Positions 1-64,000 of a stretch of 64,000 bases of DNA are shown piece by piece (position 1 is the first letter of the stretch; every line of letters starts with the position of its first letter). The stretch lies in the IMG/VR virus record IMGVR_UViG_3300003877_000001, positions 248,001 through 312,000 of that record; one strand, written 5' to 3'. Both the position numbers and the translations under genes were made by a program. The notes under the pieces were generated by a model. The model did not search any database. It was not told the origin of the DNA and saw nothing but the letters and a program-made list of their open reading frames with translations.

Positions 1-1833
1 ATCAACTCTTTTCACTGGAAGTCCTTTATGTTTGGTTGATGCAAAATCTTCAACATCATCTGGTTTCATTTCTTTTGCAACCTTTTCAACCGATGCACTA
101 GGGTTTTCTAATTCACCCTTTTGTGCAGCATGAACCATACCCATAAATTGTTGTTGTTTTTTAGATTTTGCTTTTTCATTTAAATCATCAGCTTCACCCA
201 TTGGATTAATTGCTGTTTGATTTCTCATTACTTGTTGAAAAATTCTATCAATATCTATATTAGGTAAATGACTTAACATTTGTACATCACCAAATTTATT
301 TTTACCCTTTTGTATAATTTTCTTAATTTTTTCTTCTTTAGAATTAATTCCACCTAATAAATTATCCATTGAACCTCTAACATCCCCAATACCATCTTCA
401 CGTAATTCACCCTCACCGATTCCAAAACCACGTTTTAATTTACTAAACATACCTCTTTTTTCAGGATCATTAAATTTCTGACCTAATTGTTTGCTAATAT
501 TTTGTGCAACATTTTTAATATTATCATATGCTTTTTTTGCATTAGGATCGGTTGGTATTCTTTTTAGTAGAGTATCCATTTGTTGATATGCATTTTTCAA
601 TTGGTGTTGCTGCATTTGTTTATTATCTGTCATATCAAATTCAGCCATAGGAACACGACTCATATCATTTGGAGAATCCATACCCTCATTTAAACTATTA
701 TAAATATCTTTGAACATATTGGTGTTAACTATATAATTTTCACCAATAATTTCACCACCTTTCCAAGCTGGTTTATTTGTTACATTGTCTTTACTCTTTT
801 TACGGAAAGGACCTTCATAAGCACCTGAACTTGCACTAGTTGTGGTTTCATCTAATTGTTCTTCACAATCCTCACAATTATCGCAACCACAATCTTCATC
901 AACGATGTTTTTTGGTTTATTGTCTTTAGATGATGTAAATGCACCTAATGATTTATTTTCATATACATTATTTTTTGCACCTAATGCTGTTGAAAATGCA
1001 CCTGATGATGCTGCACCAGTAGTTTCTTTTATTTCATATTCATATTGATTTTCTACATATTCATCATCAACATTAATACTAACAGTATTATACTTTTTAT
1101 TTTTTTTGTCATAATCACCAACTTTAAGAGGATCAGTATCATTCATAGCCATTTTATTTGCTTGAGTAATTGATGCATCACTATTTGAAAAGTTATCATG
1201 TTGTTTAGTGATACCACCCTTTATATCTTCATTAGTATTATTCATTGTATCATATTTTTTATTTATTCTATGAGTTAAGTATTCTCTATCATCAAAAGTA
1301 CCACTACCATCTGTATTAAGATTATTATCCATTATACCATCTTCTTCAATCACACCAGTAAGTGAATTATTATGTGTTGGAGCATCACCTTCAGTTCTAG
1401 CTTTAGGTGCTGCTGAATTTTTTTGCATTTTTTCTTTACCCTTTTGTTGTAATTGGTTAATACCTGATTTGTCTCTACGTTCTTTTTCAGCAGGAATTGC
1501 ATTTAAATATTTTTGTCTATAACCAGCATCATTAGTAACATATTCATTAAACAACATATTCATAATTGTTTCATTATAATGATACCCATATTTTTCCTGC
1601 CCATCTTCAGACATCTCATTATATTTCGCATTTAGTTTTGGATCACTAAATACTAAACTTTCCATTTTACTTAAATCCCAAACCTTTTTCTTAAATGATT
1701 GTTCTTTTTCTGTTAAAACAGAATTTATTTCTGTGAGATTTACATTACCTTTACCTAATTGAGATGTAAAATCTTTTTCAATTGCTTTACCTGCCTTACC
1801 CAATGGTTTTTCATTTGTTGATTTAAAGTCCAT
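1..1833 (-). CDS. Large acidic modular protein, runs off the window start; includes a DUF3008-like module; putative head/internal protein
   Basis: ATG at 1833 (MDFKSTNEKPLG...), apparently open to position 1 and absent from the ORF track because it has no stop in the window. Repeated ETTxxASSGA(F/Y) motifs. Ends with LNE-KAKSKKQQQFMGMVHAAQKG...DFASTKHKGLP (DUF3008-like). Confidence 0.75.
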   Translation of the reverse strand, partial: MDFKSTNEKPLGKAGKAIEKDFTSQLGKGNVNLTEINSVLTEKEQSFKKKVWDLSKMESLVFSDPKLNAKYNEMSEDGQEKYGYHYNETIMNMLFNEYVTNDAGYRQKYLNAIPAEKERRDKSGINQLQQKGKEKMQKNSAAPKARTEGDAPTHNNSLTGVIEEDGIMDNNLNTDGSGTFDDREYLTHRINKKYDTMNNTNEDIKGGITKQHDNFSNSDASITQANKMAMNDTDPLKVGDYDKKNKKYNTVSINVDDEYVENQYEYEIKETTGAASSGAFSTALGAKNNVYENKSLGAFTSSKDNKPKNIVDEDCGCDNCEDCEEQLDETTTSASSGAYEGPFRKKSKDNVTNKPAWKGGEIIGENYIVNTNMFKDIYNSLNEGMDSPNDMSRVPMAEFDMTDNKQMQQHQLKNAYQQMDTLLKRIPTDPNAKKAYDNIKNVAQNISKQLGQKFNDPEKRGMFSKLKRGFGIGEGELREDGIGDVRGSMDNLLGGINSKEEKIKKIIQKGKNKFGDVQMLSHLPNIDIDRIFQQVMRNQTAINPMGEADDLNEKAKSKKQQQFMGMVHAAQKGELENPSASVEKVAKEMKPDDVEDFASTKHKGLPVKRVD

Positions 1834-1837
1834 ATTC

Positions 1838-2062
1838 TTATTTTATATCACTTTGCCAAACTCCTTTTCTCACCCATAAAAATTCTGCTAGTTTGCTTAA
1901 ACCATTTTTTACTATGTTATTAACTTCTTTTCTAGCATCACTCCCTTGTTTAGAAAGCATCTTCTTTACTTCTCTTTCTAATTCGTTTTTTACGAATGAT
2001 TTGAGTTCATCATTAATTATTCTACTTAATTCTTCTTTCGTATATTGCATATTTGCTGCCAT
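1838..2062 (-). CDS. Small hypothetical protein (74 aa)
   Basis: ORF in operon orientation with GTATTTATA 4 nt upstream; N-terminal TKEELSRIINDEL motif. Confidence 0.7.
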   Translation of the reverse strand: MAANMQYTKEELSRIINDELKSFVKNELEREVKKMLSKQGSDARKEVNNIVKNGLSKLAEFLWVRKGVWQSDIK

Positions 2063-2066
2063 ATAT

Positions 2067-2075
2067 TATAAATAC
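2067..2075 (-). promoter_or_regulatory. GTATTTATA putative phage (late) promoter, representative copy
   Basis: Same 9-mer lies just upstream of many starts: 2067, 3451, 7440, 14084, 17053, 18412, 22122, 27610, 32895, 36523, 42245, 46686, 47474, 48682, 50334, 60511 on the minus strand and 59215 on the plus strand. Confidence 0.7.
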
Positions 2076-2080
2076 TAATA

Positions 2081-2147
2081 AAAAGCAAAAAACGCATAAC
2101 TTCTAGGCTATACGTTTCTCGATTTCCTTCTTCCGAATGGTAAGATG
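2081..2147 (-). ncRNA. Conserved structured intergenic element, copy 1 (motif plus terminator-like hairpin)
   Basis: Minus-strand AUCUUACCAU-uc-GGAAGAAGGAAAUCGA, then an 11-bp stem with two G-U pairs and a U-tract; second copy at 36585-36654. Confidence 0.5.
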
Positions 2148-2165
2148 AACTTTAGTTTATTTTTA

Positions 2166-2942
2166 TTATCTAGTAACTGCACCAAGTCCAAAACCAGCAG
2201 CACCAACTAATATATATTTACCGTTAATTTTGATCCATCTACCAAACTTTTGCCAACCACTAGGATTAACTAATTCTTTACTAATAGATGGTATTGCATA
2301 ACTTTCCACATTATTAACAACATAATATGGATTTGTATTCATAACTGAAAATGATATTGGATAATCCTTTCTTTTATTTTTATCAAATGTAAAACTTATT
2401 GTTTGTGTATTTGGAAAATCTATTTTTTTGAAATTGATTTGTGGTTGTGCAGTTAATGGATATGGTCTTACTGCAAGTATATCAATATTATAAACAAAAT
2501 TTAGTGTAGTATCTATTTGAGTAAATGAAATTAAATTTTTTGTAGTATCAATATCTGTTGCACCAGCAACAACAACATTAAGAGAATCAATTAAACTATT
2601 ATATTCAATTCTTGCTGCTGCCCAAATTTCTTTTTCACCTTTCCATTCTTTATTTAAATTACTGATTGTATTTAAAAGTGCTTCTTGATTTTTATTTAAT
2701 CCAACATTTTCTGCTGTTAAATTACCAAGAGTACCTTGAAGTGTTCTTTTTTCTGAAACCCAATTTCCTTCTTTATTTTTATATGTTTTCACACTATCTT
2801 GTAGTGCTTCTCTTAATTTTAATTCAGTTTCATATTTTTTACCATCTTTTGATCTTTTATTTAAATGGTAATTTATTCCAAAACCCATTAAAATAATTAA
2901 TATTACAATAACAAGTCTTTCATTTGTAAATATATTTTTCAT
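2166..2942 (-). CDS. Membrane-anchored coiled-coil protein (possible spanin-like lysis protein)
   Basis: N-terminal TM helix, coiled coil, hydrophobic C-terminus; close to an amidase-like gene. Confidence 0.5.
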   Translation of the reverse strand: MKNIFTNERLVIVILIILMGFGINYHLNKRSKDGKKYETELKLREALQDSVKTYKNKEGNWVSEKRTLQGTLGNLTAENVGLNKNQEALLNTISNLNKEWKGEKEIWAAARIEYNSLIDSLNVVVAGATDIDTTKNLISFTQIDTTLNFVYNIDILAVRPYPLTAQPQINFKKIDFPNTQTISFTFDKNKRKDYPISFSVMNTNPYYVVNNVESYAIPSISKELVNPSGWQKFGRWIKINGKYILVGAAGFGLGAVTR

Positions 2943-2947
2943 TTTTT

Positions 2948-3436
2948 TTAATTAAATAATTGATCTCTCCAATATTTGTAGAATATATTATAATAATCTT
3001 CTAATTTATTAATAACATCCTCATTTTCTTTATCTTGTGCATCAAAATCATTAAGATAATTAATTTCAACACCACTTGAATCTTCTTGTGGTGTTACTTT
3101 ATATACAAACTGAATTTGATTATCAATAGTTCCAGAAAACATTACACCGTTACTATATACATTTAAATCATTATACTCGATAGTTACATTGTTTTGATCA
3201 AAATAATGTGACATTTTATCTTCTTCATTGTTTTTATCAACACTAGTTGTCATATTTTGTTGAACATCTTCATTTAAATTTAAAAGTGGTCTATCTTTTA
3301 TTTTTCTCATTTTACCAAGCATATCACGCATAGTCATATCTTTTTTAGTTTCTTCAACTGGAACTTTAGTAGATTTAACAGGTTCTTTACCATACATAAT
3401 TGCTAAATATTTTCTCATTTCTATTGGTGCTGACAT
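2948..3436 (-). CDS. Hypothetical protein
   Basis: 162-aa ORF; GTATTTATA 14 nt upstream. Confidence 0.7.
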   Translation of the reverse strand: MSAPIEMRKYLAIMYGKEPVKSTKVPVEETKKDMTMRDMLGKMRKIKDRPLLNLNEDVQQNMTTSVDKNNEEDKMSHYFDQNNVTIEYNDLNVYSNGVMFSGTIDNQIQFVYKVTPQEDSSGVEINYLNDFDAQDKENEDVINKLEDYYNIFYKYWRDQLFN

Positions 3437-3470
3437 AATTTTGTATTTCTTATAAATACTAAGTATCTAC

Positions 3471-3797
3471 TTAAATTACGTTAGCAACATAACAAGCTAA
3501 CTCCCAACCCTTATTTGTTGGTTGAAAACGTGCTATTGGGGAATAATAACTTTTATTATTTGAAAAATGTGGGTCGATTATTTTTTGTGCAGTTAGCATA
3601 TTAATATTGCAATCTTCAAAAACTAATATTTTCTTACCTTCATAATTAGTACAGTCAGGGTATACAATTTCCACAACTAATTTATATCCAACTTGAAGAC
3701 TTCTAATAATTTCATAATTACTAGGGTCTGGATTAGGTAGTTTATTTGGTTCTGCATTATCAAATGAACTATTTGACATCATTGGTGTTACTCCCAT
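3471..3797 (-). CDS. Hypothetical phage protein
   Basis: 108-aa ORF with start/stop overlap with its neighbour. Confidence 0.7.
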   Translation of the reverse strand: MGVTPMMSNSSFDNAEPNKLPNPDPSNYEIIRSLQVGYKLVVEIVYPDCTNYEGKKILVFEDCNINMLTAQKIIDPHFSNNKSYYSPIARFQPTNKGWELACYVANVI

Positions 3798-4402
3798 TAT
3801 ATTTCTATTTCTAAATCTTCTAAAAAGGTTCTAAAATCAAATGAAGGATTTAAATCAGTATAATCACTATTATAATTACTTCTGGTTACTATTCCCTCAT
3901 ATTTCAATGTATTTTCATAATATACATTAAAACCTAAACAATCTAATTCAATATCAAATTCTTTAATTAAAAATTTACATAACTCAACAGTCGAATTATA
4001 TTGTTTTTCAGTATATTGTTCCCAATATGTATGACCATTCCACTTTCTTTCATACATCAATTCTTCAGGACATACATCATGAACCCAATTAAGATATTTA
4101 CTTGTTTCATAATCATAGAAAAGCATCCCCATATTTTCTAATACTATTGATATTGATTTTTTATCAATTTCTTTATTACCCATATAATCTGAATAATATT
4201 TTGGATCATAATGTTGGAATATTTTTCCTTCTCTACTTATGGTGTATGTGCACCAGCTTTTACCATTACCACCATCTTTATGTTTTAATCTATTTATGTG
4301 AAGATTATCTTTTCTAAGACTACCAGCTAATATTATTTGTGTTTTATCATATTTTGCTTTGTAGAAATTATCTATTTTATATGTATCTCTATCTATCTTC
4401 AT
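3797..4402 (-). CDS. N-acetylmuramoyl-L-alanine amidase (Amidase_2/PGRP)-like protein, Zn ligands apparently missing
   Basis: KTQIIL..., YTISREGKIFQ, SISIVLENMG, YTEKQYNSTVELCKFL and DLNPSFDF follow the amidase_2 pattern; the His positions are substituted. Confidence 0.7.
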   Translation of the reverse strand: MKIDRDTYKIDNFYKAKYDKTQIILAGSLRKDNLHINRLKHKDGGNGKSWCTYTISREGKIFQHYDPKYYSDYMGNKEIDKKSISIVLENMGMLFYDYETSKYLNWVHDVCPEELMYERKWNGHTYWEQYTEKQYNSTVELCKFLIKEFDIELDCLGFNVYYENTLKYEGIVTRSNYNSDYTDLNPSFDFRTFLEDLEIEI

Positions 4403-4598
4403 GACTCAAAATACCTTCACAACTTGCACCTTTAAATACCGTAGTACCTTGTTCATCTTGATATCCATGATATTCTTTTCCAAGATTAAAATCAATATTA
4501 TTTATTTTAATATCTTCAACTTCGTTTAGATGTTTAATAATAATTTCTTTAATTTCATCATTACTTAATTCGACAGTTATATTTCTCTCAACTTTCAT
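4389..4598 (-). CDS. Small hypothetical protein
   Basis: Likely start MKVERN at 4598, overlapping the end of the dCMP deaminase gene. Confidence 0.55.
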   Translation of the reverse strand: MKVERNITVELSNDEIKEIIIKHLNEVEDIKINNIDFNLGKEYHGYQDEQGTTVFKGASCEGILSHEDR

Positions 4599-5187
4599 TT
4601 CCAATATTTTTAATCCAATAATTACCATTTTTAATTTCTTCTTCAGATGGTCTATCACCACCACCCAATTGTTCAACTTTCGTTTTTAGAAATTCTTCAA
4701 TTTCATTTTTAGGAACATCACCAACATCTATCATATATGTTCTACTTAATGGTGTGAAAATTTCAACACCAGCTTCTTTTAATTTTTGTTGTGAAATTTT
4801 AAATTCATGACCGTATTTTTCATCTTCAAAATTTGGGTCTTTACTAACTACAATTCTTTTAATTCCTGAATTAATAATATTTCCTGCACATCTAGCACAC
4901 GGAAATAAATTAAGATACATGATTGTGTTTTTAGTTGCAACACCTATTCTTGCAGCATTGGTAATAGCATTTTCTTCAGCGTGTACAGTCCAATCATATT
5001 TTGCAGGTCTTTCATGCCTTTCATCAATATCATCGTCTACACCTGATGGAAATCCATTATAACCGAAAGATACTACACGTTTGTCATCATTAACAATAAC
5101 AGCACCAACACCTCTTGATTTATCTTTACTCCAATCAGAAATATATTCTGCTAATTCTAAAAATCTTTTATCCCAATCAACTTTCAT
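4588..5187 (-). CDS. dCMP deaminase with C-terminal extension
   Basis: WDKRFLELA, GYNGFP, HAEENAI and PCARC Zn-deaminase motifs. Confidence 0.92.
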   Translation of the reverse strand: MKVDWDKRFLELAEYISDWSKDKSRGVGAVIVNDDKRVVSFGYNGFPSGVDDDIDERHERPAKYDWTVHAEENAITNAARIGVATKNTIMYLNLFPCARCAGNIINSGIKRIVVSKDPNFEDEKYGHEFKISQQKLKEAGVEIFTPLSRTYMIDVGDVPKNEIEEFLKTKVEQLGGGDRPSEEEIKNGNYWIKNIGNES

Positions 5188-6214
5188 TAGTTTGTGGTTT
5201 ACGTGCTTCTTCTAAGTCTTCCAAGCTAATTCTAATTGCTTTAATTGCTTTGACTTTAGGTGATAACATACCCATATTTTTATTTTTTGGTACTTTTACC
5301 CATTCTATAACATCACCCTTTTCAAGTACATTAAGTTTAGAATCGTCTTGATCTACTGGATTCGGAAAAATAATATCAAAATAATTAACATCTTTAAATG
5401 TTTTTTCTTCAAGACTTATTCCACTAAACATAAATTTAAGAAATTCAATATTACTAAATTCATTTAATGGTTTAGATGGTGGTTCATAATAAAACCCACT
5501 ATTAGTACCATATCCAATCATATTTCTAGGATTTGGTGGTGGTGGGGGTTGTGGTATTACAGATTCTCCAACTTTACGAACAACAGATGCTGCTTCTCTA
5601 ATACTATCAGTAAAAACATTACTACCTTGAAATTGTTGTTGTGCTTGTTGTTGTTTATAATGTTGTCTATTCACAATATTATCATATTCAGATTTTATTC
5701 TATCTATTTCACTAGTGAGAGTATTTTCACCATCAGCAATATTATCTAATTTTGCTTGTTGATTAGCAAAATTTTTCATTGCTTTTGCTCGTCTTTTTTC
5801 TGCATTCCCTAATGCTTCTTCCATATCATTTAAAAATCCCATATCAATAATTTTATCTGTTAAACTTCTTTCTGTATAGTCTCCTGCATATCCCCCAATC
5901 CCAATATTATTATTTCCAGTTGCACAACTAACATATCCTTGTGCAGTTGAATAATGTCCAGTTGCACAACTACCCACCATTGGTTTCTTAATTTCAATTA
6001 TTTCACCACAATCTAAACACTTCAATGCTGGTACTTTAATCTCATTAACTTTAGCAATTTCAAAATCATTTATTTGTTGAAATCTACTATTAGATATTGG
6101 GTGATGTGTTTCAATTACTGTATGTTTTACAGCCTCAACCTTTGTAGTATTATTATGTTTACATTGTTTTTTTCTTTCACCCATGATTAAATTGGATATA
6201 ACAGGTAATGCCAT
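5177..6214 (-). CDS. Hypothetical mosaic protein (N-terminal Cys motifs, Q/P-rich segments)
   Basis: 345-aa ORF; TATATTTG promoter motif at 6239-6246. Confidence 0.65.
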   Translation of the reverse strand: MALPVISNLIMGERKKQCKHNNTTKVEAVKHTVIETHHPISNSRFQQINDFEIAKVNEIKVPALKCLDCGEIIEIKKPMVGSCATGHYSTAQGYVSCATGNNNIGIGGYAGDYTERSLTDKIIDMGFLNDMEEALGNAEKRRAKAMKNFANQQAKLDNIADGENTLTSEIDRIKSEYDNIVNRQHYKQQQAQQQFQGSNVFTDSIREAASVVRKVGESVIPQPPPPPNPRNMIGYGTNSGFYYEPPSKPLNEFSNIEFLKFMFSGISLEEKTFKDVNYFDIIFPNPVDQDDSKLNVLEKGDVIEWVKVPKNKNMGMLSPKVKAIKAIRISLEDLEEARKPQTNES

Positions 6215-6238
6215 TTAATTTAATTTCATTTATAACAA

Positions 6239-6246
6239 CAAATATA
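6239..6246 (-). promoter_or_regulatory. Bacteroidota-type primary sigma -7 element TAnnTTTG
   Basis: TATATTTG here; also TATCTTTG 13529-13536, TATATTTG 15714-15721 and TATCTTTG 59126-59133, each upstream of non-structural genes. Confidence 0.6.
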
Positions 6247-6273
6247 AATTAAATTAATTTAAATAGCAATAGT

Positions 6274-7425
6274 TTAAGTTAAATTTTCCAATAAACGTAG
6301 GGTATCATCGAACTTATCGATTTTTTCTAATGCATCTTGATATGTAACAGCAGTTAATCTTCTAGTGCCATTTAGTTTAATAATTCCTAAATATTCCATA
6401 TCATTTAAAAAACTATCAAGAAATTTATTTGGACTTGGAATAGAACTTTTTTCTTTAATTAATTCTAATAGCTTTGTTTTACCAAGAATTTTTTGATCTT
6501 GACCTAACATACCTTCTTTAAATATGAATTTAATAAGTGTTCTATATCTATCACGTTTTTTGTGAGTAGTTTCCATATCTGCAATGTTAGACAAATATAC
6601 ATTATAATCGTAATACTTATCGAAATAAATACCTAATATTATTATGAATTCAATTGATGTTGATATTATTAAGAACAGTAAGATATTACTAATATCTTTA
6701 TCTTCATTTTCGGATTGTTCAGTTTCCTGTTTGCTTTGAAGTTTTCTTATTTCACCATTTAGTTCATTATCAATCGATGATATTCTAACATCATTAGCTG
6801 TAATACTTTCATTATTACTGTCAACTAAATCTTGTAATTCATTTCTAACTGTACGATAATTTAAAGGTGTTTCAGCAATTTTATCTCTATATTCCTTGTT
6901 TGATTCTCTATAACTATTATTATCATCAATCAAAGTTTGCTTTCTTTCTTGATAAACACGATTTACACTATCAATTTGAGTGTTTGCTACATTTTCTATA
7001 TTAACATTAATTTCTTTAGAAGTGGATGCAAAGTTAATTGCACCATTTAATGAGAAATAGAATGATGCACCTACAATACCTATTGAAAATATAGACCATC
7101 CAATTAGACTCTTATGCATCTTAAATTTATTTTTAACAATATCAAAAGATAAATTAGCTAAAATTTTTCTTTTTAATAGTTCAAAACCACTTAAAATTAA
7201 TACCGATATAAAACCAGCAAGATATGTTGAAGCATCACCTTGTACTAGATTTGCACTGATTGCAGTTAATAATGCTGGAAACACTAAAAAGAATGCAAAA
7301 AATATTGATCCTATGTTACCAACATATGAAAATATGTTAAGCCAAGTATCAACATCTTTGTTCTTTGTCTCAAAATCTTGACTTTTAATTTTATCTCTTA
7401 ATTCAGAATATTTATTTAAATCCAT
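6274..7425 (-). CDS. Integral membrane protein with long coiled coil
   Basis: Three N-terminal TM segments, coiled coil, then a fourth TM segment. Confidence 0.7.
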   Translation of the reverse strand: MDLNKYSELRDKIKSQDFETKNKDVDTWLNIFSYVGNIGSIFFAFFLVFPALLTAISANLVQGDASTYLAGFISVLILSGFELLKRKILANLSFDIVKNKFKMHKSLIGWSIFSIGIVGASFYFSLNGAINFASTSKEINVNIENVANTQIDSVNRVYQERKQTLIDDNNSYRESNKEYRDKIAETPLNYRTVRNELQDLVDSNNESITANDVRISSIDNELNGEIRKLQSKQETEQSENEDKDISNILLFLIISTSIEFIIILGIYFDKYYDYNVYLSNIADMETTHKKRDRYRTLIKFIFKEGMLGQDQKILGKTKLLELIKEKSSIPSPNKFLDSFLNDMEYLGIIKLNGTRRLTAVTYQDALEKIDKFDDTLRLLENLT

Positions 7426-7472
7426 TTTAAAATCTTTAGTATAAATACTCTATTTTATAGAAATTTATAAAA

Positions 7473-7724
7473 TTACGACACACTTTCAATCCAAGCTGCT
7501 GCCGTTTGAGTTCCTGTTTCAATTTCTGTAAGTCCCATATCTATTTGTACGTAGCATTCATTTTCAGCTATTAACTCACCAAATTTTTTATCTGAAACTC
7601 TTAGTACTATAATTATACTATCTATTGGTGTTATTCCTAAATTCTTTACGGCATGTGCTACTTGTGCAGCAACCTTACCTTCACTCATTTTTAAGTTCTT
7701 TCTATATATTACTTTTATTCTCAT
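7473..7724 (-). CDS. pth2: Minimal peptidyl-tRNA hydrolase 2
   Basis: RKNLKMSEGKVAAQVAHA, IVLRV and IDMGLTEIETGTQT motifs of the PTH2 family; only 83 aa. Confidence 0.8.
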   Translation of the reverse strand: MRIKVIYRKNLKMSEGKVAAQVAHAVKNLGITPIDSIIIVLRVSDKKFGELIAENECYVQIDMGLTEIETGTQTAAAWIESVS

Positions 7725-10700
7725 TATTCTATTGTTAACGTTGAAATATCATTTTCATCTTTAGTTACTTCTATTATATAATCAGGATCAACTTCATGAT
7801 TATGTTCTACGATAAGCACCTTATTCATTCTCTCCTTAATTGCTTGTAGTATTGTTACGAACTCCGCTACGCTATCATCCGTTAGTTTTCCCATAACTTC
7901 ATCAAGTAAGAATAAAGTAGGCTTAGACTTCGTGTTTATCTGGTTTAAAGCAAACTTCAATGCAACTGAAGCAAACGTTCTTTCCTTACCTGAAGCTGAT
8001 ATTGCATCTATCACAGCATCCAATCTACTATTATACGCTAACTTCAATTTTAAATCATTATCATCCAACCAAATGCTGAAACCAACATTTTCTAATAAGT
8101 TAGATAATTCTTTATTAATTTTAGGTATTGCATATGTTTTTAATAGTTGAGTTGGAATTCCATCTCTGTGAATACATTTCTTATAAATATTTAAAATATT
8201 GTCCTGTCTTTCTTGTTCTACCCATGTTACTATTAAATCACCAGTTTCTTTTATGGTAACAATCTTTTGACCTCTTTGAGTATTAAGACTATAAATATCA
8301 TCTTTAAAATTATCTTTCTCATATTTAAGATCGCCAAGTCTTTTCTTAGCAGCATCAATACCTAGATTAATTTTTTGGTTTTCTTCAATTTGTTTTAAAC
8401 TTTGTTCATATAAATTAACTCTTTGAGTGATATTAACTCTTTGTAAATTAAGATTCTCAATTCTAAGTGGTGTTTTTTCCGCTTCTAATTCTAATGCTTT
8501 TCTACGATCAACTTCGTTCTTATCATTCATTAATTCCCCAATTTTACTAAGAACACCTTCCATCTCTAAAGATTTACTTACAATAGTTGCCTCATATTCT
8601 GTTCTTTTTTCTTCAAGTTTTTCCTCTTCAACATCATATTTAGGTAGACCTTCTTCTTTTTCTTTAATCGTTTTAGCAATCGAATACATTTCTTCTTCAA
8701 TTTCTTTAATTTGGATTTTAATATGTTCTTGATGGTTATCGTCAAGAAGCTGACCACAAGTAGGACAATTTGTATTCGATTTAAGTACTTCAATATCTTT
8801 TTTTAATTTACTCCCTTGTTCTTTTAATCGAACAACATCACCATTTATTTTACCTCTATGATATTCAATATCTCTAAGTTGTGAATTTTTAGTTTTTATG
8901 TAATCATTTAATCTATATTCTTCATCTTTATGAGTATCCTTTTTAGATTGTAACTCATTTAATCTATCTTCATCATAAGTATCTTTTAACAAATCAATAC
9001 TTTCTTGATCTCTTTTTACTTTATGTTCTAATGTTCCAATTTCATAGTTAAGAGTATCGATATCATGACTAGTTTTTTCAATATCAAGATTATATATTTC
9101 ATCATCGATTTTATATAATTTCTTTATTAAATTTTCATGATATGTCTCACCTTTAATGATATTTCCATCAACTTTAGGAATATCAATATTCTCAATAGTA
9201 TCAATTTTAATATTAATTTCCTTTACTTCGGTTTCAAGTGTTTTAATTAACTCTTCTGATCGTTCTATATTACATGTAACTCTAGGAACTGATGATAATT
9301 CTTTAGAATATTCTTTAAACGCAGTTAGTTTATGATCAAAAACATCAAGACCACTATCATATAATAATGAATCAATAAACACAGATTTATCACCAGACAA
9401 TATTTCATTTAAACTATCAGATGTAGTCATTACAACTCTCATAAAATTTTCATAACTACCAATAGCTTTTTCAATACCTGCTTGTGTCTTATTTCTTTGA
9501 TCTTCAACTAAATTTTCAAGTGAATTATCATCAGTAAATTCATCATCAGGATTATCTAATTTATGATATGCTAATACTGTGGGAGCACCCTTTACATCAC
9601 CAGTTTTAGTCTTTTGAATTGTTGTTATTCTTTTAATGCCAAAATATTCACCATTCACACTAATAACTATTGAACCCTCACAAAAATTAACATCTAATCT
9701 ATTATTCACATATCTTTTATCACCAAACTTCATAATTTTTTCCGTTTCTCTGGATTTATTATAAAGTATATATGTAATAAGTTTCATTATTGTGGTCTTA
9801 CCTGCTGTATTGATGCCTGTTATTTGAAATAATCCATTTTGATCTCTCCAATCAATATCAACTGTTTCATATGACATAAAATTCTTACCATTGAATTTTA
9901 TAATACTCCACTCAATATTAGTCATTTCTTCAGCTTCTATTCTTGATGCTATTTCATCATCTAATTTTATAATTTCATTAACAACATCATCTTCAACACC
10001 AATTTTTTCGAGATAGTCACCAAATATTTCGTGTTGTACTGATTGTTCTACAATATTATTTACGTCAATTACGTCTTCAATAATTATATCATCATCTTCA
10101 ATGAATTCATTTTTATGTGTAATAAGTATTGGTTTATAACAATCTTTCAAATGACCAACAACCTTTCTTTTATTTACTTCATTATGTGTTTGTGGTTTAG
10201 TTTGCCATATAACCCTAACTTTCATATGTTTAGTTGGATTATCTATTTCAATTTCTAATTCATCAAAATCTGTAAAAGGATTAACTTTAACCGTTTTAAA
10301 TGAGTAGTCATTTTTAACTTCAAATTCCTTTACTGTACCATCTTCAATATTCCACATAAGATAACCATGAAATTCATAATCACCTTCACCAAAATTTTGT
10401 GCAAATAATGAACCACAATATGCTTTGGTTTTATCTTTAAAATATTGTAACTTATGTATGTCACCAAACATAGAGTAATCACCCTTAAAGTGTCCTATGT
10501 TGTTATATGTTTTACGATTGAACTCAAACCCTGTTGGTGATTTACAACCGTTTACAGGGTCATGAAATAAGTCTATGGTAGTATTACCTTCTATTGGTTT
10601 TGCACGTTTAGTCCAAGGTGAATTATTTTTAACACCATGCTTCCAAACTGCCCATGTCACATTTTCATCATCATGAAAACCTGTTTCATTATAATACATA

Positions 10701-11029
10701 ACATCAATATTATTAATGGTTTTAACTATTGCCTCAATAGAGTCAATACGTTTTAATGCTTTCTTACGTATATCGTGATTACCACGTGTGATTCGAACAG
10801 GTGCTATTTTAGCGAGATTATTTAGGAATTCAGCAGCAAGAATAGCTGCTTCGGGTTGTATATCTATGTAGTCATGAAATAAATCACCAACTACAACAAT
10901 TCTGTCTGGTTTATTTTTCTTTAAAGATTTATATAAATTATCGAATACCTGTCTAATTTCACCATGTCTTGTAGGTGATTTAGGTATATGAACGTCAGCT
11001 ATATGACAAATTTTACTTATTTTTTTCAT
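7724..11029 (-). CDS. Fused Mre11/SbcD nuclease - Rad50/SbcC ATPase (T4 gp47-gp46-like)
   Basis: HIADVH, GDLFH, GNHD and GDIH phosphoesterase motifs; Walker A GINTAGKTT, zinc hook CPTCG, signature ASGKE, Walker B LLDE, H-loop VEH. Confidence 0.92.
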   Translation of the reverse strand: MKKISKICHIADVHIPKSPTRHGEIRQVFDNLYKSLKKNKPDRIVVVGDLFHDYIDIQPEAAILAAEFLNNLAKIAPVRITRGNHDIRKKALKRIDSIEAIVKTINNIDVMYYNETGFHDDENVTWAVWKHGVKNNSPWTKRAKPIEGNTTIDLFHDPVNGCKSPTGFEFNRKTYNNIGHFKGDYSMFGDIHKLQYFKDKTKAYCGSLFAQNFGEGDYEFHGYLMWNIEDGTVKEFEVKNDYSFKTVKVNPFTDFDELEIEIDNPTKHMKVRVIWQTKPQTHNEVNKRKVVGHLKDCYKPILITHKNEFIEDDDIIIEDVIDVNNIVEQSVQHEIFGDYLEKIGVEDDVVNEIIKLDDEIASRIEAEEMTNIEWSIIKFNGKNFMSYETVDIDWRDQNGLFQITGINTAGKTTIMKLITYILYNKSRETEKIMKFGDKRYVNNRLDVNFCEGSIVISVNGEYFGIKRITTIQKTKTGDVKGAPTVLAYHKLDNPDDEFTDDNSLENLVEDQRNKTQAGIEKAIGSYENFMRVVMTTSDSLNEILSGDKSVFIDSLLYDSGLDVFDHKLTAFKEYSKELSSVPRVTCNIERSEELIKTLETEVKEINIKIDTIENIDIPKVDGNIIKGETYHENLIKKLYKIDDEIYNLDIEKTSHDIDTLNYEIGTLEHKVKRDQESIDLLKDTYDEDRLNELQSKKDTHKDEEYRLNDYIKTKNSQLRDIEYHRGKINGDVVRLKEQGSKLKKDIEVLKSNTNCPTCGQLLDDNHQEHIKIQIKEIEEEMYSIAKTIKEKEEGLPKYDVEEEKLEEKRTEYEATIVSKSLEMEGVLSKIGELMNDKNEVDRRKALELEAEKTPLRIENLNLQRVNITQRVNLYEQSLKQIEENQKINLGIDAAKKRLGDLKYEKDNFKDDIYSLNTQRGQKIVTIKETGDLIVTWVEQERQDNILNIYKKCIHRDGIPTQLLKTYAIPKINKELSNLLENVGFSIWLDDNDLKLKLAYNSRLDAVIDAISASGKERTFASVALKFALNQINTKSKPTLFLLDEVMGKLTDDSVAEFVTILQAIKERMNKVLIVEHNHEVDPDYIIEVTKDENDISTLTIE

Positions 11030-11348
11030 TTTTTATTTTCTTAATTGACCAACCTAATGTTATTTTTTTTCGAATGGTTTCTTTATTTAAATCAAATTCT
11101 TCTGACAATATTCTGGATAGTTCAGTTTTAGTATATTTAACTCCACGATATATAATATACTTATCGTAAAATTTTCTAGTATAATTTATATCATTAAAAT
11201 ATTTCTTATCTTTTAATATTGACAAATATACTTCTTTTTTTCTAGAGAAGCAAATATTTGAATCATCGTATAGGTAATGAAATATTCTATTAATAATAAT
11301 ATTTCCACCATAACGTAATGATCTTATATTATTAAGATCACACAGTAC
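11013..11348 (-). pseudogene. 5'-truncated homing endonuclease remnant (LAGLIDADG-type C-terminal part)
   Basis: Frame is open upstream of the called TTG: LRYGGNIIINRIFHYLYDDSNICFSRKKEVY...KKITLGWS; no proper start. Confidence 0.5.
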
Positions 11349-11387
11349 CTACCATAGTAAAATTTTAAGTATTTTTTAAAATAGACT

Positions 11388-11456
11388 CTGCCCATTTGTC
11401 ATAATAATTTTTACACACTGCTATTCTGTTATGTTTATTGCTTTGGCACGATATTC
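11388..11456 (+). promoter_or_regulatory. Putative heat-shock regulatory region (sigma54-like TGGCACG plus two CTGC...TGT boxes)
   Basis: ctgcccatttgtca 11388-11401, ctgctattctgtta 11418-11431 and tggcacg 11444-11450 upstream of the Hsp20 gene. Confidence 0.35.
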
Positions 11457-11501
11457 ATTATATATTAATCAAATAATTTTAATTAAAAATAGAAAAATAT
11501 T

Positions 11502-11918
11502 ATGTTAGTAAAAAATTTAAAAAGTAGAAATTTATTGGATGACTTATTTGGTGATTCATTTTTTAGTGAGATTAATGATGTGTATAATAAACCAAATGGT
11601 AATCGTGGATTACCTTATGATATTATAGAAGCAGAGGATGATTTCAAAATCGAACTCATGTTAGCAGGATTTAATAAAAAAGATTTTAATCTTGAAGTAG
11701 ATGAAGGTAAACTTATCATTAGTGGTGAAAGAAAGGAAATTGAAGACACAAAATATAATCATAGACAAAGTTATTTCGGTAAAATAACAAAAACATTTAC
11801 ATTACCTAAAGATGTTATAGTTGATAAAATAGATGCAGAGTATGTTAATGGTGTATTAGTAGTTACAATACCAAAAGATAAAGAATTGATAAATAGTAAG
11901 TCGATTGTTGTTAGGTAA
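11502..11918 (+). CDS. Small heat shock protein, Hsp20 family
   Basis: Alpha-crystallin motifs LAGFNKKDFNLEV, FGKITKTFTLP, IDAEYVNGVLVVTIPK. Confidence 0.95.
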   Translation: MLVKNLKSRNLLDDLFGDSFFSEINDVYNKPNGNRGLPYDIIEAEDDFKIELMLAGFNKKDFNLEVDEGKLIISGERKEIEDTKYNHRQSYFGKITKTFTLPKDVIVDKIDAEYVNGVLVVTIPKDKELINSKSIVVR

Positions 11919-11956
11919 ATAATTAACAGACGTGTCTGCTAATTTTAGGATGGTGA

Positions 11957-12538
11957 TTATTCATCATCCTTTTTTATTTTACTTCTTGTATAATTTATTT
12001 TATTTGATATTTTACTCTCATTACTATTAAATTCTTTAGCTATTTCATTATACGAATATCCTTCAGAATTCATTGTTAACATTGAAAAATCATTAATACT
12101 TATTTTGTTTGAAATGAAATTCAAAGAATCGTTAGTTTCTAATGTATCATGTGGTGAACTAGAGAGAGAAGCTGGTTCAATCATTTTAAAAGATGTTGAC
12201 ATTGTGGGAGTCGAACTATATGCAATATTATCAGATGTAAACGTATTTGATGTGAATGAAACATAAATAGGTGTATGTTTTCTAGATTTATCAATCATAT
12301 AATTTTTAGCTATCATTATAACCCAAGTATCAAATTTTGATTTTGTAGCATCATATGTTTTAATTTTTTCGAAAACTTTAAATAATATTTCTGAAACATC
12401 ATCATCATGTTCTGAATTATATGGATATTTTTTAAATAAAAATTTACCTATTTTTTCTTTATATATTTCATATAATTTTTCATATGACCTATTACTACCA
12501 TTTTGTGTTCCCACTATAAGTTTTTGTATATTTATCAT
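11957..12538 (-). CDS. ECF-type RNA polymerase sigma factor
   Basis: Region 2 DDDVSEILFKVF...FDTWVIMIAKNYMID; region 4 EGYSYNEIAKEF. Confidence 0.85.
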   Translation of the reverse strand: MINIQKLIVGTQNGSNRSYEKLYEIYKEKIGKFLFKKYPYNSEHDDDVSEILFKVFEKIKTYDATKSKFDTWVIMIAKNYMIDKSRKHTPIYVSFTSNTFTSDNIAYSSTPTMSTSFKMIEPASLSSSPHDTLETNDSLNFISNKISINDFSMLTMNSEGYSYNEIAKEFNSNESKISNKINYTRSKIKKDDE

Positions 12539-13523
12539 CTATAAATTTATTACCAATAAAATAATCATCAACTATTAACTGTCTTGCAGTTCTTAGTTTT
12601 TTAATAACAGCATCTTTTCCAAATTTTATTCTTATTTCATCTAAGTCATATTTACCACCTAATTTAACTATTTTTATTTTATGTGATTCATCACCATAAA
12701 TATGATATAATTTTTGAAATATTTCAATACTATTTTTATATGCATCAGGGTCTAATACTATAACTATTTCAGGTTTCTTTTGTTTTAATTTAAAGAAAAA
12801 AGCAGTCGAAAGAGTTTTACCTAATTGTGGTACTGTATTAATTGGAAAACTAAGAAACTCAAATGCTCCTTCCACTAAGTAAATAGTTGAATCCCAATTT
12901 ATTAATCCTTCATTAAAAATAATAACATCTTTATCTGCTTTTGGGTTCATATATGGTGGTTTTTGATTTCTATATGTTCTACTAACAAAATAATTCAAAT
13001 CACCATGCTGATCATATGACGGAATAACAATTCTACCTGCGTACTTACCTTCAAAGCAAAAACCGATCCTAAATTTAACTAAAATTGAATATTCTATTTG
13101 TCTTTGTAAAATCATGTAATTATATGCTTCTAAGTGTAATACATTATTAACATCCATATCTGCAAATAAAATAAATTCTGAAGGTAATTCTACAAAACCA
13201 AAATCCTTATCATCTTCTTCATCATCATAATCATTAAAAATTGTTGCATAATCTTTATATAATTTATAATCTGTTGTTGTTCCAAAAATTTTAACTAATC
13301 TTCCTAAACTACCTGAAAATTTTGGAGAATCACATTTCCAACAACGGAAGACTCTTTTTTCTGTATTAATTTCTAAATTATATTTTCCATCAGGATGTGA
13401 TAAACCATCAAGTTCTTGACATTTAGGGCAATTAGTTTGTAGCTGTTCAGTTTCATTAATACCTCTAATATCACCATCAAAGATGCTATTTAGTATCGGA
13501 TGAAATTCTCTTCCCTTTATCAT
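12495..13523 (-). CDS. DNA primase (Zn-binding plus TOPRIM)
   Basis: CPKC...CWKC, RIVIP, YFVSR, YMNP, LVEG, LDPDA. Likely start MIKGREF at 13523, downstream of a terminator and promoter. Confidence 0.85.
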   Translation of the reverse strand: MIKGREFHPILNSIFDGDIRGINETEQLQTNCPKCQELDGLSHPDGKYNLEINTEKRVFRCWKCDSPKFSGSLGRLVKIFGTTTDYKLYKDYATIFNDYDDEEDDKDFGFVELPSEFILFADMDVNNVLHLEAYNYMILQRQIEYSILVKFRIGFCFEGKYAGRIVIPSYDQHGDLNYFVSRTYRNQKPPYMNPKADKDVIIFNEGLINWDSTIYLVEGAFEFLSFPINTVPQLGKTLSTAFFFKLKQKKPEIVIVLDPDAYKNSIEIFQKLYHIYGDESHKIKIVKLGGKYDLDEIRIKFGKDAVIKKLRTARQLIVDDYFIGNKFIDDKYTKTYSGNTKW

Positions 13524-13537
13524 AGAAACAAAGATAC

Positions 13538-13575
13538 AAAAAAAAATGGTCACCTACAACTAAATGCGGTGACCA
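13538..13575 (-). terminator. Intrinsic terminator
   Basis: tggtcacc...ggtgacca stem followed by a U-tract on the minus strand. Confidence 0.7.
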
Positions 13576-13598
13576 AAAAATAATTACATCCAAAAAAA

Positions 13599-14051
13599 TT
13601 ATTTTCTACCTTCTAATAAAAAAGGAAATGTTTTCAAAAATCTATCTAAAAGAACATGAATTTTTGCATCTTCATATTTAGTTTTTGTAGCATTAGTACC
13701 TTCGTAATTTCTTCTCAAATCATCGAAAATATCTTTTATACCCTTTTGTAGTTCATTATTATTTACAGGTGTTGGGGTCGTAGAAACATCACCACCTTTA
13801 GAATTTAAAAGTTTATTATAATCTTCTTTAACTCTTAAAAATTCATCTTCAAGTTCTTTATTCTTATCACTTAAAACAGTAACTTGATCTGAAAGCCAAC
13901 CATTATCTCCACCAGATGATAACTCATTAATTTTATCAGCTACCTTAGTAACATTCTTAATATCAACTTTTACACTGCCACCGAATAGTTCATTAACTCT
14001 TTCTTTTGCAGCATCTCTTCTTTGTACTTCTTCTTTTGTAGGTCTTGCCAT
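13599..14051 (-). CDS. Hypothetical coiled-coil protein
   Basis: 150-aa ORF; GTATTTATA upstream. Confidence 0.7.
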   Translation of the reverse strand: MARPTKEEVQRRDAAKERVNELFGGSVKVDIKNVTKVADKINELSSGGDNGWLSDQVTVLSDKNKELEDEFLRVKEDYNKLLNSKGGDVSTTPTPVNNNELQKGIKDIFDDLRRNYEGTNATKTKYEDAKIHVLLDRFLKTFPFLLEGRK

Positions 14052-14113
14052 AATATAAATTTTTATTGTTTTCTATAATTTATTATAAATACGTCAACTT
14101 TAGAAAAAATCAC

Positions 14114-14143
14114 AAAAAAAAAGGAAATTATTTCTAATTTCCT
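14114..14143 (-). terminator. Intrinsic terminator
   Basis: aggaaatta/taatttcct stem plus U-tract. Confidence 0.55.
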
Positions 14144-14166
14144 AATTAATCAACAGTTGGAAGATT

Positions 14167-15681
14167 TTAATGTTCTCTATCGAAATCTGTAAAATTGAAA
14201 TTAAGATGTCCAATCATACCAGACTTATCATTCCATATGAATGCTTCACCTGCTTTTTGACTACCAATATATCCTTTCTTATAGTGCCATTCTTCTGTTC
14301 CAGACAATGAAGATAAATATCTTACCGTAACACCCAATTCTTCATTAAGCAATTGTGCTTTATCTAATACAGTAAATTTAAGATTACGTTTCTTATGAAA
14401 ATGACCTAAATGCCATTCATGATAATTAGTTCTACCCCACATTTCTTTTTCTTCAACAGCCATTAACATTGGAAGTGAATTTTCCTTTTCTTCATTACCA
14501 TGTGTAAATGCTAACATAACTTGACCCCACTCATAATACTTTCTAACTTTAGCACTATTATTTACGTGTACTTGTGGATCGTTTCTAAACCAAGCATCAA
14601 TTACAGAACCCATATATTTCATACGTTCTTGATCATGATTACCAGAAATTACAGGAATTTCAATTGGTACACCAGTTGCTTTAAGAAGTATAATTGCATC
14701 AACTAATAATTCAATAGCAACATCCCATGTTTTTTGCCAACGCAAATCTTCATCTTGTGGTGTTCCTTTTGTTGTTGTATTAAATTGATTATCTGAATTA
14801 AAGAAATCATTTCCGATTGGAAACATGATTTTATTGAATGTAAATCCGTTTGCTCGTTTGAGCAATGTTGTAATAGCATCTAAAAATCTTGCTCTTGCTA
14901 TTTTTGTATCATAATTCTCACCAACTTCACCTGCCCATCCTAATTTACCAATATGTAAATCAAATAAAGATACTTCTAATAGGTTATTTTCAATATTTTT
15001 ATTACTACCATATACATTTTTACCGAGAATTTCATTATTGATTGCTGGTGGTGAATAATTTTTCGCTAATTTTTCAAATATTTCAGCAAAATTTTGTGCA
15101 GCTACAACTTCTTTTTTTCTAGATAGTGTTGCTTTAACTTGAAAATTTTCCCAAGTTGTTGGGTAACCTGCTTTAAATGAGGTAACATCCCATTTATTTA
15201 CTATATGTCTTTCAACATTCCATTCATTTAAATCAACTTCTGCTCTTTCTAAAAGGTCTTCTAATGTTTTAATATGATTAGGTGGATATCCAAAATGATT
15301 TAAATTATCATCATCACCTTCAGTATCATCTAAATTAAGATCAAGATTTATTGGTATTCCATTTTTCCAAATTACAGTTGCGGTGTCACCCATTTCACTG
15401 AATTCAATCTTTTCTTCTGTAATTGGTTCGTCAAAATCAATATCTGGAAGTGTCTTATCCATTTTTTTTATGTTTTCATACTTTTCATATGTATCCATAA
15501 AAATATTATAATCATCATCTTCTAATGTTCCATTTTCATATGCAACATTTACTGCTCTTTTAACATTCTTTACATAGGTATTAGCATACCCACATTTAAC
15601 AGATGCCTCTCTAACTGATATATCATGTTTAATAGCATATTCAATTACTTCAATAGCATTTAAAATTCTTTCTTTTGTCAT
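14167..15681 (-). CDS. Calcineurin-like metallophosphoesterase with N-terminal HTH-like region
   Basis: DLHIG, GNDFFN, GNHD, THG and GHFH motifs. Confidence 0.85.
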   Translation of the reverse strand: MTKERILNAIEVIEYAIKHDISVREASVKCGYANTYVKNVKRAVNVAYENGTLEDDDYNIFMDTYEKYENIKKMDKTLPDIDFDEPITEEKIEFSEMGDTATVIWKNGIPINLDLNLDDTEGDDDNLNHFGYPPNHIKTLEDLLERAEVDLNEWNVERHIVNKWDVTSFKAGYPTTWENFQVKATLSRKKEVVAAQNFAEIFEKLAKNYSPPAINNEILGKNVYGSNKNIENNLLEVSLFDLHIGKLGWAGEVGENYDTKIARARFLDAITTLLKRANGFTFNKIMFPIGNDFFNSDNQFNTTTKGTPQDEDLRWQKTWDVAIELLVDAIILLKATGVPIEIPVISGNHDQERMKYMGSVIDAWFRNDPQVHVNNSAKVRKYYEWGQVMLAFTHGNEEKENSLPMLMAVEEKEMWGRTNYHEWHLGHFHKKRNLKFTVLDKAQLLNEELGVTVRYLSSLSGTEEWHYKKGYIGSQKAGEAFIWNDKSGMIGHLNFNFTDFDREH

Positions 15682-15748
15682 AAATTTATGTGTTTTATAT
15701 GTGTTATTTCTTGCAAATATATAATAATTTAATTAATAATGTCAAGTT

Positions 15749-16057
15749 TTATATGAAATAGTTTCCCTCTTTCTTTAAAAAAAGGATGTTCTCTTCTATT
15801 TTAGTGCACTCAGCTATAAATACTACTTCTTCACTTAATGATAAATTAAACCATTCCCCATGTGCACGTAAATGTCCATATCTATTATGCATAGCTGTTT
15901 CTACTTTTCTAGCGAATTCAGATTTGAATTCGTGAATGAGTTGTATTTCTTCACCAGAACCTGTTTGAAGTTGTTTAATACGTTTTTTTGGATTTTTAGA
16001 TATTCCTATTTTATATTTAGATGTTTCTAAATTTTGAATTAAATATACATATGACAT
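15749..16057 (-). CDS. GIY-YIG nuclease, T5orf172/MUG113 type
   Basis: YVYLI...YKIGISKNPKKRIKQLQTG...GEWF. Confidence 0.85.
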   Translation of the reverse strand: MSYVYLIQNLETSKYKIGISKNPKKRIKQLQTGSGEEIQLIHEFKSEFARKVETAMHNRYGHLRAHGEWFNLSLSEEVVFIAECTKIEENILFLKKEGNYFI

Positions 16058-16221
16058 TAATATTGCTTGTATTCAGCATAACCTTCAGATACTAACCATT
16101 CATTAATATTTGCTAGTCTTATTTTTTGTTTACGAAATGCCACACCAAATCCTAAATCCATATCAACAGTAATGGTATCACCATCATAAACTCCCGTTAC
16201 TAATGCTTCGTATGTATACAT
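16057..16221 (-). pseudogene. Internally deleted thermonuclease (SNase-like)
   Basis: MYTYEALVTGVYDGDTITVDMDLGF...IRLA joined directly to NINEWLVSEGYA; the central catalytic part (IDxPE, YGR) is missing. Confidence 0.7.
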
Positions 16222-16223
16222 AA

Positions 16224-16838
16224 TTATAAAATACTCATTACTTTTAATCCAGAATACCCTACACAATATGCATCACTCATATCATATGAACTATCTCTTA
16301 TTGTATTATTTCTAGTATAAAACCATTCAATATGTGGTTCTAATTTAGCAACCTTGCTTCTAATATATTCTTTCTTTTCTTTATTTTTCCAACCTTTAGG
16401 AAATGATAATGTTTCTTTTATTTCACCAGTTCTTTTTTTAGTTGTTTTAATAAATTCAGGACAGAATATTTTTCTTGAGTCATGAACACTTATTTTTTTA
16501 GGTATAACATCAAAAATTTCATATATTTTATATGATGCAATCCCATTAAATCCTAATAGCATTGCAGTTGTATTGATATTTTTTGGGGTGTTTGATAAAG
16601 GTGCTTCAATAAATATATTACTAACAACACATTTATACTCGTTTTCAACTCTATATTTAAATGAAATTAAATAGTCTCTAAATAAATTTGTTTTATAAAC
16701 ATATCTATCTTCAACAGGGATATTTTTATCTATCTTTAATTCAAGATGTTTTAATTCTTCTAATTTTCCATTTTCATCCCATAATGCAACACCAACATTG
16801 GTTGTTGATACATCTAAAGATAGTGAGTAGTTTTTCAT
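16224..16838 (-). CDS. RuvC-like Holliday junction resolvase
   Basis: LSLDVSTTNVGVA, IFIEAP and DMSDAYCVG RNase H-fold catalytic motifs. Confidence 0.8.
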   Translation of the reverse strand: MKNYSLSLDVSTTNVGVALWDENGKLEELKHLELKIDKNIPVEDRYVYKTNLFRDYLISFKYRVENEYKCVVSNIFIEAPLSNTPKNINTTAMLLGFNGIASYKIYEIFDVIPKKISVHDSRKIFCPEFIKTTKKRTGEIKETLSFPKGWKNKEKKEYIRSKVAKLEPHIEWFYTRNNTIRDSSYDMSDAYCVGYSGLKVMSIL

Positions 16839-17035
16839 TAAGCGTTATCTTTAACTTCATCAATTAATTTTTGTAATCTTTTGGGATCATGAAGATATAA
16901 TCTTATTAAATCTTCGATAACACCACCAATCTTCAAACTCTTTCCTTTGCAAAATAGTTTGAATTCGCCATGAACATCACCATTGATGATCACAGATTTA
17001 GATTTTGTATTTGTCATAGTAAGTACATTTTCCAT
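16838..17035 (-). CDS. Small ribbon-helix-helix-like protein
   Basis: KSVIINGDVHGEFKLFC...IGGVIEDLIRLY pattern. Confidence 0.5.
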   Translation of the reverse strand: MENVLTMTNTKSKSVIINGDVHGEFKLFCKGKSLKIGGVIEDLIRLYLHDPKRLQKLIDEVKDNA

Positions 17036-17106
17036 TATTATTATATTTTAGTTATAAATACTGTGTTTTATAAAAAATTATAAAAAAAGGTTGTATTTGT
17101 GAAATT

Positions 17107-17649
17107 TTATTTGTATAAGGATTTGAATATTCTATAATATGTGCTTTCTTCTCTTTCCATTGCATCAATTTCTTGTGGTCTATCATCATGTTCAATGATA
17201 TTATTATTAATAGTATCACCTTTATAAATATAAATCCCACTATAAAAATTAAGTTGTCTTAAATCACCCGATTCAAATTGATCAAGATGTACTAACTCAT
17301 GTCCTAATACAATACCTAATTTATGACCTGCTAAGTATCTTGATATGAAAATAGCATAATGATGTTTAAAAAAGAAATCTTCAACAATAAATGCTCCATA
17401 TTTTTCAGCATATACATCATCCATATATTCAAATTTTATTGAAACACTATCAATACATAGGACATCACTTAACATTAATTTTACTGGTGGTTCTAAATTA
17501 TATTGTGTATTGTTTATAATAGTAATTGATTCAGAAGAATAATCTGTAACATCTTTTTTTATTATTGAATTATTAATTGAAATAAGGAAGCTAATAAGTA
17601 TTATTGCACCTATGGATAATAATGTTTTTATCTTATCTCTTACTTTCAT
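17107..17649 (-). CDS. Membrane-anchored or secreted HExxH metallopeptidase-like protein
   Basis: N-terminal hydrophobic helix; LGHELVHLDQF...PQEIDA. Confidence 0.7.
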   Translation of the reverse strand: MKVRDKIKTLLSIGAIILISFLISINNSIIKKDVTDYSSESITIINNTQYNLEPPVKLMLSDVLCIDSVSIKFEYMDDVYAEKYGAFIVEDFFFKHHYAIFISRYLAGHKLGIVLGHELVHLDQFESGDLRQLNFYSGIYIYKGDTINNNIIEHDDRPQEIDAMEREESTYYRIFKSLYK

Positions 17650-17652
17650 TCA

Positions 17653-18396
17653 TTAGAAATCTAATTGAAATGCAATTGTACGTGCAATTGTGGGATCTTT
17701 TTTTATTGGGTTATTTAATTTACCAATTGCAACTAGGTTATTATTATCATCATATATCCCAACTTCACTAATTGCAACCGATCCCATACCATCCCATGTT
17801 GGGTTTGTTGTTGAGTTAAATTCGTTAAGTGGTAATTGTATTGAGATATCTGTAGTATATACTGTTGCTCTAATATCTGTTCTAATAGTACCAAAGAAAA
17901 AAGCTTCTTCTCCATAACCCATTTCATCTTCAGAAGAAACTGAAGATGGATATGATAAATAATCTAAACTATATTCATTTGGGGATGTTAAATCAGTGAA
18001 ATTAACAATAAAATTAGTATTAAGTAAATTTGATTTTGTAATACTATCACCAATTGTTTGACCAGAAATTTGATTTGTTACATCAACTTTAAACCATCCA
18101 CCAGCATCTGGCGTTATTGTTAATCCAGAATCAGAAATACCATCAACAACTTGTGCTAAAATATTAAGTCTTGTTGCAGTAAAACCAGTACCATTACTAC
18201 TAGTACTATCGGCTAAAAAAAATAATTCTTCTTCATTTAAAAAAAATGTATTTATTGACTTACCTGCAATAATATCTGTTTCCAATTTTTGTATATATGT
18301 ACAATGTGTAGATCCAGATATACCATATACATTAGATGCATTTGCTGGTGCTCCTTCAAATTGATATGTTATAAATACTGTTTTTCCTGTTGCCAT
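17653..18396 (-). CDS. Tail/baseplate structural protein (tail-collar fibre-like C-terminus)
   Basis: ISEVGIYDDNNNLVAIGKLNNPIKK motif; likely start MATGK at 18396, 15 nt after GTATTTATA. Confidence 0.65.
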   Translation of the reverse strand: MATGKTVFITYQFEGAPANASNVYGISGSTHCTYIQKLETDIIAGKSINTFFLNEEELFFLADSTSSNGTGFTATRLNILAQVVDGISDSGLTITPDAGGWFKVDVTNQISGQTIGDSITKSNLLNTNFIVNFTDLTSPNEYSLDYLSYPSSVSSEDEMGYGEEAFFFGTIRTDIRATVYTTDISIQLPLNEFNSTTNPTWDGMGSVAISEVGIYDDNNNLVAIGKLNNPIKKDPTIARTIAFQLDF

Positions 18397-18403
18397 GATT
18401 TTA

Positions 18404-19699
18404 TTATTGATTATAAATACTCCCATCTGTATTTAGTAAAATTATTCTATTTTCATCACTACCATTATAATCAGTAAATTGACCACTAATTAAATATTTA
18501 TTATCGCTTGTTTCAATTAATGATTTAGGTGCATCATTAAACCCACTACCAATGTTGAATGAATTATCAACACTTCCATCTGTGTTTAATCTTATAATTC
18601 TATTTTTTGCATTTCCATTATAATTAGTAAATTGACCACCAATTAAATATTTATTATCGCTTGTTTCAATTAATTCCCAAACAAAAGAGTCAAACCCACT
18701 ACCAATGTTGAATGAATTATCAACACTTCCATCTGTATTTAATCTTACAATTCTATTTTTTGCATTTCCATTATAATCAGTAAATTGACCACCAATTAAA
18801 TATTTATTATCGCTTGTTTCAATTATTGATAAGACAGTACCATCAAACCCACTACCAATATTGAATGAATTATCAACACTTCCATCTGTATTTAATCTTA
18901 CAATTCTATATTTTACATTTCCATTATAATCAGTAAATTGACCACCAATTAAATATTTATTATCGCTTGTTTCAATTAATTTCCAAACAGAAGTATTGAA
19001 CCCACTACCAATGTTGAATGAATTATCAACACTTCCATCTGTGTTTAATCTTATAATTCTATTTTTTACATTTCCATTATAATTAGTAAATTGACCACCA
19101 ATTAAATATTTATTATCGCTTGTTTCAATTATACTTGAAAGACTAAAATCAAACCCACTACCAATGTTGAATGAATTATCAACACTTCCATCTGTGTTTA
19201 ATCTTATAATTCTATTTTTTGCATTTCCATTATAATTTATAAAAACACCACCAATTAAATATTTATTATTGCTTGTTTCAATTAATGATTTAGGTGCATC
19301 ATTAAACCCACTACCAATGTTGAATGAATTATCAACACTTCCATCTGTGTTTAATCTTACAATTCTATTTTTTGCATTTCCATTATAGTAAATGAAAGGA
19401 CCTATTGAAAGATATTTATTATCACTTGTTTCAATAATATTATCAACATCAGTTGAAAAACCACTTCCAAAATTTGGTGGTGGTGTTAGTGTTGTGGTTA
19501 GATTTTTAGTTCCTGTTTTTACCCCACTAGCAGTATCGTATATTGTTACACTATATTCACCAATATTAGATAAATTAGTAAACGAATAAATACCTTCCAT
19601 ATCATGTACTTGATTATCAATAACAGCACCATTCAATGCAAGTTCAACACCAAATGGTGGGTATGAACCTATTATTTTATATGTTATTGTTTGTGCCAT
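18404..19699 (-). CDS. Delta-60 (DUF5122)-type repeat beta-propeller protein, putative virion receptor-binding or decoration protein
   Basis: Seven 51-aa repeats of GSGF...ETSDNKYLIGGQFTxYNG...RIxRLNTDGSVDNSF. Confidence 0.8.
   Translation of the reverse strand: MAQTITYKIIGSYPPFGVELALNGAVIDNQVHDMEGIYSFTNLSNIGEYSVTIYDTASGVKTGTKNLTTTLTPPPNFGSGFSTDVDNIIETSDNKYLSIGPFIYYNGNAKNRIVRLNTDGSVDNSFNIGSGFNDAPKSLIETSNNKYLIGGVFINYNGNAKNRIIRLNTDGSVDNSFNIGSGFDFSLSSIIETSDNKYLIGGQFTNYNGNVKNRIIRLNTDGSVDNSFNIGSGFNTSVWKLIETSDNKYLIGGQFTDYNGNVKYRIVRLNTDGSVDNSFNIGSGFDGTVLSIIETSDNKYLIGGQFTDYNGNAKNRIVRLNTDGSVDNSFNIGSGFDSFVWELIETSDNKYLIGGQFTNYNGNAKNRIIRLNTDGSVDNSFNIGSGFNDAPKSLIETSDNKYLISGQFTDYNGSDENRIILLNTDGSIYNQ
18410..19475 (-). 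repeat. Seven near-identical 153-bp tandem coding repeats
   Basis: cccactacca recurs at 18542, 18695, 18848, 19001, 19154 and 19307 (period 153), with a variant near 19460. Confidence 0.95.
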
Positions 19700-19710
19700 A
19701 ATATTTCATT

Positions 19711-20763
19711 TTAACATGGTGCTGATTGTTGACCTTGATTTATATAAAAACTAAAACTATCAACTTGATTACCATTATAATGTAATAATAAGGTAATTAA
19801 TGCTTTAGATTGACTACTACCATTACCATTAATAAATTTAAATGAATTATTATTAAATAGACATCCATATCCACCATCAAAATTAACAGTATCATTATTA
19901 GATGCTAATGAATTTTGTCCAACACCTAAAATTATATATTCACCATCAACAAAAAACCCACCAGTATTATATTCTACACCAATTTGATTATCTAATGTTG
20001 TTGCAACTTCTATATAAAATTGTGCAGGGAAAGAACCATTTACACCACTATTACCTTTTACATCTACACTAATTTCTACCCCAGAAGGGAATGGGTCGTT
20101 AAAACCACCTGTAAGACCACCAATACTACCAGATTGATTTGTAAAATCCATATTAAATTCAATTGGATCTTGTGTTATTGTTATACTGCCTTGAGCAGTA
20201 CAACCCTCAACAATTCCATTAGGTGTAATACCTTCAATAAGAATACTATATGTTGTTGGTTGAGACCCTACAAGTGCAGGTTTTGTGTAAGAACCATCAC
20301 CAGATCCTATTGTTGGTAATCCAATAGGGTTACCTAATTGATTATATAATGTATATGTAAAATCTTCACCCTGTGTACCAATTACATCGAACACCAAATA
20401 AGGAGGTATATGTGATAAATTAAGCATTTGAAACCCTAAACAAGGATCAATTGTTGTGGTGGTGGTAGTAGTTGTGGTTGTTGTGGTTGTTGTGGGTGCT
20501 AACGTTGTTGTAGTTGTAGTGGTTGTGGGTACTAATGTAGTTGTTGTTGTAATACTATTACCAATAAAACTATTACTATAAAATCCCATTCCTGTATCAT
20601 AAATCTCTAATTCATATATTAATTCATCAGGAACAATAAATGAACCACCATCACCAGAATTAGATAATAAATTACTATCAATAACATCCCCATTGTTATC
20701 TTTTACTAAAACCATAAAAGGAGTAAAAGTACCATCAACAATATATTCTACAAGTTTCCCCAT
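19711..20763 (-). CDS. Putative virion protein with poly-Thr mucin-like linker
   Basis: ITTTTTLVPTTTTTTTTLAPTTTTTTTTTTTTTID tract between beta-rich domains; lies in the tail gene block. Confidence 0.7.
   Translation of the reverse strand: MGKLVEYIVDGTFTPFMVLVKDNNGDVIDSNLLSNSGDGGSFIVPDELIYELEIYDTGMGFYSNSFIGNSITTTTTLVPTTTTTTTTLAPTTTTTTTTTTTTTTIDPCLGFQMLNLSHIPPYLVFDVIGTQGEDFTYTLYNQLGNPIGLPTIGSGDGSYTKPALVGSQPTTYSILIEGITPNGIVEGCTAQGSITITQDPIEFNMDFTNQSGSIGGLTGGFNDPFPSGVEISVDVKGNSGVNGSFPAQFYIEVATTLDNQIGVEYNTGGFFVDGEYIILGVGQNSLASNNDTVNFDGGYGCLFNNNSFKFINGNGSSQSKALITLLLHYNGNQVDSFSFYINQGQQSAPC
20452..20550 (-). repeat. Thr/Pro-rich low-complexity coding tract
   Basis: Run of ACN codons with mixed third positions. 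Confidence 0.9.
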
Positions 20764-20774
20764 TTAAATTTAAA

Positions 20775-22106
20775 TTATGGTAATATCATTATTTCAAGAT
20801 CACTATCAGGACAAGATGATGCATTGAACCCTGTATTAATTGGTGGTAGTGTCCAACTTCTATTTGATTTATATGACATTGCCTGAAGTAATTCTTGATC
20901 TTCAATTATGAATACTTTTAAATCATTAAATACTTTACCAACAACATTATCATATTGATCAACTAAATTAGCATATGATGTATTTAATTCAGGTAACTGA
21001 CCTAGACTAGTAAAATCACCACTAAGTGTTATCCCAATCGTACCACTAGTGTTTTTATGCCACATAATTGTTGGTAGATCAATAGTTGGTGTTGTTGTAT
21101 TTGTTAAAACAAACCCTTCACCATAATTATTTGAGGGTGAATTATTACTATAATGTATTAATCCAATATTTTTAACTTTTGGGCTTATTTTTTCTAGATA
21201 TTGTATTAATCCACCAAAAGCAACGCTTGGATTCGCACTAATATTTCTCATTGGTGGTATAATATTACCACCAGTACCAATAACATCTTCAGTATATACA
21301 ATTGACATATTCCAAACTGGTACATCAATTGTTGGTATATCATAATTTTCAATGAATGCAAGCATTGATTCAGATACAAAATCAGTTACAAAGGGCGATC
21401 CATAATAGTTTTGAATTGAGTCACCTGAAAAATGTCTACCATTATTATTTGGATATATTAATGCACCACTATCAAAACCAACGATTCCATTAAAATCAGG
21501 AATATTACGATCAACCGTAACTTGTAAATTATTATTGGTTAATGAACCTGTGATTGCTATTATTTTATACCATAAATATGGTATTGCTTTATCAACATCA
21601 AACCCAACAGTATGACCAACAACCTGATTTGCCCATCTAACAACCACATAATCACCAATTTCTGGTTCTGTTAAATTTGATGATGTTGCTGCCAATTTTA
21701 AAATATTCCCACCATCAACATTAGCACCAACAATTTTACAATTAGGTTGTTTTACATGAACAACATCATTAAAAATAGTTTTTGTTCCACCAGTAACATT
21801 AAACATACCCTTTTGCTGTATTGTATTTGTAATAATAGAAGTATTAGATACTACCGTTGGTAGATTAACTAAAGAATCTCCACTCACTACTTGAGTTATA
21901 AAACTAACAATTTCAGGATTTTTATCAACAGGTTTAAATATTGCAACATTAAAAGGGTCTAATGATACTTCATTATTATATTCATAATCTATTTCACTAT
22001 CACCAATAGCAAATTTTTTAAATCTAAGTTCACCTCTAGATAATAGTTCTCTACCTTTATCTGTTAATTTTATTTGTAATACTGTTTGATCTACTGAAAA
22101 TGCCAT
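20775..22106 (-). CDS. Tail/baseplate structural protein
   Basis: N-terminal LTDKGRELLSRG...FAIGDSEIDY motif resembling tail-collar/baseplate proteins; GTATTTATA upstream. Confidence 0.6.
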   Translation of the reverse strand: MAFSVDQTVLQIKLTDKGRELLSRGELRFKKFAIGDSEIDYEYNNEVSLDPFNVAIFKPVDKNPEIVSFITQVVSGDSLVNLPTVVSNTSIITNTIQQKGMFNVTGGTKTIFNDVVHVKQPNCKIVGANVDGGNILKLAATSSNLTEPEIGDYVVVRWANQVVGHTVGFDVDKAIPYLWYKIIAITGSLTNNNLQVTVDRNIPDFNGIVGFDSGALIYPNNNGRHFSGDSIQNYYGSPFVTDFVSESMLAFIENYDIPTIDVPVWNMSIVYTEDVIGTGGNIIPPMRNISANPSVAFGGLIQYLEKISPKVKNIGLIHYSNNSPSNNYGEGFVLTNTTTPTIDLPTIMWHKNTSGTIGITLSGDFTSLGQLPELNTSYANLVDQYDNVVGKVFNDLKVFIIEDQELLQAMSYKSNRSWTLPPINTGFNASSCPDSDLEIMILP

Positions 22107-22131
22107 TTAAATAATCTTTAATATAAATACA

Positions 22132-23169
22132 TTATAATTTTTTTATTAATTCATTGAAATTCCTTTTAGTATTTTGAATTTCTTCAACATATTTTATTGA
22201 ACCACGTTCCTTATTAACATATGAAAAATCTTCATTAAATGGATGATTTTTAACATATTGTGTTTTATTAAATAAATATTTTTGATCAAACACACCTGCA
22301 TTATGAAATATGTTTGTTTTATAATATTCACTTAAATTCCCCGTTGCCCATGAAAAATCCATATCATTATGTATTACTGTTATATGTCCTAATTTCCATG
22401 CATTCCATATTACTGCCCACATATCCGCTGTCCATGATTGTATTGGGTGTTTTGGATTAAATTTATGTATAGTACTTGTCATTAATTCATATAGGTTCTC
22501 AGAATCACTTTCAACATTTTCCCAAAATTCAGCATCAGCATTTTTCATTATATATTGTGCACCACCAGCATTACCATCCATATTTACAACTAATTCTGGA
22601 TCAATATTCACAGTTTTACACATTAAATTAAATAATTCAGTACTTTTACTTTTAATATATGTTGAATTTAAATATGATTTCGTATTACTAACAAACCAAT
22701 CAGGAGTTAAATAGATATAATCATCATATGTTGGTTTTTCTCTAAATAGTACATCTGGGTCTAAATAATAAAACATTCTAGACTCGTCTGGAAATTTAAT
22801 AAAATGTTTTTTTAATATATGTGGTCTAATAGATGAGGAATACCTAGATTTTTCTCTTTCGTCTTTATATGTGAAAATTTTAACACCAGTTTCTTTTTGA
22901 ATGTAATTTAACTTTGGACTTCTTCTATTTTTTATAGAAATCACATAACTTAAATCATCTAAAATTCCTAGTCTTTTAAAATTATTAATTTGAACCAACA
23001 TTTGCCATCTAAAATATGGGGTATCTGAAGTTGCCACAACATATTTCATATTACATATTTTATTTGTTGAATAATTATATTGTGTTAGTGTTGATTTAAC
23101 ATCAACACTATATTCTTCAATATATTCAGGTGGTATTGTTGTTAGTTTTTTAGTTAAAAAAAATGACAT
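22132..23169 (-). CDS. GT-A glycosyltransferase resembling plant HPAT/SGT1 (GT95/GT96) protein O-glycosyltransferases
   Basis: YFRWQ, IRPHIL, YLDPDVLF (DxD), GGAQYI and WTADMWA motifs in the family's order; possible true start MKYVVAT at 23049. Confidence 0.65.
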   Translation of the reverse strand: MSFFLTKKLTTIPPEYIEEYSVDVKSTLTQYNYSTNKICNMKYVVATSDTPYFRWQMLVQINNFKRLGILDDLSYVISIKNRRSPKLNYIQKETGVKIFTYKDEREKSRYSSSIRPHILKKHFIKFPDESRMFYYLDPDVLFREKPTYDDYIYLTPDWFVSNTKSYLNSTYIKSKSTELFNLMCKTVNIDPELVVNMDGNAGGAQYIMKNADAEFWENVESDSENLYELMTSTIHKFNPKHPIQSWTADMWAVIWNAWKLGHITVIHNDMDFSWATGNLSEYYKTNIFHNAGVFDQKYLFNKTQYVKNHPFNEDFSYVNKERGSIKYVEEIQNTKRNFNELIKKL

Positions 23170-23172
23170 AAT

Positions 23173-26100
23173 TTATATGAAAGTAATGTTATTATTTATA
23201 CTGTATGGTATTTCTTCTCTTTCTATTAACACACCACCATCAAATGTTTTATATAACCATTGTTTTTGTGATGAAAGATTATATGTTGTTGCCCACCAAG
23301 TATTTTCATCAAGAATATATGGTCTACCTGCTTGATTTATTTCAGGGTCAATACCTATTGGTAATTCATGTATTGTCCAAGTATCACCACCATCATTTGT
23401 TATTGCAACAGATGCAGGGTCGTTAGTATATGAGGATATTATACCAAGATCTGCGTTTGCAAAATATATTGATCTTGTAAAAAATGGTACAGTTACATCA
23501 AACCAAGTAGCACCACCATCTGTTGATTTTTTTAAATCAACTTGTGTTGAATATATTGTATTACTATCTCCAATAGATATTGCTGGTGATGTTACTTGAG
23601 TTGTTGGTGCATATAATGATGTTCTATCAACCCATGTAGCACCACCATCATTTGATATAAACATCCCTAATGGTTGATTAAACTGTGCAACAACTAAATC
23701 ACCTAATGCATCAACAGCAATTACACCACCAAACCCAGTAAAAGGTATATCTGTTGTTGTTCTATTAAATGTAGCACCACCATCTGTTGATTTATATAAA
23801 AACCAAACATGAGAACTACTAATATTACCAACATATATGTTATTAACATCTTTAGTCGACATAACACCAAAACTTTCATTAAATGATAATGCAGTACCAA
23901 ATGTTGGTTCTGTCCATGTTGCACCAGCATCTGTTGATCTTCTTACATGTGAATCAACACCATTTATTAATCCATCTGAAGTTCTTACAGCAACAATTGT
24001 ATTTGTATTTACAGCAATCACACCATAACTACCAATATTTGGGTCATCTAATGTCCATGTTTCACCACCATCATTACTAAAAGTATTTGAAGTATCACCA
24101 TTAATAAAACCAAATGTTGTTGTAGGTGCTGCCGTAGTTGTTGTGGTTGTGGTTGTTGTAGGTGCTATCGTAGTAGTTGTTGGTGCTGTGGTAGTCGTAG
24201 TTGTAGTTGTTGTAATTTGAACACATGCAGGTGTGTCAAATGTTGATAATAACAATAAATTATCTCTTTCTAATTGTGTTGACACACCAATGTAAATTAA
24301 AAAATCACTAACTCTTGTTGCATATGCAGAATCCGATAACCCACCTAAAGAAGTAAGTGATATTGCAGAATATGAAGAAAACGTATCATTAATATAATAT
24401 ATATTAGTTGTTACTATTGTTGAATTTCCACTTGGTTGTAATTCATTACACTTTAATTCGTGTCTTCTTGCATTAGTTGATGTTATTGTTGATACACAAA
24501 TTAAATTAATTGACCATTCATATGTTGTTTGTGGTTGTACAACAATAAATGTACTTCCATCATCCCCTAAATATTCTAAGTTTGAATCAAAATTTACACC
24601 TCTAGGATATCTAAATTTTTGTCTAGTAAATGCAGTATTTCTAATCAATATACCACCCTTACCTAAAATTATTGTTGCTGGTAATAATTCATTTACAAAT
24701 CTATTAAAGAATGCATTATATTGATTTATAAATGAATATAAATTACCGAAATTATAACCATTACTTTGTAATGGGTTACCATTGGGAAGAAAACTTCTTT
24801 TTAAATATTCATCATAAATATGTTGTACTGTTGGATAATATCCACCAGTATTATCAGTAATCGTTTTTCTTCTAGGTACATTAATTAATCTTCTAGTAAT
24901 TAATTCAAGATATTCTAAGAAACTCATATCACCAATGTCAGGGAATGTTGAGTCTACAGGTAATAATGGTGGTACATAACTACCATCATCAATAATATAG
25001 TATGCACCAATAATAAAACCTAAATTTATTGATGATGGTAAGTATACTTGTTTTTTATTTAGTGGATTTAATGTAAAATCTGTTCCATTTTGCAACGTAA
25101 TACCATTAACAGTTATTTTAATTGAGTCAAGATTAAATGCCGTAAAATCTAAAACATAGATATATTTATTAATACCTGCATTATAATAGAATTTAGATGA
25201 ACTAAATGAATCCACTCTAAACGCTTCTGATCTTTTTTCAGCATTAGAAGGTAAACTACCATCTTTAATATACCATGTTCTAATAACTGGATTTGTTAAT
25301 AAATATGCTTTTAAGTCGTTATTTTGTATAATTAATTTAGTGCGATCTAGAGTATCAATCATAAAATCACCACTAAATAATGTTGTACCTTTAGTCATTG
25401 TTATACCGTTAATAACTAATTGAACATCACCTTTAGGTTCTTCAGGAAGTTGAAGAACAGCACCAGCAGATAATACCGTAGGTGCTTGAACCAAATATTC
25501 TACTTGTGTATATCCAGTATTCCCAAGTCTATTATATAAATATGTTACAGTTATCACATCTTGACCTGTTGTTGCACTAACGGCAGTTGCAGGATTAATA
25601 GTAACAGTACCAAGGTTATTATCAAAATTATAATCTGTTGTTGGTGTTAATGTTACCCCATTATAATTCATTTGAATGGCACTCCCACTCATAGGTATTT
25701 CAGGTAAATTAAATGTTGTAGGATCATCTACTTCCAATTCCATATTAATATAGATATATGGACTTGTTGTACCTGTTGAAGTAATTGGTGAATCAATAAA
25801 TTTATTATAACAAAATACGTCATATTCAATTCCACGTGCAGTATCTAATGTTACATCAACTTCCTTAGTATTTATAATTAATTTACTATCTTCCTGATAA
25901 TAATTAGGTGTTGATGGATGAATCCTTTCAATAAATCCACCTTCTACCCATGATTTTTTATTATCAATAGTTCTATTTACATCAAATCCCATGTTTCTAA
26001 AATTATCGATATATGCTTGTCCATTATCACTATTACCAGATATTTGAAAATAGAAATCATCAGTTTCTACTGGTGCAATAGGATATCCATCCCCATCAAA

Positions 26101-27594
26101 TGGAAATGATGCTGAAGGTATGTCTTCCAATGACAATTCTACATCATTAGGATTTATTTTACCATCAACAGTATAAACATATTCAGTAATATTAATAAAT
26201 GGTTCAGGAATACCAATTAATTGAAACATCGATTTTATTGCATGTCTAGTACCTTTAGACTTCCAATAATAATTAGTATTAATTAAAATTCTTCTCCAAA
26301 GTTCAATATCGATTTCAGCAGGAAGTAAATCGTTTTCACCAAATTCTTTTTCAGATGAAAAGAATGCTTCGGTTACATCTTGTTCTGTTACTAAATCAAA
26401 AACATCCCAACCCATTGTTTTAGCTAAGTTTCTAACTAAAATATCTGGAATATTATTCTTTTTATCATATGTTGTTTTATTGATATTAACAATAGCATCA
26501 ATAAATAATCTTAATTCATCAAATTCACGACCATATATTCTTAATAACTTAGTCATTTTACCTTCATCAGTAAGATCATAAAGTTTTAAAGAAGCTGGTG
26601 TTAAAAATCTTGCAATTAAATCGGTTTTTACTTTATCATATGAAGTACCAATACTTAATATTGTTGTTAAAAAGGTTTCAAATAGTGAACCTTGAATATT
26701 TGGATTATAATTATCTGTTGTATTCCATAATATATTTACATCACCATAAAAAACACCACCAGTATCTAAAATAGTTACTTTTTTTAATTTTATTTGAAAC
26801 CCACTATAATCTGCTAATCTATTAGATATGAAATATGTTTCCAATTGATTTGAGTTCTTTAAAAATTTATTATATTCTAAAACATTTGGTTTCATATGAA
26901 AATTAACTGAACCAGTTGTTGCACCTGATAATGTTGGAAATGGATTACCTTGTACTGTTAATTCAATCCAAGGTGTATTTACTGTGTCACCAGTAAAACC
27001 AAGAACATTATGTGTATTATTTTCAGGATCAGTACTTTGCCAAATAACAAAATTTTCATAACTTAAATTAAGATTTCTTAATTTATTATCTATTGGATTT
27101 GATAAGTTCCCATTATCAAATATTATTGTAAATGTGTTTGAAACTACGGATGATAACATTCTAAAATTTGACGTATCAGTAAATGGATCATATGTAAAAT
27201 TATAGAACGTATCAGTACCATTACCTTGTGAATCAAGATATATACTTGCAGGATAATTTTTTATAATTTCATCTATGGTTACTCTAAAAAGTTCAGCAGC
27301 AGAACCGAATCTAACATATGATTTAATATCCGATTTATCGAAATTTAATGTTACTGTATTTGTAAAATCAAATATATCTTGTGATTGATTATTATCAATA
27401 CCTAATGTTTCTAATGTAATTGGATTTGAAAACGAACTTAAAGTATTTGAATAATCTCTAGTCTTTTTGCCTGTAAAATTTGACTTAACAACAAAATCAC
27501 CCAATGAGAACACCGTTTCCGATGCTACATTAGTAAAATTTCCACCAATTAGGTCTTGATTCTGACCTTTATTTATAACCTTTTTTCTAGCCAC
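23173..27594 (-). CDS. Large baseplate/tail protein with beta-rich repeats, poly-Thr linker and C-terminal BNR/Asp-box propeller
   Basis: YWKSKGTRHAI baseplate-wedge-like motif; repeated (I/V)NGxTL...DF modules; Thr tract; about seven SxDGGxTW Asp-boxes; GTG start. Confidence 0.75.
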   Translation of the reverse strand: MARKKVINKGQNQDLIGGNFTNVASETVFSLGDFVVKSNFTGKKTRDYSNTLSSFSNPITLETLGIDNNQSQDIFDFTNTVTLNFDKSDIKSYVRFGSAAELFRVTIDEIIKNYPASIYLDSQGNGTDTFYNFTYDPFTDTSNFRMLSSVVSNTFTIIFDNGNLSNPIDNKLRNLNLSYENFVIWQSTDPENNTHNVLGFTGDTVNTPWIELTVQGNPFPTLSGATTGSVNFHMKPNVLEYNKFLKNSNQLETYFISNRLADYSGFQIKLKKVTILDTGGVFYGDVNILWNTTDNYNPNIQGSLFETFLTTILSIGTSYDKVKTDLIARFLTPASLKLYDLTDEGKMTKLLRIYGREFDELRLFIDAIVNINKTTYDKKNNIPDILVRNLAKTMGWDVFDLVTEQDVTEAFFSSEKEFGENDLLPAEIDIELWRRILINTNYYWKSKGTRHAIKSMFQLIGIPEPFINITEYVYTVDGKINPNDVELSLEDIPSASFPFDGDGYPIAPVETDDFYFQISGNSDNGQAYIDNFRNMGFDVNRTIDNKKSWVEGGFIERIHPSTPNYYQEDSKLIINTKEVDVTLDTARGIEYDVFCYNKFIDSPITSTGTTSPYIYINMELEVDDPTTFNLPEIPMSGSAIQMNYNGVTLTPTTDYNFDNNLGTVTINPATAVSATTGQDVITVTYLYNRLGNTGYTQVEYLVQAPTVLSAGAVLQLPEEPKGDVQLVINGITMTKGTTLFSGDFMIDTLDRTKLIIQNNDLKAYLLTNPVIRTWYIKDGSLPSNAEKRSEAFRVDSFSSSKFYYNAGINKYIYVLDFTAFNLDSIKITVNGITLQNGTDFTLNPLNKKQVYLPSSINLGFIIGAYYIIDDGSYVPPLLPVDSTFPDIGDMSFLEYLELITRRLINVPRRKTITDNTGGYYPTVQHIYDEYLKRSFLPNGNPLQSNGYNFGNLYSFINQYNAFFNRFVNELLPATIILGKGGILIRNTAFTRQKFRYPRGVNFDSNLEYLGDDGSTFIVVQPQTTYEWSINLICVSTITSTNARRHELKCNELQPSGNSTIVTTNIYYINDTFSSYSAISLTSLGGLSDSAYATRVSDFLIYIGVSTQLERDNLLLLSTFDTPACVQITTTTTTTTTAPTTTTIAPTTTTTTTTTAAPTTTFGFINGDTSNTFSNDGGETWTLDDPNIGSYGVIAVNTNTIVAVRTSDGLINGVDSHVRRSTDAGATWTEPTFGTALSFNESFGVMSTKDVNNIYVGNISSSHVWFLYKSTDGGATFNRTTTDIPFTGFGGVIAVDALGDLVVAQFNQPLGMFISNDGGATWVDRTSLYAPTTQVTSPAISIGDSNTIYSTQVDLKKSTDGGATWFDVTVPFFTRSIYFANADLGIISSYTNDPASVAITNDGGDTWTIHELPIGIDPEINQAGRPYILDENTWWATTYNLSSQKQWLYKTFDGGVLIEREEIPYSINNNITFI
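24115..24213 (-). repeat. Thr/Ala/Pro-rich low-complexity coding tract
   Basis: Encodes TTTTTTTTTAPTTTTIAPTTTTTTTTTAAPTTT. Confidence 0.9.
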
Positions 27595-27691
27595 TGATAA
27601 TTTCTTTCATATAAATACAATTAAAGAAAAAACCCCAACATTTTTGTTAGGAATTTTTTTAATTATAAATACTATAAAATTTTATAAAAAT

Positions 27692-27889
27692 TTATATTAT
27701 AAGTAATTCTTTCTTTAAAACATTATTAATATCTTCATTATATTTAATATGTAATAACTTAATATTATTATTTTTAGCAAATTCACCATGTGCAGGACAT
27801 ATAATTTTAACTTTAGTTTTTGATGTATTATATTCAACAAATGAATAATAGTATTTATTTCCATGAATTTTTATTGATCTTTCAACATG
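27692..27889 (-). pseudogene. Collapsed homing endonuclease remnant, paralog of 37908..38852
   Basis: Start-less frame VERSIKIHGNKYYYSFVEYNTSKTKVKIICPAHGEF-AKNNNIKLLHIKYNEDINNVLKKELLII*: first repeat fused to the terminal segment. Confidence 0.7.
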
Positions 27890-27918
27890 TAAATATATAC
27901 TAAGAAAATTTATAAAAC

Positions 27919-28821
27919 CTATCCAACTGAATCTATTATGATATTTATGTCTTGACTATTATCAATCACATTTCTTTTTTCTTTCACTTCAAATAATGCA
28001 TCATCAGTAACATCATCATCAATTTCAAATAAATTAAATTGTTTAAGAATATTTCTATCAGTATCATAATTAGTAAGAATACCACGTTTAACATCTTTGA
28101 TTTGTTCACCAGCTACAACATCAACAACAGTATCTATTGTATTTTCAACAAATTCTACTTCAACAGTGAGGGGGTTTACATTTGTATTATACATTAAGAT
28201 TGATTGATTAGGTTTTCCTATAAAGGGATTAACATTTGGTTTAACGTTTGAAGCCGAAGATGGTGTTAACTGTAAAAATATTAATGAACCAGAATCATCA
28301 AAACGATAACGTACTGCTGTTTGAGATGTGTTACCAATATTTTCTGTTACAGGAATTGCTCTATTAGATGTTACAACGTATCTTACAGTATTTCGTAGCT
28401 TAGTACCATCATCATTAATATATTCGATTCTATACCCATCTAAAGCACCGTTAGTGGTTAATTCAATAGGTAGTTGATTGGAGTCTAACACAATACCCTT
28501 TACTGTCGGTAAAGCCGATAGAACCCCACAATCTACAATTACAGTTCTTAATTGTTTTGGTCTAATAAATAAAGTATAAAATCCTAATTGATTAAATATT
28601 GTTGCAGGTAAAATTAGATTATATAATCCACCAAGCAAATTATCTTCACCACTAACTTGTTCGTCTGTTGGTGTAAGTATTGGTGCTAAGACTGAAGGTG
28701 CATCTAATCTAAATGTTTCATTTGAGTTATCTTCTCTTGATGGACTAAATGTATAGAATATATCCAAATCATTTACCGATATATCTGCTGCTCTTAAATT
28801 TCCATATGTTCCTATACTCAC
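27919..28821 (-). CDS. Putative baseplate/virion structural protein
   Basis: 300-aa beta-rich ORF (GTG start) within the baseplate block. Confidence 0.6.
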   Translation of the reverse strand: MSIGTYGNLRAADISVNDLDIFYTFSPSREDNSNETFRLDAPSVLAPILTPTDEQVSGEDNLLGGLYNLILPATIFNQLGFYTLFIRPKQLRTVIVDCGVLSALPTVKGIVLDSNQLPIELTTNGALDGYRIEYINDDGTKLRNTVRYVVTSNRAIPVTENIGNTSQTAVRYRFDDSGSLIFLQLTPSSASNVKPNVNPFIGKPNQSILMYNTNVNPLTVEVEFVENTIDTVVDVVAGEQIKDVKRGILTNYDTDRNILKQFNLFEIDDDVTDDALFEVKEKRNVIDNSQDINIIIDSVG

Positions 28822-29036
28822 TTTTTATTGTTTTACTTCTTTTAATTTATTATTTCTTTTATCAACAATCATAATTTTAACTAGTCTCACATTCTCATTA
28901 ACCCACTCATTTTTTTTCATATTGTTTTGATAAATACTCAATATATATATTTTCACATATGTACCATTACATTTTTCTATTCCTAGAATTACTTAATTTT
29001 CTTTAATTTCAATATCACTAAAAATAGGTTTCTTCA

Positions 29037-29480
29037 TTATGTGTTGTTTAATATATTAAATTTAGCACCACCAGCATATTTTTCCAATTCAGAAATATTT
29101 CTAATATCTTGTAATCTATAGACATTTTGAAAAACTGGTAATGATTGTCTTATTATAAATACATTATTATCAATTTCTGGTTTATCAATAATATTTTGTT
29201 TTACTTCATCCTTAATAATTTTATAATCACTAAAATTATTCGGATCATCATATCCTAATGAATTAAACGAAAATGTTGTTGTTTTATTTATTACATCATC
29301 AACATAAGTAATTCCACCAATATAATATGTCCAAGTGGTGGGTGTTTGTGTTAATAATCCGTTAACACCATCATTTATATTTGGGTCAGTAGAAGTAAAA
29401 TATAGTTCACTAAGCGTACCTGTAACTGTGAACTTTCTTAATTCAGATAATCGAGATGAAGATGTTCCTGTAACTATCAT
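29037..29480 (-). CDS. Putative virion structural protein
   Basis: 147-aa ORF in the baseplate block. Confidence 0.6.
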   Translation of the reverse strand: MIVTGTSSSRLSELRKFTVTGTLSELYFTSTDPNINDGVNGLLTQTPTTWTYYIGGITYVDDVINKTTTFSFNSLGYDDPNNFSDYKIIKDEVKQNIIDKPEIDNNVFIIRQSLPVFQNVYRLQDIRNISELEKYAGGAKFNILNNT

Positions 29481-30373
29481 TATATTTTATTTAAATATTC
29501 AGATTCAAATTCTTTTATTATATGTGAATATTGTGGAAAAAATTTATTAATTTTAAATTTAATTTTTTCAATAACAATATCTTTATATTTAGTATAACTC
29601 CATAAATGAGCATAACCGATTTCATCGGCAATTTGAAACCAATTATAATTTCTTTTTTCAATCTCTTTAATGGGTATTATTTCAAACGGTTCTACATTAT
29701 TTTCTTTTAAAATGTAATGTAAGAGTGATTGTTCCGCAATTAAAAACATACCTTCATATTTTTTTCGATTACTTTTAAAATCACCATTAGTTGAAATATC
29801 AACTAAAATTTCTTTTACTTTATTTGCATATATGTTTTTTAATTTCATATCACTAAATCCAACAACCCCACAATTATATGCTGCTAAATTATATTTATTC
29901 CAATCAATTCCATGATTATTCATTTTATCAAATGGATTTTTTGATCTCGAATAAATATCATGAAAATGATTACCAATTGTTTTATCATTTTCAAGTGATT
30001 GAACAGCCACTTTATACCTTCCACTAGTAATATTATCACCAATAATGTCTCGAAATAAAAGTACATCTCCATCGATATGTATATATGGTTCTGTCATTAA
30101 TATATGTGTTTTAATTTTTCCCCAAATCCAAAACTTACTACTAACCCCATCCGAATCAAAATCAACAATATGTATTTTATCATACGGTATCATTGAATAT
30201 AGATTATATGCATGTTTATCACAATATAATTCAATAACATATCCTAATTTTTTTATTAAAATTACACTCATTAAATAAGTGTAAAAGTTTTTATTTAAAT
30301 ATTTTATATCATAATCGTTATCAAAATTATCTTTTATTGATGGTGTTGACCATATTGAATGTATATATTTCAT
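29480..30373 (-). CDS. DUF6734-like putative nucleotide-sugar transferase (GT-A like)
   Basis: IHSIWS, IELYCD, WIWGKI, PYIHIDGDVLLF (DxD), YNCGVVG, IAEQ, YAHLW. Confidence 0.65.
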   Translation of the reverse strand: MKYIHSIWSTPSIKDNFDNDYDIKYLNKNFYTYLMSVILIKKLGYVIELYCDKHAYNLYSMIPYDKIHIVDFDSDGVSSKFWIWGKIKTHILMTEPYIHIDGDVLLFRDIIGDNITSGRYKVAVQSLENDKTIGNHFHDIYSRSKNPFDKMNNHGIDWNKYNLAAYNCGVVGFSDMKLKNIYANKVKEILVDISTNGDFKSNRKKYEGMFLIAEQSLLHYILKENNVEPFEIIPIKEIEKRNYNWFQIADEIGYAHLWSYTKYKDIVIEKIKFKINKFFPQYSHIIKEFESEYLNKI

Positions 30374-30382
30374 CCTTATTTA

Positions 30383-30625
30383 TTATATAAAATTATCATC
30401 TAATAATAGTGATTCGCCAATACCCTGAGTAAACTCATCGTATTCACCATAGTACCCATAGGGTATTACAACATCGAAGAAACCAAAATCGATGTCTCTT
30501 GCAGTTAACATTATTTTAAAATTATATAATATAGATAAATCGGGAATTTCAACATAACAATCTATACAACCAGTTGTAGAACCCGTTGTCATAATTCTTT
30601 GTACTTGTTTTTTTATTAATTCCAT
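30383..30625 (-). CDS. Small hypothetical protein
   Basis: 80-aa ORF in the operon. Confidence 0.6.
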   Translation of the reverse strand: MELIKKQVQRIMTTGSTTGCIDCYVEIPDLSILYNFKIMLTARDIDFGFFDVVIPYGYYGEYDEFTQGIGESLLLDDNFI

Positions 30626-30627
30626 TA

Positions 30628-32481
30628 TTAAACACCAAGATTAACCTTTTTACGTAAAATTACTTTAATATCTTTTTCGGGATATTTTATTTCAAACATA
30701 CTATCTTCTGCGGAATATATTGTTTGATTTACAACTTCAATTTCACCAGTTATTGGATTACTAATTGTTTGTTCAATTGGATTTACAGAATATTGACCAC
30801 CAATCTTATTAAATATTTTAACTGAAAGAATATTTACCACATTAGTAACATTATTTATAACCTCAACTAATGGTGTTATAAATATATCTTCATTCATTTG
30901 ATGATTATTAATATCAAAGTAATCTCTTACTGAAGTAATTACTGAATTAGCTATTTGATTATCATTATTTTCATTTACAAACAATTCAATAATAAACCCT
31001 AAATTGAAAATTCTACCGTCACGAACTTCAATATAGTCATTAACCATTCTAAATTCAGTAAGATATTCGGTCATATTAGATTTTAATAAACTATTAGAGG
31101 TGTTATTTAATTTACCATCAGAACCAACACCAAGAATTGGTATTATAATTTTATTATTTTCTCTAAATGCATTTGCTCTAAAAGGTGAACCAAATTTACC
31201 ATCCATTTCAAATACTTGAAATAAATAATCATTTATTTGTACATTTCTTCTTTGTGATGAAAAATTATATTTAGTTAAATTTCTTATTTGTTCAATAGAT
31301 AAACCATCATTTCCACCAATTGCTGGAATTGGGTTGTTTACGGTTAAACTTCTTTTTACTTGTTGATTAAAGTCTTGACGAGAACCGTTTACATTAATTG
31401 TTACAGTACCTAATGATGTTAATGTATTTGCACCTAAATTTGATGCACTACCACCACCTGTTTTATATCTAACAAATAACGTGAAACCTGCTTTTAATTT
31501 CTCACCTAATGCGGTATTTTCAAGATAGTTATTTAAAAATTGTTGATTTGTAACACCTGCCTTTAAAAATCCTTCTTTAAAAGCATCTAATTCACCATTA
31601 CCCCCACCAAAAGTTAATTCACAAAAACCATCTGCTGTAAATTCTTTTATAAATTTTTGGGTTATGTCTATCCAAATACCTGCTTTTATTCCAGTATTTC
31701 CAATTGTTAAATTATTTGTACCACCATTAGGGTCTTCTACAAAAACTCTTTGTTGTGCTAACCAATCAACCTCTTCATATCTATTATCTTGATTATTAAA
31801 TTCTGCTTCGTTGGGGTTTCCAGAGAAATTAGTACCAGCTAATAATATTACATCAGACACTACTAATACATCCGGATCTGGAAGTCTTAATATATAAAAA
31901 GGAACTACTTCATTAGTAGTAATTGATTTTCTTAATATACTAGATGCACCATTAATTACAACCTCTCTTTTGGTTATTTGATAATTACGAATAATACCAT
32001 TAGAATCTAATTGTGGTATTATTGATCTATTTGGTGCTCCTAATGCTGAAAATGGGGATGCAAAATCAATTACTTCATCATTCTCAAATGTTTTACCACC
32101 ACCAACTACTTGTGATTGTGGTGATATTGTTGGATAATAATCAGCATCTGGTTGGTCGCCTTTAACTGGTACAGTAACAATATAATCAACAACAGTAACT
32201 GAAGGTCTTTTAGCTGGAATATTAAACCCCATATTTTTAGCAATTCCAAGTACTGATTCGGTTTGTTGTGCATATTCTAATTGAGTTTCTTGGAATGCAC
32301 GATCTGTGTTGGTTGCTAAATTATTTGCAACACCTGCATTAAGATCAATAAGCATTGATCCCACATTAGAATCAGTAAAATCAGTAAGAACTTCAGGATA
32401 GTATTCCTTAACTAATGTTATTAATTCTTCTTTTATTTCACTAAATGTTCTTTTTTGAAAATTTACTCTATTGTCTCCCAT
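30628..32481 (-). CDS. Baseplate wedge subunit, T4 gp6-like
   Basis: FSEIKEEL...DFTDSNVGSMLID, LEYAQ..SV..IAKNMGF, YKTGGGSASN, GGNDGLSIEQIR, SSQRRNVQINDY. Confidence 0.85.
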   Translation of the reverse strand: MGDNRVNFQKRTFSEIKEELITLVKEYYPEVLTDFTDSNVGSMLIDLNAGVANNLATNTDRAFQETQLEYAQQTESVLGIAKNMGFNIPAKRPSVTVVDYIVTVPVKGDQPDADYYPTISPQSQVVGGGKTFENDEVIDFASPFSALGAPNRSIIPQLDSNGIIRNYQITKREVVINGASSILRKSITTNEVVPFYILRLPDPDVLVVSDVILLAGTNFSGNPNEAEFNNQDNRYEEVDWLAQQRVFVEDPNGGTNNLTIGNTGIKAGIWIDITQKFIKEFTADGFCELTFGGGNGELDAFKEGFLKAGVTNQQFLNNYLENTALGEKLKAGFTLFVRYKTGGGSASNLGANTLTSLGTVTINVNGSRQDFNQQVKRSLTVNNPIPAIGGNDGLSIEQIRNLTKYNFSSQRRNVQINDYLFQVFEMDGKFGSPFRANAFRENNKIIIPILGVGSDGKLNNTSNSLLKSNMTEYLTEFRMVNDYIEVRDGRIFNLGFIIELFVNENNDNQIANSVITSVRDYFDINNHQMNEDIFITPLVEVINNVTNVVNILSVKIFNKIGGQYSVNPIEQTISNPITGEIEVVNQTIYSAEDSMFEIKYPEKDIKVILRKKVNLGV

Positions 32482-32483
32482 TT

Positions 32484-32882
32484 TTATATTGTTAACGTTA
32501 TACTACCTGTTTCACTAAATACATCTTCTGAATATTTAAACTCTACAAGAATATTAATTTGATTATCACCAATATCATCACCAATATCATCAGTATCACT
32601 AAAAAATGTTACTTTTGATATTGTAAGTTGAGGTATAAACAATTTTACTGTTTCTCTTATTTCTTCTTCGATATCACTTTGTGTCACACCATCTTTAGGT
32701 TCAAAAAGATATTTTCTAATATTAACCCCATACTCAGGTTCATAATATCTCTCACCCTTTTCAGTTAATAATAATAATATTAAATTTGAAGTTAGTGCTT
32801 CTTTTGTAATACTATTCATTTTAAATAATCTGTTAGTTACGTTATCATCCTCTAATGGAAATTTAATATTTATTGTATTCAT
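32484..32882 (-). CDS. Baseplate wedge protein, T4 gp25-like
   Basis: NLILLLLTEKGERYYEPEYGVNIRKYLFEP motif. Confidence 0.9.
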   Translation of the reverse strand: MNTINIKFPLEDDNVTNRLFKMNSITKEALTSNLILLLLTEKGERYYEPEYGVNIRKYLFEPKDGVTQSDIEEEIRETVKLFIPQLTISKVTFFSDTDDIGDDIGDNQINILVEFKYSEDVFSETGSITLTI

Positions 32883-32911
32883 CTTTTTGTTTTTTATAAA
32901 TACATATAAAG

Positions 32912-32939
32912 AAAAAATCCGACTATTTAGGTCGGATTT
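32912..32939 (-). terminator. Intrinsic terminator
   Basis: aaatccgac/gtcggattt stem plus U-tract. Confidence 0.7.
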
Positions 32940-33071
32940 ATAATAATATTTGTAGATTTTTATTCCATAATGACCATATATTCAAAATCAGATTCAAAAG
33001 TTGTATTTATTTTTGTTAAATATAAATAATTATAACCAGTATCATCATATATAAACCCATTTTCAGGGTAA

Positions 33072-33485
33072 TTATCCTTCTCCATTTTCTTTTCTTTTTT
33101 TCTCTTCTTCCCCATCTTTATTATATTTTTCATTAAATTTATTTTTCATTTCTTCAATTAATTCCTCTTGTTTTTCAATAATTTCTAAATATTGTTTACT
33201 AACATCTTTAAATTCTTTATTTAATTCTTTTAGTTCTGTTTCACCATTTTCTATGTTAGCAACTAATCTTAATTTATGATCCTCTTCTTCTAATTTTAAC
33301 ATTCTTTCTTTTGCTCTTAAATTAAGTTGTTTTGCATCATTACCATCCATAGTGGATGCCAATTTATGTATTTCATTTATTTTATTGATTGAATCAACAC
33401 CTTTACTTGCATCGCCACTTTCAACAGCTTGTTTTAAATTTTCTAAAAAATTATTTTGTGTTCCTTCTTGTAATTTTTTTTTCAT
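33072..33485 (-). CDS. Coiled-coil hypothetical protein
   Basis: 137-aa E/K-rich ORF. Confidence 0.65.
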   Translation of the reverse strand: MKKKLQEGTQNNFLENLKQAVESGDASKGVDSINKINEIHKLASTMDGNDAKQLNLRAKERMLKLEEEDHKLRLVANIENGETELKELNKEFKDVSKQYLEIIEKQEELIEEMKNKFNEKYNKDGEEEKKRKENGEG

Positions 33486-34489
33486 TATCCTATTTTTTCT
33501 ATTTTAGTTCCTCTTAATTTTACAACATGATATATTACTTGATCTTTATCTTTTGGGATACTTTCATCAAGTATTTCACTACGTTTATAATAACTCCCTA
33601 TTTTATATCCATATCGATTATCATATTCATCTTTAATCCATACTAAATCAATATCGATAAGTTCCTCAAATATGCTACTTTTTTCTGAATATGTAAAGAC
33701 TTTATATTTTGCAGGTATAAAAAATTCTAATATTTTATGACTATCATCAACTCTTTTAATATGAACATATTCAGCCAGTTGTTCAATCTTATTAAAACAT
33801 TCTTCATTTTTTCTTTTAACTGTTAGAGGATATTTTCTTAATTTAGATTTCTCATAACTATTTAATTCTCTAAATCCCAACGATAAATCTTCAACAACTT
33901 CATGATTATTTCCAATTCCAATATTTGGTGGTTTATTTGAAAACATAAATTCTATGGGATATTTATTATCATCATTGGTTGTTCTTTCATGTATTTCTTC
34001 AACCATAACCTCTCCCATTGTTTTTCCATAGTTTTTATTCTTAGGATCATAAAACCCAAAATGATCATATCTTCTACCCCACTTATCTTTTTTTGGTTTT
34101 TCATTTTGTTTCCGACCAACATTTTTAAATTCTTCATCTGTTTTACCAACAGACATTCCCCACTTATTAGCAGCCATTTCCATTTGTTCTGGTGTGGAAT
34201 TACGTAAAAATTTATCTGCACTTTTTAAAACTTCATAATAATCTTGAACAAACTTCTGATCACGTTGACCTTGAAGCATTTTTTCTGCAATACGATTTTT
34301 ATGTCTAACTCTTTGATTTTGATTATTTTTTTCATTTAATACATTTGGGTCAGCTTTAAGTGTTTCTACTTCCGCATTATATAAACCAATACTAATTCGT
34401 ATCATCAAAAGATGTAACGAAGTATATAACCACAATAAACCTAATTTAATATTATTCCAAATATATTTCATTAATATTCTAATAACCAA
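33485..34489 (-). CDS. Hypothetical protein with N-terminal hydrophobic segment
   Basis: 334-aa ORF. Confidence 0.7.
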   Translation of the reverse strand: MVIRILMKYIWNNIKLGLLWLYTSLHLLMIRISIGLYNAEVETLKADPNVLNEKNNQNQRVRHKNRIAEKMLQGQRDQKFVQDYYEVLKSADKFLRNSTPEQMEMAANKWGMSVGKTDEEFKNVGRKQNEKPKKDKWGRRYDHFGFYDPKNKNYGKTMGEVMVEEIHERTTNDDNKYPIEFMFSNKPPNIGIGNNHEVVEDLSLGFRELNSYEKSKLRKYPLTVKRKNEECFNKIEQLAEYVHIKRVDDSHKILEFFIPAKYKVFTYSEKSSIFEELIDIDLVWIKDEYDNRYGYKIGSYYKRSEILDESIPKDKDQVIYHVVKLRGTKIEKIG

Positions 34490-35054
34490 TTTTTTCTAAT
34501 CTTTTATATAATCTAACACCGTTATTAATAGATGCTGAAAAATCATTAAAAAGATGCGTTCCCTTATCATACCCATGTTTATTTATAAACATTGATTTAT
34601 TATTTTTAAATGCTTTTCTAACTTTAACTTCATCTTTTTTTCTATTTAAAGCATATGATAATTTAGTAAAAATTTTATATTCTGCAATTGCCCAATATTG
34701 AATTTCTCTACCAAATTCTTTCATTAATTCCCAGCTTTCTTTTATTTTTAATTTAATCTTTTTAAACCATAATTTAAATTTACAGGTTTTTTTTATTTCT
34801 AATGGATTTGAAGCAAACGGATTATCTTCATACTCATTAGTAATTAATTTACTCCAATTTAACACATTTGTTGGTGTTTTAGCATTTTCATTAGCAATAG
34901 TATTTAATTCATCTACTTTACGTAGAACACTATTAAAATGTTTTTCATATGTTTCCTTATCTTTATTATATTGAATAGCATTCTTCAATCCTTTTAAAAA
35001 AACATTGTTTTTTCTTTTTTCTACCTTTTTAAAATTTCTTTTAAATATTTTCAT
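34479..35054 (-). CDS. Basic hypothetical protein
   Basis: 191-aa ORF. Confidence 0.65.
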   Translation of the reverse strand: MKIFKRNFKKVEKRKNNVFLKGLKNAIQYNKDKETYEKHFNSVLRKVDELNTIANENAKTPTNVLNWSKLITNEYEDNPFASNPLEIKKTCKFKLWFKKIKLKIKESWELMKEFGREIQYWAIAEYKIFTKLSYALNRKKDEVKVRKAFKNNKSMFINKHGYDKGTHLFNDFSASINNGVRLYKRLEKIGY

Positions 35055-35121
35055 AATTATAAGTTTTTATATTTTATTATTATTAACTATAAATAGTCAT
35101 AACTTCTGAAACTAGATTAAT

Positions 35122-36498
35122 TTAAAGTTGTAATTTTTTTTCTATCACACTTTCATAGAAATTTGCTCGATTATTTGTTACATTTTTTAAGTTGTATTTT
35201 ACGCTGAATGTATCATATAATCCTTGACCAATTTTATTTCTATACTCTTCATCTAGAATTAATTTCTTTAATGCTTTGTACCAATACTTATCTGTATTCT
35301 TTTTATTTGGAATTAATACACAATTCACACCATCAACACCATCAACATTATATGGTGGAATATCTGTTGTAACAACAGGTATTTTTCTACTCCAACATTC
35401 TACTTGTTTTAGATTAGACTTCATCTTATTAAACATATTATCTGCAAGTGGTGCAATTGATATATCTGTTTCATTTAAAACTTCAGCATAAATATTAGCT
35501 TTTCTTGTCCAACGTCTAGCATATCTATCTTCGTTTGGATATGTATCTCTTTCAAATTTATCCAACCATTTAAGATATTCCTTATCAGTTATAAGATAAT
35601 GATTATTTGTTAATATTTTTTCATATTCAAGATATACAGATTCTACCGATTTAATATCTCTTTTATTACTATGAAATATATTATCTTTAAATCTTTCAAT
35701 TAAGTCAGCAGGTACATTAGGTATTTTATTAATATCACCACCACTTTTATTTATTGCTTTTACCATTTTACTATCCCAAAGTCTTCTTTTTTGAAGTTCT
35801 TTTCCAAAATCTTCATTAAACTTAACATCTGTTGTTGTTCCTTGGGTATCCCAACCAGCAACAATTATTTTAAATTTACCTTTAGTTTGTGAATCTGCTT
35901 CAAGCCTATTTATAGCACCAACTAATTGTTGAACATCATTCATGTGTGATGAACCAGCCATATAAGATATTCTAACAAGACCATCTGGATCTGGTTTTCT
36001 TTTATCTCTAAATTGTTTCATCCAAGTAGGATCAACAGAGTTAGGAAAAACCATAACATTATCTTTAGCTGTAATTTTTTTTATCTCACTAGCAAATAAA
36101 TCACTTGTAGTGGTAACAAAATCAGCTAGTTTAATATTATCAACAATATCTTGATGTAATTTTTGATCGATTGATGCTCTATAAAATGGGTGTGTTTTAT
36201 CTAAATGCCAGTAATCATCAATATCCATAACCATGATTACACCAGCAGCACTTAATTCATTTTTAAGTTTAATCATATTATCAACACCACCAATAAGTTG
36301 TCTATGATAATTAATTATATGAAAACCCTTTAAATATTCAACAACATTAGGGTCATTAAAATCTAAATCTGAATTTATTTCTACATGGAATTTATCTGAG
36401 TGATCTCTTTCTAATTGAATTGCAGGGGTATTAGTTCTGAAATAATTAACACCAGCAGCATCTTTGTTGTGAAATAATATTTTAATTCTATCATCCAT
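35122..36498 (-). CDS. GT-B fold glycosyltransferase (GT4-like)
   Basis: GVNYFR, MDIDDYW, ADFVTTTS, PNSVD, DISIAPL..NMFNKMKSNLKQVE, PVVTTDIPPY. Confidence 0.85.
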   Translation of the reverse strand: MDDRIKILFHNKDAAGVNYFRTNTPAIQLERDHSDKFHVEINSDLDFNDPNVVEYLKGFHIINYHRQLIGGVDNMIKLKNELSAAGVIMVMDIDDYWHLDKTHPFYRASIDQKLHQDIVDNIKLADFVTTTSDLFASEIKKITAKDNVMVFPNSVDPTWMKQFRDKRKPDPDGLVRISYMAGSSHMNDVQQLVGAINRLEADSQTKGKFKIIVAGWDTQGTTTDVKFNEDFGKELQKRRLWDSKMVKAINKSGGDINKIPNVPADLIERFKDNIFHSNKRDIKSVESVYLEYEKILTNNHYLITDKEYLKWLDKFERDTYPNEDRYARRWTRKANIYAEVLNETDISIAPLADNMFNKMKSNLKQVECWSRKIPVVTTDIPPYNVDGVDGVNCVLIPNKKNTDKYWYKALKKLILDEEYRNKIGQGLYDTFSVKYNLKNVTNNRANFYESVIEKKLQL

Positions 36499-36584
36499 AT
36501 TTTATAATTTTTTATAATTTATTATAAATACGATGAAAATTTTAAAAATCACAATTTTTATCAAAAATAAATGATTTATTTTAA

Positions 36585-36654
36585 AACAGCAAAACTCGGT
36601 ACATATCTTGATGTATCGAGTTTCGAATCCTTTTCTTCCTTATATGGTAAGATA
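36585..36654 (-). ncRNA. Conserved structured intergenic element, copy 2
   Basis: Minus-strand AUCUUACCAU-auaa-GGAAGAAAAGGAUUCGA, then a stem of about 13 bp with different sequence from copy 1, then UUUUGC. Confidence 0.5.
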
Positions 36655-36661
36655 GAGAAAT

Positions 36662-37066
36662 TTATATTTCTTCTTTTACTGTTACAGTTGATTCTGTTTT
36701 CTTTTTAGAAGTCATTTTCTTTTTTGGAACTGGTTCTGTTTTAATTTTAGTTGAAATATGTTTTTTTATTGGTTCACTTTTAATTTTAGTTGATATTGGC
36801 TTCTTTACTGGTTTCTTTGCACTAGGCTTTTGAAGTCTATTGAACTCATTTTCACTTATTTCAATAACATTAATTAATTGTTTTGCTCTTAGACTTTGAA
36901 TTGAAACTGGTAATTTTCTACATGAAAGAACAATTTCATTATCAGCATTTAATTCATGATATTTTTTTTGAAAACCAACATGATATTCGATTTTCACTTT
37001 CATATCTTTATTAATGTGTCTCTTAGGTAATTTACCTGTAACATTCTTTATTTTATAATATGACAT
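36662..37066 (-). CDS. Hypothetical protein with Lys-rich repeated C-terminal tail
   Basis: KKPISTKIKSEP / KKHISTKIKTEP repeat. Confidence 0.7.
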   Translation of the reverse strand: MSYYKIKNVTGKLPKRHINKDMKVKIEYHVGFQKKYHELNADNEIVLSCRKLPVSIQSLRAKQLINVIEISENEFNRLQKPSAKKPVKKPISTKIKSEPIKKHISTKIKTEPVPKKKMTSKKKTESTVTVKEEI

Positions 37067-37078
37067 ATTTTTATATTT

Positions 37079-37930
37079 TTAATTTAAACCTTGTACCATA
37101 ATATCACCATACTTAATACCATCATAACCCATCTGTTTTGCTTTTTCAGCAACAGCACGATTAATAATACTATCAGTACTTACATTATGATTTTTTGAAA
37201 TTTTATTAAAATCAATATTAGGAAACCAACTATTCGCTAATACTGAAACAGGATTAATATCACTTTTAAATGTTAAATCTAAATCATTTGTATTGAGAAT
37301 ATTATCAAATTCCATTTCATATTTATTATATCCATCAACAGGTTTTAATGAAAAGAAGTTTCCAACCTTTGAAATTTCACTAATTTCATCTCTTCTATAA
37401 CCTGTTATTTTCTTTGGTTTTTTACCAGATGTTTCATCGTGTAAAATTTCTTTATCATCATCTTCTAATTCACCTTCTAATGTTGTTAAAAAATCACCAC
37501 CATCAGTACCTTCAGAATCAATATCATTCATTCCGTTAATTTGATCTTGTGCAACTACTTCCATTACACTTTCTTGATTTTCATATTCAAAAATGTCCTG
37601 TATTTTATTTAATAATCTTATGGCATCTTTTTGCGATAACATTATTTGAAGTGCTTTAATTGGGACTGCACGACTTAATGCAGCAACATATCTATGATGC
37701 CCATCTAACACTTTCATTTCTTTTGATATCCAAATAGGTTGAACATTATCCATATCTATTTGAGATACTTTATCTTGTGCTACTATTCCTTGTGATGGTA
37801 TTAATTCATCTGGATCAATTTGAAGATACTTATAATCAACACCTTCCTTATCTAACATATTTAATGTATAATTAAAAGGAGCGTTCACTTGGGGTAACCA
37901 CATTGGTTTATAACGTAGGTCTATACTCAT
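37079..37930 (-). CDS. ParB/Srx-like domain protein with C-terminal ART-PolyVal-like segment
   Basis: LIPSQ...PIWIS...VLDGHHRYVAAL; C-terminal GNFFS...AKQMGYDGIKY. Confidence 0.65.
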   Translation of the reverse strand: MSIDLRYKPMWLPQVNAPFNYTLNMLDKEGVDYKYLQIDPDELIPSQGIVAQDKVSQIDMDNVQPIWISKEMKVLDGHHRYVAALSRAVPIKALQIMLSQKDAIRLLNKIQDIFEYENQESVMEVVAQDQINGMNDIDSEGTDGGDFLTTLEGELEDDDKEILHDETSGKKPKKITGYRRDEISEISKVGNFFSLKPVDGYNKYEMEFDNILNTNDLDLTFKSDINPVSVLANSWFPNIDFNKISKNHNVSTDSIINRAVAEKAKQMGYDGIKYGDIMVQGLN

Positions 37931-38852
37931 TTTCTAATTTATTTTCTAATATTTTTTCAATGCTATTATATTCATAATATGGAATTCTAATTAAATGAAT
38001 ATTATTTTTTATTGAAAATTCGTTTTTTAATTTATCATTTATTTGTCTTTCTTTAAATCCCTTAAAACCCCCAAATATTTTTACTACTTCAAAATGTTGT
38101 TTACCATCATATTCAATTAAAATATTTCTATTGGGTAAATAAAAATCAAACAATAAATTTGATTTATTTATACAACCGTCAAATTTTTTTTGACCATTAA
38201 ATACAATACCTCTTTTTACTAAATACTCTCTAATTCGTTTTTCACCTTTAGATTCCCTACATGTTGGACATCCTTGACCAGATAAATGTGAATTTGGTGT
38301 TTGTTTAAATATTCCATGTTTTAAACAAATAATTTCAACTTTTGTCATATAATTATAATATGACGAATTATCGTAATTATATTTATCACCATGTACTTCC
38401 TTTGCTTTTTTAATGAATTCTTCTTTTGTTAATGAAAACTTATCACTTAAAATATCTTTACCACATTTTAAACAACCATGTCTCATATGATTATTAGGTG
38501 TTTGTTTAAACATTCCATGTTCTAAACATATTATATTAACTTTCGTATTTGAGTTGATGTATTCAACTAAGGTATAATCATATTTATCACCATGTACTTC
38601 CTTTCCTTTTTTAATAAATTCTTCTTTTGTTAATGAAAATTTTTTTGATAAAATTTCGTTTCTACATTTAGAACAATTACTTCCTGTGTAATGATTCTTA
38701 GGATAAACACTAAATAATCCATGTTCTGGACATATAATATCAATCTTAGTACTAATATTAATATATCTAACTAAAGAATAGTCATATCTATTACCATGTA
38801 TTTTTTTTGATTTTTCTATAAACTTTTCATTAGTAAGTCTTTTCACTATCAT
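37908..38852 (-). CDS. Putative homing endonuclease: three Zn-binding repeats plus PD-(D/E)XK nuclease
   Basis: Three FIxKxKxxHGDKYDY...IICxxHGxF...CxxC repeats; FDFYLP...LIEYDGKQHF...LIRIPY. Confidence 0.85.
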   Translation of the reverse strand: MIVKRLTNEKFIEKSKKIHGNRYDYSLVRYINISTKIDIICPEHGLFSVYPKNHYTGSNCSKCRNEILSKKFSLTKEEFIKKGKEVHGDKYDYTLVEYINSNTKVNIICLEHGMFKQTPNNHMRHGCLKCGKDILSDKFSLTKEEFIKKAKEVHGDKYNYDNSSYYNYMTKVEIICLKHGIFKQTPNSHLSGQGCPTCRESKGEKRIREYLVKRGIVFNGQKKFDGCINKSNLLFDFYLPNRNILIEYDGKQHFEVVKIFGGFKGFKERQINDKLKNEFSIKNNIHLIRIPYYEYNSIEKILENKLENEYRPTL

Positions 38853-38904
38853 AAATACTCACTAATTGTTTTTTATTTAAACACTTTTGATTATATCTCA
38901 TAAA

Positions 38905-39762
38905 TTATCCAGTACTATCAATAAAATTGATATCTTTAATGGAAATTTTTTCAGGTGATTTATATGATTTGCTTCTTGCTCTATGAGTATAAACGAAGAA
39001 TCCATTTTTATCCGCACCTAAACTAACCCCATCAATTTTTTGTGTTTTATTTTTTAATTCTTCTGATTTAATTAATCCATGAAGATAACCACCTTCCTTA
39101 TATTTACTACCAGATGAAATATATGGTAATATCTTTTCTTTCATTTCTTTTGAAATTGATTTTGAACGTTTTAATGATTCTTTTGGGTTTACTTTAGATT
39201 CATTAATTAATATTTTCAACTCTTCAGAAATTATTTTATTTAACTTATTATTAGATTCTACTAATGCAAAACTACCATCAGTAACACGATAAACATTAAT
39301 CTGATATAGGTCACCTAGTTCTTCTTTCATTTTTGCGAAAACTACCATTTCCTTTTCTCTATCATCATAAACATTTATCGTATCTACATCTGGATATCGA
39401 TTAAGATATTGTCTTATTCGATCATCTTTCTCACCCCCACCTTGTTTTAAAGATAATTCATCAAACACAATATTGTGTGATTGTAATATCTTTTCTATTT
39501 CAGGTTGTAGTTTTTTTAGTCGTGAAGTGAGCATAATTGTTTTGGTGTCACTCTTAGTCGTATCACTTCTAAATTGGTTTAAAACACTTGGGATTGGGTT
39601 TATCTTAAATACTTTCATATTTAAGCTGTCAGGTCTACCCCACCATCCAACATGTGGATAATCTTTACCTGTTTTTGTTTTCCATAATTTCTTACCTTCA
39701 TCAGGCATTGGTGTATCCATAAGAGTACCATCAAAATCATAAAAGGATAATGTTGTTATCAT
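38905..39762 (-). CDS. HAD-family phosphatase, Swiss Army Knife RNA-repair-like, with extra C-terminal module
   Basis: YDFDGTLMDTP, GWW, MLTSR, VYDDR; second module after IISEELKILINE. Confidence 0.8.
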   Translation of the reverse strand: MITTLSFYDFDGTLMDTPMPDEGKKLWKTKTGKDYPHVGWWGRPDSLNMKVFKINPIPSVLNQFRSDTTKSDTKTIMLTSRLKKLQPEIEKILQSHNIVFDELSLKQGGGEKDDRIRQYLNRYPDVDTINVYDDREKEMVVFAKMKEELGDLYQINVYRVTDGSFALVESNNKLNKIISEELKILINESKVNPKESLKRSKSISKEMKEKILPYISSGSKYKEGGYLHGLIKSEELKNKTQKIDGVSLGADKNGFFVYTHRARSKSYKSPEKISIKDINFIDSTG

Positions 39763-39772
39763 AATTCTTTAT

Positions 39773-40153
39773 TTAAAGGTAACCAACTTCTGCAACTTTT
39801 CCACTTAATTCGATTGCGAATTGAATTGGTTTCCAATTAGTTATTTTATTTGACATAAAAGGTTTTCCACCTTCTTTTCTATTAACAGCTATTGTTATGT
39901 GTGGTATTACATTATCAGTAGGTACAATGGTTTCTACCATAGCTGCCATTGCTAAATCAGACATACCTATCTTAACAACTCTTAGTTGTGCTGTCATACC
40001 TAAATATTTTTCATATTCTTCTTTAATTTCACCCATGTTAAGTGTCATATGGTGTGCCACATTTTCCCAACCTTCAGGAATTTCAGAATATTGTAATAGC
40101 TTTGTTCTAGATGGTTCATCTAAAACCAATGCAGTATATGAAACCTTACCCAT
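39773..40153 (-). CDS. 2H phosphoesterase (tRNA-ligase cyclic phosphodiesterase-like)
   Basis: Two HxT motifs, HHMTL and PHITIAV, plus KPFMSNKI. Confidence 0.85.
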   Translation of the reverse strand: MGKVSYTALVLDEPSRTKLLQYSEIPEGWENVAHHMTLNMGEIKEEYEKYLGMTAQLRVVKIGMSDLAMAAMVETIVPTDNVIPHITIAVNRKEGGKPFMSNKITNWKPIQFAIELSGKVAEVGYL

Positions 40154-41262
40154 TATTTTATTTCGTTATATTTAACAATTCGTACTCTTTCGTTACCAAC
40201 AACATCAATTACCTTAATTTTTAATTCTTGGTCTGTAATATCAATGAAAAATGGTTTTGTATATTCTTTAAATTTATCAACATTATTTAGTTGAACCATT
40301 ATTTTACTTACACCTGATTTATTATCTATTGCAGTTAATGTTATTTTTCTCAAATTTGTTAATTCGTTTTTTATGATTTCTTCATTAACAAAAATTTCTG
40401 GTGGTATTGCATCTAAATAAAATTCAAATATATTTTCATTTTCTTTATTATTAATCCAATCATTAGAAAAATACCACAATATATGTTCACCATCATTTAG
40501 TTTATTTAATTTTATCGGTTCAATATATTTTATAAATTCTGTACTATCAAAATTATAATATGTTGAATTTACACCAACACCATCAATATCTTCACTAATT
40601 AAATTTATCACATCATTAGGTGATAGTAATATATTAACATCCCCTATATATGTTTTTGGTGGTGAATTGTCAATCCCAAAATTAAAATTATTATTATCAT
40701 AGTCATACGATAATTCACTAATTTTTTCTACATTACCAACATTATCAACACTATAAAACTTTAAATCAATATCAATACCAGCCTCAAATATAATAAAATT
40801 TTCATATAATGTAAAGTTTTTTCCATTAATTGAGTAATAAATTTTATCAACACCAGATAATTCATCTTCTCCAACTAATTCAATTTTTAAATCATCACCA
40901 TAATATCTTTTACCTCTAAAAACATATGTTTCTTTAGAAATAAAATTTACCTTTGTTTTTGGTGCTTTACTATCTGCATATATTTTCCATATTTGTTCTC
41001 CAAATGGATAAACATATTTACCTGTTGAATCCATTTCCCATTTAGTTCTTAAATAGTTTATTCCTTCGGTATCTAAATAAAAGGGTTTTTTTAACATTAC
41101 ACCATCTAAATTTGGTGATGATAATGTAATATATATGGGGAGTTTTTTATTCCAAAATATCTTTTCCCCATCAACATATGATTTTTCTATTTCTGTATGT
41201 TGTATTTGTGCTAAACCTATATTAGATAATAGTAAAAATATAATAAATAATATATATTTCAT
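40153..41262 (-). CDS. Secreted protein with repeated Ig-like (OmpL47-type) domains
   Basis: Signal peptide ending GLA-Q; repeated DxxPPxT, SGVxKIxY and DxVGNxE motifs. Confidence 0.7.
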   Translation of the reverse strand: MKYILFIIFLLLSNIGLAQIQHTEIEKSYVDGEKIFWNKKLPIYITLSSPNLDGVMLKKPFYLDTEGINYLRTKWEMDSTGKYVYPFGEQIWKIYADSKAPKTKVNFISKETYVFRGKRYYGDDLKIELVGEDELSGVDKIYYSINGKNFTLYENFIIFEAGIDIDLKFYSVDNVGNVEKISELSYDYDNNNFNFGIDNSPPKTYIGDVNILLSPNDVINLISEDIDGVGVNSTYYNFDSTEFIKYIEPIKLNKLNDGEHILWYFSNDWINNKENENIFEFYLDAIPPEIFVNEEIIKNELTNLRKITLTAIDNKSGVSKIMVQLNNVDKFKEYTKPFFIDITDQELKIKVIDVVGNERVRIVKYNEIK

Positions 41263-41939
41263 TAATTAAACTCTTTTTTTATTTTCTTTTTTATTTGCTC
41301 CAATTCTTTTTTTAATCTTGGATTTAAATTTTTTCCACCTTTGATTACTGTTATTGAATCAAGTCTTGGCTGTCCAATTATAACTTCACCGTTTTCTCTT
41401 ACATATATAGAAATAAGATTATATTTATCTAATCTAGTAATGTAATTACCTGCTGGTAAATTTTCAAAAGTTGATGCTTCTATTGGTACTTTTACTTCTG
41501 GAACTGAAGTTTTGTCTTTTTTTACTATTTCATCACTTTCGCCTGATAATTTTCGTATTCTATCCAATTCTTTTTTTATACGATCAATTTCCGAAAGTAA
41601 CTTTTTTTTTAGTTTATCGTTTTCTTTTTTTTTATATTCATAAGCAAGACTTTCCATCTTATCTGCTCTTTCATCTAATGAATCTAATTTAGATATTAAA
41701 GATAATTTTGTTAATAATATTTTATCTAAAATACTATTAACATTTTCCTTATTTTCATCAAAATCAATATTTAAATCTCTTGCTAATTGAATTATTGAAT
41801 CTTCCTTTGTTAAAATACCACTAGAAAATTCAACATTTCTATCCTCATTAACCACTTCTGGTGATTTATCACAAGATATTAGTATAATAAGAAGACTATT
41901 TACTAAGAAGTATTTCCAGAACTTTATCAACTCTTTCAT
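41262..41939 (-). CDS. Putative lipoprotein with coiled coil
   Basis: Lipobox-like LLIILISC. Confidence 0.6.
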   Translation of the reverse strand: MKELIKFWKYFLVNSLLIILISCDKSPEVVNEDRNVEFSSGILTKEDSIIQLARDLNIDFDENKENVNSILDKILLTKLSLISKLDSLDERADKMESLAYEYKKKENDKLKKKLLSEIDRIKKELDRIRKLSGESDEIVKKDKTSVPEVKVPIEASTFENLPAGNYITRLDKYNLISIYVRENGEVIIGQPRLDSITVIKGGKNLNPRLKKELEQIKKKIKKEFN

Positions 41940-42213
41940 TAGTTTTATCTATTTTATCATTTAATTTAGTATTGGCATCTTGAATATTTTCTAATTGTTG
42001 TAAAAGCAACTCATAGTTTACCCCTTCAAGATTTTTAACCCTTCCATTTAGTTCAGCATAATTTTTATCATGTTCATCATGACGATAATTACTAACCATG
42101 TAATTACCAATACCAGTTCCTATAACAGCAACAATAAGTATTACATTATACCAATTTCCAATCTTATTGAACATACCTTTTACACCGCTATTTATCTTTT
42201 CTGTCATTATCAA
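41896..42213 (-). CDS. Small single-TM coiled-coil protein
   Basis: TM VILIVAVIGTGIG followed by a heptad-like segment. Confidence 0.6.
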   Translation of the reverse strand: MIMTEKINSGVKGMFNKIGNWYNVILIVAVIGTGIGNYMVSNYRHDEHDKNYAELNGRVKNLEGVNYELLLQQLENIQDANTKLNDKIDKTNERVDKVLEILLSK

Positions 42214-42255
42214 ATATTTAATTAAGAATAATATTATATTCTAATATAAATACCT

Positions 42256-44040
42256 TTATGATTTAGGATTATTCAATAAATTAAGTAAATCTTCTCTATT
42301 ATTTTTTATTTTATCACCATAAACATTTATTAATGCTGACCTAAGACCATCACCAATTTCTTTACCTTTAAGACCCATCTCCATTAAATCATTACCATTA
42401 ACAGCTAACTCTCCAATTGATTTAGGGTATAAACCCGAATCTAAATCTACAATACCTCTTTTCAATTTTTCTGGAAGAATTTGACTATTAAGTGATTCTG
42501 GTGATTTAGTAAACATGTTATGTGCAACTACACGATTTTTTACATTATCATTACTTACATTAGTGAATCCATTTGATAAGGCTTCAATCTCTTTAACTGT
42601 TGGTATATCACCTTTCAATGTTTTTCTAAATACTTCTGCTGGATTATCTAATTGTCTTGTTAATAAGTAAATAAATTCACCCATTGTATTTACTTTATTA
42701 AATGGACTTTCATCAATAATTGATTGATCTAAATCAACACCAAACATATTTTGAAATAATCCAGTATTTTTTAATAATTGTGCTCCAACCTTTTTATCAC
42801 CCTTAGTTACAATTTTTTCTAATTCAATAAACATTCTTTCACCTGCAATTTCTTTAATCTTAGGTGCGTTTTGTTTAATTAAATCCATTGTATGTGGTTC
42901 GATTGTGAAACCAAACCTAGATGCGAATTGAACACCTCTAAGCATTCTAAGAGGATCATCAGCAAATGCTTCTGGATTAACAACTCTAATAATTTTATTT
43001 CTTAAATCATCCTGACCGTTATATGGGTCAATTAAATTACCGTTAACATCTTTTGCAATTGCATTAATTGTAAAATCTCTTCTTTTTAAATCATCTTCAA
43101 TAGGTAATTCGTGATCTGATTTTACATCAAATCCTTTATGTCCATCACCAACCTTTTGTTCTGTTCTAGGAATTGCAATATCAATATCATCGGTTGCACC
43201 TTTAGGTACAAACTTAATAACACCAAATGACTTACCTACTGCATCTACTTTACCGTATTTAGTTAATAGTCTTTCTAGTTTATCCATAGGTATTCCAGTA
43301 ATAAGAATATCTAAATCTTTAGAATCTTTTCCTAAAAATTTATCTCTTACTGCACCACCTACTGAAAATATTTTACCACCAAGTTTTTCAATTTCTTGTT
43401 TGAATGGTAAATCTTCTAAAGACATTATATTTGCTTCTTTAATCATATTTTTCTTATACGTACTATTCGACTCTTGGGTTACACTATTTACTTGTTCCCA
43501 TATACATCTATGAAACTTATCATAATCCATGTTACTTAATTTAAGTGTAGGATTAACCTTTATTGTTAAATTCATATTTAAAGGTTTATTAAGTATTTTT
43601 GCTGCATAATATCTATGATGTCCATCTTGGATATAAAACCCTTCACTCCAACCATTAGGTTTATCATAATCAACTTCAATTGGTTCTGACAAATCAACAG
43701 ATTGTGCATATTCGATATCTGATAAACCCTTTTGTTCTATTTCCCATTTAACATTTTCCAAATCATTTCTCCATCTAACCTTTAATTCATTTGGCATTAT
43801 GGTATTTTTTTCTTGAGTGAATCCAAATGCCCATTGATCAAATAAATCATCAGGTAATCCACCGCTTCTTAATAAATCTTCATCACTCTTAAATTTTTTT
43901 AAATAGTTTGATACGTAATCAGGTATTTCAAGTTTTTCACATTCATTATTTTCTTCATTTATAGTATTTTCATATAAACTACTTCCTGAATCAGTTACAT
44001 CTTCTCTTGTATGATTAGCAGGATATGTATTTTTTACCAT
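42256..44040 (-). CDS. cca: Class II tRNA nucleotidyltransferase (CCA-adding) fused to an N-terminal ParB-like domain
   Basis: VGGAVRD, KDLDI, EDDLKRRDFTINA, DDPLRMLR, ERMFIEL, LAVNGNDL; N-terminal IQDGHHRYYAA. Confidence 0.88.
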   Translation of the reverse strand: MVKNTYPANHTREDVTDSGSSLYENTINEENNECEKLEIPDYVSNYLKKFKSDEDLLRSGGLPDDLFDQWAFGFTQEKNTIMPNELKVRWRNDLENVKWEIEQKGLSDIEYAQSVDLSEPIEVDYDKPNGWSEGFYIQDGHHRYYAAKILNKPLNMNLTIKVNPTLKLSNMDYDKFHRCIWEQVNSVTQESNSTYKKNMIKEANIMSLEDLPFKQEIEKLGGKIFSVGGAVRDKFLGKDSKDLDILITGIPMDKLERLLTKYGKVDAVGKSFGVIKFVPKGATDDIDIAIPRTEQKVGDGHKGFDVKSDHELPIEDDLKRRDFTINAIAKDVNGNLIDPYNGQDDLRNKIIRVVNPEAFADDPLRMLRGVQFASRFGFTIEPHTMDLIKQNAPKIKEIAGERMFIELEKIVTKGDKKVGAQLLKNTGLFQNMFGVDLDQSIIDESPFNKVNTMGEFIYLLTRQLDNPAEVFRKTLKGDIPTVKEIEALSNGFTNVSNDNVKNRVVAHNMFTKSPESLNSQILPEKLKRGIVDLDSGLYPKSIGELAVNGNDLMEMGLKGKEIGDGLRSALINVYGDKIKNNREDLLNLLNNPKS

Positions 44041-46636
44041 TTTGATCTATTATATTAAGACCTGCTTCTTGTGCTACTTTTAATACCGTATTAGTATTAT
44101 GATCTTCAGCAATTTCTTTTAATCGTTGTTTAGTTATAATCTCTTCATTAATAATATTTTTAATTAAGAATATTGATTCATCTAACATTTTATGTCTATC
44201 ATTTACTGCTTTTTCAAAAGTATCTTCTAACCATTTCCAAGCAGATTTTTTATCTGCATCAGTAATTTTAATATCTTTTTCATCAATACCTACATCATTT
44301 ATTGATTCATCTTGCCATGCAAAATATTTATATTTACCAGAATCACTTTCACCTTCAGTATATTTATTTCCAGCTTCTACTGGTGGAATCATTACATATT
44401 TATGATTCCAAGCTAAATTACCTTTAATATCCCAAGGATATTCAGGTTCTTTTTTTGCTTCTTTTTCTTTATCAGATAATTTCAACCCATAATCATGTGT
44501 TATTTCAACTTTAAAATACATAACGGGATATTCCCAATCACCACCAGCTTCCCATAGTTCAGCATTAATTTCATATTTTATTGGTTGGTTTTTACGTAAA
44601 TCTTTATTAAAGTAAAAAGTTTTCTTTTGTTTAGTACTATCATTATTTTCTAAATCAAAATTAACTTTATAGAATTCTTGACCTTGTTTTATTGGATCAC
44701 TCCATGCATCATTTATTATACTACTATAATCAAAAATTTCATCCTTTTCTTTTCTATTAATTATAGATTCAGTTAAATCATTTATTGTTTCGTTAATTTT
44801 TCTATCTATGTCTTGAAAATAATGTCTTTCTTTAACATCATCTTCAGCTACATTTGTAGTGTTTGCTTTTCTACGATGTTGATTATCATCATTAATATCT
44901 GTTAATACAACATTATTTATGTCTCCTTGATTACATGCTTTTGATGTTCCATTACCATTTCCACCTAATTGACATTCTTTTTTTATTGTAACTGCTTTAG
45001 ATTTTGGCATCCAACTTGTTATTCTTTCGGTAATTATATTTGCAGTAATATCTAAAAACATTTCATTTAAATCCCAAATATCATCTTCTGCATTAACAGT
45101 ACCTTGTGCATTAGTATATAATGAAGTCCCATCTTCATTTATACCTTGTCCACCTAACTTATATTTATCAGATTCTGAATCTGCACTACCATCAACACCC
45201 CAATATACTAAATCTTCCTTAATTAAGCCAACCCTTTTAAAGAATTTTTGAATCTTCATTAAATTATTAAAAAATTTAACATTATTATTAGATATTTTTA
45301 ATGAGTTTTCAATATTTTGTGAACCAATTAAATAATTTTTCAATAATTTAGAAACCATTTCGCCTGTTGGTTTATAAATATTACCATGTGCTTCTATAAA
45401 ATCGGTTGATTGTTTTAAATCCTCTGAAGAAATATCTCTATAATCTTCATATGCATATTCATTTAAGTCATCACCAACCAATTCATTAGATGATGTGAAT
45501 GCATTACCACCATACCCACCATCTTTTATATTAGCATCTTCAGCAGCATTATCTAAAAAATCTTGCATTTGAAATTGTACTTCATTAATACTATCTTCTT
45601 TATTTTCAATCCCTTCTCTTTGTCTACTTTTATTATAATATGTATTATAAACATCATGAGATAAACCATAATCAATTACAACAATCTGAGGTTGACCATC
45701 CCTATTAACCTCACCGTATGATGATATTCTATCTAAATCACCAGCACTTTGAGCAAAATTAGCAATCATTTCACCTAAACTAGAGGTAAACTCATTTTCC
45801 CACATATCTTCTTCAATGGATTTATCTAATTCAGCACCATAATATTGACCACGACCATTTGCCTTATGATCATATAGTTTTAGAAATGCACCAACATCTT
45901 CAACACGATAACCCGTTAATTCTTTAAATCTGTTTTTACCTACTTTTTTTGCTCTTTCAGATTCAATCCATAAATCATTTGGATGACTATCAATAACTTT
46001 AGTAATTACATCATCATTCCATCCTTGTGTTGATACTGAAGTTTCTTCGGCATTTTGTGCTAAACCCTTTTGATTAGCTGCTAGTTTTAATGCCATTTTA
46101 TCATCAACAGCATATACGTGTCTACCACTTCCACTTGCAATTTTTTCTAAGTGTTCATCAGCATATCTTTTTCTAGCAGCAAATGATGTTAAACCTTTAA
46201 ATTCGTCCATATTAAATGATACTGGATAATCTTCTTCTAAATTATCTTCATTCATAGTCCAAATTTCTCTACGAATTATTTCATCTAAATTTTCATCTAT
46301 TTCTTTTTTTGGTTCTCTAAACATAAGTTCCATTGTTTCATAATCTTTGTTTCTGCCTTTATTCATGATAAAACCTAGACTTTTATACCAATTAATTAGT
46401 TTATTTTTATTAGCACCAAAATCACTAGAAGGTGTTAACGCTAATATTTTACCTCTTTCGTTAGCATAATTTATTATTTGCTCCATAGTTTCTTGAGCAT
46501 AACCACTACCTCTAAAATCAGGGTTTATTCTGATTTGATTTAACACAAGAAATTTACCTCTATCTGTTAAATAGAATTTCCCAACTTCTTGTCCATTAAA
46601 AAATATTGTTTCTGAATTAAAATCTAGATTTACCAT
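44015..46636 (-). CDS. Multidomain protein: GNAT acetyltransferase, protein-kinase-like domain and unknown modules
   Basis: INPDFRGSGYA...WYKSLGF (GNAT); SGSGRHVY...ALKLA...QNAEE...GDL...IDYGL (kinase fold). Confidence 0.75.
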   Translation of the reverse strand: MVNLDFNSETIFFNGQEVGKFYLTDRGKFLVLNQIRINPDFRGSGYAQETMEQIINYANERGKILALTPSSDFGANKNKLINWYKSLGFIMNKGRNKDYETMELMFREPKKEIDENLDEIIRREIWTMNEDNLEEDYPVSFNMDEFKGLTSFAARKRYADEHLEKIASGSGRHVYAVDDKMALKLAANQKGLAQNAEETSVSTQGWNDDVITKVIDSHPNDLWIESERAKKVGKNRFKELTGYRVEDVGAFLKLYDHKANGRGQYYGAELDKSIEEDMWENEFTSSLGEMIANFAQSAGDLDRISSYGEVNRDGQPQIVVIDYGLSHDVYNTYYNKSRQREGIENKEDSINEVQFQMQDFLDNAAEDANIKDGGYGGNAFTSSNELVGDDLNEYAYEDYRDISSEDLKQSTDFIEAHGNIYKPTGEMVSKLLKNYLIGSQNIENSLKISNNNVKFFNNLMKIQKFFKRVGLIKEDLVYWGVDGSADSESDKYKLGGQGINEDGTSLYTNAQGTVNAEDDIWDLNEMFLDITANIITERITSWMPKSKAVTIKKECQLGGNGNGTSKACNQGDINNVVLTDINDDNQHRRKANTTNVAEDDVKERHYFQDIDRKINETINDLTESIINRKEKDEIFDYSSIINDAWSDPIKQGQEFYKVNFDLENNDSTKQKKTFYFNKDLRKNQPIKYEINAELWEAGGDWEYPVMYFKVEITHDYGLKLSDKEKEAKKEPEYPWDIKGNLAWNHKYVMIPPVEAGNKYTEGESDSGKYKYFAWQDESINDVGIDEKDIKITDADKKSAWKWLEDTFEKAVNDRHKMLDESIFLIKNIINEEIITKQRLKEIAEDHNTNTVLKVAQEAGLNIIDQNGKKYISC

Positions 46637-46644
46637 AGTAATAT

Positions 46645-46673
46645 AAAAAACCCATAGCAGTAACTATGGGTTT
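46645..46673 (-). terminator. Intrinsic terminator
   Basis: aaacccatag/ctatgggttt perfect 10-bp stem plus U-tract. Confidence 0.75.
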
Positions 46674-46693
46674 ATTCTGCTTTCATATAAATA

Positions 46694-47443
46694 CTATTGT
46701 TTTTTTGATTTATTAATTTTTTGTAAATCGATAATTGTTTCACGTACAATTTGTTCAATTACTGTACGATTTTCCTCTAATGCCTCTTTAATTACTTCTG
46801 CTTTATATGATTCAATGATTGAATTTTTCATTGCTTCAGCAAATAAATGTCCAAAATTTTCATTTAATAATTGTGTTGCAACATTATTAACTTGTTCGAT
46901 AATTAATTGTGGTGGTGCACCAACAGCCATTTGATTTTGCATCATTTGCTGTTCATTTAAGATTCCACCTTGATTTCCCATAGGTGTTCCTACATGTCCC
47001 ATTTGTTGATATTGTGATATTGCATCAGCAACACCAACAGTTGAAGTAGGTTGTCCCATTGGTTTGTTATAATTAGTATTAGATTGTTCTCTAATTCTTT
47101 TAGCCTCATTCATTCTTGCAACTTCAGCAGCAGAAGGAATATGCCCATTTGTTTGTTGTGGTTGAATACTTTGTGTTGGTGCACTTGAAGTAACATGTTC
47201 CAATATTGAAGGGTCTACCGTTTTACCTGCTAATTTCGCTTCAGCTACTTGATTTACTGTTTTTACTTTAACACTAGCACCTGTTTGTTCACCTGTTTGT
47301 CTTGTATGTACCAATTCTCTTAAAAATTGATCACCACTTACTGGAATGATTGTACTTTCACCTAGTGCTGTTTTTCTAACATTTTGTTCCTGCTTTGTCT
47401 TATCTATTGTTTCTCTTAGTTTTTCTAAGTCTAATTTTGACAT
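46694..47443 (-). CDS. Hypothetical Gln-rich protein
   Basis: 249-aa ORF; GTATTTATA upstream. Confidence 0.7.
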   Translation of the reverse strand: MSKLDLEKLRETIDKTKQEQNVRKTALGESTIIPVSGDQFLRELVHTRQTGEQTGASVKVKTVNQVAEAKLAGKTVDPSILEHVTSSAPTQSIQPQQTNGHIPSAAEVARMNEAKRIREQSNTNYNKPMGQPTSTVGVADAISQYQQMGHVGTPMGNQGGILNEQQMMQNQMAVGAPPQLIIEQVNNVATQLLNENFGHLFAEAMKNSIIESYKAEVIKEALEENRTVIEQIVRETIIDLQKINKSKKQ

Positions 47444-47500
47444 ATTCTATTTTTATAAAATTTTATTATTTTTTATAAATACTACAAAAAAGAAAAAAAT

Positions 47501-48409
47501 TTAACTATTTTGTAAATTTCTTTCAAATTCTACCTTTTGTTTATTAAAAAAGGTTTTATCTATTGGTTTACTACGTTCACCACCTAGTAATGAACCAGAA
47601 TTATTTAATTTATTTTGAAAATTTTCAAATGCACTTTGAGAAACCCTTTTGGTATCTTTAAGTCCTGCTACTTCTTTAAATAAATCATCTAAATTACCTA
47701 CAATACTTTGAGAATCAAGCCTTACTTCCCAATTTTTAGTTTTATATTCTAATTGTCCATTAGGTTTTTGAACTACAATATAGTTTGCAGGGTTTTGTTT
47801 TCTACTAAATTTAACCCTACCAAACAAATTTGTAAGTTCCTTTTTAAATTGAAAATCATTGGTATCATTAACAAAACTCTTTAAACTAGCAGCTTGATTA
47901 TCAAATACCGAACCTTCTCTTGATTGGAAATTTGGTTCTTCTATTGAATCTTGTCCTTTCATATTATCTTGAGGGATTTCTTCATCAGTATATGCTGCAA
48001 TTACGTTCAATGCACTATCATTAGGATTAAAATTAGGTCTTGGTGTTACTGCATTTTTAAATTTTTCATTTGTTGGCATAAATGATGATATACCTTCAAC
48101 ATTAAATAATCTCCAACCACCTTTATTTAAACCACCGCTATTCCATTTATCTGGTCTAGTACGTTTAGTATCACTAGCACCTGCTTGTTGATACGATCTC
48201 AGCAATAAATTTCCTGTTGTTTTATGTGTTCCTAAGACATACGGTTCAATTGTACGATATCCACGATTAGTTGTATTATCACCTTGATAATATATATACA
48301 TAACGTCTTTACCTTCAATAGCATCTACAATTGATTTTTGATCAACAGATTCTGTTAAAAGTCTAAGATTTTTAATATTATCCTTTATAAGGTGATTTTC
48401 ATTTAACAT
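47501..48409 (-). CDS. WYL-like domain protein
   Basis: IYYQG...RTIEPYVLG...LLRSYQ...WRLFNVEGIS pattern. Confidence 0.7.
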   Translation of the reverse strand: MLNENHLIKDNIKNLRLLTESVDQKSIVDAIEGKDVMYIYYQGDNTTNRGYRTIEPYVLGTHKTTGNLLLRSYQQAGASDTKRTRPDKWNSGGLNKGGWRLFNVEGISSFMPTNEKFKNAVTPRPNFNPNDSALNVIAAYTDEEIPQDNMKGQDSIEEPNFQSREGSVFDNQAASLKSFVNDTNDFQFKKELTNLFGRVKFSRKQNPANYIVVQKPNGQLEYKTKNWEVRLDSQSIVGNLDDLFKEVAGLKDTKRVSQSAFENFQNKLNNSGSLLGGERSKPIDKTFFNKQKVEFERNLQNS

Positions 48410-48413
48410 GATT

Positions 48414-48650
48414 TTATGCTTTTGTTATATCATATGGGTCATTTTGAGTGAATTGGTTTTTTGCTTCCAATTGTTTTCTCTTTTTGATATCTGTTGCACT
48501 ACCAATTGTTTCAGTTTCACCTTTACCATGTTCATCACCATCAGATAAAGCATTTTCATGTCCAACATTATATTCATCATTGTTTGTAAACTCATTTTTT
48601 GCTAACAATGGATTTCTATATTGTGGTGAATTTTCTAATAATCTACTCAT
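48414..48650 (-). CDS. Small acidic protein with internal duplication
   Basis: LLAKNEFTNNDEY / LEAKNQFTQNDPY. Confidence 0.65.
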   Translation of the reverse strand: MSRLLENSPQYRNPLLAKNEFTNNDEYNVGHENALSDGDEHGKGETETIGSATDIKKRKQLEAKNQFTQNDPYDITKA

Positions 48651-48699
48651 TTCTCTTTATTTATTTTTAAATGTTATTTCTTATAAATACTTTTAAGTT

Positions 48700-48951
48700 T
48701 TAAATATGTTTCCATCTTTCTTTATCTACAATTGTAGATGATGATAGGTCTGATTCTAATATTCCATAAATAAACGAAGATTCACCATATTTATTATATG
48801 ATCTTTGTAGAAGATTATTATAATGTTTACCTCTTCTTAATTCTGCAAAATGTTTGTTGATTCTTTTATAAATATTTAAAGAACTACCAACATATATTTT
48901 TTTATTAACATTATTTTTAATTAAATAAACACCAGAAAATTTTCTATTCAT
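48700..48951 (-). pseudogene. Truncated GIY-YIG homing endonuclease (catalytic domain only)
   Basis: SGVYLIKN...IYVGSS...R...H; stops at 83 aa; homologous to the N-terminus of 59227..60081. Confidence 0.7.
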
Positions 48952-49813
48952 ACTTTGTTAGTGCAATTTTAACATAATCCATAAGATTAGGTACTGTATC
49001 TAATTTATCTATTTCATCAATTGAATACCAACCATAATCTTGATGTTCATCATTCAATTCAACATCATCATTATCACCATCATATTTTGCAATAAACATA
49101 TGTTCCACACTGTCTTCATTTCTTTGTAAAACAAACTTCTCAATAAACTTATTAATATCAAGACCTGTCTCTTCTTTTATTTCTCTTTGAACCGCTTCTA
49201 CTGGTTCTTCACCTTCTTCGACACCACCACCAACTAATGCTATTTTTTCAGGCATCCATTGCTCTTTATAAGACGATCTCTGTAAGAGTAGTACTTCCAT
49301 ATCATTATTAAAAATAATCGCTAGAGCGTTCTTTGTGAGGTTATTATCAATTTCTTCACCTTCTAATATTTCACCTTCAGGAATTTTTTTTCTTCCAATT
49401 CTATCCAACCAACCTTCATGATTATGTAAAAGTCTTTGTTCTGATTCTCTTAAATTAACTTCACCATTTTGTGCAGTTAAATCTAATGAATTAGCCATAA
49501 CCATTGTTGGTTTTTTTATTTCTTTTGATTTAGCAGTTCTATCTCTTTCATTTCCTAATTGTTGATCGATAAACATTTTCATTTCATTACCACCTGCATA
49601 ATCAAGTTCATCTTTAGATGTTGTTTGTGCATTGAAATTATCGAAAAAGTTTTTTAACCTTTTCATTTGCTCATACGATATATTACCGCTATTAACAAGA
49701 CCCTTTGCTCTTTTTATTCCATTACCTGTTGGGCTAGTATATATTTTAGCATTAATCTTATTTAAAATTTCTTTTGGTATTGGATATGTATTACCATATA
49801 ACTCCGAATTCAT
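48944..49813 (-). CDS. Nudix hydrolase fused to an N-terminal phage domain
   Basis: Nudix box GGVEEGEEPVEAVQREIKEETGL; LNDEH...W. Confidence 0.88.
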   Translation of the reverse strand: MNSELYGNTYPIPKEILNKINAKIYTSPTGNGIKRAKGLVNSGNISYEQMKRLKNFFDNFNAQTTSKDELDYAGGNEMKMFIDQQLGNERDRTAKSKEIKKPTMVMANSLDLTAQNGEVNLRESEQRLLHNHEGWLDRIGRKKIPEGEILEGEEIDNNLTKNALAIIFNNDMEVLLLQRSSYKEQWMPEKIALVGGGVEEGEEPVEAVQREIKEETGLDINKFIEKFVLQRNEDSVEHMFIAKYDGDNDDVELNDEHQDYGWYSIDEIDKLDTVPNLMDYVKIALTKYE

Positions 49814-49814
49814 A

Positions 49815-50324
49815 TTATTTCTTTCTTTTTCCCTCCAATAGGTTAATTAATTTATCTAATTCTGCTTTAGGTAATTTACCTAATAAATCAGCAACTTTAT
49901 CTACATTACCACCAACTAAATCTTTATTTTTTTTTTCTGGTGGAATTAATTTATCTTCCTTTTTAGGTGATATTTTATCTTCAACTACTTTACCCTCATT
50001 TATTGAACCATCTCCTTCAAATGCTTCTTCTAGGAATGGCTTAATGGTTTCCATAACAGCATTTGCTTTATCACCAACAACACCTTCTAATGCCTCAACA
50101 ACAGCAGGTTTATCAGAACTATCAGACTCATAAAAATAAAACCCAAAACGACCTAAAAAATCATTTTTAAAATTCTGACCATGAACTTTTGCATTATAAT
50201 CAGTTGTTTTAGTTGCTTGTGTTTCGTTATCTGGTGATGATTCAGGTCTATCTACACTACCAATAATATTACTTTCACTATCGATAATTTCTTGTATTTT
50301 ATCTTTTGTTATTTTCATATTCAA
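49815..50324 (-). CDS. Hypothetical protein
   Basis: About 167-169 aa, likely start MKITK at 50318; GTATTTATA upstream. Confidence 0.7.
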   Translation of the reverse strand: MNMKITKDKIQEIIDSESNIIGSVDRPESSPDNETQATKTTDYNAKVHGQNFKNDFLGRFGFYFYESDSSDKPAVVEALEGVVGDKANAVMETIKPFLEEAFEGDGSINEGKVVEDKISPKKEDKLIPPEKKNKDLVGGNVDKVADLLGKLPKAELDKLINLLEGKRKK

Positions 50325-50346
50325 ATACTTTTATATAAATACTAAG

Positions 50347-50373
50347 AAAAGGGGAATTATTATAAATCCCCTT
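50347..50373 (-). terminator. Intrinsic terminator overlapping the polymerase stop
   Basis: aagggga.../...tcccctt stem plus U-tract. Confidence 0.55.
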
Positions 50374-53300
50374 CATCAAAATAAATATCAGGTTCGAAAT
50401 CAGCTTCCTTTTCATTAACATAATCATCAAAAGCTAATTTCACATTTGGTACTTTTTCAAACAATTCATCCATATCATAATGTGGTGGTATGTTATTATC
50501 TTTTACAAAAGACTTAAAATATTCAATTTTTTTCATTCTCTCTTTAACAATCTTCTCCTTTTGCACATTAATATAATTAACATCTTCCACTCTAAGTTTT
50601 TGTAATTCAGCTTCCTTTACCTTTTCAGCTTCTTCCCATTGATGTTCTGTTGGTGAAAGTGGTACTTTAACATCATCATACTTTTTCAATATTTCAATGA
50701 ATTCACCATTATTATACCCAATTGTATATTTATCTCTAACCCAATGATTACCATTTTTATAAACATATTTATTTTCAATTTTTGGTTTAGATGCATTAAC
50801 TACTAAAGGAGTAATATCACCAACCTTTATAATATTTTTAATTAAAACATAATCACCACGAATCGTTTTATCATTAATAGATTTAATCCTAGACTTACCA
50901 GACTTTTCCATTGCATCACTAAGATAGTTCAATGCATGATTATATATTTCATAATTAACTAATCCATATTTTTCAACATCTTTTGTTTTAAAACCATCCC
51001 ATATTAATCTTGGATCATAACCAGTTTTATTCCAAAAATCAACTTCCCTATCTTCAAGATACATAGAGTCTTCATAATCATCATGATTAAAGTTTTTTAA
51101 GACTAATTGATCTGATTTAAATTCTCCCTTTTTAAGATCGATTTGCTCAACCTTTGCACCTGATGCATCTTCAATTTTTTTTCTAACTATTTTAACTAAA
51201 ATTTCATCTCTTATTTCAGCATCAAATCCATCAAGTAATACTTTAACACGTTTATTAAATGCTGCAAGATATTTTTCTACATTATAATCACCTGTTGTTT
51301 CAGGATTTTCTTCTAAATCTTTTTGGTTGATTAATCTAGCTTTAATAATAGTTTCACCTGTTTTAGAATCACTTTTAACATCACCATGAGACTTACGTGT
51401 ACCTGTGTTAACATAATAAACAGTAGTATCTAATTCAGGTTCAGGTGGCATATATGTTTCAACCTTCTCTATTATTGTCATTATATCATAATCACCAATT
51501 TCTCTATTATCATCATCTTTAAATTTTTCAAAATCATTTTCAAAGATTTTTCTAGCAATATTTTCACGTTCAGCAATAATAAGTTCCATATGTACTTGTT
51601 TTGCCTTTAATTTACCATTTTTATTTGTACCACGATTAAGATAATCATCTATTGAATTTTTAATTCTAGATTTAGATGCTATTTTTTTCAATGGTATTTG
51701 TTTATAAAAAATTGTTTCAGAATAATTATAATAATATTCTATAAAACCTTCACCATTACCATCTAAAATTAATTTCATGCTTTCATCAATAAAATCTTCA
51801 ATGAATTCAGGCATTGTTTTAGACTTAATTGTATTACCAGTAAATTTAATTTTTTTCTTATTAATAAAACACCCATTAAAGTTTGGATCAGGGACTTGTT
51901 TTGGTTTACCTGTTTCTTTATCTATATCGTCTGACATTAAAGCATAATTAATTCTAGATAAATTTAAACATGAGTCAAACTCACCATCATTATCTACGGA
52001 TAAATAAGAATTTTCACGACCTAACGAGGTATAATGATCTTTTAAATAATCATTGAACTTTTCTATCAATGCTGAAACACCTGTCTTATTATTATATTCC
52101 CACATTTCTTCAATTACACCCTCACTTACTCCCTCACTTACACCCTCATTAGTAGCTCTAATTGTTGTAGTATCTGGAATGCTAAAGTTAATACCATCTG
52201 TTACAGCAAGTAATGGAATTAATCCAAATTTATTAAACCAATCAATTGCTTGTCTTAAATATATTCTACCTGTTGTAGTAATTCTAGCAGCACATATATT
52301 ATCTGACCAATTAAATGCATATCCTGAACCTAATGCACCAAATAATGAATTGTTAAGAATTTTAATAGGTAACTGCTTAACAATAAATATATTTATTTGT
52401 TCTTTAGTAAATTTACCACTAAAAAATATTTGATATGATTCATTATCGATTGTTTTTAATAATTCAATTTCATTATCTGTAAGTTTATCTTCATTTCCAA
52501 GTTTCTTATATATGTTACGAGTTGTTGTCATATAAGTAAGCATCTTCTTAATAACACCAGTAATATCAAACATAGGGAATACATCATGTGTCAACTGTAT
52601 CATTGGATATAGTGATGCATAATCAATTTTAAGAAGTCTCTTAGTGTAACCTTTCTTATAACATCTTGCAAGACCACCTGAAAATCTTTCAACATCATCA
52701 GGATGTGGAATTGCTAAATCATTTTCATAACTCCATGCTGTCATGAGTAAGTTCCAAACGGCAGCATTGCCCATTGTTGCAACACGACTATATATTGTTG
52801 GAACAATTTTAGCAAGTAAGAATGATGATTGGTTGTATAAATTATCTACTTGTTCTGTTTCCCATAAATCATCCAATAAATATCTTCTTAAAATATTCTT
52901 ACCGTTTTCAAATTTAAAATCTATTGTTGTTGATGAAAACTTATCAGGATTTAATTTAATAATATTAGGTCTTAACCATTCAACAAATTCAGGGTTTGGT
53001 TTTAATAATTCATTTCTAGCTACCTTATATTCATCATCACTGATTTTATCTTTATTTTCTTGTAAAAAATATAATTCACTCGATACATTATAGAATTTAG
53101 CAGGAATTTCAATATAATCATTATTTTCACTATTTAAAATAAACATAGGATTTTTATGCCAAAATCTTCCAATATCCTTACCATCATGTATATACATTCT
53201 ATTAGGTTTGGCAATATCTTCATATTTACAAATATATTTTAATTTGTTATTTTTGATTTCACTATTAACTGCTGCTGTTTTTTTTACGGCATGTATAATA

Positions 53301-54295
53301 TCTAATATTGTAAAACCATAGGCTATTGTTTGATTATATTTTTCAGTACTATTACCAAATTTAACAGTACTACCCTTTTTTCTCCATAAATCTTCTTCAG
53401 GTATTAAGGTAGTTTGTATTCTATTTTTAGGTATATCTTCTTTTTTTCTTTTTCTAGGAAACCCATTTTTAGTATATTCTGATTCAACATCCATTCCTAA
53501 TAATCTAGCTCTACCCAATATAAAGTCATAATCAAACATTTCAGAGTTATAACCTGAAATAATTGCAGGATTAATATATGTAATTAAATTAAAAAAATCT
53601 TGTATTATTATTTTTTCTGATTCATCATCATCAGGTTTTTCAACTTCTAATACATGTTCAAATCCTTTATTATCTTTCATACCAATAGCAAAGATTCTTG
53701 AATGTTCGTATCTTAAACCAGTGGTTTCAATATCAAATGTTAATTTATGTACATCATTATATTCTTCAAATCCTTTAAATAATCTAATTCCTGTTGATAT
53801 GAAAAATTGTTCATTTAGTTTTGGAAGATAAAATAAATCTCTATATTTAGAAACACTAAAACCTCTATTATCTTTAAGTATTTTACCTCTATCATCATAA
53901 ATTTTTTGATATGGATTTAAACCAGCTTCTTCAAAAAATTTAATTAACATACTAAATGATTTAGTTGTAGATGCTTTATATGGATAACCATTTTCTAATC
54001 TTGGATGGTTACCTGTTTTCATTTTTGTAATCGTTACATCATACTTTTGTAGGATTGCCTTATATTTATCAACATTACCATCAAAGAGTTTATACCCAAC
54101 CTTTTTAAGGTCTTTAAAATAGATGAATGATGTAAATGGTATTCGAACAATTTGTTTGGTTTTATTTGGTTCATGAATTACACATGTTGCATATTCATGA
54201 TTATTGTCTGTTTCAACATTAACCAAATATTTTACATCATTATTTTTCCCTTCTAAAAATTCTTGAATTTCTTTAATAGTATTTTCAGTTGTCAT
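50360..54295 (-). CDS. Family B DNA polymerase
   Basis: ExoI FDIETTG, ExoII YNSEMFD, ExoIII YLLDD; motif A DYASLYP, motif B KILNNSLFG, motif C AVTDG. Confidence 0.92.
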   Translation of the reverse strand: MTTENTIKEIQEFLEGKNNDVKYLVNVETDNNHEYATCVIHEPNKTKQIVRIPFTSFIYFKDLKKVGYKLFDGNVDKYKAILQKYDVTITKMKTGNHPRLENGYPYKASTTKSFSMLIKFFEEAGLNPYQKIYDDRGKILKDNRGFSVSKYRDLFYLPKLNEQFFISTGIRLFKGFEEYNDVHKLTFDIETTGLRYEHSRIFAIGMKDNKGFEHVLEVEKPDDDESEKIIIQDFFNLITYINPAIISGYNSEMFDYDFILGRARLLGMDVESEYTKNGFPRKRKKEDIPKNRIQTTLIPEEDLWRKKGSTVKFGNSTEKYNQTIAYGFTILDIIHAVKKTAAVNSEIKNNKLKYICKYEDIAKPNRMYIHDGKDIGRFWHKNPMFILNSENNDYIEIPAKFYNVSSELYFLQENKDKISDDEYKVARNELLKPNPEFVEWLRPNIIKLNPDKFSSTTIDFKFENGKNILRRYLLDDLWETEQVDNLYNQSSFLLAKIVPTIYSRVATMGNAAVWNLLMTAWSYENDLAIPHPDDVERFSGGLARCYKKGYTKRLLKIDYASLYPMIQLTHDVFPMFDITGVIKKMLTYMTTTRNIYKKLGNEDKLTDNEIELLKTIDNESYQIFFSGKFTKEQINIFIVKQLPIKILNNSLFGALGSGYAFNWSDNICAARITTTGRIYLRQAIDWFNKFGLIPLLAVTDGINFSIPDTTTIRATNEGVSEGVSEGVIEEMWEYNNKTGVSALIEKFNDYLKDHYTSLGRENSYLSVDNDGEFDSCLNLSRINYALMSDDIDKETGKPKQVPDPNFNGCFINKKKIKFTGNTIKSKTMPEFIEDFIDESMKLILDGNGEGFIEYYYNYSETIFYKQIPLKKIASKSRIKNSIDDYLNRGTNKNGKLKAKQVHMELIIAERENIARKIFENDFEKFKDDDNREIGDYDIMTIIEKVETYMPPEPELDTTVYYVNTGTRKSHGDVKSDSKTGETIIKARLINQKDLEENPETTGDYNVEKYLAAFNKRVKVLLDGFDAEIRDEILVKIVRKKIEDASGAKVEQIDLKKGEFKSDQLVLKNFNHDDYEDSMYLEDREVDFWNKTGYDPRLIWDGFKTKDVEKYGLVNYEIYNHALNYLSDAMEKSGKSRIKSINDKTIRGDYVLIKNIIKVGDITPLVVNASKPKIENKYVYKNGNHWVRDKYTIGYNNGEFIEILKKYDDVKVPLSPTEHQWEEAEKVKEAELQKLRVEDVNYINVQKEKIVKERMKKIEYFKSFVKDNNIPPHYDMDELFEKVPNVKLAFDDYVNEKEADFEPDIYFDEGDL

Positions 54296-57200
54296 TCTTT
54301 GTATTTGTTTTTAAGTTTGTTGATAACATCTCTAAGTACAGATTCTGAAATATTACTTTCATAATCTTCGTTATCCAATGCTTTCATTATTTCTTTTCGT
54401 TTAGATTCTATAACATCAAAAACATACTCATCGAGAGTATCTCTAAATATGATAGGATAGATGTTAACTGTGTTTTTCTGTGAGATTCTATGAAGCCTAT
54501 CTGCAACCTGATCATATTGACCAACAGAGAATGGGAGTGTAATAATAATCATTTTTGATGATGCTGTCAAGGTTAAACCATAATTAGCTGTCTGAATTGA
54601 TGCTAAAAATATTTTAACATTACTTTCAGGGTCTTGAAATTTAGCTACTAATGCTGCTCTATCTTCTACTGTTTGATCACCAGTATGTAATGCTGAATTT
54701 TCTGGATAAAGATCATGAAGATCATATAATGATTGTTTAAACATATCAACAACAACAACTTTTTCACCTTGTTCTAATATATTATCAATGATTTCTCTAA
54801 TATAGTTAACCTTAATTGATGAAGTATATTGACGTAATCTCAACATTATAGTTAATGGATTTGATGTTGGTTTCTCATATATCTCATTAACAACATCTTC
54901 CTCAATTTGATCATATAATTTATCTTCCTTAGTATTAAGTTCTAAAATAATTTTTTGATAAATTTTATCAGGTAAATCGGTTAATACTTCTTCCTTTTTC
55001 TTTCTATATACATATGATGCAATTTTATGAAATAGTTCTTCCAATTTTTGATGTTGTACGTTTGTTGACCAACCACCAAAACCATCCATATCATAGGACA
55101 TGCCACAATAATATTCATTAAAATGTTTTTTTGTTGCAAAATCAATCGGTGATATTTGATTTAGTACCGTATATAATTCATGTGCTCTATTTGGTGCAGG
55201 AGTACCTGAAAGAAATACTTTACTAACCTCTCCATTTTTGAATACCTTTTTATTAAATATTCTTTTGAAATTTTTGAATGTATTTGCTGAAGTATTTTTT
55301 AATGCTTGACAATTACTAACTAATATACTATTAGCAAAATAATTATGATTATCCGCTATTTCTAGATCATATACCCTTTTATTTTGTTCACCACTTCTTC
55401 CAAATTTTCGTCTATTTCCTGATTCCAAAATCTCAATACTTTCCACCCAAACAATTTCAATATCTCTGTTTTCCTTTTGTCTAGAAATTTCCATTTTTTT
55501 GTTTTGTGAGATTTTCCATCTATTTCTATTGATAATTTTATTGATGTAATTCCAATATCCACTTTGTAATGTGTTGGTGGAGATTTTATATTCGTAATAC
55601 CCATTTCCTTTAATGGTTTCATTATTGGTATCACATGTTCCATTTCCATAAATGTAATGCCTGAAATTTCTCCAAATAATATTAATTGTTGTTTTGTCAA
55701 TTTTCCATTTCCACCCCTTGATAAAAACGTTCTCCCAATCATTTTTTTTCTCATTTTTTCTACTGTTATTGGGTTTGACATTGGATTGTTCAATTTCATC
55801 CTCTCCGATTGATTCTTTCTCATTTGAGGGTTCTTTTTGTAAAACTCTATCATAGATAGACTCCTTTTTTTCGAAAGTTCCTTCATATATAATTTTTCTT
55901 TTATTTCTGGTAAAGACATTCTCCATTTTGCTGAACAACTTGTTGAACAAAATTTCTTTTTTCTTTTTTTCATTACTTGAAATTCCACGCCACATTGTTG
56001 ACATATCCTTATCTCTCTCAATTGTAAATTGACTTCTTTTTTTCTTCCAGTGTATTTTGTTGAACATTTTCTTGAACAAAGTTTTTGTGTTCTTCTTTTC
56101 TGTTGAAATAGAGTGTTGCACTCTAGGCAATTTGTTTTTTTTATTAATTTTCCCTTTTCTTTCCATCTCTGCTTCATTGAACACGTTACAGTGCAACATT
56201 TCTTTTTCACATGTTCTTTTATTTGGAATTCTTTCTCGCAAAATTGGCAATTTCGTGTTATTATTTTGCTTTGTTTTCTTTTTAATAAGTTTTTCCCCAT
56301 ATTTAAAATTTTTAATAGGTTTATATTTATTTTCAGTAATTGAATAAAATTTGTGGTCTGGTGTACATTCGATTATTTCACCATTAGATAATTTTATTTT
56401 AATTACATCTTTATATCCGTTATATAAATACCTACTAATTGTTTTTGTTTCAATCTTTTTTAACGTATGATTATAGGATAAAACTTTTACATCTAATTTA
56501 TCTTCAACAATTTTCCCAATTTTCATTTTCCCTTTATCAGTATCAATTAATGTATTATATGTAAAACATTCGTCTGCAATTAATACATCTATTAAACCAA
56601 TATTTAAATCTTTAAATTTTTTATCAACTTTTTTCTTATCTCTAGAATTAAAATATTCATAATTAACAATAATATATTTAGATTCTTCCATTGTATGTTT
56701 ATTCTTAAATTTACTAGATTTAGGAACAATTATATGTGCTTTAGAATGTGTAAATTTTTCAACTTCATTAAAGAAATTAAATTTTAATGAGTTAGGTGTT
56801 ATTACAAACACCCTTTTAAAATTATTCATCTCAACATATGCAATTGCAGAAAGTGTATTGTGAGTTAAAATACAATTATCTGTAACATATAAATGATCTT
56901 CTGCATCAACCATTATACATTGTGCTTCTTTTTTACCAACATAATTAACTTCCTTTATTGCTCTATTAGGTAAATATTTTGTAGGTGATACATATCTTTC
57001 TATTTTACGTTTTAATTTGAAAGGTATTATATTGGGTGGTAATTTTATTGATAATCTATAATATGTTGGTTTTACTTCTATCTCTTCATACCATGAAGTT
57101 CTAGTTTTATACCTTGCAATACCACCTAATGATTGTACAATAAACTTTACATCATCTATTAATTGTTTTGATGCTAATGTTAAATCAATATTCATACCAT

Positions 57201-58398
57201 CAGAACTAATAGTTCCATCCGTATCCATAATTCCCCTTAAAATTTCTAATCTATCTTCAATTGAAGAGAACATATAATCTTTAGGAATAAATTTTGTGTG
57301 TGAACCACACCCCTTTAAGTTATATTCTTTTAAATTTTGATTTATGTAATTATTTTTACCATCTGCCGTTAGATAATAATCTTTTTTACTATTTCCAGAT
57401 AAAACTAACTGATGATTTTGTGGTAATTTAGAGTCTATCTCGTTAATAATTTCATTATCTATATTCGTAAAACTAACACCATATTTTGTTGTAATAGAGC
57501 CATCACCCAATAAACAACCTAAAATATATGGGTCTATTTTTAATTTTTTTTCTTTAAATTCAATTGGTTCAACAATGGGTATATAATGTTTATTATTACC
57601 ATTATCAAACTGTAACCCCTCATTCATGATTTCTCTAAGTGTTTTTGTTTGATATGAATATTTTTTTATTCCTTTATTTGTTCTATGAATTCTAGTTGTT
57701 GAATTAACATTCCAAAGATGTTCATCACACGATCTTGCTGTTGTATTGTCATTAAATTTAATTTCATATATATCTTTTTTACCTTGAGGATAAACTCCAA
57801 TAACTTTTGTTGATTTACCATTACTTCCAATCACATAATCACCAACTTTAACATCGCCCATTCTAATCCAACCATTAGGTGTAAGTAGTTTAGAATCTAA
57901 GTCTTGGCTTTTTCCTAAACCCATTTCTAGTGCTAATAAAACACTTTTAACTTCATCAATAAACATAGTACCAGCTATTTGATGTGGATATAATATTGTA
58001 CCTTCTTTAAGATTTTTATGTGTTAGTTCTCTATATTTTTCAAAATCCTTATCTAATTCATCTTTTAATCTAATCCAAAGATTTTTCTTTTGTACAAGTA
58101 ATTTTAATTCTAAGATTTTTCTCGCATCATCTTCATCAATTTTTTTGATTTGCTTAATAAATGCGTGTTTTTCTTCAACACCACCAAAATCAAATACGAT
58201 TTTATTAGATTTACGATACCTCTTCATTAGTTCATAAAGACCTCTGGTATTCATAATCCAACAATTTTCAACAGAATCCCATTTACGCCAATCTACGTTG
58301 ATTTCCTTTATTCTAGAAACAACTTCTTTATGATAATCGAAAAATACTTTATATTTTGATTGTCGTAATATTCTATGACAGGATACTTTAAAGGGCAT
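54292..58398 (-). CDS. SNF2-family helicase precursor with two inteins (598 aa after splicing)
   Basis: LYPHQ, EMGLGK|T, IADE|CQ, LSGTP, GLTLT and QVADRLHRISQ motifs. Confidence 0.93.
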   Translation of the reverse strand: MPFKVSCHRILRQSKYKVFFDYHKEVVSRIKEINVDWRKWDSVENCWIMNTRGLYELMKRYRKSNKIVFDFGGVEEKHAFIKQIKKIDEDDARKILELKLLVQKKNLWIRLKDELDKDFEKYRELTHKNLKEGTILYPHQIAGTMFIDEVKSVLLALEMGLGKSQDLDSKLLTPNGWIRMGDVKVGDYVIGSNGKSTKVIGVYPQGKKDIYEIKFNDNTTARSCDEHLWNVNSTTRIHRTNKGIKKYSYQTKTLREIMNEGLQFDNGNNKHYIPIVEPIEFKEKKLKIDPYILGCLLGDGSITTKYGVSFTNIDNEIINEIDSKLPQNHQLVLSGNSKKDYYLTADGKNNYINQNLKEYNLKGCGSHTKFIPKDYMFSSIEDRLEILRGIMDTDGTISSDGMNIDLTLASKQLIDDVKFIVQSLGGIARYKTRTSWYEEIEVKPTYYRLSIKLPPNIIPFKLKRKIERYVSPTKYLPNRAIKEVNYVGKKEAQCIMVDAEDHLYVTDNCILTHNTLSAIAYVEMNNFKRVFVITPNSLKFNFFNEVEKFTHSKAHIIVPKSSKFKNKHTMEESKYIIVNYEYFNSRDKKKVDKKFKDLNIGLIDVLIADECFTYNTLIDTDKGKMKIGKIVEDKLDVKVLSYNHTLKKIETKTISRYLYNGYKDVIKIKLSNGEIIECTPDHKFYSITENKYKPIKNFKYGEKLIKKKTKQNNNTKLPILRERIPNKRTCEKEMLHCNVFNEAEMERKGKINKKNKLPRVQHSISTEKKNTKTLFKKMFNKIHWKKKRSQFTIERDKDMSTMWRGISSNEKKKKEILFNKLFSKMENVFTRNKRKIIYEGTFEKKESIYDRVLQKEPSNEKESIGEDEIEQSNVKPNNSRKNEKKNDWENVFIKGWKWKIDKTTINIIWRNFRHYIYGNGTCDTNNETIKGNGYYEYKISTNTLQSGYWNYINKIINRNRWKISQNKKMEISRQKENRDIEIVWVESIEILESGNRRKFGRSGEQNKRVYDLEIADNHNYFANSILVSNCQALKNTSANTFKNFKRIFNKKVFKNGEVSKVFLSGTPAPNRAHELYTVLNQISPIDFATKKHFNEYYCGMSYDMDGFGGWSTNVQHQKLEELFHKIASYVYRKKKEEVLTDLPDKIYQKIILELNTKEDKLYDQIEEDVVNEIYEKPTSNPLTIMLRLRQYTSSIKVNYIREIIDNILEQGEKVVVVDMFKQSLYDLHDLYPENSALHTGDQTVEDRAALVAKFQDPESNVKIFLASIQTANYGLTLTASSKMIIITLPFSVGQYDQVADRLHRISQKNTVNIYPIIFRDTLDEYVFDVIESKRKEIMKALDNEDYESNISESVLRDVINKLKNKYKE
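55312..56568 (-). mobile_element. Intein 2 (419 aa) in helicase Walker B, carrying an out-of-frame nested endonuclease gene
   Basis: CFTYNTLI start, CTPDHKF block B, VYDLEIADNHNYFANSILVSN end, Cys+1. Confidence 0.92.
55362..56300 (-). CDS. Zinc-finger plus DUF559/Vsr-like endonuclease, nested in the +1 frame of intein 2
   Basis: Three CxxC...CxxxC repeats; YKVDIG...IEIDGKSH...DKRKTEILKLFGWKVLRFWN. Confidence 0.88.
   Translation of the reverse strand: MGKNLLKRKQSKIITRNCQFCEKEFQIKEHVKKKCCTVTCSMKQRWKEKGKLIKKTNCLECNTLFQQKRRTQKLCSRKCSTKYTGRKKEVNLQLREIRICQQCGVEFQVMKKRKKKFCSTSCSAKWRMSLPEIKEKLYMKELSKKRSLSMIEFYKKNPQMRKNQSERMKLNNPMSNPITVEKMRKKMIGRTFLSRGGNGKLTKQQLILFGEISGITFMEMEHVIPIMKPLKEMGITNIKSPPTHYKVDIGITSIKLSIEIDGKSHKTKKWKFLDKRKTEILKLFGWKVLRFWNQEIDENLEEVVNKIKGYMI
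56857..57909 (-). mobile_element. Intein 1 (351 aa) with LAGLIDADG endonuclease in helicase Walker A
   Basis: SQDLDSKLLTPNGW start, CDEHLW, LGCLLGDG, LRGIMDTDG, ILTHN end, Thr+1. Confidence 0.93.
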
Positions 58399-58431
58399 AT
58401 ATTATTTTTAAATTTGTTTAATTATTAGTAG

Positions 58432-59106
58432 TTAAAAATCACGCTCAATTTCCATTCTTTTGATACAATCTAGTGGTGTTTCGTTATCTAGTAATTTATA
58501 ACTACACCCAATCGTTCCACCTTTCCAACTCCATTTCTTTTTCCCAACTTCTTTTGAAAAATGTATATCAATAGTTTTATTTACTAACGCAAATACTTTA
58601 GTCCACTTTAACCATTTAGGTCGCCATTCTCTTTCTTCCACATATATTTTTGTGGGGATGATTTCGCCATCATATTTATCTTTGTAATCATATTCCCATA
58701 CTGCTTGTTTAATCTTCCAATTATCTTCATAAAAATTTTTATGATTTCCATTTGTTTCGTGTTCCCAACTATTATTTTTTAATAAAATTGATGTTCTTAT
58801 CCAATCTTTTGTAATAAATGGAATATCCCAAGTCCACCATTTACTACCACCATCCATATTACCCTTACCCCCTTTATAAACCCAAAATGTATTATTGTGA
58901 ATTGCAATTCCCCATTTAGGACAATCACATTCATTCGTCCATTTGTTTCTAAAAGGGAGTATAATTGTTAAATTAAAAAATATAAAATCTAAATTAATTC
59001 TTGGTCTATTATCAAAATATCCACATATTTCAAAACTAATATCAAAAACTTTTGACCAATAAAATATTAACCATTTACTTTCATAAATCCATTTCTCTTT
59101 TTTCAT
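58432..59106 (-). CDS. Trp-rich hypothetical phage protein
   Basis: 224-aa ORF; TATCTTTG upstream. Confidence 0.7.
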   Translation of the reverse strand: MKKEKWIYESKWLIFYWSKVFDISFEICGYFDNRPRINLDFIFFNLTIILPFRNKWTNECDCPKWGIAIHNNTFWVYKGGKGNMDGGSKWWTWDIPFITKDWIRTSILLKNNSWEHETNGNHKNFYEDNWKIKQAVWEYDYKDKYDGEIIPTKIYVEEREWRPKWLKWTKVFALVNKTIDIHFSKEVGKKKWSWKGGTIGCSYKLLDNETPLDCIKRMEIERDF

Positions 59107-59226
59107 ATATTTATTTCTTAGTTCACAAAGATAATAATATTTCCATCAAAATGCAACCATATTAAAAACATATTCAAATTTACCACAATATTCATAAAGA
59201 AAATTAATTTTAATGTATTTATATAC

Positions 59227-60081
59227 ATGGAATCTGGAATATATAAAATATTAAATAATATAAACGGTAAATTTTATATTGGTAGTACTAAAAATTTTAA
59301 TAAAAGATGGGTATCACATAAATACCTATTGAGGTTAAATAAACATGAGAATAAACATTTACAATATGCATGGAATAAGTATGGTGAAGAACATTTTCAG
59401 TTTATTAAATTTCAAGATGTTAAAATAGAAAATCTAATAATTTGGGAACAACATTATATTAATACGTTAGACGTATATAATAGAAATATTGGTTATAATT
59501 TATCACCAACAGCAAATAGTACATTGGGGTTTAAATTTAGTGAAGAATCTAAAATGAAAATGAGTCTAGCTAAAAAGGGTAAGCAATCATCAAGAAAAAA
59601 TTATAAGCATTCAGAAGAAACTAAGAAAAAAATAGGTGAAAATAATAAAATTAGTCAATTGGGTAGAATACATAGTGAAGGTACAAAAATAAAAATGAGT
59701 AAATGGCATACCAATAAAATTGTAAGTGATGAAACTAAGAAAAAAATAAGTAAATATCGAACAGGTAAATTATTATGTGAAGAAACTAAAATAAAAATTT
59801 CACAAAAGATGATGGGTAATAAATATGCTTTAGGGCATAAACATACTGAAGAAACAAAAAAGAAAATATCTGAAATACTAAAAGGTCATAATGATAATAA
59901 TAAACCTAGAAATATAGGAGAATCTAATGGTATGTCAAAAACTAACGAATTAGAAGTTTTATCAATTAGAGATGATTACAATAATAAAAATTTATCAATT
60001 AAAGAATTAATGGTAAAATATAATAAAAACTATCAGTTTATATATAAAATAATTAAACGATTAAGATGGAATTGGTTATAA
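59227..60081 (+). CDS. Free-standing GIY-YIG homing endonuclease with NUMOD3 repeats
   Basis: SGIYKI...FYIGS...R; repeated (H)SEETKKKI; own GTATTTATA at 59215-59223. Confidence 0.92.
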   Translation: MESGIYKILNNINGKFYIGSTKNFNKRWVSHKYLLRLNKHENKHLQYAWNKYGEEHFQFIKFQDVKIENLIIWEQHYINTLDVYNRNIGYNLSPTANSTLGFKFSEESKMKMSLAKKGKQSSRKNYKHSEETKKKIGENNKISQLGRIHSEGTKIKMSKWHTNKIVSDETKKKISKYRTGKLLCEETKIKISQKMMGNKYALGHKHTEETKKKISEILKGHNDNNKPRNIGESNGMSKTNELEVLSIRDDYNNKNLSIKELMVKYNKNYQFIYKIIKRLRWNWL

Positions 60082-60465
60082 TACCGTTGTTTTGGTAATA
60101 CTATCTCCGATAATAATCTGTATGGTATCATCAAGAGGTAATTTAATTTTTCCACATTCAGTTCCTAAAAAGTCGACCACAAATTCACCACTGTACAATC
60201 CATCTTTTTTAGTATCTTTTAATTTTAATCTTATTGCTAAAGTATAAATTGATTCATCTAATTTTTCATAAATATTTTCAACAATAATTAATTTAGCTTC
60301 TCTATTGGCTACTCTATAATTACCAGTATTTGTATCTATCATTGAAAATGTAACAGCTACATTCTTCATCATTTCATTGGAGATGTCTAATTTTTCCATC
60401 ATCCATTGTTCTAATGGAAATTTAATTTCTGGAAGGGTACTATTTTTTTTTATAAAGATTGTCAT
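60076..60465 (-). CDS. Putative virion protein (BppU N-terminal-like)
   Basis: IFIKKNSTLP...DTKKDGLYSGEFVVDF...IKLP pattern. Confidence 0.5.
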   Translation of the reverse strand: MTIFIKKNSTLPEIKFPLEQWMMEKLDISNEMMKNVAVTFSMIDTNTGNYRVANREAKLIIVENIYEKLDESIYTLAIRLKLKDTKKDGLYSGEFVVDFLGTECGKIKLPLDDTIQIIIGDSITKTTVL

Positions 60466-61124
60466 TATACATATATGTTATTTTCTTCGTAATTAATATT
60501 TACTTCATTATATAAATACTCTCTAACTTTTGTTCCTTGTGCGTTAATTGGTGAATCTAACCAAGTATAATTACTATTGGTCATTATTGAATTTTTTAAT
60601 GGCTCTAAAATACCTTCAATATATAAACCAATATTTGAAGATATTTCTCCTAAGAATTGAAATCCACTTGCCTCTGCATTATCTCTTGTCATACCAACTG
60701 CTGCTTGTAATAAATATAACGTAGCAATTTTCATATTAGAAATAATACTTCTTCTTCTTTTTTCACCTGCCGCAATTGATTCTTCAGGTGTATAGTATTT
60801 TGTTACGTGATTTATAGCACCTATTGTGTCTCCACTCATTACAGTACCACCACTATAATTAATATCACCATCACAATACCAATTAATAATCATCTCACGT
60901 CTATTAAGCATACGATTAACACGATAATAAGTTCTTGTTTCTTTAACTATTAATTCAGAATATATAGTACCATCATATTCACCGTAATATTCAATTGTTT
61001 TTAATTCACCCTTTTCCTTATTTTTCTTTCTATGTAATCCTAATATTGTATAATCAATATCAAATGGTGGATTATTAAAATCTATTGGATTACTGTTTTT
61101 TGTATAGTTGTATATTTTAAACAT
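60465..61124 (-). CDS. Hypothetical protein (tail-fibre associated)
   Basis: 219-aa ORF in the fibre operon. Confidence 0.65.
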   Translation of the reverse strand: MFKIYNYTKNSNPIDFNNPPFDIDYTILGLHRKKNKEKGELKTIEYYGEYDGTIYSELIVKETRTYYRVNRMLNRREMIINWYCDGDINYSGGTVMSGDTIGAINHVTKYYTPEESIAAGEKRRRSIISNMKIATLYLLQAAVGMTRDNAEASGFQFLGEISSNIGLYIEGILEPLKNSIMTNSNYTWLDSPINAQGTKVREYLYNEVNINYEENNIYV

Positions 61125-61128
61125 AATG

Positions 61129-62211
61129 TTAATATCTAAATCCTGTTATATAATATGCTCCAGAACCTGCTTGTGGAAGTAGAAATGGTGTTAATATAAT
61201 GTCATCAGCAGGATTATTTGAAATCCATGTGTATAATACTGTTTCATTATCCCAGTCATTTTCATCGACTTCACATATGTGACATTCAGCACCATCACCA
61301 CCAGAATTTTCAAATTTCAATTTATAAAATTTATTTACATCAAAACTTATTGTTTTACCTATATTCTGATTCCAATTAGTAACATCACCACCACCATAAA
61401 ATGTATTAACACTATTATTATTATTATACATACCAATTTCTTGTTTATAATATGCGGAACTAATTGTTGAAATATCTAAAGATTTTGATGCTATACCTAG
61501 CATAAATAATACATCTGATGTTCTAGTAAAAATAATTTCAAATGTTATATTTTCAGTTCTATTCCAAAAATATGAACCAAACTTAACACCTCTATTCCAC
61601 GATGATGTAGAAGATGAAAATCTAAGTCCATTAGTTGTATCTTGTTCAACATTTATTCCTGAAGTCATTTCTAATCCTAGATTAACTATTGGTTCACTTC
61701 TTAAATCAACAGTAATTTTAGTTTTTATTAAAATTTTATTGAATCCAGATTCTTTTGATTGTAAATCTGCATTATAAACAATTATATTAAATAATCCTTC
61801 ATTTGTACCTACCGTAATCTCTACCCTTAATTGTTTTGGTGAATCAAAATAAACAGTATTTACGAAATTACCAACACCAGATATTTCAACGGTTGAAAAT
61901 GGTGAAAAATTAATTCCCATTATTGATATTATTTTCGTAGCAGTTGGTTCAAAATCACTATTTACAATATTTTCAATATGTGGTTCTAAATCTAAACCAC
62001 TTGCAGTTTCTTCATAGAATGTTCTAATTGTTTCTTCATCATTTATAACCACATTCATACCATCCCATTTATAGAACATTAAAGGTTGTGAAGTGGGAAA
62101 ATCATAATCTGTTTCTATTTCAATTTCATTTGCTAATAAATCAAGAAATTTACCACCACTAATTTCAATGATTGTATTGTTTTTGTTAATATCTATTTTT
62201 ATCCAATTCAT
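61129..62211 (-). CDS. Putative virion protein with Ig-like and lectin-like beta domains
   Basis: ISIMGINFSP...SPKQLRVEITV (IPT-like), then an aromatic beta-rich domain. Confidence 0.5.
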   Translation of the reverse strand: MNWIKIDINKNNTIIEISGGKFLDLLANEIEIETDYDFPTSQPLMFYKWDGMNVVINDEETIRTFYEETASGLDLEPHIENIVNSDFEPTATKIISIMGINFSPFSTVEISGVGNFVNTVYFDSPKQLRVEITVGTNEGLFNIIVYNADLQSKESGFNKILIKTKITVDLRSEPIVNLGLEMTSGINVEQDTTNGLRFSSSTSSWNRGVKFGSYFWNRTENITFEIIFTRTSDVLFMLGIASKSLDISTISSAYYKQEIGMYNNNNSVNTFYGGGDVTNWNQNIGKTISFDVNKFYKLKFENSGGDGAECHICEVDENDWDNETVLYTWISNNPADDIILTPFLLPQAGSGAYYITGFRY

Positions 62212-63731
62212 TATCCTAAATATTTAATTCTAACAAATGAAGCATTTGGTTTTGTTAAAGTACTATTATTATCACCTAATCTAAACAATATAACATCTAA
62301 TGTATCATTAATATTAAATTGTATTGTTGTAGTGGGTAATGAATTATGGTTATCATCATTAGAACTATTTCTAGTATAATTTGCTGTTAATGTTTTATCA
62401 ATCACAGTACCATTTTTTCTAATTTGTACACCCGTTGTTGATCTACCATTTGTTTGATTATTAGAATTAACATTAAATGAGACTTCGTAGTAGCCACTCT
62501 TTAATATTGTGATAGTACTACCACTAATTATATGTGAATATGTTGTATTATCAATAAATTCATGAGTATCCCATTTCATTGGAATTGGTATTACATTGGT
62601 TATTTCTTGCCCACCAACACCATCAATTAATTCACATAAACCATCTAATGGATTAATAGATACTGGTGCTAATGATACTGTTGCTTTACCACCTGTATTA
62701 TCTGTAACGGTAAAACCACTATCAAAATTAATTGTATCATGTGGTGTATTTGGAACATTAATGTTATTTGATTGTAAATTAACTGAACCACTATTACCAG
62801 TTATTGCAGACAATGAAATATTTGTATTATCTAAATTACCACTACTATTAAATGTTCCAAGATTACCAATTGCACCTGTAACTTTATCTATTTTTTGATC
62901 TGTTGTTGCAGATATTGTGTTAACTTTAGTATCGTTTGCAACAGTATAATCAATAAAAGATTGTAATGTCGCACCACCATCAACAAGATTACCACTTACA
63001 TTAAACGTTCCTAAATTACCTGTTACACCAGTAACTATATTAATTTTATTATCTAAATTCGTTTGTGTTTGTGCTGTATAACCTATAAATGTGTTTTGAG
63101 AAACCACTGTTATTCCAGATGTACCAGAAATAGGTACGCCAAATACACCAACACTGTGGTCTAAATCAACTAAAACGTCTGGCAATGTACCATTATCACC
63201 CTGACCAATTTCAACTCTAAATCCTGTTGTTGATACAATTGATATTTGTGTGTTAGTATCTGTTGTTGATCCAAATGGTTGTGCAAATACACCATAATTT
63301 ATTGATGATGTTGGTTGGTTAAATGTATAATCATATCTTCCTACACTTGTTCTTGTAACTGTTAACCCAAATCCTTCTGTTTGTGTACCATTTCCTAATG
63401 TTTTAGAAAATGCATATAATGCAGATTCAGAATTTAATCTATCTAATTCAGTTCTTGTTGTTGCAGTATATCCTGTAAATTGATTTTGATTAACATCATC
63501 CTCTCCAATTAATGGTTCTGTTGAATTTAAATAATTATTAATTGTTTGATCATCATTAACTATAATACTACCTGTTGATTCTTTATATAAATAAAGTGGC
63601 TGAATTTCAGGTATATCAAAATCAATAAATATTTCACCAGTATTAGGTGGTAGGGGAGCAAAACTATTTACACCCCTATCAATTAACGTATTATTAAAGT
63701 TTGTATCGTATAGAAAATATTCAAATGCCAT
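62211..63731 (-). CDS. Tail fibre-like protein with C1q/BclA-like C-terminal domain
   Basis: Repeats FxGYTAxT and KIxxVTGxxGNLGTFNxSGNL; C-terminal ITILKSGYYEVSFNV...LDV. Confidence 0.65.
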   Translation of the reverse strand: MAFEYFLYDTNFNNTLIDRGVNSFAPLPPNTGEIFIDFDIPEIQPLYLYKESTGSIIVNDDQTINNYLNSTEPLIGEDDVNQNQFTGYTATTRTELDRLNSESALYAFSKTLGNGTQTEGFGLTVTRTSVGRYDYTFNQPTSSINYGVFAQPFGSTTDTNTQISIVSTTGFRVEIGQGDNGTLPDVLVDLDHSVGVFGVPISGTSGITVVSQNTFIGYTAQTQTNLDNKINIVTGVTGNLGTFNVSGNLVDGGATLQSFIDYTVANDTKVNTISATTDQKIDKVTGAIGNLGTFNSSGNLDNTNISLSAITGNSGSVNLQSNNINVPNTPHDTINFDSGFTVTDNTGGKATVSLAPVSINPLDGLCELIDGVGGQEITNVIPIPMKWDTHEFIDNTTYSHIISGSTITILKSGYYEVSFNVNSNNQTNGRSTTGVQIRKNGTVIDKTLTANYTRNSSNDDNHNSLPTTTIQFNINDTLDVILFRLGDNNSTLTKPNASFVRIKYLG

Positions 63732-63760
63732 ATAATTTTACTGTTCACCATTTCAATATA

Positions 63761-64000
63761 TTATTGAAGTTTATCTTTTTTCTTTATTAATATGCTACCA
63801 TTTGGTGATGTTATTGCACTACCACTTCTAGCTGTTCTAAATCCAACCAAATCTAAACTATCACCTGCTGTTAAAGTAATTAATATTGTTGGTAAATTTA
63901 TTGTACCAGCAGCGTTATTCCTAGAAGTCCAACCTGCTGATGTAGCATTATCGATTGTTGTGGCATTATTTAATATTAAATTAGTACCAATTGATTTATC
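63761..64000 (-). CDS. 3' end of another fibre-like protein (partial), C1q-like tail
   Basis: Open frame from 64000: ...LPTILITLTAGDSLDLVGFR...DKLQ*, similar to the C-terminus of 62211..63731. Confidence 0.65.
   Translation of the reverse strand, partial: DKSIGTNLILNNATTIDNATSAGWTSRNNAAGTINLPTILITLTAGDSLDLVGFRTARSGSAITSPNGSILIKKKDKLQ

What the first reader, a model, noticed from the sequence alone, without database searches (positions are those of the whole stretch)
19711..27594. Candidate virion O-glycosylation system: HPAT/SGT1-like transferase next to mucin-like poly-Thr tail proteins
Seen: ORF 22132-23169 follows directly after a 1473-aa baseplate protein with a 33-residue Thr/Ala/Pro tract, and lies two genes before another protein with a similar tract. 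Its motifs (YFRWQ, RPxIL, LDPD, GGAQY, WTADMW) parallel, from my recollection, those of plant and algal hydroxyproline O-arabinosyltransferase (GT95) and peptidyl-serine galactosyltransferase (GT96), which act on repetitive hydroxy-amino-acid peptides. The Thr tracts use mixed ACN codons, which points to selection on the protein rather than slippage. Inference: the phage glycosylates Thr linkers to make stiff, protease-resistant stalks that display terminal binding domains.
Basis: partly seen in the sequence, partly recalled or inferred. Interest (0 to 1): 0.78.

Follow-up and report, generated by a model that had tools for sequence, protein, structure and literature searches.

The report
Phage glycosyltransferase paired with poly-threonine virion proteins
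A jumbo phage carries an uncharacterised sugar-transferring enzyme, most like the plant enzymes that glycosylate cell-wall extensins, next to its only two proteins with long threonine runs, and the same pairing recurs in many unrelated phages, which points to a widespread, undescribed way of coating virus particles with sugars.

Summary
ORF 22132-23169(-) lies between the only two proteins of this 325,854-bp phage genome that carry long poly-Thr tracts. Both tracts lie within 1.6 kb of the gene.

The protein has no Pfam hit and belongs to PHROG 4417 (function unknown). Its AF2 model (pLDDT 89.9) is a GT-A glycosyltransferase with an invariant DxD. The nearest annotated structural neighbours are plant and algal SGT1/HPAT (GT96/GT95), ahead of GT8. 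The Pfam HPAT model itself does not match.

The pairing is general:
- 71 of 80 related viral loci (29 of 30 clusters of related transferases) have a poly-Thr protein on the same strand, at a median of 342 nt from the gene.
- In six of nine whole jumbo relatives scanned, nearly all Thr runs lie within 6 kb of the gene.
- In Enterococcus phages phiFL1A and VPE25 the tracts are C-terminal tails on the major head and/or major tail protein.
- Seven phages with an orthologous tail protein but no transferase have no such tails.
- Family members are fused to GT2, GT25-like or methyltransferase domains, and one sits in a lanthipeptide cluster.

Best reading: a phage-encoded, cytoplasmic, initiating O-glycosyltransferase for Thr tracts of virion proteins. 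This is a new variant of virion glycosylation. No biochemical evidence exists.

The parts
22132..23169 (-). 345-aa soluble GT-A glycosyltransferase, PHROG 4417. It has an invariant DxD (D137-P-D139), an AGGAQ motif, a WTADMW motif and H289. The first 40 residues are a disordered extension conserved in close relatives.
   Evidence: No transmembrane segment.
23173..27594 (-). 1473-aa large baseplate-module protein. Residues 1-1035 are orthologous to the roughly 1200-1330-aa proteins that precede the transferase gene in relatives. Residues 1041-1125 are a small module shared with the N-termini of small poly-Thr proteins.
   Evidence: The only family hit is a weak Ig-like one.
24115..24216 (-). 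Poly-Thr/Ala/Pro tract (residues about 1127-1160) of the 1473-aa protein. Proposed O-glycosylation acceptor.
23173..24114 (-). C-terminal BNR/Asp-box beta-propeller domain (seven SxDxGxTW-like motifs) placed after the tract.
   Evidence: Pfam BNR and BNR_2 hits just below their cut-offs. Match to PDB dispase autolysis-inducing protein at E 2.6e-7, with weaker Ycf48 and VPS10 matches.
20775..22106 (-). 443-aa structural-module protein without a tract. It is homologous to the N-terminal half of proteins in relatives that continue with a poly-Thr tract and a distal domain.
19711..20763 (-). 350-aa protein with a 70-aa N-terminal module, a poly-Thr tract and a 240-aa C-terminal domain of unknown fold.
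20449..20550 (-). Poly-Thr tract (residues about 72-105) of the 350-aa protein. Proposed acceptor.
18404..19699 (-). 431-aa DUF5122 beta-propeller protein. Homologues in relatives carry N-terminal poly-Thr tracts.
17653..18426 (-). 257-aa tail-fibre/collar-like protein that closes the syntenic block.
29480..30373 (-). 297-aa DUF6734 protein with a GT8-like GT-A fold. It is an accessory second putative glycosyltransferase within the baseplate module and is present in only 5 of 80 related loci.
35122..36498 (-). 458-aa protein matching PHROG 7162 'glycosyltransferase', with a weak GT1-type match. Third putative glycosyltransferase near the module.
30628..32882 (-). gp6-like baseplate wedge gene (30628-32481) and gp25-like gene (32484-32882). 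They give the context that defines the module as baseplate.

Best explanation
ORF 22132-23169 encodes a soluble, metal-dependent (DxD) GT-A glycosyltransferase of a large phage-borne family with no assigned function (PHROG 4417).

Proposed mechanism: late in infection the enzyme uses a host- or phage-made nucleotide sugar in the cytoplasm. It transfers the first sugar onto threonine hydroxyls of the long poly-Thr tracts in virion proteins encoded beside it.

In this jumbo phage the tracts are linkers. They join conserved baseplate-anchored modules to exchangeable distal domains, such as a BNR beta-propeller. In small siphophages the tracts are C-terminal tails on the major head and major tail proteins.

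Other glycosyltransferases may then extend the glycan. Candidates are the DUF6734 and PHROG 7162 genes in the module, a GT2-rich sugar-biosynthesis island elsewhere in the genome, and the fused GT2, GT25-like and methyltransferase domains seen in other family members.

Shown here: the fold, the conserved catalytic-type motifs, and the genomic and phyletic coupling to poly-Thr virion proteins.

Inferred: that the tract is the acceptor, that this enzyme is the initiating one, the identity of the sugar, and the consequence (a mucin-like extended, protease- or antibody-shielded segment).
For: Fold:
- The AF2 model has pLDDT 89.9.
- VIA-align gives Z about 15 to glycogenin, LgtC, UGGT and GlyE, several of which glycosylate proteins.
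- The nearest annotated predicted structures are SGT1 and HPAT.
- D137 and D139 (the DxD) and 37 other columns are invariant.

Coupling in the phage's own genome:
- Only two poly-Thr proteins exist, both within 1.6 kb of the gene.

Coupling in relatives:
- 71 of 80 loci, and 29 of 30 clusters of related transferases (grouped at 60% identity), have a tract protein. The median distance is 342 nt and 70 of 71 are on the same strand.
- In 9 whole jumbo genomes (about 3.1 Mb), runs of 7 or more Thr codons occur in 6. All but one of these sites lie within about 6 kb of the transferase gene.

Distant cultured phages:
- phiFL1A has T-rich C-terminal tails only on its major head protein (gp45) and major tail protein (gp50). 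The transferase homologue gp51 follows immediately and is the only glycosyltransferase-like gene in the annotation.
- VPE25 (T-rich tail on the major tail protein) and Chryseobacterium phage MA9V-3 (Thr/Ser tracts in the two upstream genes) show the same pairing.

Phyletic test:
- Among 10 phages sharing that tail-protein family, the 2 with the transferase have Thr-run tails. Of the 8 without it, the 7 whose tail-protein C-terminus could be read have none.

Fusions and context:
- Family members are fused to GT2, GT25-like and Methyltransf_24 domains. These are the same domain types as the Che8 virion-glycosylation cassette.
- One cellular member lies inside a lanthipeptide cluster.
- An Atlas cluster combines the HPAT domain with PqqD.
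- No transmembrane segment is present, so the enzyme is cytoplasmic.
Against: - No experimental evidence of glycosylation exists for any member. I found no paper on it.
- Pfam HPAT and GT8 models do not match, so the tie to peptide O-glycosyltransferases is structural only.
- 9 of 80 transferase loci show no tract, including one complete 357-kb genome.
- Only 6 of 80 poly-Thr viral loci hold this transferase within the fetched stretch. Tracts therefore do not need it.
- Many of the loci are related, so the counts are not independent events.
- Co-location in a late structural operon is also what a virion-associated enzyme with another acceptor would show.
Confidence: 0.62

Rival explanations
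1. The enzyme belongs to a virion glycosylation pathway but is not the initiating transferase. A host enzyme or another phage enzyme attaches the first sugar to Thr, and this protein elongates or branches the glycan.
For: The nearest solved structures (GT8, GT24 and the GT8 enzyme GlyE) are mostly sugar-to-sugar transferases. The window and the genome hold several other glycosyltransferases.
Against: In the 38.8-kb phage phiFL1A this is the only glycosyltransferase-like gene in the annotation, yet both Thr tails are there. This gene, and not the accessory transferases, is the element that tracks the tracts. The nearest annotated structural relatives, SGT1 and HPAT, attach the first sugar to the peptide (PMC8012813).
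Confidence: 0.15
2. The transferase acts on a non-protein acceptor, such as host envelope polysaccharide or teichoic acid, or phage DNA. The poly-Thr tracts are unmodified flexible linkers or tails, or are modified by host enzymes. The pairing then reflects common residence in variable parts of the structural module.
For: Phage glycosyltransferases are best known for DNA glucosylation and serotype conversion (as summarised in PMC12619734). Most poly-Thr viral loci lack this transferase nearby.
Against: - The adjacency is far tighter than module membership: median 342 nt, often the very next gene.
- The gain or loss of Thr tails follows the transferase among orthologous tail proteins.
- The gene sits between the major tail and chaperone genes, not in a lysogeny or DNA-metabolism module.
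- No membrane partner of the GtrAB type lies nearby and the protein has no transmembrane segment.
Confidence: 0.15
3. The protein is a catalytically inactive GT-A fold recruited as a structural or assembly factor, for example one that binds Thr tracts.
For: It is embedded among structural and chaperone genes. No sequence model of an active family matches it.
Against: The DxD, AGGAQ, WTADMW and H289 motifs are invariant over sequences only 43-83% identical to the query. That pattern is typical of a maintained active site. Fusions to GT2 and methyltransferase domains point to a role in enzymatic pathways.
Confidence: 0.05

Closest known systems
Mycobacteriophage virion glycosylation (Che8 gp108-110, Corndog gp38, Myrna; Freeman et al. 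2023, as cited in PMC12363180 and PMC12619734)
   Same: Phage-encoded glycosyltransferases modify virion proteins in the cytoplasm. In small phages that carry the present family, the putative acceptors are likewise the C-termini of the major capsid and tail-tube subunits. The partner domains GT2, GT25 and Methyltransf_24 recur as fusions.
   Different: The enzyme family is unrelated: hhalign probability against Che8 gp109 and gp110 is below 1%. The Che8 capsid and tail C-termini end in ...NKTGS and ...YSDGS, with no poly-Thr. The Che8 transferases sit at the far genome end, not beside their targets. In the present case glycosylation is not demonstrated.
Plant and algal hydroxyproline O-arabinosyltransferases (HPAT, CAZy GT95) and peptidyl-serine alpha-galactosyltransferase (SGT1, GT96)
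   Same: They are the best annotated structural matches: E 3e-11 to 1e-8 and TM 0.53-0.63 in Swiss-Prot models, 0.70-0.72 in the Atlas. They are initiating O-glycosyltransferases that act on repetitive hydroxy-amino-acid peptides, the extensins (PMC8012813).
   Different: Sequence identity is 11-15%. Pfam HPAT PF23452 does not match. The phage protein is soluble with no membrane anchor, whereas HPATs are Golgi type II membrane proteins (PMC8012813). The presumed acceptor is Thr rather than Hyp or Ser, and no PF13640-type 2OG oxygenase (the Pfam family used here to look for a prolyl hydroxylase) is found in the genome.
GT8/GT24 retaining GT-A enzymes (glycogenin, LgtC, UGGT, and GlyE of the serine-rich-repeat-protein pathway)
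   Same: They share the fold at Z 13-15 over about 230-250 residues, and they have a DxD. Several act on proteins or glycoproteins. GlyE works on a Ser-rich repeat adhesin that is glycosylated in the cytoplasm.
   Different: There is no Pfam Glyco_transf_8 match. Structural similarity is lower than to HPAT and SGT1 models. Identity is 7-13%.
O-glycosylated Pro/Thr linkers of secreted glycoside hydrolases and mucin domains (from my own knowledge)
   Same: Long Thr/Pro-rich segments sit between folded modules. Glycosylation is thought to extend them and protect them from proteases.
   Different: Those are modified in secretory pathways by other enzyme families. Here the proteins assemble in the bacterial cytoplasm.

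Membership tests
GT-A fold glycosyltransferases | Single Rossmann-like alpha/beta/alpha nucleotide-sugar binding domain | tested here: met
   The AF2 model has pLDDT 89.9. There are 171 PDB matches at E<=1e-3, and all of the 50 listed are GT-A enzymes. VIA-align gives Z 13-15 over 207-248 residues.
GT-A fold glycosyltransferases | DxD metal/nucleotide-sugar binding motif at the end of a central strand | tested here: met
   D137-P-D139 is invariant in 44 sequences. It directly follows predicted strand 132-136.
GT-A fold glycosyltransferases | Glycosyl transfer activity | not testable with these tools
   Needs an enzyme assay.
CAZy GT95/GT96 (HPAT/SGT1; Pfam PF23452 HPAT) | Significant match to the family sequence model | tested here: not met
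   PF23452 finds nothing in the genome even at E<=10, though that search also found nothing in any of the 14 control genomes. None of the 44 family members matches it in hmmscan. About 10% of members of two neighbouring Atlas clusters do carry it.
CAZy GT95/GT96 (HPAT/SGT1; Pfam PF23452 HPAT) | Closest structural neighbours are HPAT/SGT1 | tested here: met
   The top 8 Swiss-Prot model hits are SGT1, HPAT1-3, RDN1/2, PLENTY and NOD3. HPAT-like domain proteins follow the family's own homologues in AFDB clusters. Atlas TM is 0.70-0.72 for HPAT clusters against 0.56-0.58 for GT8. All of these comparisons are between predicted models.
CAZy GT95/GT96 (HPAT/SGT1; Pfam PF23452 HPAT) | Type II membrane anchor and Golgi location | tested here: not met
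   Maximum Kyte-Doolittle hydropathy over 19 residues is 0.79, and the N-terminal extension is hydrophilic.
CAZy GT95/GT96 (HPAT/SGT1; Pfam PF23452 HPAT) | Transfers the first sugar to a hydroxy amino acid in a repetitive peptide | not testable with these tools
   Supported only by the genomic coupling to poly-Thr proteins.
CAZy GT8 (Pfam PF01501) | Match to the Glyco_transf_8 model | tested here: not met
   No Pfam hit for the protein or for any of the 44 relatives.
PHROG 4417 (function unknown) | Full-length match to the family profile | tested here: met
   E 5.1e-65, residues 41-335 against profile positions 1-292 of 293.
Mycobacteriophage-type virion glycosylation system | Glycosyltransferases homologous to Che8 gp109 and gp110 | tested here: not met
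   hhalign probability is 0.2-0.3%. The Che8 enzymes are GT2- and GT25-type.
Mycobacteriophage-type virion glycosylation system | Glycans on capsid and tail-tube subunits | not testable with these tools
   Only the putative acceptor tails are seen, on the major head and tail proteins of phiFL1A-type phages. In VPE25 a Thr tail was seen only on the major tail protein.

The most novel reading that the evidence does not exclude
PHROG 4417 is the initiating enzyme of a widespread, undescribed mucin-like O-glycosylation system of tailed phages. A genetically encoded poly-Thr 'glyco-tag' on capsid, tail-tube, baseplate or fibre proteins is glycosylated in the bacterial cytoplasm by one dedicated GT-A enzyme. 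The enzyme is a prokaryotic or viral sister of the plant extensin glycosyltransferases GT95/GT96. The system would occur in phages of Enterococcus, Lactobacillus, Staphylococcus, Clostridium and Bacteroidota, in prophages of Listeria, and in aquatic jumbo phages. Relatives of the enzyme have been recruited to RiPP (lanthipeptide) tailoring.
Probability: 0.5. Interest if true: 0.88.

Novelty: new variant of a known kind. Interest (0 to 1): 0.78.

Why it matters
- It would give a function to a large family that is unannotated everywhere. The family has 914 clusters at 50% identity at E<=1e-3, and the sources name its members only 'hypothetical protein' or give an uninformative label.
- It would extend phage virion glycosylation from mycobacteriophages to many other lineages, including Enterococcus phages studied as models (VPE25, phiFL1). 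A glycan coat on such phages could affect antibody recognition, clearance, stability or adhesion.
- It offers a simple, testable acceptor rule (a Thr run next to the gene).
- A single soluble enzyme plus a short genetic tag could be useful for cytoplasmic O-glycosylation in bacteria.
- It raises an evolutionary question about the link between phage or bacterial enzymes and the plant and algal extensin glycosyltransferases.

Tried and rejected
- Sequence searches for a named family gave nothing. This covers Pfam and NCBIfam for the protein, Pfam for all 44 relatives, PF23452 on the genome and a profile search of PDB sequences (only spurious TAL-effector repeat matches).
- A megablast of the 9-kb region against the phage collection found no match.
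- I could not run a profile-profile comparison with GT95/GT96, because no tool gave me plant HPAT or SGT1 sequences.
- I tested homology to the known mycobacteriophage glycosylation enzymes and rejected it.
- I considered hydroxyproline as the acceptor, as for HPAT, and judged it unlikely. The genome has no PF13640 oxygenase, and the phiFL1A tail-protein tail contains no proline.
- Slippage-type microsatellite origin of the tracts is rejected by the mixed codons and the poor period-3 identity.
- The converse rule, 'every poly-Thr phage protein has this transferase nearby', was tested and fails: 6 of 80. Those loci averaged only 8.6 kb and were not centred on the tract.
- Nine literature searches found no description of this family or of poly-Thr glycosylation in phages. 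The Freeman 2023 paper itself is not held.
- I did not use the second structure-prediction job or the third protein-homology search.
Full report
**Setting.** The window is bases 248,001-312,000 of a 325,854-bp IMG/VR virus record that CheckV rates as complete. GC is about 27% and nearly all genes lie on the - strand. The finding lies in a baseplate and tail-fibre module. Upstream are a gp25-like gene (32484-32882) and a gp6-like wedge gene (30628-32481). DNA-metabolism genes start below about 16.8 kb.

**Observation.** The four ORFs are as described.
- The 1473-aa protein has a 34-residue Thr/Ala/Pro tract at residues about 1127-1160. A C-terminal domain with seven Asp-box motifs follows. Pfam BNR scores just under its cut-off, and the domain matches PDB dispase autolysis-inducing protein at E 2.6e-7.
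- The 350-aa protein has a 34-residue tract at residues about 72-105.
- In the whole genome (about 600 ORFs of 60 aa or more, 327 of 100 aa or more), these are the only two proteins with long Thr tracts. The tracts lie 942 and 1,579 bp from the transferase gene, P about 9e-5 under uniform placement.
- Codons are mixed (ACA 28, ACT 11, ACC 9, ACG 4). The rare codons ACC and ACG are enriched, at 25% against 10.7% genome-wide. Period-3 identity is only 66-71%. The tracts are therefore kept at the protein level and are not pure slippage repeats.

**What ORF 22132-23169 is.**
- It has no Pfam or NCBIfam hit. It matches PHROG 4417, 'unknown function', over its full length at E 5e-65.
- Homologues are abundant: 554 in the 90% cluster database and 914 clusters at 50% identity. 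None carries a functional name.
- An AF2 model built on 44 homologues has mean pLDDT 89.9. Residues 1-40 are disordered, but the extension is conserved in close relatives.
- Foldseek against the PDB returns only GT-A enzymes: WbbM, UGGT, glycogenin, LgtC and GT6. VIA-align gives Z 13-15.
- Against AlphaFold models of reviewed proteins, the top eight hits are Arabidopsis SGT1 and the HPAT/RDN/PLENTY/NOD3 hydroxyproline O-arabinosyltransferases (E 2.9e-11 to 1.1e-8, TM 0.53-0.63). These rank ahead of GT8 galactinol synthases (TM about 0.46). AFDB clusters and the ESM Atlas agree.
- D137-x-D139 follows a central strand and is invariant. So are an AGGAQ motif, the WTADMW motif and H289.
- There is no hydrophobic segment.
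It is not borne out at sequence-model level, because Pfam HPAT PF23452 hits neither the genome nor any of the 44 relatives.

**Coupling to poly-Thr proteins in relatives.** A scan of IMG/VR with the family alignment gave 569 confirmed loci, and I examined the best 80.
- 71 of 80 loci encode at least one protein with 7 or more Thr in 10 residues within 10 kb. Of the nearest such tracts, 70 of 71 are on the transferase's strand.
- The median distance from tract to transferase gene is 342 nt, and 55 of 71 lie within 1.5 kb.
- 29 of 30 transferase clusters (grouped at 60% identity) show the pairing.
- Several of the nine exceptions are truncated contigs. One is a complete 357-kb genome with no Thr run at all.
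- Whole-record scans for seven consecutive ACN codons in nine jumbo relatives (about 3.1 Mb) found sites in six genomes. All but one site lie within about 6 kb of the transferase gene. This gives an internal background of roughly one site per 3 Mb away from the gene.

**Coupling in distant, cultured phages.** A tblastn search found the family at about 32% identity in 77 phage records. The hosts are Enterococcus, Lactobacillus, Staphylococcus, Lactococcus, Clostridium, Chryseobacterium and Arcanobacterium.
- In phiFL1A the gene (gp51) sits between the major tail protein and the tail chaperones. The only Thr runs in the genome are C-terminal tails on the major head protein gp45 (...TTTTTKPTTTTTKPTTTTTTTQG) and on the major tail protein gp50 (...TTTTSTTTTTTSSTTTTTTTQASSK). 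No other glycosyltransferase is annotated.
- The VPE25 major tail protein ends ...TTTDTTTTTTTTTTAGK. In Chryseobacterium phage MA9V-3 the two genes upstream of the transferase carry TTTTSSTTTTTT.
- In roughly 40-kb metagenomic siphophages the tails are on PHROG 10 major head and PHROG 88 major tail proteins.

**Phyletic test.** I took ten phages that share the phiFL1A-type major tail protein at 40-100% identity.
- Whole-genome searches find the transferase only in phiFL1A and Lacticaseibacillus phage R3.3. Only these two have Thr-run tails on the tail protein; R3.3 ends ...VTTTTTTSHA.
- The eight others lack the transferase: Streptococcus phages phiGBSVK-C, Javan505 and Javan570, Lactobacillus phages phiJL-1, ATCC8014 and phiLpTT2, and Bacillus phage SPP1. 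In the seven annotated ones the tail-protein C-terminus carries no Thr run; phiLpTT2 is unannotated and its tail-protein C-terminus was not resolved.
- In the eight without the transferase, the chaperone genes directly follow the tail gene. The transferase gene therefore looks like an insertion that travels with the tails.

**Converse test.** Of 80 viral loci picked only for ten consecutive ACN codons, six held the transferase. In each of the six it lay immediately downstream of the tract. Those loci were short (mean 8.6 kb), not centred on the tract, and included giant-virus contigs. Even so, the result shows that poly-Thr proteins often occur without this family.

**Modularity.**
- Residues 1-1035 of the 1473-aa protein are 43-58% identical to the roughly 1200-1330-aa proteins that precede the transferase in relatives. 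Those proteins have their own tract at the equivalent point.
- Residues 1041-1125 match the N-termini of small poly-Thr proteins.
- The BNR domain matches post-tract domains of other proteins.
- The tract-less 443-aa protein matches the N-terminal half of an 877-aa relative that continues with a T30 tract and a BNR-like domain.
- The tracts therefore mark junctions between a conserved virion-anchored part and exchangeable distal domains. It does not fit the C-terminal tails on capsid and tail tube seen elsewhere.

**Pathway context.**
- Family members are fused to GT2, GT25-like and Methyltransf_24 domains. These are the same domain types as Che8 gp108-110.
- One contig has a tandem arrangement of a 306-aa transferase and a transferase-GT2 fusion, flanked by two poly-Thr proteins.
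- The window holds two more putative transferases. One is DUF6734 with a GT8-like fold, present in only 5 of 80 related loci. The other is a PHROG 7162 glycosyltransferase.
- The genome has a sugar-biosynthesis island at about 15-30 kb. It encodes a PfkB kinase, UDP-GlcNAc 2-epimerase, GDP-mannose 4,6-dehydratase, DegT aminotransferases, a GNAT, methyltransferases and four GT2-type genes. Whether it feeds this pathway is unknown.
- A 756-aa cellular member lies inside a class I lanthipeptide cluster, next to a precursor with a Ser/Thr/Cys-rich core. An Atlas cluster combines PqqD with the HPAT domain. Both are leads that this broader group of enzymes acts on peptides.

**Comparison with the known.** Virion glycosylation by phage-encoded transferases is established for mycobacteriophages Che8, Corndog and Myrna (Freeman 2023, via PMC12363180 and PMC12619734).
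- The present family is unrelated to Che8 gp109 and gp110.
- The Che8 acceptor C-termini have no poly-Thr.
- The Che8 transferase genes are far from their targets.
- No held paper links GT95/GT96-like enzymes or poly-Thr tracts to phages.

**Verdict.** The protein is a GT-A glycosyltransferase with confidence of about 0.9. That it O-glycosylates the neighbouring Thr tracts is the best-supported mechanism, at about 0.6, but it rests entirely on comparative genomics and predicted structure. I rate it a new variant of a known kind, with a new enzyme family and a new acceptor type for phage virion glycosylation. Interest is 0.78.

Noticed in passing
Outside the window: G000:C1:15,000-30,000 (locus L203): A roughly 15-kb sugar-biosynthesis island. 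It encodes a PfkB kinase, UDP-GlcNAc 2-epimerase, GDP-mannose 4,6-dehydratase, two DegT-type aminotransferase pieces (one fused to a GNAT), a sulfotransferase-like protein, two methyltransferases, four GT2-type transferases and a GIY-YIG protein. The set is compatible with making an aminated or acetylated deoxyhexose. Its target is unknown.
   Followed up: partly
L217:8001-10271 and neighbours (Logan contigs L217-L220): A 756-aa cellular member of the family sits in a class I lanthipeptide cluster. The cluster has LanB, two LanC genes, a C39-ABC exporter, and a 65-aa precursor with a GG leader and a Ser/Thr/Cys-rich core. The lanthipeptide may be glycosylated.
   Followed up: partly
window:29480-30373 and L005:2869-3713: The DUF6734 protein has a GT8-like predicted fold, so DUF6734 is probably a glycosyltransferase family. 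In a second contig (L005) whose transferase gene is identical to the window's, the DUF6734 reading frame is split into two overlapping ORFs.
   Followed up: no
window:19000-19439: A 153-bp tandem repeat (2.9 copies, 87% matching) lies inside the DUF5122 beta-propeller gene. The propeller blades are therefore recent DNA-level duplications.
   Followed up: no
L085-L164 (viral contigs with ten consecutive ACN codons): Most poly-Thr loci in viral contigs (74 of 80) lack this transferase family within the fetched stretch. Some are giant-virus (GVMAG) contigs. I did not examine which other enzymes, if any, accompany those tracts.
   Followed up: partly
window:42256-44040: A 594-aa protein combines a tRNA nucleotidyltransferase (CCA-adding type) core with a weak N-terminal ParB-like match.
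   Followed up: no
window:7724-11029 and 14167-15681: An SbcC-like protein (1101 aa) and an SbcD/Mre11-like exonuclease (504 aa) lie a few kb apart, with a primase-like gene (12495-13553) between them.
   Followed up: no
window:19711-27594 tracts: The rare Thr codons ACC and ACG are over-represented in the tracts, at 13 of 52 against 10.7% genome-wide. This would reduce DNA-level repetitiveness.
   Followed up: partly
L003 (Enterococcus phage VPE25, LT615366.1:76909-77787): The match of the family model to the VPE25 gene is reported with one TAA inside the matched stretch. The annotated CDS is 76915-77787, so the match probably only runs past the stop codon. I did not check this further.
   Followed up: no

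What the first reader, a model, noticed from the sequence alone, without database searches (positions are those of the whole stretch)
37079..50324. Modular enzymes separated by (I/L)xE linkers: possible protease-processed, head-packaged cargo
Seen: unrelated domains are joined by acidic linkers rich in INE/LNE/LTE/IKE. Examples: GNAT-DENLDEIIRREIWTMNEDNLEE-kinase-SINE; ParB-NMIKE-CCA enzyme; HAD-IISEELKILINE-extra module; RLLTE-WYL; VNLRE...ILE-Nudix. Many of these genes follow the GTATTTATA motif. Established: T4 prohead protease gp21 cleaves after (I/L)-x-E and matures internal proteins that are injected with the DNA. Inference: these are polyproteins cut in the prohead, delivering acetyltransferase, kinase, tRNA-repair and nucleotide-hydrolase activities at the start of infection, possibly against host defences.
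Basis: partly seen in the sequence, partly recalled or inferred. Interest (0 to 1): 0.68.

Follow-up and report, generated by a model that had tools for sequence, protein, structure and literature searches.

The report
Protease-cut cargo proteins in a giant phage
A giant T4-like phage carries a conserved block of late genes for multi-enzyme proteins whose parts are joined by conserved sites matching the phage's own head protease, so they are probably cut apart inside the head and injected with the DNA; cleavage and packaging remain untested.

Summary
The window lies in a 326-kb, 27% GC T4-superfamily phage that encodes a gp21-type prohead protease. Its capsid propeptide and scaffold-like protein carry [IL]xE sites. 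ParB-CCA, HAD, WYL and Nudix are not enriched. Comparison with about 25 syntenic relatives shows the real signal. Hydrophobic-x-E sits at 125 of 144 de-replicated module junctions (73.5 expected), while hydrophobic-x-D is at chance. It is also conserved at N-terminal peptides and inter-domain linkers of the neighbouring proteins. In relatives the same domains (kinase-like, GNAT, ART-PolyVal, CCA, 2H) are fused into single 1,959-2,693-aa polyproteins of the 'polyvalent protein' kind. The 249-aa family carries almost four times the expected [IL]xE (394 against 102). The block is driven by GTATTTATA, a motif shared with portal, scaffold-like, terminase and baseplate genes but absent before the polymerase, helicase and SbcCD-like genes. 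Best reading (about 0.5): late-made, prohead-protease-processed, head-packaged cargo. No data here show cleavage or packaging.

The parts
50352..50371 (-). Terminator-like hairpin just after the PolB stop codon; it separates the polymerase unit from the block
50334..50342 (-). GTATTTATA promoter-like motif before the 169-aa gene. Further copies lie at 48682-48690, 47474-47482, 46686-46694 and 42245-42253, and at 36523-36531 just outside the region.
   Evidence: the same motif precedes scaffold-like, portal, terminase, baseplate and tail-fibre-like genes
49815..50324 (-). 169-aa protein of unknown fold (likely ATG at 50318). Its N-terminal decapeptide MKITKDKIQE (50289-50318) ends in [IL]xE.
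   Evidence: M-K-x-K-K-K-[DE]-[LI]-x-E is conserved in 20 of 20 homologues
48944..49813 (-). N-terminal domain, linker and Nudix hydrolase (Nudix 48998-49333); conserved L-R-E in the linker at 49445-49453
   Evidence: Pfam NUDIX E 4e-21; the linker [LI]xE is kept in 20 of 20 homologues although linker length and sequence vary
48700..48951 (-). 83-aa GIY-YIG homing-endonuclease fragment, an insertion that is not part of the system
   Evidence: homologues in only 3 loci
48414..48650 (-). 78-aa conserved small protein; its N-terminal LLE is not conserved
47501..48409 (-). 302-aa WYL-fold protein with a 20-residue N-terminal peptide ending L-T-E (48350-48409)
   Evidence: E4 and E20 are invariant with a hydrophobic residue at -2 in 20 of 20; residues 1-20 have pLDDT below 50 and lie outside the fold; WYL fold
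46694..47443 (-). 249-aa Q/N-rich, mostly disordered protein with 11 [IL]xE; candidate multiply-cut substrate with a motif density like that of the scaffold-like protein
   Evidence: z 5. Family: 169 vs 54.5 expected in 18 members and 394 vs 102 in 40 more, with control motifs flat. Site positions are conserved. It lies directly upstream of the polyprotein in 23 loci.
46648..46673 (-). 11-bp hairpin plus T run between the 249-aa gene and the 873-aa gene, downstream of the 46686 motif
   Evidence: similar hairpins in relatives
46319..46618 (-). 873-aa protein, residues 7-106: GNAT of the polyvalent-protein type
   Evidence: Pfam; 45-47% identical to a domain in DarB-like and PLxRFG giant proteins; GNAT fold
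46235..46318 (-). 873-aa protein, residues 107-134: conserved REIW helix flanked by IDE, LDE, MNE and LEE
   Evidence: REIW[TS][LM][DN]E in 11 of 11 sequences that carry the REIW helix; E130 invariant; pLDDT below 50
45605..46234 (-). 873-aa protein, residues 135-344: kinase-like module (APH/protein-kinase fold)
   Evidence: pLDDT above 90; Foldseek APH(2''), MTR kinase, ULK1; phrog_4301
45206..45604 (-). 873-aa protein, residues 345-477: linker with INE (350-352) and LNE (391-393), then a helical module (396-477)
44843..45205 (-). 873-aa protein, residues 478-598: linker with INE|DGTSLY (499-501), LNE and ITE|RITSWMPK (535-537), then a small Cys-containing module ending N-VAE (596-598)
   Evidence: E501 and E537 invariant; [ILMF]xE|RI.S[WY]MPK in 9 of 9; N[VI]AE in 11 of 11
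44015..44842 (-). 873-aa protein, residues 599-873: alpha/beta module ending KM-LDE|S (818-820), then a helical tail
42256..44040 (-). ParB/Srx-like N-domain (DGHHRY) joined through M-IKE (43435-43443) to a CCA-adding enzyme; its start overlaps the 873-aa ORF by 26 nt in another frame
   Evidence: Pfam PolyA_pol E 2e-24; PHROG ParB-like; the same [IM]xE|..IMSL..LPF junction precedes CCA in two other fusion contexts; overlap
40153..42213 (-). Three genes for membrane or secreted proteins (105, 225 and 369 aa) with no homologue in related loci. This insertion separates CCA from the 2H/CPD domain, which are one ORF in relatives.
39773..40153 (-). 126-aa 2H/CPD phosphoesterase. In the fully resolved giant ORFs of relatives (L013, L077) it is the C-terminal domain, preceded by LDE or LNE.
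   Evidence: Pfam tRNA_lig_CPD
38905..39762 (-). HAD phosphatase (Swiss-Army-Knife RNA-repair type) ending L-V-E (39256-39264), then IISEE...INE (39199-39207), then an extra C-terminal module
   Evidence: Pfam HAD_SAK_1; [LI]xE at the end of HAD is conserved; most relatives stop there and lack the extra module
37908..38852 (-). HNH homing endonuclease, an insertion
   Evidence: phrog_559 E 7e-77
37079..37930 (-). 283-aa ParB/Srx-like protein (DGHHRY at 37688-37705). An acidic linker is bounded by conserved V-M-E (37559-37567) and I-S-E (37376-37384).
   Evidence: phrog_2859; conserved positions E124 and E185

Best explanation
Window 37079-50342 is one conserved module of a clade of T4-superfamily jumbo phages, apparently transcribed late. 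The gene order is: 169-aa protein, Nudix, 78-aa protein, WYL protein, 249-aa protein, a polyprotein (GNAT, kinase-like and three unknown modules; then ParB-CCA; then 2H/CPD), HAD, and a ParB-like protein.

The multi-domain members are polyvalent proteins in the sense of Iyer et al. 2017. Here the polyprotein has been split into three genes by a frame change and a three-gene insertion.

Inferred mechanism:
1. The proteins are made late, from the promoter type that also drives the virion genes.
2. They enter the prohead.
3. The phage's gp21-type protease cuts them after Glu in hydrophobic-x-E sites. These sites lie at every module junction and after short N-terminal peptides.
4. The released enzymes (acetyltransferase, kinase-like, CCA-adding, 2H and HAD phosphoesterases, Nudix, ParB-like, WYL) are injected with the DNA and act before any phage gene is expressed. 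A plausible role is to mend or pre-empt host attack on tRNA and to destroy nucleotide signals.
5. The 249-aa protein is a multiply-cut substrate with a motif density like that of the scaffold-like protein, perhaps a loading or filler protein for this cargo.

Shown: motif placement and conservation, the protease gene, the same motif in the phage's head proteins, the shared promoter motif, and the domain fusions in relatives.
Inferred: entry into the prohead, cleavage, injection, and the targets.
For: Protease and its specificity.
- Peptidase_S77 is present.
- The capsid propeptide and the scaffold-like protein are enriched in [IL]xE only, not in [IL]xD, [IL]E or [IL]xxE.
- A capsid maturation site [ILM]xE|[SA] is conserved in 6 relatives.
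- All 9 of 9 near-complete genomes that carry the kinase-like module encode S77.

Junctions.
- BLAST breakpoints of the 873-aa protein fall at about 110-120, 336-351, 494-502, 516-535, 613-621 and 821. Each coincides with a site.
- Among 44 homologous multi-domain proteins of at least 500 aa, 32 yielded 185 insertion boundaries. 161 have hydrophobic-x-E nearby against 99 expected (z 8.9).
- After de-replication the count is 125 of 144 against 73.5 (z 8.8). Hydrophobic-x-D gives z 0.6, x-N -0.2 and x-K -2.7.
- E130, E501 and E537 are invariant.

Fusions. Relatives carry the same domains in single ORFs of 1,959-2,693 aa, some with ART-PolyVal, SAM lyase or Acb1-like 2H domains.

The 249-aa family. 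[IL]xE is 169 against 54.5 expected, then 394 against 102 (mean z 4.1 and 5.2; minimum 2.05 in the second set), at conserved positions in disordered Q/N-rich sequence.

Neighbouring families. 19 of 43 conserved Glu columns have a conserved hydrophobic residue at -2, against 7 of 39 in the PolB and glycosyltransferase controls. The conserved N-terminal peptides end in [IL]xE in 20 of 20 for the 169-aa and WYL families. The WYL peptide lies outside the fold.

Timing.
- GTATTTATA precedes the scaffold-like, portal, large terminase, gp25-like baseplate and tail-fibre-like genes.
- It is absent before PolB, the helicase and the SbcCD-like genes.
- A terminator-like hairpin separates PolB from the block.
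- The motif is conserved before the 249-aa gene in 16 of 17 relatives.

Precedent. T4 gp21 cuts after L/I-x-E. It cuts core proteins many times and trims the injected proteins Alt and IPI-III (PMC9026906). Polyvalent proteins are predicted to be injected and processed into units (PMC5512222).
Against: - There are no proteomic or expression data. Everything rests on sequence.
- Raw motif density is at composition level for ParB-CCA, HAD, WYL and Nudix.
- In the AlphaFold model of the 873-aa protein only 7 of 19 [IL]xE lie in segments with pLDDT below 50, and those segments are 32% of the length.
- E-x-hydrophobic is also enriched at junctions (z 4.3), so part of the signal may be general linker chemistry.
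- A conserved N-terminal IKE also occurs in PolB, which is unlikely to be cargo.
- An N-terminal [IL]xE is common in this proteome anyway: 16% observed against 15% expected.
- No N-terminal sequence is shared between these proteins as the T4 capsid-targeting sequence is shared among the internal proteins.
- The block sits next to the polymerase, not in the head module.
- The stand-alone kinase-like homologue in phage XacN1 lies among non-structural genes.
- Three relatives have an HExxH motif inside the polyprotein, which would allow self-processing.
- The late assignment of GTATTTATA rests on about ten annotated genes.
Confidence: 0.5

Rival explanations
1. The junction sites are cut, but in the cytoplasm late in infection, by the prohead protease or another Glu-specific protease. 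The polyprotein is a way to make several enzymes in equal amounts. Nothing is packaged or injected.
For: T4 gp21 expressed alone cleaves a cytosolic host protein at an I/LxE loop (PMC12991175). The block lies beside replication genes. RNA-repair enzymes would also be useful inside the producing cell. Two Rnl-type RNA ligases are encoded elsewhere in the genome.
Against: Repair enzymes made only late would miss most of the infection. The GNAT domain's closest cultured relatives lie in giant proteins encoded among late tail-fibre and lysis genes. The 249-aa protein, with a motif density like the scaffold-like protein's, has no obvious cytoplasmic role.
Confidence: 0.15
2. The proteins are not cut at all. 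They work as intact multi-domain enzymes. Hydrophobic-x-E at the junctions reflects linker or helix-cap structure, or conserved linker cassettes that allow modules to be shuffled by recombination.
For: The conserved junction motifs are longer than three residues (E-DGTSLYT..QGTV, E-RITSWMPK), as expected for structural elements or recombination cassettes. In P0012 the same linker motif flanks inserted modules on both sides. E-x-hydrophobic is also enriched. Overall density is modest in the polyproteins (mean z 1.5).
Against: The effect is specific to Glu: Asp, Asn and Lys at the same spacing show nothing. It matches the specificity seen in this phage's own capsid and scaffold-like proteins. 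It recurs in unrelated neighbouring families and in short N-terminal peptides. It reaches about four-fold excess in a disordered protein where no fold constrains it.
Confidence: 0.25
3. Processing is autocatalytic, by an embedded zincin-like metallopeptidase, as proposed for classical polyvalent proteins.
For: HExxH motifs occur inside the polyproteins of three relatives (P0006/L009, L013, L063). This is the published model (PMC5512222).
Against: No HExxH occurs in any protein of this window's block. Pfam finds no peptidase in four giant relatives. The conserved P1 Glu fits a gp21-type serine protease.
Confidence: 0.05
4. It is a compositional accident of an AT-rich genome rich in I, L, N, K and E.
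For: Genome-wide [IL]xE is only 1.13 times expectation. Most region proteins are not enriched. N-terminal motifs occur at the chance rate.
Against: Shuffles keep composition and still give z 5 for the 249-aa protein and z 8.8 for junction placement. The positions are conserved at 30-50% identity.
Confidence: 0.03

Closest known systems
T4 prohead core and injected proteins (gp22, gp67, gp68, IPI-III, Alt) processed by gp21
   Same: A gp21-family protease is present. Cleavage logic is hydrophobic-x-Glu. One protein carries many sites, like the scaffold. Enzymes carry short N-terminal peptides ending in the motif. One enzyme class (GNAT here, ADP-ribosyltransferase in Alt) could modify host proteins on entry.
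   Different: T4 cargo proteins are single-domain and are only trimmed at their ends. Here the sites lie between unrelated enzyme modules of polyproteins up to 2,693 aa in relatives. No shared capsid-targeting sequence is visible. The cargo would be RNA-repair and nucleotide-hydrolysing enzymes. Nothing is shown experimentally.
Polyvalent proteins of phages and conjugative elements (Iyer, Burroughs, Anand, de Souza, Aravind 2017; PMC5512222)
   Same: Many unrelated catalytic domains sit in one polypeptide with rampant shuffling. The domain repertoire is shared: GNAT, divergent kinase, ART-PolyVal, 2H, ParB-like. [quoted passage not shown] The proposed role is delivery with the DNA and processing into units.
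   Different: The published model uses an embedded metallopeptidase, and this window has none. It uses sites for the capsid maturation protease instead. In this phage the polyprotein is broken into separate genes. The locus is beside the DNA polymerase rather than among structural genes.
Ejection and inner-body proteins of phiKZ, 201phi2-1 and SPN3US cut by their prohead protease
   Same: These are giant phages in which many head-internal proteins are cleaved after Glu by a gp21 homologue and then enter the cell (PMC9026906, PMC7411985).
   Different: They belong to a different phage lineage, and the published sequence logos differ from T4's L/I-x-E. The substrates are mostly proteins of unknown function and virion RNA-polymerase subunits, not fused repair enzymes.
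Phage RNA-repair sets (T4 Pnk and Rnl; Swiss-Army-Knife RNA-repair proteins; CCA enzymes of jumbo phages, PMC7824862)
   Same: HAD_SAK_1 phosphatase, 2H/CPD phosphoesterase, CCA-adding enzyme and a kinase-like module are clustered.
   Different: No RNA ligase lies in the block; two Rnl-type genes are elsewhere in the genome. The kinase-like module has an APH/protein-kinase fold, not the P-loop fold of Pnk. The genes carry the virion-type promoter motif.

Membership tests
Substrate of a T4-type (gp21, Peptidase_S77) prohead protease | The genome encodes a gp21-family protease | tested here: met
   PF03420, E 4e-21, 72.8 bits, genome 81026-81490; phrog_207 head maturation protease
Substrate of a T4-type (gp21, Peptidase_S77) prohead protease | L/I-x-E sites at accessible positions, beyond what chance gives | tested here: met
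   Junction placement z 8.8 with flat Asp, Asn and Lys controls; conserved sites in disordered segments. Raw density is raised only in the 873-aa and 249-aa proteins.
Substrate of a T4-type (gp21, Peptidase_S77) prohead protease | This phage's protease really has L/I-x-E specificity | tested here: inconclusive
   Indirect only: the capsid propeptide site [ILM]xE|[SA] is conserved in 7 genomes and the scaffold-like protein is enriched. No cleavage data.
Substrate of a T4-type (gp21, Peptidase_S77) prohead protease | N-terminal capsid-targeting sequence | tested here: inconclusive
   Conserved N-terminal peptides of 10 and 20 residues end in [IL]xE in the 169-aa and WYL families. There is no similarity among the proteins. 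A comparison with the T4 capsid-targeting sequence was not run.
Substrate of a T4-type (gp21, Peptidase_S77) prohead protease | Protein found cleaved in proheads or virions | not testable with these tools
   The family is known only from metagenomes
Polyvalent protein (Iyer et al. 2017) | Two to fifteen unrelated domains in one polypeptide, with extensive shuffling | tested here: met
   The 873-aa protein has five or more modules. Relatives reach 1,959-2,693 aa with different orders and inserts.
Polyvalent protein (Iyer et al. 2017) | Domains belong to the polyvalent network | tested here: met
   PF18760 ART-PolyVal in P0003 and P0011, weakly in L013. The GNAT is 45-47% identical to a domain in DarB-like and PLxRFG proteins. 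It also matches phrog_10691, a 3,925-position profile.
Polyvalent protein (Iyer et al. 2017) | Embedded metallopeptidase (MPTase) | tested here: not met
   No HExxH in any protein of the block. The motif is present in three relatives but was not tested as a domain.
Polyvalent protein (Iyer et al. 2017) | Late or structural gene context and delivery with the DNA | tested here: inconclusive
   The promoter motif is shared with virion genes, but the locus adjoins PolB. Delivery cannot be tested.
RNA repair system of the T4 Pnk/Rnl or Swiss-Army-Knife type | End-healing enzymes (kinase, phosphatase, 2H) clustered with an RNA ligase | tested here: not met
   HAD_SAK_1, CPD and CCA are present. RNA_ligase hits lie only at genome 137 kb and 222 kb, and there is no RtcB. 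The kinase-like module has an APH fold.
WYL-domain protein | WYL (Sm/SH3-like) fold | tested here: met
   Foldseek hits to PafBC, CapW, BrxR and DriD, probability 1.0, rmsd 3-4 A over about 100 residues. There is no Pfam hit, so this is fold-level only.

The most novel reading that the evidence does not exclude
A clade of T4-like jumbo phages packs a ready-made repair and counter-defence kit into the capsid as polyproteins. The kit includes a CCA-adding enzyme, 2H and HAD phosphoesterases, a kinase-like enzyme, GNAT, Nudix, ParB-like and WYL proteins. The capsid maturation protease serves as the processing enzyme, with hydrophobic-x-Glu sites between modules replacing the embedded peptidase of classical polyvalent proteins. 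A dedicated, multiply-cut 249-aa partner protein loads or spaces the cargo. Alternatively, that protein could act as a protease sink that shields the phage from host sensors of protease activity.
Probability: 0.4. Interest if true: 0.8.

Novelty: new variant of a known kind. Interest (0 to 1): 0.66.

Why it matters
If true, it links two ideas that have so far been separate. One is the T4 route for loading and trimming injected proteins. The other is the computationally predicted 'polyvalent' effector proteins. The link would show that a capsid protease can act as a polyprotein-processing enzyme for cargo.

It would also mean that tRNA-repair activities can be delivered before any phage gene is expressed. 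That changes how one thinks about the timing of defence and counter-defence around anticodon nucleases and nucleotide signalling.

The idea is directly testable, because the predicted cut sites are exact. The short conserved N-terminal peptides and junction motifs could also become tools for loading foreign proteins into capsids of this clade, as the T4 targeting sequence has for T4.

Tried and rejected
- Reading the motif as TATAAATA(C), the T4 late promoter. The hits upstream of genes were reverse complements of divergently oriented GTATTTATA copies. The coding-strand motif is GTATTTATA.
- Raw density of [IL]xE as the test. It is uninformative for most proteins.
- Site enrichment in low-confidence segments of the AlphaFold model. 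The result is weak: 7 of 19 sites in 32% of the length.
- The 431-aa protein at 18404-19699 scored z 5, but only because a tandem repeat carries LIE/IIE. It is not relevant.
- A shared targeting peptide. REIW, DGTSLY, SWMPK and the other junction words occur nowhere else in the genome.
- N-terminal [IL]xE within 14 residues as a mark of cargo. It occurs at the chance rate: 69 of 423 proteins.
- Homology of the 249-aa family to the phage's scaffold-like protein or its 264-aa core-like protein. None was found (hhalign probability below 1%).
- A frameshift joining the 873-aa and ParB-CCA ORFs. The second frame opens only two codons before its ATG.
- Cultured relatives with virion proteomes. The 249-aa protein has no match in 50,697 phage records. 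The XacN1 and Atu_ph07 hits are single domains among unannotated genes.
- DarB-like and PLxRFG giant proteins as negative controls. Their [IL]xE z is 1.3-1.6, so overall density does not separate them from this clade's polyproteins (mean z 1.5). Only junction placement does.
- Sigma-70-type promoters are not enriched in the region: 96 against 113 in shuffles.
- Not used: read mapping, complex prediction, and the large representative-protein search. No claim here rested on them.

Full report
**Context.** The window is bases 248001-312000 of a single 325,854-bp virus contig with 27% G+C, which CheckV rates complete. It belongs to the T4 superfamily.
- It has a Peptidase_S77 (gp21-type) prohead protease at genome 80912-81619 and a gp23-type capsid protein at 77549-79201.
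- A 507-aa acidic protein lies between them, where T4 has the scaffold gp22. It has no family match.
- Portal and large terminase genes are nearby.
- The nearest cultured capsid relatives are a Microcystis phage (33% identity over 96% of the protein) and Flavobacterium phages (43% identity over its C-terminal 43%).

**The genes of the finding.** All lie on the minus strand. In coding order:
- PolB (50360-54295), followed by a terminator-like hairpin
- a 169-aa protein
- an N-domain plus Nudix protein
- a GIY-YIG fragment
- a 78-aa protein
- a 302-aa protein
- a 249-aa Q/N-rich protein
- the 873-aa protein
- ParB-like plus CCA enzyme
- three membrane or secreted proteins
- a 126-aa 2H/CPD phosphoesterase
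- a HAD_SAK_1 phosphatase with an extra module
- an HNH endonuclease
- a 283-aa ParB-like protein

An AlphaFold model of the 873-aa protein, built on 54 aligned relatives, resolves these parts:
- GNAT (residues 7-106)
- a very confident kinase-like domain (135-344)
- a helical module (396-477)
- a small Cys-containing module (545-598)
- an alpha/beta module (about 599-820)
- long low-confidence linkers between them

Foldseek matches the kinase-like domain to aminoglycoside phosphotransferases, MTR kinase and protein kinases, and the GNAT to acetyltransferases. The 302-aa protein has a WYL fold at structure level only.

**Checking the observation.** Every quoted junction is present. Raw density does not support a general enrichment.
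- Genome-wide [IL]xE is 1.13 times the composition expectation.
- The region has 72 sites against 57.4 expected (z 2.2).
- Only the 873-aa protein (19 vs 11, z 2.7) and the 249-aa protein (11 vs 3, z 5) stand out. ParB-CCA, HAD, WYL and Nudix do not.
- As a positive control, the scaffold-like protein has 23 sites (z 4.9) and the capsid protein z 2.7. Neither shows any excess of [IL]xD, [IL]E or [IL]xxE.
- The capsid N-terminus carries five sites, and M-INE|S lies where T4 gp23 is cut. That site is conserved as [ILM]xE|[SA] in six related genomes.

So the phage's protease very probably has T4-like specificity, which is L/I-x-E in T4 (PMC9026906).

**Comparative evidence for the polyprotein.**
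- The word search found 23 relatives of the 873-aa protein, and a scan of viral contigs found 135.
- Their architectures are shuffled. The same modules are combined with CCA enzyme, 2H phosphoesterases, ART-PolyVal, SAM lyase and extra kinase-like domains. Single ORFs of 1,959-2,693 aa run from the kinase-like module through GNAT to CCA. In the two longest (L077, L013) they continue through 2H to a C-terminal CPD domain.
- The homology breakpoints of the 873-aa protein all coincide with a hydrophobic-x-E.
- The junction words are conserved: REIW[TS][LM][DN]E (11/11); [ILMF]xE|RI.S[WY]MPK (9/9); N[VI]AE (11/11); [ILM]xE|[DG]G..LY (6/8); [IM]xE|..IMSL..LPF before CCA in three different fusion contexts; KMLDE|S (4/4).
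- E130, E501 and E537 are invariant.

A systematic test used the 44 homologous multi-domain proteins of at least 500 aa. Every place where one protein has an insertion of 60 or more residues relative to another was taken as a boundary.
- 32 of the proteins yielded 185 boundaries. 161 have hydrophobic-x-E within the window, against 99 expected (z 8.9).
- After clustering similar windows the count is 125 of 144 against 73.5 (z 8.8).
- Hydrophobic-x-D (z 0.6), x-N (-0.2) and x-K (-2.7) show nothing. The xx-E spacing is weak (2.2). E-x-hydrophobic is also raised (4.3).

The signal is therefore specific to Glu and largely specific to the spacing.

**Synteny and the neighbours.** About 25 loci share the order PolB, 169-aa, Nudix, 78-aa, WYL, 249-aa, polyprotein, HAD, ParB-like, 134-aa, glycosyltransferase. 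In this window the polyprotein is split in two ways. The 873-aa and ParB-CCA ORFs overlap by 26 nt in different frames, with no long frameshift overlap. CCA and CPD are separated by three genes that have no counterpart elsewhere.

The 249-aa family is the strongest result.
- At about 30% identity, 18 members carry 169 [IL]xE against 54.5 expected.
- 40 further metagenomic members carry 394 against 102 (mean z 5.2, minimum 2.05).
- All control motifs are near zero.
- About a dozen site positions are conserved within otherwise variable Q/N/P-rich sequence.
- The family is not homologous to the phage's scaffold-like protein.

In the other families overall density is ordinary, but particular sites are conserved.
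- 169-aa family: M-K-x-K-K-K-[DE]-[LI]-x-E at the N-terminus, 20 of 20.
- WYL family: E4 and E20, 20 of 20. Residues 1-20 lie outside the fold.
- Nudix: one [LI]xE in a linker of variable length, 20 of 20.
- HAD: a site at the end of the domain.
- ParB-like protein: sites at both ends of its acidic linker.
- Overall, 19 of 43 conserved Glu columns have a conserved hydrophobic residue at -2, against 7 of 39 in PolB plus glycosyltransferase.

**Promoter.** GTATTTATA occurs 78 times in the genome. It is almost always in coding orientation, 3-61 nt before a start codon.
- Annotated genes behind it are the scaffold-like gene, portal, large terminase, a gp25-like baseplate wedge, a tail-fibre-like protein and homing endonucleases.
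- PolB, the helicase and the SbcCD-like genes lack it. Several of these have TAnnTTTG instead, the Bacteroidota -7 element, which is enriched (41 against 21).
- The motif, with a long conserved leader, precedes the 249-aa gene in 16 of 17 relatives.

I read it as the late promoter, with moderate confidence. It is not a mark of these genes in particular.

**Interpretation.** The closest published concept is the polyvalent protein (PMC5512222): giant multi-domain effectors predicted to travel with the DNA and to be cut into units by an embedded metallopeptidase.
- The domain set fits: GNAT, divergent kinase, ART-PolyVal, 2H, Pol-beta nucleotidyltransferase and ParB. [quoted passage not shown]
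- The GNAT is 45-47% identical to a domain in the 3,764-aa DarB-like and 3,867-aa PLxRFG proteins, which are encoded among late genes of two podoviruses.
- What differs is that no peptidase motif exists in this block. Instead the junctions carry the recognition motif of the capsid protease, which all nine near-complete genomes with the family encode.

I put this at about 0.5. The main rivals are uncut multi-domain enzymes whose linkers happen to favour this motif (0.25) and cytoplasmic processing without packaging (0.15). The second is made plausible by the report that gp21 cuts a cytosolic I/LxE loop (PMC12991175).

**Limits.** All evidence is sequence-based. The family is known only from metagenomes, so no virion proteome can be consulted. 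The boundary test depends on BLAST end points and on related sequences, although de-replication did not weaken it. The functions of three modules of the 873-aa protein and of the 169-aa, 78-aa and 249-aa proteins remain unknown.

Noticed in passing
window 1-1833 (ORF continues upstream to genome 246441; 1,130 aa, minus strand): A large protein with 19 [IL]xE against 9.5 expected (z 3.5), and no excess of [IL]xD. Its C-terminal 60 residues match several PHROGs of unknown function. It may be another protease-processed virion protein.
   Followed up: partly
window 18404-19699 (minus strand): A 431-aa protein made of about seven tandem copies of a unit of roughly 50 residues (…LIETSDNKYLIGGQFT.YNG..KNRI.RLNTDGS.DNSFN.GSGF…). 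It looks like a beta-propeller, and its high motif score is a repeat artefact.
   Followed up: no
window 40153-42213 (minus strand): Three genes have no homologue in any related locus. They encode a 105-aa membrane protein (weak Rz-like spanin hit), a 225-aa protein with a lipobox-like signal, and a 369-aa signal-peptide protein with an Ig-like hit. They are inserted, with their own GTATTTATA, between CCA and CPD, which are one ORF in relatives.
   Followed up: partly
window 46648-46694 (minus strand): The GTATTTATA copy overlapping the stop codon of the 249-aa gene is followed at once by an 11-bp hairpin and a T run, and only then by the 873-aa start codon. A subset of relatives has the same order (motif, hairpin, gene). 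This could be an attenuator that sets a high ratio of the 249-aa protein to the polyprotein.
   Followed up: partly
whole genome; for example window 14167-15681, 5177-6214 and 58432-59106 upstream regions: TAnnTTTG, the -7 element of Bacteroidota promoters, is enriched upstream of genes that lack GTATTTATA (41 against 21 in shuffles). This points to a Bacteroidota host and to an early/late split of promoters.
   Followed up: partly
window 54292-58398 and 50360-54295 (minus strand): The 1,368-aa ORF has PHROG hits to primase, helicase-loader and terminase families (P-loop ATPase type) at residues 137-523 and to DNA helicase at 1030-1347, with an unmatched middle. PolB is unusually long (1,311 aa). 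Either may hold an intein or an inserted domain.
   Followed up: no
window 37908-38852, 48700-48951, 59227-60081; genome 75826-77463 and 49570-51291: There are many homing endonucleases (HNH and GIY-YIG), one truncated to 83 aa. One sits just after the capsid gene. Three (genome 49570-51291, window 59227-60081 and L077) lie behind GTATTTATA or at the same spot as in relatives.
   Followed up: no
loci L009, L013, L063 (relatives): HExxH motifs lie inside three related polyproteins. They may be the metallopeptidase of classical polyvalent proteins, but they were not tested as a domain.
   Followed up: no
genome 88523-89317 (minus strand, beside the portal gene): A 264-aa acidic protein with 13 [IL]xE (4.9 per 100 residues) lies behind GTATTTATA. 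It is probably a prohead core protein of the gp67/gp68 kind, but it has no family match.
   Followed up: partly

What the first reader, a model, noticed from the sequence alone, without database searches (positions are those of the whole stretch)
55312..56568. Intein whose homing endonuclease is a separate gene overprinted in another reading frame
Seen: intein 2 has normal splicing blocks (C1, TPDH, VYDL...SN/C+1), but its roughly 300-aa middle has no recognisable domain. The same DNA in the +1 frame (55362-56300, own ATG and TAG) encodes a coherent 312-aa protein with three Cys4 zinc fingers and a DUF559/Vsr-like nuclease. Both frames stay stop-free over 939 nt in very AT-rich DNA. Functional motifs overlap: the nuclease ATG lies within the intein codons for KYGEKL, and nuclease GWKVLRF...GYMI* shares bases with intein VWVESIEI...RVYDL. 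Established: canonical inteins carry the nuclease in frame, as intein 1 in this gene does. Inference: this is a distinct mobile-element design in which the nuclease is translated independently or by frameshift, and the intein frame is kept open as a spacer removed by splicing. I do not know a description of it, but cannot check the literature.
Basis: partly seen in the sequence, partly recalled or inferred. Interest (0 to 1): 0.92.

Follow-up and report, generated by a model that had tools for sequence, protein, structure and literature searches.

The report
Intein with nuclease gene overprinted out-of-frame
The second intein of this phage helicase gene carries its homing nuclease as a separate gene written in the +1 reading frame of the same DNA. 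The layout is real and is shared by more than 70 other phage sequences, but out-of-frame intein nucleases of other kinds have already been described.

Summary
Intein 2 (55312-56568, minus strand) has intact splicing ends and a middle with no recognisable domain. The same DNA in the +1 frame (55362-56300) encodes a 312-aa protein with three zinc fingers and a DUF559/Vsr-like nuclease.

It is not an assembly error. The same +1 layout, at the same Walker-B "DE|C" site, occurs in about 72 of 83 related loci. These include isolated Vibrio phages (CP-T1, K391) and 9 of 15 contigs from bacterial and archaeal genome bins. Hosts are SNF2, DEAD and RecQ helicases, clamp loaders and terminases.

- **Selection:** the nuclease frame is under purifying selection (omega 0.12-0.34). 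The intein frame over the same bases is not (0.85-1.97), yet it never has a stop (0 observed, about 13 expected per locus).
- **Structure:** AlphaFold gives pLDDT 90 for the nuclease frame, with best fold match I-Bth0305I. The intein-frame middle scores 42-55.
- **Mobility:** close helicase orthologues mostly lack the intein, and inteins are more alike than their exteins.

Out-of-frame intein nucleases were reported in 1998 and in 2025-26 preprints, though I found no report of this sense-strand +1 Vsr-like form.

The parts
54292..58398 (-). SNF2-family helicase gene, 1368 codons plus stop, interrupted by two inteins. The spliced product is about 598 aa.
   Evidence: ORF list; Pfam SNF2-rel_dom and Helicase_C; intein-less orthologues of 598-610 aa.
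56857..57909 (-). Intein 1 (helicase aa 164-514) at the Walker-A GLGK|T site, with a canonical in-frame LAGLIDADG nuclease.
   Evidence: Pfam LAGLIDADG_3 and Hom_end_hint; boundaries taken from gaps against intein-less orthologues L092/L095. Boundaries are approximate to about one residue.
55312..56568 (-). Intein 2 (helicase aa 611-1029, 419 aa) inserted at motif II, DE|CQ. It has Cys1, block B T..H, block F/G and a terminal Asn. The penultimate residue is Ser.
   Evidence: Pfam Intein_splicing split over the two ends; junctions aligned in 58-60 homologues with C1 and N419 invariant.
56269..56568 (-). N-terminal splicing (HINT) part of intein 2, intein aa 1-100.
   Evidence: AlphaFold pLDDT 93-98 in these blocks, all beta strands.
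55462..56268 (-). Intein-frame spacer, intein aa 101-369. It is hydrophilic (rich in K, N, E), predicted disordered, and kept free of stops but not conserved as protein.
   Evidence: pLDDT 42-55; apparent omega 0.85-1.97 in this frame; composition.
55312..55461 (-). C-terminal splicing part of intein 2, intein aa 370-419. It holds a beta strand and blocks F/G ending in Asn, followed by Cys+1.
   Evidence: DSSP strands 370-381, 398-404, 409-412 and 415-418. pLDDT is 96-97 for residues 371-380 and 401-419, and 57-69 for residues 381-400. C-junction alignment.
55362..56300 (-). Nested nuclease gene in the +1 frame: ATG at 56298-56300, TAG at 55362-55364, 312 aa.
   Evidence: ORF list; DUF559 E=1.3e-14; mean pLDDT 90.1; omega 0.12-0.34 in homologue pairs.
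55914..56264 (-). Three CxxC-X(12-14)-CxxxC zinc fingers (nuclease aa about 13-129), the presumed DNA-recognition module.
   Evidence: Three repeated beta-beta-alpha units in the model. C100, C103 and C118 are invariant and C122 nearly invariant. Matches the zinc-finger part of phrog_1271 and an FCS-type finger.
55365..55655 (-). Vsr-like/EDxHD catalytic domain (nuclease aa about 216-312). D248, D261, H265, D274, R290 and N293 are invariant and E259 nearly invariant; all are present in the window.
   Evidence: Alignment of 59 homologues; Foldseek top hit 3r3p I-Bth0305I with prob 1.00 and TM 0.68, then 3hrl and 1vsr; phmmer hit to 3hrl, E=7e-5.
56569..56574 (-). The D-E codons of helicase motif II (Walker B) immediately before the intein. 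This is the N-side of the insertion and presumed homing site.
   Evidence: DE|C junction in the window and in nearly all related loci; intein-less orthologues read DE|SQKLKN or DE|CQKLKN.

Best explanation
Intein 2 is a composite mobile element: a class-1 intein plus a homing-endonuclease gene overprinted on the same strand in the +1 frame.

Ribosomes translating the helicase read straight through. They produce the N-terminal HINT part, about 270 residues of disordered hydrophilic spacer (the nuclease gene read out of frame), and the C-terminal HINT part. Protein splicing then removes all of it and rejoins DE|CQ, restoring helicase motif II.

Separately, ribosomes initiate at the internal ATG (56300). 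They make a 312-aa protein with three zinc fingers and a Vsr-like/EDxHD nuclease domain. This protein is expected to cut intein-less alleles of the helicase near the DE|(C/S)Q site, so that repair copies the whole element in (homing).

The two frames coexist cheaply. With the nuclease at +1, an intein-frame stop can arise only where a nuclease codon ends in T and the next begins AA, AG or GA. Such a stop can always be removed by a synonymous change.

Shown here: the architecture, the selection pattern, the predicted folds and the sporadic distribution. Inferred: splicing, independent initiation, cleavage and homing.
For: **Architecture is conserved, not accidental.** In about 72 of 83 related loci the nuclease ORF lies wholly inside a long ORF in frame nuc+2, and never in nuc+1. 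These loci have DE|CF... and ...LV[HS]N|C junctions. They include the isolate genomes of Vibrio phages CP-T1, K391 and 159E43-1b. Another 9 of 15 contigs from genome bins show the same layout.

**The nuclease frame is the selected one.** Substitutions concentrate at its third codon position. NG86 omega is 0.12-0.34 in the nuclease frame and 0.85-1.97 in the intein frame over the same bases. Extein and N-intein controls give 0.05-0.42.

**The intein frame is still kept open.** There are 0 stops in 63 unique loci against 13.3 expected per locus. T at nuclease codon position 3 before AA/AG/GA occurs 0 times in 5285, against 30% elsewhere.

**Why always +1.** The other offset would force 1-11 unavoidable stops per nuclease (Met followed by I, M, T, N or K). 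The observed offset forces none.

**Folds.** The nuclease frame has mean pLDDT 90.1, with top fold match the I-Bth0305I homing endonuclease. In the intein frame, pLDDT is 93-98 over residues 1-100, 42-55 over most of the middle, and 96-97 in the C-terminal strands.

**Independent initiation.** The start lies within 5 codons of a preceding nuclease-frame stop in 43 of 63 loci, and is adjacent in 9. SD-like motifs occur upstream in 43% against 19% at control positions. Genes in the window generally lack SD sequences (33 of 36), so its A/T-rich leader is typical for this genome. The leader RNA is unstructured.

**Mobility.** About 20 of 25 close SNF2 orthologues (50-66% identical C-extein) lack the intein and read DE|SQ or DE|CQ. 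In 9 of 9 pairs the intein is more similar in DNA than its exteins, for example 87.7% against 52.8% and 73.1%. N-intein dS is 0.18-0.19 against extein dS 1.1-1.9.
Against: There are no expression, splicing or cleavage data for any member.

The window's nested ATG has no SD, and the nuclease frame is open for 24 codons upstream. A +1 frameshift fusion therefore cannot be excluded for this particular copy.

The penultimate intein residue is Ser, not the usual His. This is conserved across the SNF2 clade.

Omega estimates in overlapping frames are mutually confounded.

Related loci were collected with peptide patterns derived from overprinted members. The share of the overprinted arrangement is therefore biased upward.

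The promoter scan shows no enrichment near the nested start.
Confidence: 0.8

Rival explanations
1. Assembly artefact. Two compensating indels in homopolymer-rich DNA displace an ordinary in-frame nuclease domain, so the true intein is canonical.
For: The region is rich in A/T runs. A sister-sample contig of the same phage carries a 52-nt deletion nearby, which shows that assemblies or populations of this phage vary here.
Against: If the nuclease were really in frame, the apparent intein frame would be an arbitrary frame and should carry about 13 stops. It has none.

The same +1 offset recurs in more than 70 independent assemblies with GC from 26% to 68%, including finished isolate genomes.

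Stops in the nuclease frame immediately precede its start codon in many loci.
Confidence: 0.01
2. The nuclease is made by programmed +1 ribosomal frameshifting from the helicase/intein frame. It would then be a fusion of N-extein, N-intein and nuclease, not a product of its own start codon.
For: In the window the +1 frame is open for 24 codons upstream of the ATG, and there is no SD.
Against: In 43 of 63 relatives a nuclease-frame stop lies 0-5 codons before the start codon, and in 9 it is adjacent. That leaves no room for a conserved shift site. SD-like motifs are enriched at the start. No RNA structure was found around the site.
Confidence: 0.07
3. The nested ORF is a decaying relic of a nuclease gene that once invaded the intein. 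Only the helicase/intein frame matters now, and the element is inherited vertically.
For: The homing cycle predicts nuclease decay after fixation. Two relatives (L032, L043) do have a broken nuclease frame while the host frame is intact.
Against: For the window and most relatives, omega is 0.12-0.34 and the catalytic and zinc-binding residues are invariant or nearly so, and all are present in the window. pLDDT is 90. Inteins are more similar than their exteins, and orthologues often lack the intein.
Confidence: 0.07
4. The nested nuclease is functional but is not a homing enzyme. It might degrade host DNA or act in inter-phage competition, with the intein only as its carrier.
For: DUF559/Vsr-like nucleases also occur outside mobile elements. 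Free-standing relatives exist (L067, L080, L167).
Against: The nuclease co-occurs strictly with one intein lineage at one type of site (the Walker B DE|C) in five NTPase families. The best structural match is a characterised homing endonuclease. The intein as a whole shows transfer signatures.
Confidence: 0.05

Closest known systems
Non-canonical actinobacteriophage inteins with out-of-frame or antisense homing endonucleases (Gosselin, Arsenault and Gogarten, bioRxiv 10.1101/2025.01.02.630785). Also the cyanobacterial dnaX intein (Gorbalenya 1998; Phillips et al., bioRxiv 10.64898/2026.09.14.751524).
   Same: A contiguous, presumably splicing intein whose nuclease is read from another frame of the same DNA. 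The intein frame is kept open, and purifying selection acts on the nuclease frame but not on the overlapped intein frame. The proposed origin is invasion of a mini-intein by a free-standing nuclease gene.
   Different: The reported cases are antisense LAGLIDADG, antisense VSR-like, same-strand frame-3 EndoVII-like, and a +2 ORF LAGLIDADG in dnaX. Here the nuclease is a sense-strand +1 VSR-like/EDxHD enzyme with zinc fingers. It sits at the Walker-B site of helicases, clamp loaders and terminases, and is found outside actinophages (Vibrio phages, AT-rich jumbo phage contigs, diverse genome bins). The 2025 preprint states that VSR-like nucleases were otherwise known only with split inteins.
Fractured genes: split inteins with a free-standing Vsr-like homing endonuclease gene between the halves (Dassa et al. 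2009, PMC2677866).
   Same: The same nuclease family, the same association with phage replication genes and inteins, and nuclease 3' ends that overlap the downstream intein part. Two relatives found here (L066, L050) have exactly this split layout.
   Different: In fractured genes the host gene is broken into two ORFs and overlaps are 6-69 bp. Here the host frame runs uninterrupted through the whole 939-nt nuclease gene, so the intein is contiguous and cis-splicing.
I-Bth0305I, the EDxHD homing endonuclease of a recA group I intron in Bacillus phage 0305phi8-36 (Taylor et al. 2011, PMC3239194; PDB 3r3p).
   Same: It is the best structural match to the catalytic domain (prob 1.00, TM 0.68 on the target). 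It shares the acidic/His catalytic constellation and a modular layout with an N-terminal DNA-binding part.
   Different: Only 18-19% identity over about 110 columns. It is intron-encoded, not intein-nested. The three zinc fingers and the conserved NPM/GGNG linker motifs seen here are not part of the solved domain.
ShiLan 'hidden' HNH endonuclease in a mycobacteriophage methylase gene (Arsenault et al. 2025, PMC11855218).
   Same: An out-of-frame nuclease gene inside a host ORF that stays open in frame. The same question arises of how the nested gene is translated.
   Different: That insertion has no splicing domains and stays in the host protein as a loop, and its nuclease is HNH. Here intact intein ends remove the spacer.

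Membership tests
Class-1 intein (HINT splicing domain) | Nucleophilic Cys/Ser at position 1 and block B T-x-x-H. | tested here: met
   C1 is invariant, H72 is nearly invariant, and T69 reaches 90% in one of the two alignments of 58-60 homologues. Pfam Intein_splicing E=8e-11.
Class-1 intein (HINT splicing domain) | C-terminal Asn followed by Cys/Ser/Thr at +1, with blocks F/G. | tested here: met
   The junction reads ...LVSN|C. N419 is invariant, and the block F/G consensus is shared across loci.
Class-1 intein (HINT splicing domain) | Penultimate His (usual, but not universal). | tested here: not met
   The residue is Ser in the window and throughout the SNF2-hosted clade, and His in most other clades. 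Inteins without this His are known (my own knowledge), so this is a caveat and not an exclusion.
Class-1 intein (HINT splicing domain) | Protein splicing activity. | not testable with these tools
   Inferred only. The element sits in helicase, clamp-loader and terminase genes of phages, including cultured isolates.
EDxHD / Vsr-like homing endonucleases | Vsr-like (PD-(D/E)xK-derived) fold of the catalytic domain. | tested here: met
   Foldseek hits 3r3p, 3hrl and 1vsr rank 1-4, using a model with pLDDT 90. Pfam DUF559 E=1.3e-14.
EDxHD / Vsr-like homing endonucleases | Conserved acidic/His catalytic residues. | tested here: met
   D248, D261, H265 and D274 are invariant and E259 nearly invariant in 59 sequences. 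All are present in the window.
EDxHD / Vsr-like homing endonucleases | Site-specific cleavage of the element-free allele. | not testable with these tools
   Intein-less target alleles exist (DE|SQKLKN and DE|CQKLKN). There is no biochemical test.
[quoted passage not shown] | The nuclease ORF lies inside a contiguous intein in another frame, with the intein frame uninterrupted. | tested here: met
   The nuclease is at +1, with 0 stops in the intein frame over 939 nt.
[quoted passage not shown] | Purifying selection on the nuclease frame and relaxed selection on the overlapped intein frame. | tested here: met
   Omega 0.12-0.34 against 0.85-1.97 in 10 pairs; third-position excess.
Fractured genes (split intein plus free-standing nuclease gene) | The host gene is broken into two ORFs flanking the nuclease gene. 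| tested here: not met
   The host ORF is continuous in the window. It is met only in relatives L066 and L050.

The most novel reading that the evidence does not exclude
The sense-strand +1 overprinted form may be the evolutionary hub of Vsr-like/EDxHD intein nucleases. On this reading it is a stable, long-lived arrangement from which the others arise.

- **Fractured genes and split inteins:** a single C-to-T change that is synonymous for the nuclease would create a stop in the intein frame.
- **In-frame EDxHD inteins:** small indels would bring the nuclease into the intein frame.
- **Free-standing copies:** these would arise by escape from the intein.

This would make it the missing intermediate in the Dassa 2009 gene-breaking model. 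In the nuclease tree the split, free-standing and in-frame relatives are scattered among overprinted ones. L050 looks like a just-broken copy.
Probability: 0.4. Interest if true: 0.7.

Novelty: new variant of a known kind. Interest (0 to 1): 0.62.

Why it matters
Long, fully overlapping same-strand genes are rare in DNA phages. Here a 0.6-1 kb overlap has been maintained across sequences that share only 26-60% nuclease identity. The rule that makes it possible is simple and can be checked in the sequence: no T-ending nuclease codon comes before AA, AG or GA.

The finding extends the recently described class of inteins with out-of-frame nucleases in three ways. It adds a new nuclease family and frame combination, many new host genes, and phages well outside the actinophages.

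It also ties that class to the origin of natural split inteins, which are widely used as protein-ligation tools.

In practice, standard annotation misses the nested gene. It is not annotated in the Vibrio phage records examined, and these inteins look as if they have no nuclease domain. Several carriers are cultured phages, so translation of both frames, splicing and homing can be tested directly.

Tried and rejected
- **blastn (distant) against phage records.** The 5-kb region gave only three short, irrelevant matches, so DNA-level relatives are absent from that collection.
- **PHROGs.** It only labelled the zinc-finger part as "HNH endonuclease" families, and found nothing for the intein middle.
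- **Promoter and terminator scan, 55200-56800.** 9 promoter-like sites against 10.0 expected, and no terminators. There is no evidence for a dedicated promoter.
- **RNA fold around the nested start.** -5 kcal/mol, z=0.8. No hairpin of the kind Dassa et al. reported upstream of free-standing nuclease genes, and no frameshift stimulator.
- **Single-sequence search with the C-extein.** It found only the window, its sister contig and one relative. An alignment query was needed.
- **First two structure jobs.** I rebuilt the alignments without them.
- **Chance or base composition as the cause of the double open frame.** Rejected on the third-frame control (227 stops) and the synonymous permutations.
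- **Assembly error.** Rejected on comparative grounds.
- **Not run.** The 5.8-billion-protein homologue search, the representative-protein search and the metagenome scan. The 95 nuclease loci already answered the question.
Full report
**1. What is in the window**

The minus strand carries a 1368-codon ORF (54292..58398) with SNF2-related and Helicase_C domains and two Hint/intein matches.

- **Intein 1.** It covers helicase aa 164-514 (window 56857-57909) and sits at the Walker-A GLGK|T site. It contains an in-frame LAGLIDADG domain.
- **Intein 2.** It covers aa 611-1029 (window 55312-56568) and interrupts motif II at DE|CQ. Pfam's Intein_splicing model matches only its two ends. Removing both inteins leaves 598 aa, the size of intein-less orthologues.
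- **Nested ORF.** Inside intein 2, starting at codon position 2 of the helicase frame, lies ORF 55362..56300 (ATG...TAG, 312 aa). It has three CxxC...CxxxC fingers and a DUF559 match at E=1.3e-14.

**2. Is the double open frame more than chance?**

Across the whole helicase gene the +1 frame has 84 stops, all of them outside one open run of 336 codons, which is exactly this region. The +2 frame has 227 stops and never exceeds 34 open codons.

I kept the nuclease protein fixed and permuted its own synonymous codons. This gave a mean of 13.2 stops in the intein frame, and none of 300 permutations was stop-free. The AT-rich, A-skewed composition therefore does not explain the open frame.

**3. 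It is a family, not a singleton**

A tblastn search with the nested protein against GenBank phages hit 40 records, mostly Vibrio phages, all under CDSs annotated as helicase.

In CP-T1, K391 and 159E43-1b the match is again in the +1 frame of a helicase ORF, inside an intein at DE|CH. The nested ORF is not annotated in any of these records.

A pattern search of IMG/VR returned 80 loci. L004 is the window itself, from a 325,854-bp contig.

- In about 72 of all 83 loci the nuclease ORF lies entirely within a long ORF in frame nuc+2, so the nuclease is at +1. It is never within an ORF in frame nuc+1.
- The junctions are uniform...DE|CF... and ...LV[HS]N|C. Inteins are 278-439 aa. The nuclease start falls at about intein residue 36-105, most often 70-100, and its stop lies in or next to blocks F/G.
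- Host genes are SNF2, DEAD/ResIII and RecQ helicases, clamp-loader subunits and large terminases. The insertion is always at the Walker-B acidic motif.
- Nine of 15 hits in the species-representative genome collection show the same layout. They come from bins labelled Bacteroidota, Thermococci, Alphaproteobacteria, Actinomycetota, Akkermansia, Lachnospiraceae and others.
- GC content of the carriers ranges from 26% to 68%.

This rules out an assembly artefact.

**4. Which frame is under selection?**

Between homologues, differences pile up at the nuclease's third codon position, for example 13/20/47 and 22/27/67. That position is the first codon position of the intein frame.

Nei-Gojobori estimates on ten pairs gave the following.

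| Region and frame | Omega |
|---|---|
| Nuclease frame | 0.12-0.34 |
| Intein frame, same bases | 0.85-1.97 |
| Exteins and non-overlapped N-intein (controls) | 0.05-0.42 |

The spacer's amino-acid sequence is therefore unconstrained, yet its frame is never interrupted. Among 5285 nuclease codons followed by AA, AG or GA, none ends in T, against 30% T elsewhere. Across 63 unique loci the observed stop count is zero, where 13.3 per locus are expected.

The genetic code explains why the offset is always +1. In this offset every potential stop can be removed by a synonymous NNT-to-NNC change. In the other offset, Met followed by I, M, T, N or K forces a TGA, and each nuclease contains 1-11 such pairs, including pairs in its conserved motifs.

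**5. Structure**

With a 59-sequence alignment, AlphaFold models the nested protein at mean pLDDT 90.1. The model has three beta-beta-alpha finger modules, a helical linker and an alpha/beta catalytic domain.

Foldseek against the PDB ranks the I-Bth0305I homing-endonuclease catalytic domain first (3r3p, prob 1.00, target TM 0.68). Next come a DUF559 protein (3hrl) and E. coli Vsr.

D248, D261, H265, D274, R290 and N293 are invariant and E259 nearly invariant. The finger cysteines C100, C103 and C118 are invariant and C122 nearly invariant. All are present in the window.

The same DNA read in the intein frame gives a very different picture.

| Intein residues | pLDDT (means of 10-residue blocks) |
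|---|---|
| 1-100 | 93-98 |
| 101-360 | 42-55 |
| 361-370 | 60 |
| 371-380 | 96 |
| 381-400 | 57-69 |
| 401-419 | 97 |

About a dozen codons at the 3' end of the overlap encode structured elements in both frames.

**6. Expression (inferred)**

In 43 of 63 unique relatives a nuclease-frame stop lies 0-5 codons upstream of the first start codon, and in 9 it is directly adjacent. This leaves no conserved room for a frameshift fusion.

SD-like motifs occur upstream in 43% of loci against 19% at control positions. Strong matches occur in 21% against 6%.

The window's own genes almost all lack SD sequences (33 of 36). They have A/T-rich leaders like the one before the nested ATG, and that leader is unstructured.

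Independent internal initiation is the best reading. Frameshifting cannot be formally excluded for this copy, because 24 codons are open upstream of the ATG.

**7. Mobility**

Among helicase orthologues with 50-66% identical C-exteins, about 20 of 25 have no intein at this site and read DE|SQKLKN or DE|CQKLKN. Intein 1 is also sporadic.

In nine of nine pairs the intein DNA is more similar than the flanking extein DNA, for example 87.7% against 52.8% and 73.1%. Synonymous divergence of the non-overlapped N-intein is 0.18-0.19, against 1.1-1.9 in the exteins.

This pattern is what recent horizontal spread by homing would produce. Cleavage itself is untested.

**8. Other arrangements of the same nuclease**

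- **L066** is a classic fractured gene. The N-extein and N-intein ORF ends in a stop, followed by the nuclease ORF.
- **L050** is a clamp-loader gene whose intein frame has a stop inside the overlap and restarts downstream. The nuclease ORF spans both pieces.
- **L067/L070, L080 and L167** are free-standing copies.
- **L173 and L174** appear to carry a homologous nuclease in frame: both have a long open nuclease frame and no enclosing ORF. Only L174 was read, and there the nuclease sits inside an intein of a 671-aa ORF next to a putative head protein.

In a quick maximum-likelihood tree these variants are scattered among overprinted members, and well-supported branches force at least 3 changes of state. 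Sampling was seeded from overprinted members, so the direction of change is suggestive only.

**9. Comparison with the literature**

The design is not new in principle. Gorbalenya (1998), as cited in the papers I read, proposed nucleases in alternative frames of the dnaX intein. This was re-examined with selection analysis in bioRxiv 10.64898/2026.09.14.751524.

Gosselin et al. (bioRxiv 10.1101/2025.01.02.630785) report actinophage inteins with antisense LAGLIDADG, antisense VSR-like, and same-strand frame-3 EndoVII-like nucleases. They state that VSR-like nucleases were otherwise known only with split inteins.

Dassa et al. 2009 (PMC2677866) described those split "fractured genes", with overlaps of 6-69 bp. 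A related out-of-frame HNH inside a methylase gene has no splicing domain.

Five full-text searches found no description of a sense-strand +1 VSR-like/EDxHD nuclease in a contiguous intein, of the Vibrio phage cases, or of the codon rule. The library lacks most subscription journals, so absence there is not proof.

**10. Verdict**

It is wrong about the design being undescribed.

This is a new variant of a known kind, and a member of a large, previously unannotated family. Interest is moderate to high, mainly for three reasons: the scale and age of the overlap, the simple rule that sustains it, and the link to the origin of split inteins.

Noticed in passing
L005 4830-4950 and L084 (IMGVR_UViG_3300003876_000014), equivalent to window about 55375-55426: A sister-sample contig of the same phage is identical across this region except for a 52-nt deletion. 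The deletion removes the last ~17 codons of the nuclease and shifts the helicase frame into the nuclease's TAG, truncating the helicase. It is either a defective subpopulation or an assembly error.
   Followed up: partly
L050 3307-5448: A clamp-loader gene with this intein is split into two ORFs by a stop in the intein frame inside the overlap, and the nuclease ORF (3938-4777) spans both. It looks like a freshly fractured gene, or a sequencing error.
   Followed up: partly
L174 1470-3485 (also L173): A homologous nuclease (zinc finger plus Vsr-like domain, about 30% identity) is encoded in frame inside an intein in L174. The host is a 671-aa ORF next to a putative head protein, in a contig binned as Bacteroidota. 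L173 shows the same signature of a long open nuclease frame but was not read. Canonical in-frame versions of this nuclease family therefore also exist.
   Followed up: partly
L080 3953-6084: A free-standing relative of the nuclease sits directly upstream of an intein-less helicase gene. That helicase gene is itself split into two overlapping ORFs exactly at the DE|HH motif where the intein would insert. The cause is unknown: it could be a frameshift, a sequencing error or a footprint.
   Followed up: no
window 56857-57909: Intein 1 (in-frame LAGLIDADG, at Walker A GLGK|T) is also sporadic. Some orthologues carry it (for example L087 and L090) and others lack it (L092, L095). It appears to begin with Ser and not Cys.
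   Followed up: partly
window, whole (36 ORFs of at least 200 aa): 33 of 36 long ORFs have no Shine-Dalgarno-like motif and instead have A/T-rich leaders. GC is about 20-31% around this gene. The source contig is 325,854 bp, which suggests a jumbo phage of a host with SD-independent initiation.
   Followed up: partly
window 50360-54295 (-): The 1311-aa ORF directly downstream of the helicase is unannotated here; from its sequence I read it as a family-B DNA polymerase, which no search confirmed. It contains a short tandem peptide repeat (SEGV x3). The stop of the helicase ORF overlaps the start of this ORF (54292-54295).
   Followed up: no
L001 (NC_019457 CP-T1), L002 (K391), L003 (159E43-1b): In these deposited Vibrio phage genomes the nested nuclease ORFs (249, 261 and 209 aa) are not annotated. 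The helicase CDS is annotated as one protein, with no mention of an intein.
   Followed up: yes
L032 and L043: In two relatives the nuclease frame is interrupted near its start while the host/intein frame stays open. These are candidates for decaying nucleases on the way to mini-inteins.
   Followed up: no
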